A DNA stretch of 64,000 nt from Paramoeba atlantica (lineage: Eukaryota; Protista; Discosea). The notes under the pieces are model-generated. The model saw nothing but the letters and a program-made list of their open reading frames with translations. It was not told the origin of the DNA and searched no databases. The stretch lies in the NCBI GenBank assembly GCA_977017575.1, contig CDRNVI010000185.1, positions 123,557-187,556 on the forward strand, written 5' to 3'. Both the position numbers and the translations under genes were made by a program. This document shows, piece after piece, positions 1 through 64,000 of this stretch (its first letter is position 1; each line of letters opens with the position of its first letter).

Positions 1-404
1 CCAGAGAAGGAACGCCAAGATCGTACAGGACTGGTACCGCCGCGGGGTGAGGGGGTAGGTTAGGGCGGGGGGAGGCTTTCGGTGGGCCTAGGGGGGGTAT
101 TCCCCCCAAAAATACAAAATAATTAATCAGCAATACGACTGAGTGAGAAAGATAAAAAAATGTTTTCGAAAAACAGTACCATGGTGCGGACAAAATTCCA
201 TGTCCGGACCAGTGTCCTGAAATTACTCCCCCAAAAAAGCATAGCCCCCCGTAACAGAGATTTGTCCATTTTAGTCCAAAACCCTTTCTATTACTGGGAT
301 AGTATACAGTAGTACTATTTCCAATTTGTGTAATACATCGTACGCTGCTTGTTGGTAACAGTACCCGTCAATATATTGTAGTGACATTCATGCGTTGTTT
401 TCAC

Positions 405-1008
405 ATGATTTCCAGATTTCTTCCACACTGTAAAGACACGCATATTCCCAAGTTCATTAACTTAACTTCACGTGCGAGCAAGGTGAGAGGAACGCATCTC
501 CCTCCGGAATATGAGCTTGAAAAGTTTCTCAGTGACGTACAAAATCCACATGAGTCATGGAGTACTGCCACACCTGCATGTGAGTGGGATGGAGTGAAGT
601 GTAACGACGAAGGGGAAGTTATTATCATTGCTTGGTATGGTCGAAAGCTGGTTGGTACAATACATTGGGGTTGCATTCCACGTTCTGTGACTAATGTAGA
701 GCTCAGCTCTAACCAGTTAAGTGGGAGTGTGTGTTTTGCATCCCTTTCTCGAGACATGGGTAGATTGTTCCTTCACGAGAATATGTTCACAGGTGAGCTA
801 CACTTTGAAGATCTACCTCCTCGCATGTATCTTCTGAATGTCTCGAAAAACCAGTTTACTGGTTTTGATTGATCTTTCATGCCTAGAAGAAATGAAAATT
901 TTGGCATTGCAGATAACGGGTAATCCGAATCTTGAGGGATCAATTCCAAAGCGCATGCTGCCTGATGTGTATTACTGGAGATTTCCTGTGTCCTGGATTC
1001 AGAACTAA
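405..1008 (+). pseudogene. LRR protein, paralog 1; one-base frameshift near 868 (pseudogene or sequencing error)
   Basis: ORF MISRFLPH...ACEWDGVKC...LSSNQLSG...LPPRMYLLNVSKNQFTG. Collinear with 3030-3632. Removing one base at ggttttg(a)ttgat restores DLSCLEE...ITGNPNLEGSIP...FPVSWIQN* ending at 1008. Confidence 0.8.
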
Positions 1009-1085
1009 ATTTATATGGACCTACAGAGGTGGACATCAAAGTAGGGGGGTGGGTCAAAATTTGCAAAACGTTTTGAAACGAATTA

Positions 1086-1672
1086 CCGTGAAAACATTAA
1101 TTAAGAATAACATAAATTAAGGTAACTTTTTTTTGGCACATAATTATTACCTTAATTTCTGGTACCTTAATTATTGGTACCTTAATTATTGTTCGGAACT
1201 CATATTTCCGATGTCGATATCTTTCGAAACTTGAAGAAAATTCAGTTGAAAGTACCTATAACACCTGTAATCAGGTGAGTTAGAATATTAGTCCATGCAG
1301 AATATAGTCCATACGTAGAATCATCATTCGGAATTAGAACATTAGATAACACACTTTTAAACTCGCGCACCTGTGTATTTAAGTTAGCAATGTTCAGCCT
1401 GGTTTAGCCCAAATACGTGTAAGCTGGTAATAGCATTCACATTGCCCTGGTTAGCTTGCGTTTTAAACATGCCTACCTTGTACGATTTTTGAATACACGC
1501 TGATAGATTCTAAGTTGAAAATAATCACCGCCTTTCACGAAGCGACTAGAATAGAAATTAATTATTGCAGCAGATTTTCGGAAAAATGAGTGGCACATAA
1601 TTATTACCTTAATTTCTGGCACCTTAATTTCTGGTATCTTAATTTTAATTACCTTAATAAGTATTTTGACGG
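1086..1672. mobile_element. possible non-autonomous TIR element (MITE-like)
   Basis: Imperfect terminal inverted repeats ccgtgaaaacattaattaag / cttaataagtattttgacgg. Internal repeat ggcacataattattaccttaatttctgg near 1135 and 1592. TA on the left, CA on the right. Confidence 0.35.
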
Positions 1673-1674
1673 CA

Positions 1675-2343
1675 CTGTACCCCCTATTTACTATTGAGTG
1701 CTCAACCCCCCCTATTTAGTGTTGAATTTTGGGTTCGGTGCGCATAAGCGCCGCTTCGCGGCGCTTTTTTTATTTACAAAAACGTTTTTTTCTTATCTTT
1801 GCTTGTTATTTGTGATTGTTTACCGATTTCTACTGATTTACTTTAATCATACAGGATGATACTTGCAATCATCAAAAAGCAAGACTATAAACGTTGGTCT
1901 CATTTTTGGTGGGCGGGGTCGTATTCATTCTTATTTTGTTTCTCCTTTATACTTTCCCCCTTTACAAGCTGTCCCCCCACAGGCCTTTATACAAAATCCC
2001 CCACAGCGTTCATAAAGCTGTATCCCCAACCGAGTGAAAAAATACTACAATCATGGCATACTGTTATTTATTGGCTTCCTTTCATAGGAGGATAAGTCAG
2101 GTGTGTGCCCTCTATGGTTGAGATTGCTCCTGTGTTGGCACAGACCCTTCGAGCACAGCGGACCTAGACTGAAACTAGGGGGACATATCTCTTCGGAGAC
2201 ACACGGTCTTGTGATAAAACAAAAAAGGTTTGGAAAAAAAATACGCTTTTTTTTGGGGGGGAGGAGATTTCTTACCCCCCCCTATTTAGTGTTTAATTTT
2301 GCCGAATTTCACTCAACACTAAATACATGTAGGAGGGGGACAG
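1675..2343. mobile_element. MITE-like element, Tc1/mariner-type ends
   Basis: Ends ctgtaccccct...agggggacag followed by TA. Internal repeat ccccctatttagtgtt near both ends. Shares the hairpin gcgccgcttcgcggcgc with the 4700-4876 element. Confidence 0.45.
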
Positions 2344-2663
2344 TAATTAAAATAGCGTTTGAAAATAATTAATTAAAAGTGGAGTTACGTGTCGTCCAAC
2401 CATGGATTTCCCGCGGGTATAGAGACTCTCATTTTCCTAAGAAGTTAAAACGGACAACCGCAACTTCAAAAGTAACAACACAATGTCTAAGATACATGTA
2501 TCCAGAATGACCCCCATTGTTTTCAACAAAAATCTTGATTCCCTTAGGCTTTTTAAAGCATTTACTCCTTTTAGTTCTCCTTTTAGTTCCTCAACCCCTG
2601 ATTATAAATATATAATTATATATTTATAATATAAATAAATAATAATACAAATAAATATATATA

Positions 2664-2849
2664 AACCCTGCTCCTGGTTAATGTGCCCACCCTGCACAAT
2701 AACTGGCTCTAGGCACAATAACTAAATATATGAAATCGCGGCGCCATATTTTGGAGGAGGGGGGGGGCACAATAATAGTGGTCGTTTTCACTTATTGTGC
2801 CCCCCCTGCACAATAAGTAGCTCTAGGCATAATAACCCGGAACAGGGTT
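2664..2849. mobile_element. MITE with about 25-bp TIRs and TA target
   Basis: Left aaccctgctcctggttaatgtgcc versus reverse complement of the right end aaccctgttccgggttattatgcc. Flanked by TA on both sides inside TA-rich DNA. Confidence 0.7.
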
Positions 2850-3029
2850 TATATATTTATTATAATTATATGTTTATATTGTGTCACGCAAATCTCCACG
2901 AATTTTACTGCACATGGTGTTAAGTTGTTAATTCATACAGTTCACCGGTCTATTTTCTCTTCGACACATGCGTATCTTCGAATCTAGATCTCTTTGTTTT
3001 TTCAGATTGATGTCCACTCATCCATTCAC

Positions 3030-3632
3030 ATGATTTCCAGATTTCTTCCACACTGCACTTGTAAAGATACGGGCATTTCCAAGTCTCCCACTTCACGTGC
3101 GAGTAAGGTGAGAGGAACATTTCTCCCTGTGGAATATGAACTCGCAAAGTTTATCAGTGATGTTGAAAATCCACATGAGTCGTGGAGTACTGCCACACCT
3201 GCATGTGAGTGGGATGGAGTGAAGTGTAACGATGTAGGCGAAGTTAACAGCATTGTTTGGAATGGTCGAACAATGTGTGGCACGTTACATTGGGATTGCA
3301 TTCCACGTTCCGTGACCAACTTGGAATTGAGCGCTAACCAGTTAAGTGGGGGTGTGTGTTTTGCGTCACTTCATCAAGATGTCGAACGAATGTTGCTTCA
3401 GAATAATAGATTCATTGGTGAGTTGCGTCTTGGAGACCTACCTCCTCGCATGCGTATTTTAAATGTCTCACAAAATCAATTTTCTGGTTTCGTTGATCTT
3501 TCATGCCTGCAACAAACCGGTATTACTGGATTTGACATAACGGGTAATCCGAATCTTGAGGGATCGATTCCGAGGGGGATTGTTCCAAAGGGGTGTTGGT
3601 GGGGTTATCCTTCTTCCTGGGTTCAAAAGTAA
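3030..3632 (+). CDS. LRR protein, paralog 2 (intact, about 200 aa)
   Basis: Cys cap (ACEWDGVKC) followed by LRR units LELSANQLSG, LLQNNRFIG, LNVSQNQFSG, ITGNPNLEG. Preceded by a polypyrimidine tract and AG at 3004-3005. Confidence 0.85.
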   Translation: MISRFLPHCTCKDTGISKSPTSRASKVRGTFLPVEYELAKFISDVENPHESWSTATPACEWDGVKCNDVGEVNSIVWNGRTMCGTLHWDCIPRSVTNLELSANQLSGGVCFASLHQDVERMLLQNNRFIGELRLGDLPPRMRILNVSQNQFSGFVDLSCLQQTGITGFDITGNPNLEGSIPRGIVPKGCWWGYPSSWVQK

Positions 3633-3889
3633 GAGGACACATTGACTGCGGTAGCAATATGTCCACCTATTGTAGAGTACCGTGGAAATGAAAATTAAGG
3701 AGATTCCTTAATTTTAGCAAAGTAAATGTTTTCCCAAAATTTACAGTAAAAAATGATGATAGATGATAGAGAAAGGATGATAGAAAAAGATAAAAGGCGC
3801 ACAGAGAGAGAAAACGTCTTGAAAGTTTCTGAGTCCTGAAAATGCAAATCTGGTCTATGATTTTGAGTTATGCGTCCGTCTGATTTTTG

Positions 3890-4603
3890 CTTATCTTTGC
3901 AGCATTGAAGAGATCTCGTTCCCCTAGCGAAGCGCTTTGCCGCCTTTTGTTCACAGAGACCCCGTCTGTGCGACTCGAAAGTGTGAAGAGATCTCGTTCC
4001 CCTAGCGAAGCGCTTTGCCGCCTTTTGTTCACAGAGACCCCCTCTGTGCGACTCGAAAGTTGACAAAAATAGGAAATTTTGGATTTTTAATCAGATTCAG
4101 AAAAAATGACTTCAACAAAAAAAAATGTTTGTCCTAGAAGAAAACCACAACGAATCAATATCCAGAAGGTCCTCCATTGTTTTGCAGTACGTTTCGAAGC
4201 CTATTGGGAACCGAATCAATGGAGTTTAACACTTTCTGTTTCTGTGCGATATTAGGGGGTATTTTTGCCTATTAGCTTTCCACCCTTCTACATATTCACC
4301 ACTTGTAGGGTTAGTCGGTCTTCTATTCGTGTTGTTGAGGTTAGAAAAATTCTATTAAGCAGCTATTGATGTTTCTACAGAAATATTGCTTGAGCATAAA
4401 GAAATTAGAAGACTATTTAAGCTTACACACATTCAAATAAACCACAAAAACATGAAAGTATGGAGAAAAATGGTTGTGTGCACAAAAAATTCCCCAAAAA
4501 AACTGTGATTTTTCGACCCAGGGGGCATCAGGGGGTCTATGAAAAAAGGGCGACAAAGCGCTTCGCTAGGGGAACGAGATCTCTTCAATGCTGCAAAGTT
4601 AAG
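3890..4603. repeat. 78-bp tandem duplication (3906-4060) plus an inverted copy (about 4543-4603)
   Basis: gaagagatctcgttcccctagcgaagcgctttg occurs twice in tandem and once as the reverse complement. Confidence 0.85.
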
Positions 4604-4699
4604 CGAAAACGGATAAAAATTAAAATTTCCCAGGAGGGGGCAAGATCAACAACCGCCCCTGTGCATACAGTATAAGGCCCTTAATATGCATATAATATA

Positions 4700-4876
4700 C
4701 TGTCGCCCCCCGTTTAAGCGCACCTCGTTTTCCGTGAAAAGTGCGCTTAAACGGGGGGTCTGAATTAGTACATAAAAAAAAATTTGGCGCCGCTTCGCGG
4801 CGCCGGTGACTCCACCTCAACTTTATGTGCGCTTAAACGGGGGGGTCTGACCGGGTGCGCTTAAGGGGGGGGGCAG
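4700..4876. mobile_element. MITE with TA target duplication
   Basis: TA|ctgtcgccccccgtttaagcgcacc ... ggtgcgcttaagggggggggcag|TA. Internal gtgcgcttaaacgggggg twice and a gcgccgcttcgcggcgc hairpin. Confidence 0.75.
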
Positions 4877-6420
4877 TACGTAGAAGGCCCACCGTGCTTT
4901 TTTATCCATCTTTGAATGTGCGCCGTAAGAAGGTTCTAACAGAGGCGATGGTGCATAGTAAGCTGGAACGCAGTCGAGCGATTATGGCATACCTGTAGAT
5001 TTACAACGTGGCCTGAAGATCATGCGCATTTCCACTATTGTTTTCTAGCCACCTGTTTAGCTTTGAATTTAGTTTCATGAAGACTTCCTTTAGCTGATGA
5101 GAACCAAGGGCGAATATGTACCAAGAGAGTTGCTCTGGGTGTCATGAATATGGAGAATAGTGTATGAATATGGAGAATAGTTGGCGCATATTTTCTCGCC
5201 ATGTATCTACGGTATTCTTCGCCTTTCCACGTACTATATTATATTATTATTAGGCTCTTCGCGATTAATTTCAAGAGCACTCTGGTTACTCCGTTCTACA
5301 CAATTTACATGTCACGATTTTGATCAAGATGGTTAAATTATTTATTAAACGCAGCAGTAGTCTACGTAGGTTGTTGCACGTGAAACAATGTGATATCTGA
5401 AGCTTCAGTACAAAGATTTCTACATTTTTAAAACTACTGGCTTGAAGTTCAAATACGTTAGACCACGACCTTGCCTATTCATTTTTTGAAGTCTAGATTT
5501 TTACCTTTTCTTGATCCTTTGTCTTACTGATAACTGCATACGAGATAAGACACTCCGAGAATATATGGATTAAATAGAAATGTATTTTGAATACTCCCTC
5601 AGTCCGAACTACTGGCCACTTGACTAAATGTATGATCTTAAATTGTATTATTGCGTTGGTTGTAAAAGTACCGCTCTACCCTCGATTATTGAAAAAAAGT
5701 GAACAAAAACAGTGAAAATATAAAGAGGAACACAGTAATATAATAGAAGAAAAAAATATAAAAGGGGGCTCCGGTGGTCCAAAACTGAAAAAAAAATTGA
5801 AAAAAATGGGGGGTCCAGGGGGGGGTCCAGGGGGGGGGGGTCATGGTCGAGCAAATTTTTTCGAAAAAATTAGTTTTCGAAAAAAAACCGCAGAAAGGGT
5901 AGCCGGGGTCTTGGCGCGCATTTTCCACCCCCCTACCCGGGGGTGACCCCCCTGCGTATCCGCAGGACGGGTCCGCCGAGTTCGAATTTCTTCGGAATTT
6001 TTTTTTTGAAAAAAATTTCAACTTGGCGAAAAAAATAGCAAAAAAAGTATTTTTCCAAAATCGTTTCCCCTATTGTATTTTGATAGTTTGGGACCTATAC
6101 TAGCTCTCTCCGCAGTTGTTTTCGCAAGCTATCCCTTCTTCGAACCGTGGTGCGCCCCTCAAAATGACCCATTTTTGACTAAAAAAGGTGAGAAAGTATT
6201 TTTCGGATCTAAAGGGGCATTTTTGTGTCGAAAGAATGGTATGGTTGGAGTCACATTCTCTACCCAATACGTTCGGTAGGCTTCCATTCATGCCTACGAG
6301 TGATTTCCCACGCGCAGATGTCGGATTTAGTGCTCTGAGAGCAAAAATACGCGAAAATCACCACATTTGTACCCGAAATTCGGCTATTTTTGGCTATAAT
6401 CTTTCCGTTTTCTAGGCTAA

Positions 6421-6541
6421 ATTTTCTTTTTTGGGCTCTTCGTTAAACGCGGCGGTAGTTTTCAACGCGAAGCGCGCAGCATAAGTGACTTCTAAGTTGA
6501 AAACAACCACCGCGTTTAACGAAGAGCCTAAAAAAGAAAAT
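6421..6541. mobile_element. fold-back mini-element (46-bp inverted repeat, 3 mismatches)
   Basis: attttcttttttgggctcttcgttaaacgcggcggtagttttcaac versus reverse complement of gttgaaaacaaccaccgcgtttaacgaagagcctaaaaaagaaaat. A degenerate right arm also lies at about 1508-1555. Confidence 0.7.
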
Positions 6542-6649
6542 CTTACTGGGAGATACAATGTATTGCTTGTGATTCAATGTACTTTTGTGTGATCCAACTA
6601 TCTGTTATTGCAGTGCTGATATTTTTTCTTACTTGTTCTTCATCAGAAT

Positions 6650-7620
6650 ATGATGCTCGCTCTTTTTCCTCTTCGACAAATTCGTGGTCTCAGGGATACC
6701 ATATTACTGATATGTCTTTTTTCGGCGCTACTTTTTCTTAGTGCAATTTCTTCCAAGCGATGCGGAATAAATTGCCGAGATTTCGAGGTTGAAACAGATC
6801 AGAAACAAGGTCTAAATGCGTATTTTGGAGAATTTTTAGATGCTAGCGCGATCGAAAAGCGCCCGCATGAATTTGATGAATTGTTTAGCAAAACTTTGCA
6901 TTGGGAAGGGTGTGCGCTGCGTGAAGTTAATTGGAATTTTGAAAAGGTGCCGCGTTCATTTCCGACCGTCAAGCATGAAATTTCTTTTGATTGGAGTGTC
7001 TTTCCCGAAACTTTACGAAAAGTGGAAATTTCATTCGATGACTGGGGAACTTGCCTGTGTATATATGAGAGAACTACAAGAACTCATTCTTTGTCATAAT
7101 GATATCAGTTGAATGTGACGGATAAAGCTTTGCCTTTCTTATCCACTGGCCTCCGTGTGTTAGATTTGTCTCACAATCTTATCAGCGGAAACCTTCAAGC
7201 TACGTTTGCCGCACTCCCTCCGTCACTTCGAATCCTAGATTTAAGTTCTAACGAAATTACGGGTAAGCTTCATATAAGCGACGTGCCAAATCATTTGGAA
7301 CTATTGCGTCTTAAGAATAATAAAGGCTTAAGAATAAAGGCTTGCATGAAAATCCGTGGATTTCAGTTGATACTACTCTACTGAGAGAACATTTTCAGGA
7401 TTCAAACAAGAAAAGGAAACTGAATTCTTCTCAGAGTGCCCCATTTAAGGACTCGGTTTCACAAATCGCAATGTCGCTGAGGGAGCTGGATTTATCTTCC
7501 AACCAATTGAAAGGAAGCGTGGAACTTAACTTGCCACGGAACTTAACTTATCTAAACTTGGGTAAGAATAATTTAGTTGTGGAAGCGATACGTACGTCCA
7601 ACTTAATTTTCTTGCTTTAA
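6650..7620 (+). pseudogene. multi-frameshifted LRR protein with hydrophobic N-terminus
   Basis: Successive ORFs carry LQELILCHNDIS, LRVLDLSHNLISG, LRILDLSSNEITG, LRELDLSSNQLKG and LTYLNLGKNNL in different frames. Confidence 0.75.
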
Positions 7621-8178
7621 GACTAAAACTGGAAAGGAACTCGACGTTTTCGTGCAAAAGATTTTTGGAAACAGTTTGACAAATAGAATACAAATAGATA
7701 GAATTCGTGCACAAAACACTTATGGGCAGCATTTTTCCAGCCCCTTGTGTGACTCTAATTTTTTCAGTGTGTCTTGAGTAGCATTAGGAAAAAACATGTA
7801 TTTTCTTGCCGTTTTACTTGCCTCAGTAATTGCCTCTGTGAGCCTTAGAACGTGTTGATTCATTTCATGTCCTCATTTCATGTTACGGATATTCAATCAG
7901 AGGCTGTCTCTTTCCTCATATTTTAGCGATCACACGGAAATAAAATTACATGTAAAATTCAGCATTTTATGTTCATTTTATAAATCGGAAACTCATTCTT
8001 AATCCATCATGGGAGGAAATTCGGCGCATGTACAGTTCTTTCGAACACGACAAGTAATCTGACTTTCAGGAAGCGTTGGCATTTATTCGGATCTATGAAC
8101 CGCATCATTTAGATCCGACTCGCTTCGCAAATTGGTGCCGGAAAAGCTGTTCTGGTCCTCGCGTTCAACGATTAGAAA

Positions 8179-10965
8179 ATGAAGGACTCAGATGATGCGG
8201 TTGATGTGGTGAAGCCGATGGATATCGTCCGCGGAAGTCTGAACAAGAAAGACATGACAAAAGAGTACAATTCTTCCCTTCTTGCCTCTATGGCGAAAGA
8301 AGTCCAAAACGGCTTGAAAAGTACCGAATGCGAGACATTTGCAGCCACTCTTTTAAAGAAGAAAAGGCTCGCCTTGATCTGGAAATTGATGTACGAACTT
8401 TTGAAGGAGATGCAAAAAAATGTACCCTCGATAGTATACGCACAAGCACTTGGAAATGCCCGTTGTTTTTTTGTTGACATTGAGGTAGCGCTTTCTGAAT
8501 TCGCAAGGTCGGAAGTCCCAGAATTGGGTAGCGTTTCACGCGATCTTCGTTATCAATGCGTAATGAATTTGGGAGACTTATGGCGATATGAAGCTCAGCT
8601 TCCGAAACAATTAACTGATTTGAATGCCACCGAACGAACGGAAGTAAATACTGAATCTCGCAAAGAGGATAAAAAATATCAAGTTAACGATCATGCGAGC
8701 TATGCCTTTGATCACAAAACAATGTCACATGCGATTGAATATTATCAAAGTGCAACCCATTTGAATCCCACCTGGGGCCATGCGTACAATCAACTCTCGG
8801 TGTGCTATCTTCAAAAGAAACGCTATGTGGACGCGTTACTTTACTCTCTTCTCTCCATGTCGGCGGCTAGGCCTTTTATTCTTTTTGGATCTGAAAATGC
8901 GCAGCGAAATATGAATGCTATTCGAAAAGCGACAGGCTGGTCCGTTAGAGACGAAGGCAGCGAGAACGATAAAGTTGTGACCGAGGAACAAAAAATAAAG
9001 AAAATGGAATCAAGTATTTGCCATCTTTTTGCTACGATCTGTGTAAAAGAAGAAGTAGACCAGGTACTCATGGATCGAGCGACAACACTTTGGAAGCGTA
9101 CCATGGATGAGTCATTTGATTCCCAGGCAGAAGATCAGCCCTTCACAATTTCCCCGAGTCTCGCGGCTTGTCTTCTGTGTATTCAGAGTCTTCGTAGTGA
9201 GAAATCCGAAGTTCAATCCACCCCTTCAAAAAACACAAAAGATTTTACGATGGATAAACTTTTATCAATCTTTTTACGCGGGATTCTAGACGCCCTAAGT
9301 AACGCCCTTTGCCTTTTTCCCAAAGATACTCAAAAAAGTTTAGATGGCGACCCTACCAGCCCGAGTCACATAAAAAATATATCGACCACCCCCAACCTCT
9401 GCCGATCCTTATTTCAAGCGTTTCTGCTTTTGGCTCCACTTCTTATCGGAGAAACGAAGACAAAGCGCACCTCTGGTATCTTTACCCCAACATTTCGTAC
9501 CTTAGCCCAACACCATTTTAACGTTTGCTGTGAAAAAAGATATGATTTATGGCATTCCCGTATTTGTAGTGGAAAGCCTGTGACGGGTTTTACCTTTAAA
9601 GAGGCTCAGAGTACGTTAACCCGAAGTTCCTTTACCTCGTTTAAAACCTTTTGTGCGCAACAAACACGGAAGGACATTCTGCTTCACGAATTACCTCGGT
9701 TGTTTTATCTTCCGTTCGAGCTTGGCTTTGCGCTGGATGCGAATGAAATTGGATGCAAAAACAAATCGATTCAAGGCATGGAAGATCGTTTGCGTGTCTA
9801 TTCGCTGAAATCGCCCCATTTTCAAGGTCTAAAGGAAGTCGATCATGTGTTTCAAATGTACTGGCGATTCCTATGGTGCTATCGCGAAGAATTGGGATTA
9901 CATTATCGGAAAAGGTGGGATGAAAATGAAATGAGTGTGCGTCAAAAGGAACTCCGCATCAGTAAAATGCAAGACGAGCCCTATGAAGTCAGGAAACAAA
10001 TAAGCGCGTCGTCACGAGAAGAGGTGAAAATCGTTCAAAAGAAAAAATCTGTGGTTACGAATATTTCCAAGTCGAGATCAAAATCAACATTTGCACAGAA
10101 AATACCTGAAGCAATTTCATCTCCAACATTGTTGGAAACGCCTGAGATTTCACAAACAACCGAAGCCCTTTCTCAGGATTGGCTCAGCAATGCATTGGCA
10201 AGTCCTAAAGCCTCTGAAATGTTAAGCGATGGAGTCCATAACACACGGAGTGAATTCCAGCTGACACAGCTCGTTCGATCATTTAGTCGCGTCTTCGAGG
10301 AAGAAGACAAGGGAGAAGAAGAATTTGAGAAAGAAAAATTGGGAACGAAATCTGAAAATTCGGAAAAAGAAACGGAAATAGAGGAGAGAGAAGAATCTGG
10401 TGCGGATTCAGATTCGTTCTCTGCGGAAATTGAAAAGGACTTGGACGATATTGTCGGTGAAGTGATGTTTCCAGCCGAATGTAATTTTATGGAAGTCATA
10501 AAAAAGGATTTTGAGCCTCTCAAAAGGACGACGGAGAATGAAGTCCAGACAAGTTCTCCATTAAATTCTGACTTCTTTGATTCAGGTGGTCAAAAAGAGA
10601 CAACAAATGAATGGGTGCAGCCACATGAGTCTAACGCTACATGTAAATGGGATTTTCATGAACCGTCACATTCTGGGATATTAAAAACGAAACAAGAAAG
10701 CTCTGTAATCTTAATGACCGATGTTGGGAAAACAAAAAAAGAAGGGAGGAACGCGGAGAATTCTATTTCTACTCAAATAGGTACTGACAGTGATATGAAA
10801 ATGGAAAGGGGCTGGAAACCGACGACGCTTGACTCGCTCCGTCAATGTACCTCTGTCAAAGACGCGAACAGTGGGGAGTACTCTATGGATGGCGTTGGCA
10901 GTTCGCCTGGCGTTCAATTCTCAATGCTTGCCCCTTTGCTTCATGTCGAGAAAAAAAAGTTATAG
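8179..10965 (+). CDS. EST1/SMG5-SMG6-SMG7 family TPR protein (SMG7-like, no PIN domain seen), 928 aa
   Basis: Family motifs LGDLWRY ... YYQSATHLNPTWGHAYNQLSV ... LSMSAARPF ... AQRN. Acidic low-complexity C-terminus. Single intronless ORF. Confidence 0.8.
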   Translation: MKDSDDAVDVVKPMDIVRGSLNKKDMTKEYNSSLLASMAKEVQNGLKSTECETFAATLLKKKRLALIWKLMYELLKEMQKNVPSIVYAQALGNARCFFVDIEVALSEFARSEVPELGSVSRDLRYQCVMNLGDLWRYEAQLPKQLTDLNATERTEVNTESRKEDKKYQVNDHASYAFDHKTMSHAIEYYQSATHLNPTWGHAYNQLSVCYLQKKRYVDALLYSLLSMSAARPFILFGSENAQRNMNAIRKATGWSVRDEGSENDKVVTEEQKIKKMESSICHLFATICVKEEVDQVLMDRATTLWKRTMDESFDSQAEDQPFTISPSLAACLLCIQSLRSEKSEVQSTPSKNTKDFTMDKLLSIFLRGILDALSNALCLFPKDTQKSLDGDPTSPSHIKNISTTPNLCRSLFQAFLLLAPLLIGETKTKRTSGIFTPTFRTLAQHHFNVCCEKRYDLWHSRICSGKPVTGFTFKEAQSTLTRSSFTSFKTFCAQQTRKDILLHELPRLFYLPFELGFALDANEIGCKNKSIQGMEDRLRVYSLKSPHFQGLKEVDHVFQMYWRFLWCYREELGLHYRKRWDENEMSVRQKELRISKMQDEPYEVRKQISASSREEVKIVQKKKSVVTNISKSRSKSTFAQKIPEAISSPTLLETPEISQTTEALSQDWLSNALASPKASEMLSDGVHNTRSEFQLTQLVRSFSRVFEEEDKGEEEFEKEKLGTKSENSEKETEIEEREESGADSDSFSAEIEKDLDDIVGEVMFPAECNFMEVIKKDFEPLKRTTENEVQTSSPLNSDFFDSGGQKETTNEWVQPHESNATCKWDFHEPSHSGILKTKQESSVILMTDVGKTKKEGRNAENSISTQIGTDSDMKMERGWKPTTLDSLRQCTSVKDANSGEYSMDGVGSSPGVQFSMLAPLLHVEKKKL

Positions 10966-10977
10966 ATGTCCAAAACG

Positions 10978-11382
10978 TTAGTTGGCCGTATCACTCGTGC
11001 TTGGCGTAAGCAGCTTCTTTTCAAGCTCAAAAAACTTTGAAGAAAGCAGCACTGATCGATAGTAGCCTAACCTAGCTCTCAAATAAGGAAGAATCAATAC
11101 GTTGTTATGAAAAACTACCGTAATAAGCCGCGGAATTGATTGAGTTGTATTTTTGTTTGACATTTTAGTAATTATTTGAAAGAAGTCTAATGATACGTTA
11201 TCAAGTTCAGATAGCCTAGCCCTTAAAATGCGTTGTACGCTTTTGTTTGAGATTTTTTTTATTTGTGTTGTAACACTTTCATATGCTATGTTCTTCATAT
11301 TTATATATATCTTTTGGAAAATTTTTCCCATGCGTTTGTAGACGGGAGATTTTCCCAGCAATTTGTGAAGTAGTTTTTCCAA
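10978..11382 (-). CDS. hypothetical protein (134 aa), unsupported by homology
   Basis: Open frame of ordinary complexity between two long + strand genes. No recognisable motif. Confidence 0.2.
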   Translation of the reverse strand: MEKLLHKLLGKSPVYKRMGKIFQKIYINMKNIAYESVTTQIKKISNKSVQRILRARLSELDNVSLDFFQIITKMSNKNTTQSIPRLITVVFHNNVLILPYLRARLGYYRSVLLSSKFFELEKKLLTPSTSDTAN

Positions 11383-11670
11383 CGTGATACCAGTATATTC
11401 GTGTATGACTTTGCCTCAATTGCACCTTCCTTAGTACATTATATAGTAGTACAAGTACGTTGGCTTTTGGCAAACGTTATAGACTACAATACGTGAAAAC
11501 TAACAATTGGTTACGAAAACCGAACTTCCCTTTGTGTATGGTCGATCCACTTTTTTGCCATTGAAAAGCCTAGAAACGCTTCGTTTACTCTTACCTTTGT
11601 TATTTCTCGTTGTCTCATTGTTTTCTGTGCACTCCTTGACACGGCAACTCTGCAGTGCTCTGCTGTAAAC

Positions 11671-14052
11671 ATGCGGAAGACAATATCTCGAGAGAATACT
11701 CCTATGCGCCGCACTCGTATTCCTGTCCTCTCTCATCTTGCGATATGCTTTGCCGTCTTTTCGATTCATTCGATCGGAGGTTCATCCTGCGAAAAGATTT
11801 CTAAGTACGAACTATCACCCGTTTCGTGGGTTCCTCCTTGGGCCGTTACAACCAGCGATCCGATTCGACGTAGACCGAAATTTCCTTCTGACAACCTTGA
11901 GGACGACAAGAGCTTTCAAACCCGGAGCGTGTCTTCCTCAGGCGCCTCAGGATACTCCAAAGCACGTAGCCCTCCTGCGGGACGCGAAAGCGCACAATCT
12001 GCTTCGTCCATACGAGCCGGGGCTCGACGAGCCGCTGCGGCTGAACGATCCCTTACCAATTCCCCTACTGAATCGGCTCTTGCGAAAGCCAAAGCGCTGC
12101 GACAAGAAATTCACAGCAGTCCCTCACGACAAACATCCCTAAATTCCAATCCAAGCCCAAAGACTGTGACAGCAAATCCGATTTCCAGCGCCCCCCTTGA
12201 GGGAAAAGGAAGTGGAACCAATTCACCAAATGATCCCCGTTCTCGCGCTTCGGGATCTTCCGCAAATGTACACGTTTCGCCTACCTTATTGGCGCAAGCC
12301 ACCCAAGCACCTCGAATGAATGCCCGCAGTCTTGGCTCGACCCCTACTCCATTGGCATTACCCCAAGACAGTCCTCACCCCTCTGGCCTCCCCTCGAGTC
12401 TAGCTACACAATTAGTGCAGCTACTCCGGCGGGACGTTAGTGGGTTAAACGCGTTTTTACGAACCTTTACGGTTGAACATTACGAAAAGGAAAACAGCGA
12501 GCCCAATCTGTCAGCGCCACCCCCGAAAAAAACAAAGCCTTTGCATCCCGAGGTCTCACGAAGTTATATTCACCCCCTAGCGTCATGGGAGGATCCGGTG
12601 CTGCGATGGGTACGGGAGGCGTTGGATTTAGAGGAGATGGGGGTGCAGAACGCAGCGGAAAAAGCACACTTGATTAACCCGACAGGCTCCGCTGGCGCGA
12701 CACTGTCCTCCCCTAATGATCCACGAATGGTATTGTTACACAGCGGGCAAAATGCGTTTGGCCGGCCGAGTGCGGCACATTCGGCACCCCATCCGATGCA
12801 TGGGGCTTCGTCGTTTCCCTCTTTTGGACAGTTTTCTCCCAAGAACAATACGCTCTCCTTTGCCTCTATGCCACAAGAACCATTGCCCCCGACTCATCGG
12901 CTGGAGATTCCGATTTTCGCTCCCAATCACGCCAAACGAGAAGAGACGCCTGTGGGACGATGGCTGGTTCGTGCGCAAATCCGGGCGCGAACGAGTCTCC
13001 CCCCAAGCACTCCCCATAAGAATCCGAATTCCATCAAATCCGGGCGCTCGCGAAGTGTCGAACGACGAGCGCATCCCCCAAAAGGAGAACGCCAACATGG
13101 GAGTTTCTCCTCATCGCGAACTACGCCTACAGGAAGTCGGCGACATCCTTCCGAGAGTGGAAGGCCTTCAAAAACCACAGGATCGACCAGTTTCTATGGA
13201 CCTTCGGGGGCAGGAAGTAGCCCCGTCCCGGGCAAAGAGGAGTACATTCTCACCCATGCCCAGCTCATTCCACAGGAACAGATTGCCTCATTGTACTCCC
13301 TCACCGTTGCGCGCATCAACCCCAACGAAGCCGCGCTAACGTCCCGTTTCGCCACACGTCGCGGGTGGACACTTCAGCGTTCGCCGTTGAATACACCAAG
13401 TGAGGATATTACCCATCACTGGGAGAAGGGGGAGGAAGCCGGGATGCCACAACATCACGCCCATAGCGGTACTGCGCAGCACACCACCGACAACGGCCAT
13501 TCCCCCACGACCTACCGTCGACGAAGCTCCAGCGAGTACGCCATGGGAAAAAACCCCTCCGACGCCCCTACCGGTCTAGTCGTGCTCTGGGTGCATCTCT
13601 CCTATGCCCTCGACCTCAGCGGGTCCTACCGACGTGCCATCTATGAACAACAACAGCGACGACGAGGCCATCAACCCCCCACCACCGGAACCACAAAAGA
13701 GATGATGAATGCCAGCGCCACCCTCTCCGCCCCCGGTACCCCCCCATGGCCTGCCTACCTCTCCCAACCTCATCCCCAATACGACCCCCCGCCCTCGGAA
13801 ACTCCCTCCCCCATCTGTACCCTCACGACCATGTCCGCCTTCCAAGCGGACGGGCCGGGTTCGATTCCCGGGTGGCGCATTTTTTTTTTTTCAAAATCCC
13901 TTCAAGGTCACCTGGCTCACAGCCACCCCTTCTCCTTTGCAAGAGCTCTTGATATCTGGTATCAGTTCCCTTTCGGTTTTTCTTGCTTCAAATGGAGATT
14001 CAAAAATTGTATCCAGATCATTTTTTTGGAAAAAGCTTGGAAAAACTCATAA
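11671..14052 (+). CDS. hypothetical Ser/Pro-rich protein (793 aa); the 3' end probably reads through the junction
   Basis: Long open frame with a hydrophobic N-terminal stretch. The last about 75 codons run through the tRNA-Gly fragment, its T-run and AT-rich DNA. Confidence 0.6.
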   Translation: MRKTISRENTPMRRTRIPVLSHLAICFAVFSIHSIGGSSCEKISKYELSPVSWVPPWAVTTSDPIRRRPKFPSDNLEDDKSFQTRSVSSSGASGYSKARSPPAGRESAQSASSIRAGARRAAAAERSLTNSPTESALAKAKALRQEIHSSPSRQTSLNSNPSPKTVTANPISSAPLEGKGSGTNSPNDPRSRASGSSANVHVSPTLLAQATQAPRMNARSLGSTPTPLALPQDSPHPSGLPSSLATQLVQLLRRDVSGLNAFLRTFTVEHYEKENSEPNLSAPPPKKTKPLHPEVSRSYIHPLASWEDPVLRWVREALDLEEMGVQNAAEKAHLINPTGSAGATLSSPNDPRMVLLHSGQNAFGRPSAAHSAPHPMHGASSFPSFGQFSPKNNTLSFASMPQEPLPPTHRLEIPIFAPNHAKREETPVGRWLVRAQIRARTSLPPSTPHKNPNSIKSGRSRSVERRAHPPKGERQHGSFSSSRTTPTGSRRHPSESGRPSKTTGSTSFYGPSGAGSSPVPGKEEYILTHAQLIPQEQIASLYSLTVARINPNEAALTSRFATRRGWTLQRSPLNTPSEDITHHWEKGEEAGMPQHHAHSGTAQHTTDNGHSPTTYRRRSSSEYAMGKNPSDAPTGLVVLWVHLSYALDLSGSYRRAIYEQQQRRRGHQPPTTGTTKEMMNASATLSAPGTPPWPAYLSQPHPQYDPPPSETPSPICTLTTMSAFQADGPGSIPGWRIFFFSKSLQGHLAHSHPFSFARALDIWYQFPFGFSCFKWRFKNCIQIIFLEKAWKNS
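13830..13879 (+). pseudogene. 5'-truncated tRNA-Gly(TCC)
   Basis: Anticodon arm TCCGC-CTTCCAA-GCGGA, T arm CCGGG-TTCGATT-CCCGG, 3' acceptor strand GTGGCGC-A and a T-run. No D arm or 5' acceptor strand upstream. Confidence 0.8.
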
Positions 14053-14652
14053 AAATTTGTAACACCCTTTTTAATCAGTGTCTCTTTTTTATTGATATTT
14101 TTTTGGGAGAAAAACACAGCCATTCCAGATACCACCCCAAATCAGGGTATATTCTTTTTTCTTTTTTTTTTTTCCCTTTTTTTTTTTTCCCCTTTTTTTT
14201 TTTTTCCCCTTTTTTTCTTTTTCCTTTCCTTTTTCCTTTCCTTTTTCCTTTCCTTTTCCCTTTCCCTTTCCCTTTCCCTTTCCCTTTCCCTTTCCCTTCC
14301 CTTTCCCTTTCCCTTCCCTTTCCCTTTTCTTTCCTTTCTTTTTCTCTAATCTTTCTTTTCTTCTTTCTTTTTCCCCCTCTCTTATTTCTTTTTTTTTTCC
14401 TTCTTCTTTGTTGCAATTCTTTTTTTTCTTTCTATCAGTCTTTTGAGATTCTCAATTGATAAAGTTTTGTCCAATCACAACCAGTATTTGTCAATTATTC
14501 AAGACAAGTTGTATTCTCTTGCTGTGCCTTGATCTTCTCTTTCAAATTGGATTTGATTTGTTTTTGTTTTTTATGTTTTCTTAATTTTTTAAAGTTGATA
14601 AAGTTTTTTTTGATTTTTTTTGATTTATCTTTTCTTTCAGCTCTTCTTTCAA

Positions 14653-14691
14653 TTGTGAACTGATCAAGTCCCAGTGGCCACTAAAAAAAAA
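14653..14691 (+). repeat. A-tailed motif copy (ttgtgaactgatcaagtcccagtggccact-A9)
   Basis: Similar to 53911-53972 and 56829-56883. Confidence 0.75.
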
Positions 14692-14710
14692 TCTTTTTTT
14701 TTAAACAAGT

Positions 14711-14773
14711 GGTTCTATAGCTGGCAGAGCACCACCCTAGTAAGGTGGAGAATCTGAAAGTCAAACTTGCTCC
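14711..14773 (+). pseudogene. degenerate tRNA-Thr(AGT)
   Basis: GGTTCTATAGCT..GGCAGAGCA-CCACC-CTAGTAA-GGTGG-AG aligns to tRNA-Thr(CGT) at 56903. The T arm is destroyed. Confidence 0.65.
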
Positions 14774-15261
14774 TCTTTATACTTGCAATTTGGAAAAGGG
14801 ACTTTGAAGTGCTCTGGTGGGAGAACACAAAAACTTTTGGTTGGGGAATCAAACAATATGAAGATGACACTGCTGTTGATAGGAAGGGGCCAACTTTTTT
14901 GTCAAACTTCCAAAGTTCCAAACTTTTCTGTTGTAGAGCATTGGATGGGTTGGTTGTGCTCAGGGATGACATTTTGTAATGGTTTCCCCTTGCTAAGTCA
15001 GTATCTTGTTGCTGGATCTTGAAAAATTACAGCTCCATTCCTCTACTAAAGATTAGGGCTCAAAAGGTGGTTTACAGTCCTGTCATCATCAGGCAAAACC
15101 ACTTCAGGAATTGTTCAAGCAATTTGAGAATGTTGAAGAGCATTTTATTTCAAGAGCCTGTGTTTAAAAGCACATAGGTTATCATAGAAACCAGTGATGA
15201 TATGATGGCTTTTCTGAGTTTGATGACTTCACAAAAAAACAGAGTTTGAACACGGACATTG

Positions 15262-15334
15262 GCTTCCGTGGCTCAGTCGGTAGAGCGTCAGTCTCATAAT
15301 CTGAAGGTCGTGAGTTCGATCCTCACCGGGAGCA
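15262..15334 (+). tRNA. tRNA-Met(CAT), elongator type
   Basis: Full cloverleaf GCTTCCG/CGGGAGC, anticodon arm TCAGT-CTCATAA-TCTGA, GTTCGATCC, downstream T-run. Confidence 0.95.
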
Positions 15335-16376
15335 CTTTTTTTTTTGTCTTTTGATTTTTTTTTTGAATCAGGGTGGAGTTTATTGACTTGTTTTCGATTT
15401 TTGACATTGAGAAAAGTTATGAAATTCATCAGGTTCAGTGAAAAGTACAAGTCAATGAAAACACAGCAACACAATCTTCATCCATTTTCTTTTTTCAATT
15501 TTTACAGGTTTGAAATCATGTAATGGTGGAACTCAGAGCAGAGAAGATATGATCTCACCCAGATACCCCATCTTCAACAAAAACAATTGGCAGCCCAGGA
15601 TGCAACACTCAAGGAACACATCAGACTACAATTGAAGGTTTAAAGACTCAAATTTCAAAAACTGATGAGCCAAAGCAGAATATCACTCTGTTTGACAACA
15701 AGACAAGGGAGCTCTACAAACCAGTTTCTTGGCTGATTCATGATGATGTGACACCAGCAGGAATGATCAAAGAACTTGATGAATAACAGGTGGAAATTTG
15801 TGTGAGGTTGCTTTCATGCATGAGGATATTCAAGAGCAGTTGAAAACCTGGCAAAAATCCCTGGGGAAAAAATGGTGCCCAAAATCCCAACAGACATCTG
15901 GCAGTACATACAGAAGGATGGTGAACTGAAGGCTGGGAGCAGTTGCGACTGAGGAGCATCTTCAGGCAATGTCCAACAACATCCTACATATCATGAGAGC
16001 CATCCCAGGTGCCAAGGAAGATAAGACTCAATCCGACCAATTGCTTAAAACATTGATTGCGCTCATAACAATGTATTCCTTGAGGATGTGTGTGTTGTAA
16101 TTACAAAATGTTGCTCACCAGAAACTCAACCTTTCACCTTTGGATTTTAAATCTCCACCAACTGTTGTCAGGAGAGAGGAGATAGCAAGAGCTCAATTGA
16201 GGAAGAAGTCTACAAGAGGAGTCAGAGAAGAGGATTGTGTGAAAGTGATGGGGCAGTCTGTTGCAACCACTTTGAAGCAAAGCCACCATTCAAGAAAAGA
16301 AGAAGGTTTGCGCACCAAACTGCTACCACCTTTGTTGATTGTGGAAATTCCAAAGGGAGACAGTCCCCTTTTTTTA

Positions 16377-17441
16377 GGGGTCTAAAATAAATGACTTGTA
16401 CTCTCTGAAGTGGAGAGTCAGAAAAGTCACTTTTTTGGTGATTGACTTGGGCAATCAAAAATAACTGGAGAGGGACAATAAGAATTAACTAATTTTTTAT
16501 GACAAGCCAGAGCAAAGTTGATCAAACAATTATGTTGGTCTTTATCTTCATAGAAGGGGCAAGAGAGAGCAGCAAAAGTCTGTTTACACCAACCATACGG
16601 TGACTCAACTTTTCCTCTTACAAATGCAATTGCTTCATTTTTCTCTTGATCCTCAGCACTCAATGAATGGGGAACTCTCTTTCCACGGATTATTCGAGGC
16701 CTTCCAGCGTTTGACTTGTTTGTGACCAACACCAACTTATCGAAAAATTTTGTTGCTGCTCGAAAGTGGTTGTCTGCAATGATGTGTGGTCCCAGAAAAG
16801 AGGTCATCAAGTCGATTCGCATAAAAAATAGTGATATCTCCATCATAATCTTTTGGTGAATGGATCCCACTAACCCATTCAGCCCCACCTTTTGCATTGT
16901 GAAGTGTCACCCACCACCAACCAGGAGCTTTAAGTTTGTGTGAGTACCATTTTGCCCTCCACTTCTTGCGAACTGTCTGTTGGGCCCTTTAATTTTAAAA
17001 TCAGATGAATCCATCCATAAACAGTCAAATTGGCATGGTGGTGGTCATTCAGTTCTTTGGGCCATTTCCACAAATGAAAGAAAGGGTGCTTGGGACCAAG
17101 ATTGTTTTTGCCCACTTTAGCAACTCGAAGCGAACAACTTGAACTGTTGTGTTGGATTGCTTTTTGGCCCATTGGGAGCCAATCGTGCACCTTTTTTCGG
17201 AGTTTGCCCATCCCAACCGCAAATAGATCCTTGTACATTACAAGATGATACACAGACACAGCAAAACCAGAAGGTCTCTGTTCACTCCAAAGCTTTGGTT
17301 TTTGAGATTCCAAAAAATTTAGAATCTCCTTCAAAGTCTCTTCTCCCAGCTTCTCTTTCACAGCAAATATGATATCTTTCTTTCTCAACCCTTCAACCCC
17401 CACCATTGGTGAAAGAGTACAACTCATTTTATTTAGCTCTC
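16377..17441 (-). mobile_element. compact IS5/ISL2EU-Harbinger-type DNA transposon (DDE_Tnp_4-like transposase, frameshifted)
   Basis: Reconstructed motifs LWMDSSDFKIKGP, WYSHKLK, IIADNHF, LSAEDQEKNEAIAFVRGKVESPYGWCKQTF. Imperfect TIRs ggggtctaaaataaatgacttgtactct / gagagctaaataaaatgagttgtactct with TTA and TAA flanks. Confidence 0.75.
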
Positions 17442-20330
17442 TAAATTAGGGGACTATCTCCCAAAGAAAATTGTCAATTATTTCATTACAGTGAATAGAG
17501 CATCTATTCTGTGGTCTCTCAAATAATCCTCAAAGAGTGTGTGGCTGTGTACAACAAAATTCCTCAATCTGGTTTTTTGACATCCTTGCACAGGACAATT
17601 TGGAGAGCAATAAAGGTGCAGGGTGTTTTGGAAACCCTGACCCCCCCCCCAAACAGTCTGTGTCTGGTTGGTGTTTTACATTGTGTCAATCCCAAACTTG
17701 TTTCCTTTGAATTTTGGTATCAGAAAAGAGGTCTCATATATCCATGGAAAAGGAAAGGAGGAAGCTCCAAGCTTTGAAGAACTTCAGAGTGATTACCAAC
17801 ACTTTGAGTGGAGAGTTATTGAGTCAAATGTGAAGGAACTTGGAGATGATCTGAAGCTCCATATTACCTTGCTGGATTCAATTAGTTGGGAGATGGTGAC
17901 TGAGGCACTGTGGACCCCCTCTTTATCCTAGATGGTTTTCGACAAGCACTTGGGGCAACTTGAAGAGGAGGAAGACGTTTTGGATGCCATGAGGTATTCG
18001 AAATTTGATACAAAGCGAAATTTTTGGATTTGGGGAAATGTGGTGGGAATTGGTCCCTTGTGATTTCCAACTTCCTTCTGGAATCCTGTTTTACCAATAA
18101 TGTGACTTGTCCACAAAGCGCCAAGAATCCCCAATCAAGTTTACCAAGCCTGTGTGAGAAGGTTAAGGCTTTGAACTGATACAGGCTCTCAATACAATGT
18201 TCAATGTGGCTGAAGTGCTCAATAACTCTGAAGAAGACAAGGAGAAACACAACAAGCCTTTGAATTTGAGTGTGTTCTTTGTGCCACTCTGTGGGGTCAC
18301 AAATAAAATTTTTATTCTTATTTCTCTCAACAAAACAATTTGATTTTAAACAACAAAAAAAGAGGAGTGGGGGGGGCAGGAACATCACCCACTCACTTGC
18401 TCTTTAAAATAATAAATTGATTTTTATTGAATCTAACAATTACTTTTTGAAAAGGCAACAATCCTTTTTTTTTTCCCCTGCCTCTCTCTCTCTTTTCTTT
18501 CTTGTCTCCACTTCAAATATGATTTTTTGGGGGGTCACCAAAATACATTCAAAAAGAGAAAAAAATTAAAAACAGCAATTTGAAAAGTTTGAAATGACAA
18601 AAAAAGAAAGAAAACCTCAGAACAATCTTTGGAAGGTTGAGACAAAAATCCAAAAAGACAAAAAAAAAGGAAAGGAAAGAAAGAAAAACAAAAGAAACAA
18701 AAGAAACAAAAGAAACAAAAGAAACAAAAGAAACAAAAGAAACAAAAGAAACAAACCATGAAAAGTCAAAAAAAAAACCAAAGGAAAAAGAGGAGATCCT
18801 CAACAACCCAAACACAAACTTTTACCAAACAAAGTCTCTCTTTCTTTCTCTCTCTCTTCTCTCTTCTCTTCCTCCTTTTCACAAAACAAAACAAAAAAGC
18901 GTTGAGCCGCTGATTTAGATCCCTTAATTTTTCGGGAAAGAGAAAGGGCGAAAAGATGCTCTTTGTCAGCTTGATAATTGGTTGTTTTTTTTTTTCGTTT
19001 TTTCTTCCTCTTCTTCTCTCCTCTTCACCCTCTTCAGTTTTCTTCTTCCGACCTCTTCAGTTCCCCCTCCCTCTCTTTTTTTCCTCTTTCATTCTCTTTT
19101 CCACTCAATGTGACCTCCATTGAGGGAGCTTCCAAACTGACTTGAACAACTGCCTTTTTCTGTGGGGTGGGTGATGGGGGGAGAGGGAGTAAAAGGGGGG
19201 AATGCAAAGGGAGAGGGGAGAGGGGGGGGGGTTAAAAGGGATGGTGATAGAATCAACCACAAATATCATGATGATAATTTTTTGAGGAGGGGTGGGGGGG
19301 GGGGATGTTTCATGGGAGGGAGAGGGGAGAGGGGCATTCTGGCTGATCAAGAAAAGAGGTTTTTTTCTCCTTCTCTTCTCTTTTTCCTTTTTCTCCCTTT
19401 TTTTGTTTTTTTGAGTTTTCCTTTTTTTTCTTTTCTTGGGTTTTCTTTTTTTCTTTTTTCTCCATCTGTTTTTTTTCTCCTTTTTTCTTTTCTTTCTTTT
19501 GTCTTTCCCTTTTTTTTTCTTGTTTTTTTTTTCTTTTTTTTCTCACTGCTGTTTTCCCTTTGTCTTTTCCCTCTCTTGAGGGTAATTCTTTTTTTGGTTC
19601 CTCTCTTTTCTTTCCTTTTTGTTCGTGAGATTGGAAGATTTCATCTGGGAGGACAATGTTTTTGTGTTTTTTTCATTTGGATTTTTCATCCTCTCTGGAT
19701 GTGAATCTGAAAATTTGAACCCAGAGAATATGAAACAAAATAACAAATACCCACAATCACAATGGAAAACAAAAAATGGAAGAGCAAGAAGGGGGGGAAG
19801 GAGAAGAAAAAAAGAGAAGAAAAAAAAGAAAAAAAAGGTCTTCAGCACTCAGGATTCGAATGTGATCACCCACCATTCTCCTAACCAAGCCCACAGCAGT
19901 TCTGATGGGATCAGGTGCTTTCAATTGGGTATGACTGAAGACACTTTCTCTTCTTTTTTTTCTCCTTTTTATCAATCCAATTATCCAAAATCAACAAAAA
20001 AAGAAAAGAGAAGAGAGAAGAGAAAGAGTTCAACTCTCTTTTCTCAGAATAAAAAACTTGTTTTAATCTGAAATAAAAGGAGCAGGACTGAAAGGAAAAA
20101 CATAAAATGGAAAACGAAAAACAGAAAACAAAAAAACAAATCAAGGAAAGAGAGAGAGTAATGGTCTTGAAGAAGAAAGAAGTAAAAAAGGAAAAGAAAA
20201 GGATGTGAAAGAAAAAACAGAAAGAAAGAGATACAACCACCAAAAGAAAAGAGAAAAATAACTGAGAAAAAGAGAAAAAGAGAGAAGGAGAAAAAACCAC
20301 AACCCACAAAAAAAAAAACTGAAACAGGAA

Positions 20331-21212
20331 ATGATGGACCTCTATTTTGGGTCCGGATGGTTTTTTTTTTGTTGGCTCACGAAAGAGGGAGGGGAAGAGG
20401 AGAGGGAGGAGAGGGAGGAAGCGAAAAGGTTCCAGAGAGAGAGAGTGTGTGTGTTCAGTTGTGAAGAAAAAACAATATTGGCCCAAAGGAATTCCAGGGG
20501 AAGAGATTGTTGCACACCTCAAGGAGAAGGAACCTGGTTATGTGTGAAAGTGAAGAAAGGATCTCTGAGAGGTTATAAATTCTATGTGGAGGCTTTCCAA
20601 GATGTTCATCACTCTTCTATAATGATTAATACCTGGGGAACTTCTTTTCCCACTGGTTGCCCACGAAATCGCAAGCTTGAAGGCCAAAGACTCTCCCTGT
20701 GATATACTCAGCCTCTTGACTTTTACTATCAAACCAGGCATTGTGTGGATGATCACAACCAACTGAGGCAAGGTTCTCTCTCCTTGGAGAGTTCCTGGAA
20801 GACCAAAAAATGGGTCCACAGGCAGTTTGCTTTCATTCTTGTAGTTGTGGAAGTCAATGCCTTCCTCATATTTCAGCACTTTTTCCCTCAAGCCAAAGAG
20901 CTCTCCTTTGCAGAATTTCGTTTTGAGGTTGCCCAAGGTCTACTCTCTCAGAATCATCCCTTGGATGAAGGCTATAACCTGCGAATACCACTCCCAACTC
21001 ATGTAGAACATCATCTGATGATCAAGCCCAACTTTGCTGGAGTTTGGTGAAATGGTAATTGGACTGAAGCCAGACAAGAGTACCAGAAGAGTAGATGCAA
21101 TGGGACAAATTGTACAAAGAAAGTTCGAACCTATTGCTCCTGTGATCAAACACTCATTTTTTGTTCAGGTTGCTTTGCTGACCATATGAGCAGGCACATG
21201 ACTGAGGACTAA
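20331..21212 (+). mobile_element. piggyBac-like transposase relic (3' half)
   Basis: VKKKQYWPKGIPGEEI, YYQTRHCVDDHNQLRQGSLSLESSWKTKKWVHRQFAFILVVVEVNAF and a C-terminal Cys cluster RCNGTNCTKKVRTYCSC...FCSGCFADH. Contains stops and frameshifts. Confidence 0.8.
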
Positions 21213-21949
21213 TTAGTCCTTTTGAAAAATGATGTTTTTTTTTTTTGGTGACTCAATTTTTTTTTTCAAAAAACAATATTTGGACAAATATTTCTTGATA
21301 TTCTTGTTTAAAAGATCTTTATTAAAAAGTTTATCAAAAAAAATCTCCCCTCCACCCACCAGTGGCTTCAAAAAAAGAGTCAAAAATAGGAGCCTAATTA
21401 GTCTTTTGGCCTGGAAGGAACCCGATTTTCTGGAGAGTTTAACAATTTTATTTGTTTTTTTTCTGGTTTTTCTGGTTTTTTCTTTTTTTCTGGTTTTTCC
21501 TTTTCTTTTGGAAGATGGTGAAACATTTCTCCCAGAGTCTCACAGTTTTTGTGCTGTGTGGTTCACATATCTCAGATCAATCTTTTTCTTTGGTACAAAA
21601 AGGGTGGAGATGCTGCTGTTGGTGAAGTCTCCTCTTTGTCCTGTTCCTTTGCATACTTCTTGAGTACTTTCTCTGGCCTTCTTTTCCATTGTTTATCCCT
21701 CTTGATTATCCTTGGTTTTGGTCTCTTCCCTTTTTGGAGTAGAGTTTCTCAAGCCAACTCCAAAACCCCCCCCCTTATTTATTTTGATCTCAATCTTCCA
21801 TCTTCTTTTCTTTCTGATTGCAATCTGAACCAATTGGGCCAATTCAACATTCAAATAGGTTCTTGGCTGCTTCCTCTTAACTGCCCAAAAGGTGGCTTGA
21901 CAAAAGGTCTCAATATCTAGACCCCCCCTTGCATCCCCTGAGGATCTCA

Positions 21950-23366
21950 GTGACCCTTATCAAGGGGGGAAATATTCATCCTTTTGGCCAACTGAGCTGA
22001 TTGGCATTACTAGTTTGCTCCTCTTGGGTTCATATTTCTTCATCACTTTCTTTGAAATCTCCTTGAACCTCCTCATTTGATAACATCCACCTCTCAAGAT
22101 CCTTGAATTTCCTAAAGTTGGTGTTAGAGAATCATTTTCTTCTGTTCTTGTTGATAGGATTGAAGATTTCTCCTAAATCAAATTTCACTTTCTCATCCTT
22201 TCCATTCTCATGTGTCTCTCTCTCTCTTTTATTTCTTTCTCAAGTCCTAAATTCTCTTTCTCCATTTCCCCCTATTCCCCTCATTAATTCCACAAGCTGG
22301 TCTTCCACACCATGCTTGCATGAATTTGATCATGGTGACTACAATGATGAGGTACAAGAGTGCTTTTTATGTGCAGAAAGTGCTTAGATTCTTTGATCAA
22401 GGATATCTTTTGAGATATTGCATTCCTTCTGATGATGTGTGCGCTTTTTGTCCATCTCCTGTGCACCCCATTTTGCCCCTCATCCACTCTTGTCTTACCC
22501 CTTCCTTCTTCTTTGCCTTCTTCTCCTCTGGTTTTTAATTTACTTTAAAGATGTCAGATCATGCAAGATGAACTTGTGGACACAGGATTGGAAATTCAAA
22601 ATTGATTATTCTTTGCTTCTATTTTTGATTCTGGTAATATTCCATTCAAGAGAAGATTTCTCATTTGTTTACAAAATGAATCAACCATTTGTTCAATTCA
22701 GGTCTATTGGTTTGTCTCCTCTCCAATATCTCTGCTTGTCCTTACCCCTCTCCTTAGGAGTTTGTTCATCAGTTATTCAAACTAAGTCTTGCTCAGATAA
22801 AGCATTAATCTTTTGGGTGACTCTTTTGTGCCCTACATTTGGTTTTGGCATGGGTGTGTGCACTCAAAACAAGTTGACCCATGCAACACCTCAGGCCCAA
22901 AATGATGACTGTTTGTTGAGGGAGCAAGTTGACTCATGTTTTCTGATGACTCTTGTCTGGTTTGAGCAGGGGATCAAAGTTTCAAAATAAATCTCTTTCC
23001 AGATCTCCAATGATGAGAGTGAAACTGTCATCTTGCTCATGATGAACAGTAACAGTTGAATCATTTTTGTTTGTCTAATTTTCTTTTGAGTTCATCAAGG
23101 TCCTTACAATTCTCAATCATTTCATTGAGTTGTGTCAGCATTTGCTTCTTTGCTGCTTGGAGGTCGATTTCCTCTTCTCTTTTCCTTTTGGGTGGTGGAG
23201 GGGTTTGATCAGATTGAGCAAACCACTGGACCAGGTTCATGCAATTACTTGAGAACATTTCAAAAGCTATATGTTGCCATAAGTTGAGATGAGGGAGGAC
23301 CAAGTCTTGTGTCCCTGGCCAATTCTTTTCACTTTTAAAAGTTTTCCAATGTTCAGCCAAAGACAT
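21950..23366 (-). pseudogene. decayed coding sequence of unknown family (probable TE relic)
   Basis: One minus frame across about 22560-23050 reads as protein-like with scattered TGA/TAA stops. Adjacent ORF 23061-23366. Very few CpG. Confidence 0.35.
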
Positions 23367-23548
23367 TGAAGATTACTGTGATCAGTGTTTTCTTCATAAG
23401 CTTACATCAGGTTGCATTGACCCAAACAATGAAGAAGAAGAAGAAGAAGAACTTGAATCAGAGTTTCTTCAAACAATCAGTGTCAAGTCAAGATCACTGA
23501 GAATACATCCAGGAATGAGAGTCTCTGGTGAAAGAGTTTCTGTTTGGC

Positions 23549-23805
23549 CTTTTCTTTCAAATCAAACAATCCAATCATCAAAAGAATAATAAACACACAC
23601 TTTTTTTTCTTTTTCTTTTTCTTTTTTGTTCCATTTCTTCAACCTTCACCATCTTCATTCAACCAAAAAACAAACAAATCAGAAAAGAGACCACAAGAGT
23701 GAACATATGGATATAACATTAGATTTTTTTTGAAGGCTCAAAAGGAATATTTGAAGTCACTTCAATCCTAAAAACACTATGATTGCAAGTGCAGCTTAAG
23801 CCCAC
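23549..23805 (+). repeat. dispersed about 260-bp repeat, copy 1
   Basis: Aligns over its length to 55740-56004. Confidence 0.85.
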
Positions 23806-24123
23806 TCTTATGTAAAGCATTAAACCAACAGTTTTCACTCCAAAACCTGATGGAGGTTGAAACTTGAACAAGCCCATTTCAGGAATTTTAAGAGGATGGA
23901 ACTTTCCTTTGATAATTTCAAGAAAAAATATCACTCTAGTCTCCCCTCAACCAATTATATGATGTTCATTTCCAAAAAAATATGGTTTCTTTCTGAATAA
24001 ACATTCAACTAGAAGTCAATTTGTAGAACCACACCACTATACACTCATTCAGACAGACCTGACAGATCTGTTAACTTGGAGCAAAGATGGTCTTTATTTT
24101 TTTGTTAAAAGCAACATGTAATC

Positions 24124-26548
24124 ATGGATGGGGTGATCTCTCATGATGATAATGTGGTTAAAAAAGCAATTAAGGATTTTTGGGAGGGTCTTCTCAGCAC
24201 AGAAAGACCATATAACAAAGATTCTCTTGATGAACTGATTGCTGACCACCAACCTCATTTCCTCCCAGTTGAGAAACATAATGTGGACAGGAAGAAAGTC
24301 AATAAACTACTTCAGAGAACCAACAACACCAGCACAGGACCTGATGGTATTCCCTTCTCTTTGTATAAGGCAACACAAGAGAAGTACTTTGATATGTGGG
24401 TAAAACTAATTCAACAAGCAGGTGAGGTTATGGATTTTCAGGAGATCAATTGATGAAGCAGTAAAATCAGTATATGACTCTTTTTACAAAGCTTTGGCAG
24501 AGGGGAAAGATGTGACTCTCCTCCAAACAGACTTTTGCAAGGCATATGATTATGTGAATTGTGATGCACTCCTTTATATTCTCAAAGGTTTGAACACCCC
24601 CCTCAAGCAATCTATGTTGTTGAGAAAGTCCTTTGTGAATATGTAACCTGGCTGCCAAATATTGGTGGATCTAAGAGGGCAGGCACCAAAGAATCAATTC
24701 AAAGATGGACAGGAGTTAGACAAGGATGCTCAATCTCCCCTCTATTGTTTGTGATTGTGTTTGACATCTTCCTTGTGAGTTTGAAGAAGAAACACAACCC
24801 CCAAGATCTGCCAGGCTTTATGGATGATTTGAGGATGGTGCTTTAGTGAGCTGAAACCATCAATTCTCTCACTCCAACCTTTAAGAAATATGAAGAAGTG
24901 ACTGGAGCTAAACTGAACTTTAATAAGTGCTTTGACCTCTCAACTGAGTCTTACAAACCAGTAGGCCCCTGGTCTGAGATGGCAAGACCCAATTACTGTG
25001 GTGATGAAACTGGAAGTGAGATTGAGTAAATGGTTATTTCCTCTCAAAGATTGGAAAAAGGTGGTTGTGCACAGGGTGCTAGTTTAGCCCCAGGGGAATT
25101 CAGTGAAAGATGAAGCTCAAAAAGGAGAAGAATTATGAACTTGTAGAGTTCAGATATTAGCTGAAGAAGAGAAAGAGAAAGAAACTCACTTGGGAGTTTT
25201 AGAATAAAAAAAGTGCTTGAAGACCATTCTTGAGTCCATTGTTTTCTGTGTGTCAGAGTGACTGTGTGTTTGGTGTGGAGTCAGGAGGTCATTCACTGTG
25301 GTCTAAAAGATGAAGAAAGTTGAAACAGCAATTAAAAAGAGAGGTGGGAATTTTTGCTCAAGAGTGAAGATGGTCAATACCTATCTAACTCCATGTATGG
25401 AATACTTAGTGAGATTCAAGTTGATCCTAAAATCTGTCACCTCTTTGATGTGGAAATCCATCTGCTTAGCCCTGGGTGCCATGCCAACACTAAAACCTCT
25501 GTTCTTACTTTATGCTATCCCCTTTGGACTCAAATCCTCAACTACACCACTCCATTGTTTTTAATTAGGCTCTTTTCACCTCTTGTCCACCAATAAGGAG
25601 TGACTATCAGAGTCCTCTCTCCATTGGAGCTATGCAGAAGGATGCTTTCATTGCAGCCCAAAGCCTTTCTTCCAAAGTTGTGTTTGGCCAGGCCACTTGT
25701 GTTGTATATACCAATATGTCTCAAATAATTTCAATTGAAATCAAAGACTTGTATGTGGGGGAAGGAAGAGCTGAGTGTGTGGTGTACAACTTGACTCATG
25801 CAATTAGACCTCAGCTCAAGAGGAATTTACTTAAATTTCTAATAAAAGAGCTATCTACAAGAAACAAGTTGTCTCACTTCTCAAACTAAGATTCAAGTTG
25901 TTGCTTAGCTGCCACTGAGAAAAGGAGTTATGATTTCATCTATTGGAAAAATGTTCTGTGGCTGAGGGTCTTCTTTAAGCAAGGGGAAGGAAATGTATTT
26001 TGCTGAAAGTACTCAACTGGCAAGAAACTAAGAGTGTGTGGCCTTGTCTCAAAGTATCTTACCAGGCAAGAAACCTCTGTGGTGAGTGCTGCCCTGCTGA
26101 GTTTGTAGCTCACAGTGTGTGCAAAAGGAACTAAATCAGCCTAATATACTAAAAAAATTTTTAGAAAAATCTTAAGAAAGAATAAAATCCTCCTTTGGCC
26201 TCTAAGGACTCAAACCAAGAAAGAATTAAAGAAAAGAAAAGTTTTAAATTCAAAGGTTTTTTAATGTTTTATAATGGTTCAGGACATACAAACCCTCATT
26301 TAGAGGGTGTAGGTTTTGCAGTTTTCAGGAAAGAAAGAGAGATATGTGGTGGGTTTGAAACCATTTCTTTTGGTTTTAACAATATTGGTGAATTTACAGG
26401 CTGTTTGAGAGGGATACAAAATGTTAAATCAATGATAAAAGAGATTATGATTGTTGAAGATTGTATAATTCTTACCAAGATAATGTTCAAAACCCATACT
26501 AGAAAAAATTATACTTTAAATGAATTACTTTGTGAAATTACAAGTTAA
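24124..26548 (+). mobile_element. decayed L1/Tx1-like non-LTR retrotransposon: RT plus C-terminal RNase H
   Basis: STGPDGIP, DFCKAYDYV, GVRQGCSISPLLF (about 24712), FMDD (24817), GAKLNFNK, thumb RVKMVNTYL. RNase H FYNGSGHTNP..GVGF..NNIGEFTG..EDC at about 26250-26470. Confidence 0.85.
25066..25297 (+). mobile_element. 232-bp solo-LTR-like insertion, copy A, TSD GTGGT
   Basis: Exact 5-bp direct repeats at 25061-25065 and 25298-25302. Ends TGTGCAC...TTCACT, internal AATAAA. 225/232 identical to the reverse complement of 59709-59940. Confidence 0.9.
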
Positions 26549-26599
26549 GGCTTGAAGGTTTGTAACACTATAAGTAAAACAACTATTTAAGATAAGAAA

Positions 26600-27300
26600 A
26601 GCTTTGGTATTATCTTTGAACTCTAAAAATCAACATCTTATAATCACTTTTAGAACAAAAATTTTATCAATTCAATAAGAAAATAACTTATTATTGATAT
26701 TTGGTGATGAAAATGATATTACATAACACCACTCATTCACTGAGAGATTATACATTACCTCTAAGTTTGAAACAAAGGATATTGTTTTGATAATTGTAAA
26801 AATTGAAAGATTCCATCCAATAATACCAACTATGAGCATTAAAGTGATATAGAATTCATTTCAAGAGGAACAATATCTATGAGAGCAATTATGTATTAAA
26901 ACAACTTTGAGTTTTTTAGTATCTTTTTTGTAATTAAAATCAGTTTCATTAATATTCATGATCAATTGAAAGTGAGCAGCATCAATCTTTTCTTGCAATT
27001 CTTTTACATTTTGTTTCAGCTTTTCTTCAAACAAACTGCATCTCTCTGCCTCAAGTGGCTCTAAATCAATAAGAAAAAGTTGTTTTTCACTCTAAACAAA
27101 GAAATAAATCCAAGTGAAAAAGATTGCTTTTAAGAAAGTGGTATTAATCCAATCTTTGAGGGTGGTTTGGATCAATGAAACTTGGTTTCCATTACATTTT
27201 TACATATATTTAACAATTTTATCAATTTGAAAAGGTTCAATCTTTGTAAAGTGTTTTCACATCTTTGATTTCACTCTAAAAAGCAGGTTACCCCAGGTTT
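26600..27300 (-). mobile_element. heavily decayed pogo/Fot1-like (DDE_1) transposase
   Basis: LIMNINETDF (from NxDETGF), YITLMLIVGIIG..IFTIIK and NINNKVIFLLN resemble DDE_1 blocks. Many stops. Confidence 0.5.
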
Positions 27301-27758
27301 TGGAAAGTTTTCTGTTTTGTTGTTAGTCAATTTGAAAAAAACAACTCACATTTGTAAAAGTTATTATTTATTCTTTTTCATTTGGACTATTAAGAATTAA
27401 TTTTTTATAAAAACAATAATATTACTTTATTAAAGTTTAACAAAGAGTTAACTTTTCTTATTCAAAGGTTTTAGAAAAAAAAATGTATTCATGAACTAGA
27501 AGTTTTAAATTTTACAATGAAATTACTTCAACAAGAAGAGCAAAAGATTTTTTTTTTTTTATAAAAGAAGATAATAGATTCTTGTATATGAGTTTAGGTG
27601 AAATGAAGCAATTAAACAAAAACCAACAAAAACAAACAAAAAACTAAAATCAATTTCAGAAACAAAATTAATTTTCTTTATTTGGCTAAAAAAAAAATAT
27701 TTTTCTCAATTTGATTTTTATATTTTTGAAAAAAATAAGATTTTAAATATTCAAAAAA

Positions 27759-28808
27759 GAGAATCAGAAAATAAATTAAGAAATTACATTCAATATGGAG
27801 ACATAATTAAGAAATTGAAATTACAAAAAATTAATATAAAAAAAAGAAAATAAAAAATAAATCAAATACATCAATTCAAAACAATTAAGAAATTTGATTG
27901 AATCAACTTAAAAAATATCATAGATCTGAAATATAAATTCTAAAAATATCAGAGAATCAGAAAATAAATTAAGGAATTGCATTCAATATGGAGACATAAT
28001 TAAGAAATTGAAATTACAAAAAAATAATATGAAAAAAATGAAATAAAAAATAAATCAAATACATCAATTCAAAACAATTAAGAAATTTTATTGAACCAAC
28101 TTAAAAAATATCACAGATCTGAAATATAAGTTCTAAAAATATCAGAGAATCAGAAAATAAATTAAGAAATTACATTCAATATGAAGACATAATTAAGAAA
28201 TTGAAATTACAAAAAATTAATATAAAAAAAAGAAAATAAAAAATAAATCAAATACATCAATTCAAAACAATTAAGAAATTTGATTGAATCAACTTAAAAA
28301 ATATCATAGATCTGAAATATAAATTCTAAAAATATCAGAGAATCAGAAAATAAATTAAGGAATTGCATTCAATATGGAGACATAATTAAGAAATTGAAAT
28401 TACAAAAAAATAATATGAAAAAAATGAAATAAAAAATAAATCAAATACATCAATTCAAAACAATTAAGAAATTTTATTGAACCAACTTAAAAAATATCAT
28501 AGATCTGAAAAATAAGTTCTAAAAATATCAGAGAATCAGAAAATAAATTAAAGAATTGCATTCAATATAGAAACATAATTAAGAAATTGAAATTACAAAA
28601 AATTAATGTAAAAAAAAGAAAATAAAAAATAAATCAAATACATCAATTCAAAACAATTAAGAAATTTGATTGAACCAACTTAAAAAATATTTTTAAAATA
28701 AAAAATAAATTTAAAAAATATTACAAAATCAGAAAATAAATTAAAACATTTTATTCAATATAGAAATATAATTAAGAAATTGAAATTACAAAAAAATAAT
28801 ATAAAAAA
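27759..28808. repeat. AT-rich tandem satellite, 193-bp unit, about 5.4 copies
   Basis: The anchor gaatcagaaaataaatt recurs at 27761, 27954, 28147, 28340, 28533 and (variant) 28726. Confidence 0.95.
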
Positions 28809-28899
28809 AATTACTTTTAATCATTTCTTATTGATTCTCTATTTCAAATATCCAAGTAAAAGAGGGCAAACAACTCCACACAAACATTTCATAATGATG

Positions 28900-30100
28900 T
28901 AAGTTTTGATAACAGACCAAACTATTGTATGAATAAACTAAAAACTGATTTGAGTAGAGAGGTGTGAGGTAGTGAATAAAATTATATTGTACTGCTCAAA
29001 TAGAATGCTTATACTTGTTTAATAAAGTTGATGCAAGTTTTTCAAGTTGATACAGGAAGTGTGAAAAAGAGTGAATATTTTTTACTCTTGTTGGAGCCTT
29101 CATTGATAAGTCAGATTTACCACCACAATCAAAACTACCATTATCAATAACTTATTCAACTCAAAAAGACAGATTTTTGATTAGTGCCTTTCAAAAAGCT
29201 TCTTTAACAAGATCACATTTATAGGCATGGCAACCAAAAATCTGAAAGACTTTTCTAGCCATTTGATTCAATTCTTCAATTGCTGCTGCTAGGTTTGAAG
29301 GAGTATGATCCCCCATTACAGATCCAAAGGAAGAGAGGTTCAAAGAATCTAAAAAGGACTAGACTTCAGGGAATTTCTTTGCCAGATTTTGTAGACCATT
29401 TAAAAGAGAAAAATTATTCTTTGCAATTGACAAGGCATCATGATCAACTGCTTCTTGAATACTCAAATTAACATGCCCACCTTCACCCTGGATACCAACA
29501 GAAAGAAGATTTCATCTTTGTGATGAATTTCCATCATGAGAGAAAGTTGGGGATTTTAGTTCTTGGATCAGTAGTGCTTCTAATTTTAATTGAATGCTGT
29601 CTTCACAACAAATCTGTTGGATTGTGGTTGATGATGAAAGAGTAAGGTCTTTTTCTAAAAAAATTCAGAAAAATTCTCAAATTGCAGAAGAAATATTTCT
29701 CTGGACCATCTCAAAGGAAAAAAGAGAACAAATCAAATTGTGAACTTTTTGAGAAAATTGCAATCTACCAGCACCAAGTTCAAGAGTTCTTACCTGCTCT
29801 TTCATTTCTTCTTTTTCTTTTTCATTGTTCTCCTTGTCCTCTTTAGTTTTCTTTGCAAGAGCAAGGAGGTTATGAAATGAAATTTCCTTAGAAAGATCAA
29901 TCAAATGATGAACTTTTATCAACAAAAAGATCAAGATTATTAAATGCTTTGATGTGTGGTGGGCAGCAAATAAAATAATCACAAGCAGGTTGGCTTTCCT
30001 TGTTTCAATCATGACCACTTCATAAACCACCAGAAAATTCCCCACCACTTCCACAAAAGCAGATTGCCCAACTTTATCAAAGAATTTGGGGGTCAATAAA
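28900..30100 (-). mobile_element. older, eroded paralog of the hAT-like transposase at 57.5-61.4 kb
   Basis: QFSQKVHNLICSL..MVQRNISSAI, HDGNSS, SFLDSLNLSSFGSVMGDHT, GCHAYK and SHFLYQLEK match QFTQPVQNLVCSY..MSQRRIPLAI, HDGASS, SFVESLSLSSFSSIISDHT, GCHAHK and THFLYVLSK. Confidence 0.8.
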
Positions 30101-30849
30101 GAAAAACAACCATTTTCATTCAAAACAAAATGTTCAACAACAATTCACAATTTTCAGTGTTTCAATCATTGGTTCCAGGAGGTGAGTCCTTCTCTAATAA
30201 TTTTTCAATCTAAAGCCTTTTCTAATTGTCTTCACCATTTCTCCTCAAACAAGGAAGGAACAGCAATGAATGGTCCAGCATAAGTCATTGCTTTGTGGTT
30301 TGGTCCTTGACAATATTCACACTCAGCTTGCACTACTTTCAAGAATCACTTCTTTATGGGTTTCATGAGTCTTTTTTCAAAAAAAAAAAAGATCAGTTTC
30401 AAGAAGAGGGTCTTTGAATTCAAAATCCAAAAGAATTTTGGGGATTGAAAGAAATACCTGCCTTAATCAGAGTTGTACAACAATTTTTTTGAGCAATTTC
30501 AAGGGCCAGAACAATTCAACTCCAAAACAAAAGAACAAAAAAAGAAAAAAATCTTTGTCATGGCACTACCTGCACAACTTTGGGCATGTTTGCACTCTAG
30601 AAAGAGAGAAAGAGTGGTGGTGAGAAAGAGAGAAAGGAGAGACAAAAGAAAAACAAAGAATTCAAAAATCCCAAAAGAGAGAAGAAGAATGAAAGAGAAA
30701 GAAAAGAAAAACAAAAACAAAGTGAAAAAGACAAAAAGACAAAAAAAAAAAGGAGGGAAGGGAGGAAAGGAAAAAAAAAAAAGAGAGATTTCAAAAGAAA
30801 AAGAAAAAAAAAAAAGAGAAAAAAAAAAGACTTTTTCCCCCTTGAAAAA

Positions 30850-33800
30850 CAACAAACAACAAACCACAAACCAACCACACCACCAATCACTTCCCACTTC
30901 ATTCGAATCAATACTCACTCTCCCCTCTTCCTCTCAAACCCCACCTTCAAAAGCTCTGCTCCCCACCCCTGATGTAACAACAGATTTTCAAGATTGCCAT
31001 GGCCATGCCTCTCGATCTTGGGCACCCTCAAACCAGATAGCACAGAAAACTTTCGGTTCCCAAAACTTCACTTGGGCCAAGTGGAGAAAGAGTCACAGCC
31101 AAGAAGGAGAGCAAGAGAAAGAAAAAGAAGGAAAAAAAGAAGAGGTCAGAGAAAGAGAAAAGGAAGGAAAAAGACAAAGAGAACCCCAAAAAAGCGAGAG
31201 AGCAGGAGCAGAAACAATGAAGAAAGAGAGAAAAGAAAGGAAGAGAATGAAAAGAAAAAGAAAATAGAGGAGGAAAAAAAACAGAAAGGAAAAAGAATGG
31301 AAAAAAAGAGGAAGAAAGAGAAAAATCAGAAAAAGAAAAGAATGAAAGAAACAGAAAAGAAAGAGAAAAAGAACTAAATCGAATGGACAATCCTCAGGCC
31401 CAAAAGACAACTTCACATCCTCCAAAATTCCTTGGCAATTGCTTGTACCAAAGATGCAGAGGCCAACACCAAAAAGTAATAGTCTCCCGATGTGAGAAGT
31501 GCCTCCTTACATTCTGCTCCTTTTCCCACCACAGGAAGTCACAAACTCTCTGTCACCCTCTTCCTCCTCCCCCCCCCCAACCTCTCCCATCCCTAACCTC
31601 CCCTCCCTGCTCTCCCTCCAATCCCTCCTCCCACCCTCCCTCCCCAATTCCCTCCCACCCTCCCTCCCCACTCCCCTCCCCCACTCCCTATCCCTCTCTG
31701 CATCTCAATTTTAATCCTGATCTCGATCCCTCCAGCACCCCTCCCCCTTCATGTAACAACCCTGAATGCAATGGTAAAGCAGAAGTTGGCTCCCACATCT
31801 CCTGTAACCACTGCCAAATGCATTATTGTTCAACACAATGCCACAACAGCACAGAAAACCATCCCATCACCCCTTTTCCTCCTCCCCCATCTCACCCCTC
31901 ACCTCACACACCTCTCCACCCTCCTTCCCATCCACCTCATTTGCCCCCCCCCCAAGCCCACCTCACCACCTCCCTTCCCACACCCCCTCTCACTCCCCTC
32001 TCACTCCCCCTCCCCAACAACTTTCCCACCGCCCTTCTTCTCATGGCCCACCTTCTTTTCAACAAACTCCTCCCTCCCTCTCCCTTATCCTTGAACTCTT
32101 CGAAAATGGCTCCTATGAAGATATAGTCTTAACTGTCCCCCGCTTCAGAAACTTGGATCGCGCAAGAACAAGCTCCCTCCAAACATGCAGAGCTCGTGAC
32201 CTCCTTGGACTTGGAATCAACCACTTCTTTGATGGCCAACACCATTCTCTCCTCAGATTTCAAAAATGCTCAACAAACAAAGCAAGATGAGATATCGTCC
32301 CCCTTCTCTTGAATCGCAAGTAGCACGGGGAGAATAGCCTTTCTCCTACAGTTCTGGCAACACTGGAAACCTGCACCACAGCCTCCCAAAATCTCGCTCA
32401 CAAATGTCAAAGACAACTTCTTTTTCATCTGTGGGGATGGATCTGTTGCTACCAACCCAAATGGATGGTGCGTTGGAAGCTCATCACTCTGTGTCATTCG
32501 TGAGAACAAGGAAATTGTCCACTCTCTCATCCATTCTCCCAAGCCCTGAAAACCATATTAACTGGAGAAACCACGAGAACAACTCTTTGGCAGATAGGAT
32601 CACAAGTTTAGCAGTACACAGAGGATGCCCTGACAACACCTGGAGAATCACACCCATCCTCAACCCAGACCCACAACACATCCAACAACTCTTCTTCAAT
32701 CATGGGCGCTCTACAACCCTTCCTCATGGAAGCAAAGAAGAGGCTGCAATGAACTTCATCCTCTCTCTTGAAGGAGACTCCTTCTCAAAACACATCCCCC
32801 TCCGCTACATGGACTCAGTACCACTCTGCCTTCGTGATACAGTCATCAAAACTTTTTGTGCTGTATGACACCTCTTTCATAAGATACCCCAACTCCTGAT
32901 CCTCCTCCCAAAATGGATCATTGGCTGCCTTAGAAGGAGTACTCGAGGAATGAAAGAAGTGAAATCTTGATGCACCATGGTGCGAAATTTTGAGTGGGAG
33001 AGACTCCACAAAAAACTCGAGGGCAAGCTCAGCAAACTCAAGCAAAAGAGGAGGCAGAAGTCCACCAAGAAAACCAAGGCAGACCAGATTATTGAAGAGG
33101 TCAGAAAAGGACATCTCTCCAAAGCTGCAAGGAAGCTTCAATCCAAGAGTGGATTCAGGGATCTCTCAGTCCCAGAAAATCGTGAAACTGCGAAGAACCT
33201 CTACCCAAGATCTGAGCAGGCGTGGACTCCACCAGATGGAGAAGAAATTCCTGACTGGAAACCAGCAATCCTTGAACAAGATGAGTTTCAGTCCTTTGAC
33301 TCACTTGATCTGGCCCTTCGGAGACTTCCAAAAGGCCGCACACCAGGGCTCTCAGGAATGTCTTATGAGTTTGTCACACTCCTATGCACAGACCGAGAAC
33401 TCTGCTCAACCCTCAAAGAATTGACTGTCTTAATCACCAACCAAAAACTCAATGAAACCATACACAACATCATGGCAACCTCTCTCTTCATTCCTCTGGC
33501 AAAAGGGTCCAGCAAGGAGATCCCCTCGGGACAATTTTCTTTTGTCTGGGATTTCATGGAATCCTCAATCCAATCTTTCAGAAGGTTGATGCTCCACCGA
33601 ATGCACTTCTTCTTCTCCTCTTTGTCGATGATATATTTGTTTGTGGGAGCCCAGTTGCCATTGCAGAAATCACCACTCAGATCCAGAGTGTCCTCCCAAA
33701 TGCCAACCTCAAACTTGGCACAGAAAGGGGCAAAATGGTCTGTTTCTCTCCCGAAGCGCCCAGGAGCAATGACCTCAAAAATCTTGGCATTGGGAAGGCG

Positions 33801-34215
33801 GAAGTAATCACAGTTCTAGGGTCACCCATCGGGCTGAACTCAAATTTCCAAGTGGCTTCACACCCTTGCTCAAGAATACCAACAAGCATCGCAAGACCAC
33901 TGTTTAATAATGTTCTCCAACCCCCATGAAAGTCTTGAGCTTTTTGTTAAAACCATCACACCCAAACTAACATACATCTGTTGCACAACACCTCTCTCTT
34001 TAACCCCTTTCCAAGACTTCATCAAGCAAACCACTACAACAAACATCAATTACCTCCTCAACCCCCTCCAAGTCCCCCACCTGCATCCAAACAAAGAACT
34101 CCATCTCTCTCAAGTAGAAGCTGCAGGCCTTCCAAAGTCAAAAGGTGGTGGTGGCTTGAGCTACTCTCAGAACACCCACCAAGCAGCCTTCCTTGGCTCC
34201 TGGATCTCAGTCTAC
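30850..34215 (+). mobile_element. CRE/SLACS-like (early-branching) non-LTR retrotransposon, internally deleted and 3'-truncated
   Basis: Cys/His clusters and a Pro-rich N-terminal region. GHLSKAARKL, LPKGRTPGLSGMSYE, IPLAKG joined directly to VQQGDPLG, FVDD (33621), VLGSPIG, LPKSKGGGGL..HQAAFLGS. Confidence 0.8.
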
Positions 34216-63760: not shown

Positions 63761-64000
63761 GAACCCAGAATAAAATACAATTTACAACTGGAATATTCAA
63801 AATAAATTGATTCATGAGGGGGGTGTTTGATGATCTCCTCCAAAATAAAATTGGTTGTTGAAAAAAAAGGTAGGATGTGAAAAGAGGCAAATAACAGGAA
63901 AAAAAAATATTTTATTTTTTCTGACCAATCCGAAAAAAAAATGCTTTTATTAAAATCAACATCATCTTGCCTTTAATCTTTAATGAGTCTCCCCCCTCTC

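What the first reader, a model, noticed from the sequence alone, without database searches (positions are those of the whole stretch)
1..13879. Kinetoplastid-style 13.8-kb block fused to amoeba-style rDNA/TE DNA at a broken tRNA-Gly
Seen: the left block is CpG-rich, intronless and free of long T/C tracts, and all its credible genes are on the + strand. Right of about 13.8 kb the DNA is AT-rich, CpG-poor and low-complexity, with spliced TE genes. The switch lies at or shortly before a tRNA-Gly whose 5' half is missing (style already drifts from about 13.4 kb). Known: Paramoeba/Neoparamoeba carry the obligate kinetoplastid endosymbiont Perkinsela, and kinetoplastids have intron-poor directional gene clusters. 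Inference: the 18S looks Dactylopodida-like and the left block Perkinsela-like. That would make this either a large endosymbiont-to-host nuclear insertion at a tRNA gene or an assembly chimera.
Basis: partly seen in the sequence, partly recalled or inferred. Interest (0 to 1): 0.8.

Follow-up and report, generated by a model that had tools for sequence, protein, structure and literature searches.

The report
Symbiont-host join is an assembly chimera
The sharp switch from trypanosome-like DNA to amoeba DNA at a broken glycine tRNA gene is really in the sequence. Public read sets and a second assembly all carry each side on into its own genome, so the join is almost certainly an assembly error and not a transfer of symbiont DNA into the host nucleus.

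Summary
CpG observed/expected is 1.02 over 1-13830 and 0.10 over 13880-30000. The switch is a blunt point at 13830|13831. Directly to its right lie the last 49 nt (13831-13879) of a 71-nt tRNA-Gly(UCC) gene.

- In Logan contigs of four public runs, no listed contig and no reported joint crosses 13830|13831.
- Left-side contigs align up to exactly 13830 and then run on for 160-262 nt with other letters. One of them is identical to the window over 2,031 nt.
- Right-side contigs start exactly at 13831 and carry the intact tRNA 5' part in front of it.
- An independent ENA assembly (ERZ24900291, contig ctg3560l, 27.5 kb) matches window 11036-13830 at 99.5%. It then continues with the same "other letters" into at least 10 kb more CpG-normal DNA whose larger gene calls all lie on the + strand.
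- The right flank is a high-copy host repeat (summed depth in the hundreds to thousands, against 40 on the left).

A rare or strain-private real insertion cannot be strictly excluded without the raw long reads (about 0.07). Interest is low. The scan has flagged other cross-organism "chimera" junctions in this assembly (s1-392947, s1-403743), unchecked by me.

The parts
1..13830 (+). Kinetoplastid-style (Perkinsela-like) block: CpG o/e 1.02, no long homopurine or homopyrimidine tracts, credible genes all on +
   Evidence: Matches ENA ERZ24900291 ctg3533l at 99.89% over 1-8202 and ctg3560l at 99.5% over 11036-13830.
381..872 (+). Small LRR-family gene copy with an LRRNT_2 cap. In the window it is cut short by a 1-nt difference at 868 relative to the 200-aa ENA version.
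2994..3632 (+). Small LRR-family gene (LRRNT_2 + LRR). The 200-aa product is identical to ENA protein P0001; the closest other relative is an MMETSP transcript at 65% identity.
6650..7620 (+). LRR coding region broken over three frames (6650-7099, 7109-7384, 7342-7620), probably a decayed LRR gene. The split is also seen in the ENA gene calls.
8179..10965 (+). 928-aa ORF with an Est1/SMG5-7-type DNA/RNA-binding (TPR-like) domain
   Evidence: Pfam PF10373, E 3.1e-14; atlas feature hits to EST1 clusters at 0.95; no hit in the word search
11671..13830 (+). Pro/Ser-rich ORF inside a C-skewed GC island (about 56% GC), cut by the false join. In the native context it runs 123 nt further to its own stop.
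13830..13831 (.). Breakpoint: a blunt join with no shared letters, no filler and no adapter
   Evidence: every left contig ends its match at 13830 and every right contig starts at 13831; the ENA contig match ends at 13830
13831..13879 (+). The 3' 49 nt of a 71-nt host tRNA-Gly(UCC) gene: end of the D arm, anticodon arm, T arm and 3' acceptor strand. The first 22 nt are missing.
   Evidence: Prefixing the loose-end letters seen in runs X2-X4 restores a full cloverleaf tRNA-Gly(tcc).
13880..14150 (+). T-run terminator and the flank of the tRNA gene: CpG-poor (1 CpG) and a high-copy repeat in the runs (summed contig depth about 1,000-4,400 in X1 and X2, against 40 for the left block in X1)
14150..14450 (+). 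Pyrimidine-only low-complexity tract (196-nt C/T run), typical of the right block
13880..64000 (.). Amoeba-style host DNA: CpG-depleted repeats, tRNA genes with T-run terminators, polyubiquitin (37084-38103, -), and one rDNA unit (18S 46591-48696, 5.8S 48901-49056, 28S 49363-53403)

Best explanation
The junction at 13830|13831 is an assembly artefact. A contig of the kinetoplastid endosymbiont's nuclear genome (Perkinsela-like) was joined to a contig of the amoeba host's nuclear genome. The join falls in the middle of a symbiont ORF on one side and 22 nt inside a high-copy host tRNA-Gly(UCC) gene on the other. Shown: each side has its own different continuation at exactly this point in independent data, and nothing listed spans the join. 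Inferred: the cause was a chimeric long read or a false graph link. The symbiont path is hard to extend here, because a C/T microsatellite and a 72-81% GC island follow within 100-400 nt, and the short-read contigs die 160-262 nt past the breakpoint. The host partner is a very abundant repeat, so it is over-represented among chimeric molecules.
For: (1): in Logan contigs of four runs (X1-X4, one study), no listed contig crosses 13830|13831 and the joints table is empty. (2): X1 record 1 (7,479 nt, depth 40, 0 differences from the window over 11800-13830) and X3 record 18 (1,321 nt, depth 171) stop matching at exactly 13830. They run on for 160 and 262 nt unlike the window; the X3 letters are TATCCTCGAAGGGTAAGCACAACCCACGCC. 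(3): ENA assembly ERZ24900291 contig ctg3560l (27,539 nt) matches window 11036-13830 at 99.5% and then carries exactly those letters. The 10.1 kb I could read beyond that has CpG o/e about 0.6-1.1, and its larger gene calls all lie on the + strand (EDRF1_N and PQ-loop among them). (4): contigs on the right begin at exactly 13831. In X2-X4 they have GATAAGATGCGCTGCTAGTCTAGTGGCAGG before it, and in X1 the shorter GTCTAGTGGCAGG. Joined to 13831-13879, the longer string folds as a complete tRNA-Gly(tcc). (5): summed contig depth rises from 40 on the left to 600-4,400 on the right in X1. X3 covers the left block fully, but on the right only the tRNA gene itself (a contig matching 13831-13886 in another context) and nothing of 13887-14150. 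(6): CpG o/e is 1.02 against 0.10 with no gradient, and the left block shows no decay relative to the native symbiont contig of the same strain.
Against: All read evidence comes from de Bruijn contigs of one study, and such contigs drop rare variants. A junction present at low frequency, or only in the long-read sample, would be missed. I could not see the raw long reads behind the window's assembly. The letters of the 160-nt run-on in X1, the window's own strain, were not printed, so its identity with the ENA continuation is inferred. The ENA contig belongs to the other variant (it shares all 7 X3 variants), so it shows the native context in a sister strain, not in the very same one. A blunt join without adapter or filler is also what non-homologous end joining would give.
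Confidence: 0.88

Rival explanations
1. A real, very recent integration of at least 45 kb of Perkinsela nuclear DNA into the host nuclear genome. It would be joined by end-joining inside a tRNA-Gly gene near the rDNA, and present only in the sequenced line or in a minority of cells.
For: The join is clean and blunt, with no adapter or N. An assembler accepted it. Earlier notes report kinetoplastid-style DNA for more than 31 kb before the window, and L001 confirms 7 kb of it. Another note (s1-396148, unchecked) reports tRNA-Gly repeats next to 'foreign fragments' behind a 28S elsewhere in this assembly.
Against: No junction-bearing contig appears in any of four runs, including the one identical to the window. 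That same-strain contig passes straight through 13830 without breaking, so no well-supported branch exists there. The left block differs at 0 of 2,031 nt from the native contig and shows no CpG decay, although host repeats are stripped of CpG. PMC5601477 found only 8 candidate transferred genes among 3,846 host trees and called the role of endosymbiotic gene transfer minimal.
Confidence: 0.07
2. Ordinary host euchromatin: the left block is amoeba DNA of a different isochore, with no second genome involved.
For: Overall GC of 1-11700 (40.6%) is close to that of the right block (35-40%).
Against: CpG o/e jumps tenfold at a single base. Run X3 holds the left block at depth 150-171 but not the adjoining right flank. 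The left block continues elsewhere in another assembly. The gene style on the left (long intronless ORFs on one strand) differs from the host, which PMC5601477 describes as intron-rich.
Confidence: 0.01
3. A retroelement-mediated join: a 5'-truncated tRNA-Gly-headed SINE or retroposon copy inserted into, or template-switched onto, symbiont sequence.
For: Earlier notes mention tRNA-Gly-headed SINE-like elements in this assembly (s1-370597, s1-396370). The tRNA piece is 5'-truncated, as retrocopies often are, and the flank is high-copy.
Against: Symbiont sequence does not resume to the right; 50 kb of host DNA with rDNA follows. There is no target-site duplication or poly(A). The T-run after the tRNA is a Pol III terminator, like those at the other host tRNA genes. 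The flank 13887-14150 is absent from X3, which holds the symbiont at high depth, so it is not a symbiont repeat.
Confidence: 0.02

Closest known systems
Chimeric contigs in mixed host-symbiont (holobiont) assemblies
   Same: Two genomes with different composition, depth and gene style meet at one blunt point. Each side has its own continuation in independent data. The partner is a high-copy repeat.
   Different: Nothing of substance. The only unusual thing is how clean the join looks: there is no adapter, no N and no shared repeat.
Endosymbiotic gene transfer or NUMT/NUPT-like insertion of endosymbiont DNA into the host nucleus (in the Paramoeba-Perkinsela pair: 8 candidate genes, PMC5601477)
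   Same: Symbiont-type DNA lies next to host-type DNA on one sequence record.
   Different: No spanning evidence. The block is at least 20 kb (window plus L001), more than 45 kb by earlier notes. It is identical to the native copy, undecayed, and cuts a symbiont ORF. Known candidates in this pair are single genes found by phylogeny.
tRNA-gene-targeted mobile elements (Dictyostelium TRE, yeast Ty3)
   Same: A tRNA gene sits at the boundary.
   Different: Here the gene body is cut 22 nt in, with no duplication and no element end.

Membership tests
Assembly chimera (false join of two genomes) | Each side continues with different sequence at the breakpoint in independent data | tested here: met
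   Left: X1 and X3 contigs and ENA ctg3560l run on past 13830 with other letters. Right: contigs of X1-X4 carry the tRNA 5' part before 13831.
Assembly chimera (false join of two genomes) | No independent read or contig spans the join | tested here: met
   no listed bridging record and an empty joints table in four runs. These are contigs only, from one study, and 79 shorter records were not listed.
Assembly chimera (false join of two genomes) | Step in depth and composition at the join | tested here: met
   Summed contig depth is 40 against 600-4,400 in X1 (contig depth is a crude measure). CpG o/e is 1.02 against 0.10.
Assembly chimera (false join of two genomes) | Raw long reads of the source assembly: none, or a single chimeric read, across the join | not testable with these tools
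   All four runs laid were served as Logan contigs; no raw reads were on hand.
Endosymbiont-to-host nuclear DNA insertion (EGT, NUMT-like) | The junction is present in independent reads of the host genome | tested here: not met
   absent from the contigs of all four runs. The same-strain contig passes through 13830 unbroken.
Endosymbiont-to-host nuclear DNA insertion (EGT, NUMT-like) | Host DNA on both flanks of the insert | not testable with these tools
   The left end lies outside the window. L001 shows 7 kb more of the same style, and earlier notes say more than 31 kb.
Endosymbiont-to-host nuclear DNA insertion (EGT, NUMT-like) | The inserted copy diverges from the symbiont copy or takes on the host mutation pattern (CpG loss) | tested here: not met
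   0 differences over 2,031 nt from the native X1 contig; CpG o/e 1.02. This is also compatible with a very recent event.
Perkinsela-type (prokinetoplastid endosymbiont) nuclear genome | Intron-free genes in one-strand clusters | tested here: met
   Long uninterrupted + strand ORFs in the window, L001 and L002. The trait is described in PMC5601477.
Perkinsela-type (prokinetoplastid endosymbiont) nuclear genome | Spliced-leader RNA gene fragments or SL trans-splicing | tested here: inconclusive
Earlier notes report SL-derived units just left of the window; I did not check them.
Perkinsela-type (prokinetoplastid endosymbiont) nuclear genome | Proteins group with Perkinsela or kinetoplastid orthologues | tested here: inconclusive
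   The LRR family hits only ENA contigs and one unnamed MMETSP transcript. The 928-aa ORF has no hit. No tree was built.
Paramoeba/Neoparamoeba (Dactylopodida) host rDNA | 18S signature | tested here: inconclusive
   There is an exact 31-nt match to the N. perurans TaqMan probe, and the forward primer matches with a 4-nt insertion and one substitution at the same position. The N. perurans-specific reverse primer is absent (PMC6380893). The 18S is 2,106 nt and the LSU is unfragmented. No 18S database search was possible.
tRNA-targeted integration (TRE or Ty3-like, or integrase-type) | Target-site duplication, element termini, intact or reconstituted tRNA | tested here: not met
   The tRNA lacks its first 22 nt and the join is blunt with no duplication. 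There is no other copy of the tRNA piece in the window.

The most novel reading that the evidence does not exclude
The join is real but rare or private to the sequenced line. A fragment of Perkinsela chromosome more than 45 kb long was end-joined into the amoeba's nuclear genome inside a tRNA-Gly gene of a repeat-rich region that also holds an rDNA unit, a fresh bulk transfer of eukaryotic endosymbiont DNA caught before any decay.
Probability: 0.06. Interest if true: 0.75.

Novelty: not a real feature. Interest (0 to 1): 0.08.

Why it matters
If real, this would be the first bulk transfer of nuclear DNA from a eukaryotic, non-photosynthetic endosymbiont to its host. The one genome study of this pair found gene transfer to be minimal (PMC5601477). 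As it stands, the value is practical. This contig should be split at 13830|13831, and any claim of host-symbiont gene transfer, synteny or "foreign fragments next to tRNA-Gly or rDNA repeats" in this assembly should first be checked against reads. The breakpoint also shows where the symbiont assembly is fragile: the extreme GC islands.

Tried and rejected
- The word search with the 928-aa ORF found nothing, and exact look-ups of three window ORFs found nothing. They gave no taxonomic anchor.
I replaced them with primers read from PMC6380893.
- A kinetoplastid SL 3' motif from memory gave no match in the window, L001 or L002. This says little, since the Perkinsela SL was not on hand and PMC3165438 is not held.
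- The Rfam low-threshold scan of 1-15500 gave only chance miRNA-type hits on a long hairpin.
- Searching the window for the native left continuation and for the tRNA 5' part found neither. The window therefore holds no second copy that could explain the join as a repeat-mediated collapse.
- Self-BLAST of 13700-15300 found only low-complexity matches.
- The search of earlier findings by sequence was blank.
- I kept read laying to 11800-14150, so that the 196-nt pyrimidine tract was not sent. Depth further right was therefore not examined.
Full report
**1. Observation**

The window splits into two compositional worlds.
- Per-kilobase CpG observed/expected is 0.68-1.31 from 1 to 14000. It falls to 0.00-0.35 from 14001 to about 37000, with several kilobases containing no CpG at all.
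- Measured to the base, 1-13830 has CpG o/e 1.02 (651 CpG). The stretch 13880-14150 has 0.12, and 13880-30000 has 0.10.
- The longest homopurine or homopyrimidine run is 18 nt on the left and 196-218 nt on the right.
- Plain GC content is not very different (40.6% for 1-11700 against about 35% on the right). The exception is a GC island at 11.7-13.83 kb (56% GC, C-skewed).

The left block carries long uninterrupted + strand ORFs:
- two members of a small LRR family with an LRRNT_2 cap (381-872, 2994-3632);
- an LRR region broken over three frames (6650-7620);
- a 928-aa ORF with an Est1/SMG-type domain (PF10373, E 3e-14; atlas feature hits to EST1 clusters);
- a Pro/Ser-rich ORF from 11671.

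The right block holds the following:
- tRNA genes with T-run terminators;
- a polyubiquitin gene;
- an unfragmented rDNA unit: 18S 46591-48696, 5.8S 48901-49056, 28S 49363-53403.

The tRNA piece is 13831-13879, followed by a run of 12 T.

**2. What the two sides are**

An earlier look-up shows that the same assembly contains both spliced-leader, kinetoplastid-like pieces and amoeba pieces. It also reports LRR and SL-derived features for more than 31 kb before this window. These are unchecked notes.

My own tests gave the following.
- The 212-aa LRR ORF finds a 100% identical ENA protein and paralogues at 49-63% identity on other ENA contigs.
- The gene style fits the published description of Perkinsela: intron-free, polycistronic, littered with SL fragments. 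The Paramoeba host is intron-rich (PMC5601477).
- The 18S contains an exact 31-nt match to the N. perurans TaqMan probe.
- The N. perurans forward primer also matches the 18S, with a 4-nt insertion and one substitution, at the same position. The N. perurans-specific reverse primer site is absent (primers from PMC6380893).

This is consistent with a Paramoeba/Neoparamoeba species other than N. perurans, but it is not a proper 18S identification.

**3. The junction**

I laid Logan contigs of the four public runs that hold the stretch on 11800-14150. All are one organism label and one study.

Left side:
- X1 record 1 is 7,479 nt at depth 40, with 0 differences from the window. Its match covers 11800-13830, and the record goes on for 160 nt that do not fit the window.
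- X3 record 18 is 1,321 nt at depth 171. Its match also ends at 13830 and goes on for 262 nt, beginning TATCCTCGAAGGGTAAGCACAACCCACGCC.

Right side:
- Contigs of all four runs begin their match at exactly 13831.
- In X2-X4 they have GATAAGATGCGCTGCTAGTCTAGTGGCAGG in front of it; in X1, the shorter GTCTAGTGGCAGG.
- Prefixing the longer string to 13831-13890 gives a complete cloverleaf tRNA-Gly(tcc). The window therefore holds the last 49 nt of a 71-nt gene.

No listed record bridges the point, and the joints table is empty. Summed contig depth in X1 rises from 40 to 600-4,400 right of the join, carried by many short contigs. That marks the tRNA gene and its flank as a high-copy repeat. X3 covers the left block fully, but to the right of the join it holds only the tRNA gene, in a different context, and nothing of 13887-14150.

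**4. Independent assembly**

The last word search, with the ORF up to the breakpoint, found one protein, P0012 (545 aa, 99% identical).
- Its contig, ENA ERZ24900291 ctg3560l (27,539 nt), aligns at positions 1-2794 to window 11036-13830 at 99.5%. The alignment stops at exactly 13830.
- The next letters are the same TATCCTCGAAGGG... seen in X3. The ORF ends 123 nt later.
- A C/T microsatellite follows, and then a 72-81% GC island whose skew flips from -0.62 to +0.64.
- After that come at least 9 kb of DNA with CpG o/e about 0.6-1.1. Its larger gene calls all lie on the + strand and include EDRF1_N and PQ-loop proteins.
- The ENA contig shares all seven variants listed for X3. It therefore represents a sister variant, while the window equals X1.
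- A second ENA contig (ctg3533l) matches window 1-8202 at 99.89% and extends the same style 7 kb to the left of the window.

**5. Reading**

Both sides have native continuations that differ from the window at exactly one point. Nothing listed spans that point, and the left copy is identical to the native symbiont contig of the same strain. This is the signature of a false join.

The mechanism is inferred. The symbiont path is hard to extend just here: the short-read contigs die 160-262 nt further on, at the microsatellite that precedes the extreme-GC island. The partner is one of the most abundant sequences in the sample, so a chimeric long read or a false graph edge is plausible.

**6. Limits**

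- The evidence comes from de Bruijn contigs of one study, which can drop a rare branch.
- The X1 run-on letters were not printed.
- Raw long reads were not available.
- A real insertion at ordinary host depth would have put a supported branch at 13830 and broken the X1 contig there, which did not happen.
- A low-frequency or line-private event stays possible; I put it at 6-7%.
- PMC5601477 found only 8 candidate transferred genes among 3,846 host trees and called the role of endosymbiotic gene transfer minimal. That sets a low prior for a 45-kb insert and would make a true one notable.

**7. Verdict**

The insertion reading is not supported, and the chimera reading is supported at about 0.88. 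This is not a biological feature, and interest is low.

Noticed in passing
L002:2800-4200 (native continuation of window 13830): Directly past the breakpoint, the symbiont genome has a C/T microsatellite. A roughly 800-nt island of 72-81% GC follows, whose GC skew flips from -0.62 to +0.64. The window holds only its C-rich run-up (11.8-13.83 kb). This is the same kind of 'mirror-skew island' other notes of this scan describe.
   Followed up: partly
window 6409-6552: A near-perfect 144-nt hairpin (about 50-bp stem) lies in an intergenic part of the left block. It drew sub-threshold Rfam plant-miRNA hits, which are surely chance. L001:4703-4819 holds a 90% similar copy upstream of the window.
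   Followed up: no
window 868: An extra A relative to the ENA contig shifts the frame of the first small LRR gene, giving a 163-aa ORF here against a 200-aa call in ERZ24900291. This is either a strain difference or a consensus error in one assembly.
   Followed up: partly
window 3884-4063 and 4530-4609: Short repeat units of about 75-80 nt occur in direct and inverted orientation; ORFs over them read ...KAAKRFARGTRSLQCCK.... L001 shows matching units at the corresponding positions. They may be the SL-derived or retroposon debris mentioned in other notes.
   Followed up: no
window 24001-30000: There is not a single CpG in 6 kb (o/e 0.00) while GpC stays at 0.5-1.05. This is far stronger depletion than in the rDNA (0.92) or the polyubiquitin region (0.75), and fits the methylation-linked repeat erosion flagged in s1-405782.
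   Followed up: no
window 62812-62897: ARAGORN calls a tRNA with a four-letter anticodon (tagc). Rfam scores it 57.6 bits as a tRNA of 85 nt. It is probably a tRNA with a long variable arm or a small intron.
   Followed up: no
window 37084-38103 (-): A polyubiquitin gene (four ubiquitin repeats, PF00240 E 4e-129) lies between long purine/pyrimidine tracts in the host block.
   Followed up: no
runs X1-X4 on window 11800-13830: Two symbiont variants about 0.4-0.5% apart exist within one study. X1 equals the window, while X3, partly X4 and the ENA assembly share the other set of SNPs.
   Followed up: partly

Follow-up and report, generated by a model that had tools for sequence, protein, structure and literature searches.

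The intergenic spacer of a ribosomal DNA (rDNA) unit, together with the repeats embedded in it, has lost nearly all of its CpG dinucleotides in the stretch of Paramoeba atlantica assembly analysed here (64,000 nucleotides of contig CDRNVI010000185.1, hereafter the window). The changes run from C to T, hit both strands equally and are strongly biased to CpG, and functional genes of the same unit retain their CpG. Probably, with no more than moderate confidence, silent chromatin of the rDNA spacer and repeats carries cytosine-5 methylation, and the resulting 5-methylcytosine (5mC) then deaminates to thymine. From the sequence pattern, the cytosines concerned appear to be methylated, and the process might be aimed at repeats rather than at all non-coding DNA. 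A preliminary description of this DNA had proposed C>T erosion focused on CpG; that focus, and the footprint expected of 5mC deamination, are both recovered, but the transposable elements named as the specific target are not. Erosion extends over the entire rDNA spacer of ~33 kb and has also reached a tRNA pseudogene and DNA that is not transposon-derived, so the target is not specifically transposons.

The assembly is a mix of two eukaryotes, judging by two types of SSU rRNA, two types of ubiquitin and no shared repeats. A blastn comparison found no repeats common to the two genomes, and the best tblastn match covered only 67 amino acids at 36% identity. Positions 1-13830 of the window are from genome A, a Perkinsela-like kinetoplastid, and have a CpG observed/expected ratio (o/e) of 1.02 (651 CpG versus 641 expected). 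Positions 6790-13830 are 100% identical to contig C98, 5640-13830 are colinear with contig C67, and the more than 50 copies of a 0.9-kb element found at 5640-6545 are all confined to contigs up to C103. This kinetoplastid probably supplies the rest of the assembly. The CpG-poor part is from a second eukaryote, genome B, which is probably the amoeba that hosts this kinetoplastid. The junction between the two (13830/13831; contig positions 137386/137387) cuts one ORF and one tRNA-Gly gene and is spanned by contig C185 only; the matches to C98 and C67 end at 13830 and those to rDNA-type contigs begin at 13831, a configuration that probably reflects an assembly chimera. The CpG-normal left 13.8 kb comes from genome A and so is no within-genome control; with a likely chimeric junction, the contrast between genes and repeats is partly one between organisms. 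Allelic pairs from the gene zone were considered as a baseline (transition/transversion ratio, Ts/Tv, 1.3; no CpG excess) and withdrawn as a control, being valid for the kinetoplastid genome only. With two eukaryotes mixed and a contig likely chimeric, contrasts between gene zones and repeat zones in this assembly need contig-by-contig care.

Positions 13831-53604 form a single rDNA unit of ~39.8 kb, made up of a 33-kb spacer and the rRNA genes, and the DNA after 53604 (to 64000) is the decayed start of another. On contigs C172, C161 and C149, the LSU 3' end is followed directly by DNA that matches 13831-21901 at 99.99-100% identity. The assembly contains roughly 37 rDNA units, some of them with decayed rRNA genes at 97-98% identity. 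The spacer side of the unit starts with the 3' half of a tRNA-Gly(UCC) gene (13831-13879, forward strand), which has 7 CpG left; a complete copy of the gene lies downstream of the LSU 3' end at L031:1907-1979. The intergenic spacer proper (13880-46590; CpG o/e 0.22, GpC o/e 0.66, G+C 18-35%) contains dead transposons, satellites, tRNA genes and a polyubiquitin gene. A 193-bp satellite in 5.5 copies (27758-28810; 18-22% GC) is its most AT-rich and presumably its most decayed part. The SSU, 5.8S and LSU rRNA genes of genome B follow on the forward strand (46591-53403).

CpG is scarce in the spacer far beyond what base composition predicts. Within 14400-30500, 51 CpG are observed against ~500 expected (o/e 0.10), with GpC at 0.75 and TpG/CpA at 1.2-1.5; across 14-31 kb, CpG o/e runs from 0.00 to 0.28, TpG/CpA from 1.2 to 1.5 and GpC from 0.66 to 0.8. 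The extreme is a 7.7-kb stretch (23166-30903) with 0 CpG versus 188 expected and 153 GpC present, corresponding to a CG-free gap of 7,739 bp between the CpGs at 23165 and 30904 (Poisson P ~1e-67). Measured across the window, CpG o/e is not equally low in genes: the rRNA and tRNA genes of the unit stand at ~1 (rRNA 0.92), and seven tRNA genes hold 2-9 CpG each versus 0-6 per 600 bp of flank. The tRNA-Met gene (15262-15335, forward strand) keeps 6 CpG between CpG-free flanks, and the tRNA-Lys(CUU) gene (42793-42865, forward strand) keeps 8. An intact polyubiquitin gene of four units (37084-38103, reverse strand) has a CDS CpG o/e of 0.75, with 14 CpG spanning codon boundaries. ITS1 and ITS2 are 14% GC and hold 0 and 1 CpG, respectively. 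The earlier statement that long transposon-derived stretches such as 21.5-23.5 kb (2 CpG) have almost no CG while tRNA and rRNA genes keep theirs is thus borne out.

Individual repeats and dead gene copies record the direction of the losses. A 232-bp non-autonomous element at 25066-25297 (forward strand) has 0 CpG, and a near-consensus copy at 59709-59940 (reverse strand) has 3. After reverse complementation, the two differ at 7 positions, 3 at CpG and 4 elsewhere, all of them transitions with T/A in 25066-25297. Across 22 copies in the genome the majority state is C/G and decayed copies have T/A, which makes 25066-25297 the derived one (6 C>T/G>A departures from the family majority) and supplies the polarity for the earlier claim that all 7 differences are C>T or G>A toward it, with the loss of 3 CpGs. 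The claim that a TCGACSGTCGA array is mutated nearly only at CpGs also stands, for an array that lies outside 14400-30500: nine 11-bp palindrome-like units at 55162-55460 match TYRACYRTYRA, a pattern without other matches in the window, and their YR steps comprise 4 CG, 12 TG, 11 CA and 0 TA. A dead tRNA-Gly(UCC) copy (53672-53731, forward strand), whose intact counterpart comes after LSU on three further contigs, has lost 7 of 7 CpG in its still recognisable part (4 to CA, 1 to TG and 2 to TA), in agreement with the remark that a duplicate of the rDNA flank differs at its CpG. A hAT-like transposase with two internal TGA stops had been described as well, and this identification is dropped: searches of the ORFs in 57479-61390 against Pfam and PDB sequences gave no match, so internal stops cannot be defined there. 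The 3.9-kb element at these positions occurs in two identical copies only, and its multi-copy part is confined to a 572-bp internal piece.

Comparisons among spacer copies give the direction and context of the substitutions. In a polarised three-lineage comparison, C>T exceeds T>C by 48 to 7 in one clade and by 42 to 23 in the other, and C>T per CpG site is 0.19 and 0.09 versus ~0.014 at other cytosines (odds ratios 16 and 7; Fisher P 6e-10 and 5e-4). The dinucleotide mutation spectrum across repeat copies, proposed in the preliminary description as a check, therefore places CpG 7-16 times above other cytosines in rate. A star-tree comparison over 3.2 kb already without CpG yields 78 C>T, 7 T>C and 3 transversions, with C>T per site ~19 times T>C (P 2e-26). 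The context of recent non-CpG C>T is almost flat at 1.3-3.9% per site: the rate is 0.023, 0.025 and 0.017 before A, C and T and 0.014-0.026 across 5' neighbours, with no strong TpC, WRC or CpA preference. Some changes had been noticed outside CpG; in the spacer, most recent hits are indeed at non-CpG cytosines. C>T and G>A are randomly interleaved along the sequence (runs tests P 0.11-0.80, with one P of 0.011 in a tract-rich stretch). Ts/Tv is 28 in the spacer versus ~3 among polyubiquitin repeat differences in the same unit. In the 3' part of LSU, compared between units, changes are mixed and not polarisable.

All unselected DNA of the rDNA unit (spacer, dead transposons, satellites and the tRNA pseudogene) is undergoing C-to-T conversion on both strands. 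If 5mC deamination is the cause, methylation of silent spacer and repeat chromatin would be heaviest at CpG and sparser at other cytosines, and 5mC would become T by spontaneous deamination, yielding a product that escapes uracil repair. CpG would then decay faster than other cytosines by the factor given above until almost none was left, with G+C falling, while the rRNA, tRNA and polyubiquitin genes would keep CpG because selection purges changes there. CpG-only methylation leaves the predominance of non-CpG cytosines among recent changes unexplained. In Acanthamoeba and Naegleria, 5mC is reportedly restricted to transposons (PMC12695648). The decay resembles that of methylated repeats in vertebrates, plants and many fungi in its CpG deficit and TpG/CpA excess, fast CpG transitions, equal impact on both strands and sparing of functional genes. 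It differs in the extremity of the depletion (o/e 0 over 7.7 kb), in a recent spectrum consisting mainly of non-CpG C>T, and in its domain, a 33-kb rDNA spacer.

Searches for the enzymes involved are constrained by the composition of the assembly. Neither a C5-methyltransferase (PF00145, TIGR00675) nor an SRA, MBD or CDCA7 zinc finger domain had a match in the whole 45.7-Mb assembly of 248 contigs, from which the housekeeping genes of genome B are absent too (0 of 32 housekeeping matches lie on contigs of the CpG-poor organism); the control family PF01189 is readily found. Because the gene space of genome B is missing, the absence of a DNMT is weak evidence against methylation, and enzyme searches are uninformative for genome B in either direction. 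A methylation footprint that seems to lack its methyltransferase most likely reflects, in this assembly, a search through genes of the other organism. The same scope holds for RID/DIM-2-type homologues, which had no match in this assembly lacking genome B housekeeping genes, and the APOBEC_N and LmjF365940 deaminase domains had none in the assembly either. Sixteen weak PF00383 matches, considered as an extra cytidine-deaminase family, correspond to RNase H of a retrotransposon carried by kinetoplastid contigs. The sole PF01555 match, a candidate N4/N6 DNA methyltransferase, carries a DPPY motif and is a tRNA methyltransferase resembling TRM11. JBP1 and JBP2 are both intact, and a role of base J in the decay was considered; the genes lie on genome A contigs, however, and their products target thymine, so this link is dropped.

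A DNA cytosine deaminase or RIP-like process acting on repeated or silent DNA independently of methylation, with CpG merely its preferred site, would account for the finding that, in DNA already without CpG, 78 of 88 recent changes are C>T and affect non-CpG cytosines of every context, and would sit well with the lack of a DNMT match, yet it is unlikely. The CpA>TpA preference of RIP is recognised where TpA/ApT reaches 0.89 or more and (CpA+TpG)/(ApC+GpT) does not exceed 1.03, and the values in 14400-30500 are 0.59 and 1.60. Of the RIP-like mutator offered as an alternative in the preliminary description, the changes outside CpG are therefore upheld and the composition of fungal RIP is not. 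Long duplicates, which RIP is expected to mutate, remain 99.99-100% identical in the four 8-kb copies of 13831-21901 on four contigs, a figure that assembly collapse might inflate. Fungal RIP, which depends on RID/DIM-2, likewise changes C to T in one direction only, hits both strands of repeats, makes them AT-rich and kills transposons, but the pattern here has no CpA preference, no TpA excess and unmutated near-identical duplicates, in an organism that is not a fungus; the search for a RID-like gene, which found none in the assembly, says little about genome B. Editing of retroelements by AID/APOBEC shares the C>T/G>A transitions in mobile-element DNA; here, in contrast, strand-coordinated runs of the APOBEC or single-RIP-round type and TpC, CpC or WRC motifs are absent, non-retroelement DNA is affected after insertion, and the deaminase searches described above, uninformative for genome B, returned no APOBEC-like domain in the assembly. 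The target of transposon hypermutation in basidiomycetes is reportedly TpCpG. One study describes C-to-T hypermutation of transposable elements, called RIP or RIP-like (PMC3318451); such hypermutation is the shared feature, and the absence of a 5' T requirement, the large non-CpG component and the other lineage set the present case apart. Less likely still is that genome B, probably amoebozoan, runs a methyltransferase-independent, all-context C-to-T mutator on silent rDNA spacers and dead transposons, a RIP-like defence outside fungi for which CpG would merely be the fastest target.

It is similarly doubtful that the spacer is simply the unconstrained part of a genome in which GC-to-AT transitions are strongly favoured throughout, whether or not CpG is globally methylated, and in which selection preserves the CpG of genes. 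In favour of this reading, no unconstrained part of the unit is spared, ITS1/ITS2 and non-transposon spacer among them, only selected genes escape, and the comparison covered rDNA-unit and repeat DNA of genome B only. Against such a bias, some transposon pieces on the same contigs retain CpG o/e of 0.8-1.4; these fit age-dependent decay but also show a process that has not yet reached equilibrium. The contrast in Ts/Tv between spacer and polyubiquitin repeats argues in the same direction, as does the 43% G+C published for the host genome of a Paramoeba-Perkinsela pair (PMC5601477), far above that of the spacer, if genome B is indeed that kind of organism. It is very improbable that the signal is an artefact, whether of mis-assembly or of long-read base calls or consensus that go systematically wrong where cytosines are modified. 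The contig is likely chimeric at 13830/13831, and nanopore consensus is prone to bias at modified bases, but the 7.7-kb CpG-free stretch, the dead tRNA copies and the decayed arrays are fixed states common to several contigs at 96-100% identity, between-unit differences fit one consistent tree, and miscalls at methylated CpG would not yield non-CpG changes.

Should 5mC be confirmed, the rDNA unit would document with great clarity how methylation drives the decay of DNA in a genome of the amoeba type: a 33-kb spacer stripped of CpG, with the genes of all three polymerases (Pol I, Pol II and Pol III) embedded there retaining theirs. The unusually large non-CpG component of the spacer decay is itself worth explaining.

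CpG is strongly depleted over much of the window. In 1-kb steps, the observed/expected (o/e) ratio is 0.7-1.3 across 1-14 kb, falls to 0.00-0.28 across 14-31 kb, lies at 0.1-0.75 from 31 kb up to 46.5 kb, recovers to about 1 over the rRNA genes and then ranges from 0.1 to 0.8 to the window end. The preliminary description had reported CpG loss at 14400-30500 beside tRNA and rRNA genes that keep their CpG, and the counts bear this out: the interval holds 51 CpG against about 500 expected, with o/e ratios of 0.75 for GpC and 1.2-1.5 for TpG/CpA. Between 23165 and 30904 there is no CG at all (188 expected) and 153 GpC. Purine/pyrimidine tracts account for part of the deficit and also depress GpC, ApT, ApC, GpT and TpA, but CpG is far lower than any of these. 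The footprint of CpG loss is genuine and very strong.

Rfam and ARAGORN locate seven tRNA genes and a complete eukaryotic rRNA operon in the window (SSU, 46591-48696; 5.8S, 48901-49056; LSU, 49363-53403). The tRNA genes hold 2-9 CpG each versus 0-6 in 600 bp of flank. ITS1 and ITS2 (14% G+C) contain 0 and 1 CpG, and CpG o/e upstream of the SSU gene is 0.16-0.35; the rRNA region as such is therefore unprotected, and the genes retain their CpG through selection on the RNA. A four-unit polyubiquitin gene in the rDNA spacer (37084-38103, minus strand) keeps a coding-sequence CpG o/e of 0.75, including 14 CpG that span codon boundaries. It encodes ubiquitin with S19, Q24, A25 and Q28, which is 99-100% identical in more than 100 units from ~40 rDNA units despite C>T pressure.

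The CpG-normal left 13.8 kb was considered as a gene zone of the same organism, a reading overturned by SSU, ubiquitin, repeat, composition and gene-location evidence. A pattern made from two universal SSU anchors of the window detects the window's type 37 times, on contigs C137-C240, and another type 13 times, on C26, C59, C136 and C76; inter-anchor sequence is unalignable between the types. The helix-44 start of the 13-copy type presumably resembles that of kinetoplastids, which we treat as a lead only. Kinetoplastid-type rDNA on C76 (about 1.5-100 kb) is arranged in regular tandem, with units of ~11 kb (10.9-11.2 kb), very unlike the second organism's ~40-kb patchwork units. Against the window's protein, ubiquitin units on contigs from C137 upward show 99-100% identity and units on C44/C66 only 92-93%. 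Two repeats of 232 and 572 bp are confined to C137 and above; a 0.9-kb element of window 5640-6545, CpG-normal and probably derived from an SL-RNA gene, is restricted to contigs up to C103, with more than 50 near-full copies at 88-95% identity and about 1600 candidate matches, all on kinetoplastid-type contigs; it also forms tandem arrays on C21 and C32. No match was shared when 104 kb of one genome kind was compared by blastn with 257 kb of the other. Median CpG o/e in 500-bp windows is 1.07 in the first genome (n=195, minimum about 0.5) versus 0.18 in the second (n=306). All 32 housekeeping matches (NSUN, cytidine/dCMP deaminases, UDG, TRM11, JBP1 and JBP2) lie on contigs up to C81, and 0/32 on C137 and above.

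Published Perkinsela lacks a flagellum and introns, has hundreds of SL-gene fragments and is 47% G+C (PMC5601477). The first genome resembles it in JBP, paraflagellar-rod and ORF traits: its ORFs are long and uninterrupted, and paraflagellar-rod genes were not found in a search of it run without a positive control. Its JBP1 orthologue combines Tet_JBP with a JBP1 J-DNA-binding domain (E 6e-55; PDB 2xse 1.5e-41) and its JBP2 orthologue combines Tet_JBP with SNF2. Intact copies lie at loci L035 (C3:216687-220160), L036 (C30), L037 (C39:573202-576660) and L038 (C40), so the kinetoplastid-type organism probably makes base J. The second genome is most simply that of the putative amoeba host.

The two eukaryotes' DNA meets at window 13830/13831 (C185 137386/137387). 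C98 carries window 6790-13830 at 100% identity, and C67 is colinear with 5640-13830 at 99-100%; both matches end exactly at 13830, and rDNA-type contigs match from 13831. C185 alone spans the join, which lies in the middle of a tRNA gene and interrupts a 793-aa proline-rich ORF (11671-14052, 55-58% G+C; no family match found) whose end crosses it. The kinetoplastid-type side also holds an ORF of 928 aa (8179-10965) that includes an EST1 DNA/RNA-binding domain. Genes of the first genome otherwise occur on paired contigs, which makes the left arm of C185 a third copy. The join is very probably an assembly chimera; the alternative is a real transfer that placed more than 100 kb of endosymbiont DNA beside host rDNA. 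Under both readings, the abrupt CpG boundary stems from two separate histories and not from a precise silencing mechanism.

On C172, C161 and C149, the LSU 3' end leads into an intact tRNA-Gly(UCC) gene and then into a 99.99-100% match to window 13831-21901. Positions 13831-53604 therefore make up one ~39.8-kb rDNA unit. Erosion had been ascribed to transposons; it covers the whole rDNA spacer, comprising non-transposon spacer, a tRNA pseudogene and transposon remnants. A PIF/Harbinger-type DDE transposase remnant (DDE_Tnp_4, E 7e-6; 16427-16897, minus strand) lies inside the CpG-poor spacer, and a 193-bp satellite (27758-28810; 5.5 copies, 92% matches, 18-22% G+C) occupies the centre of the CpG-free stretch. 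The rDNA-flank duplicate proves to be a dead copy of tRNA-Gly (53672-53731) that has lost 7/7 CpG in its still recognisable part. The motif array at 55162-55460 is indeed mutated at its YR steps, three per unit, which now read 4 CG, 12 TG and 11 CA. The claim of a decayed hAT-like transposase was not verified; the supposed 3.9-kb element exists only in the window and on C143, in 100% identical copies, and a 572-bp non-autonomous element (58477-59048) is nested in it, with ~35 copies (81-97% identical) on rDNA-type contigs only. Among the roughly 40 SSU genes that share the window's type, identity ranges from 97% to 100%, with G/A variants in helix 44, and some rDNA units of the second genome may be decaying themselves.

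The two 232-bp copies differ as described, by seven transitions, and it is the copy inside the CpG-free zone that carries T/A. The element has at least 22 full copies in the genome; their majority at the seven sites is C/G, which makes the change C>T in the decayed copy. Spacer copies on C144, C182, C143 and C177 match the window at 96-98% identity. If the window is taken as outgroup, 48 C>T, 7 T>C and 2 transversions fall on the C144/C182 lineage, and 42, 23 and 5 on the C143 lineage. The context spectrum proposed earlier gives the expected bias: CpG changes at 0.19 and 0.09 per site (C144/C182 and C143) versus about 0.014 at other cytosines. A three-lineage star comparison of 3.2 kb of spacer already at 0-2 CpG yields 78 C>T, 7 T>C and 3 transversions, with C>T per site ~19 times T>C; every trinucleotide context shows 1.3-3.9% C>T, with a mild TCA/TCC preference only. 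C>T and G>A are randomly interleaved along the spacer. Decay is thus CpG-first, not CpG-only, and acts on both strands without strand-coordinated bursts.

Of the two mechanisms suggested previously, methylation or a RIP-like mutator, the former fares better; RIP indices give no RIP signal in the eroded DNA. On balance, the evidence best supports deamination of methylated cytosine in the second organism's silent DNA as the cause. Cytosines of silent rDNA spacer and repeats would be methylated, most densely at CpG, and deaminate to T. The substantial C>T component outside CpG, also anticipated, needs non-CpG methylation or a second process. That component leaves some room for a cytosine mutator independent of methylation, which we consider unlikely. 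A genome-wide GC-to-AT bias that does not target repeats is comparably doubtful: Ts/Tv within the same rDNA unit is near 3 between polyubiquitin repeats versus 28 in spacer. Artefact is highly improbable.

Whole-assembly searches found no C5-methyltransferase (PF00145, TIGR00675), no SRA, MBD or CDCA7 zinc finger, and no APOBEC_N or LmjF365940-type deaminase; several lacked a positive control. On the first genome the six-frame method performs well and recovers NSUN domains end to end. The assembly contains essentially none of the second organism's gene space, so these negatives are uninformative about that organism. The missing methyltransferase is not the paradox once considered; the searched genes belong to the first genome. 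Spacer decay here is a further example of an already known kind of process. With its non-CpG component and the Pol I, Pol II and Pol III genes embedded in it, the spacer would serve well as a test case, given methylation calls and a host gene set.

Kinetoplastid-type contigs also carry a multi-copy retrotransposon (loci L045-L060, on C2, C12, C13, C19, C22, C39, C45, C46, C75 and others) with copies 99-100% identical and a CpG o/e of 1.0-1.2. Its RNase H produces spurious weak matches to the cytidine-deaminase model.
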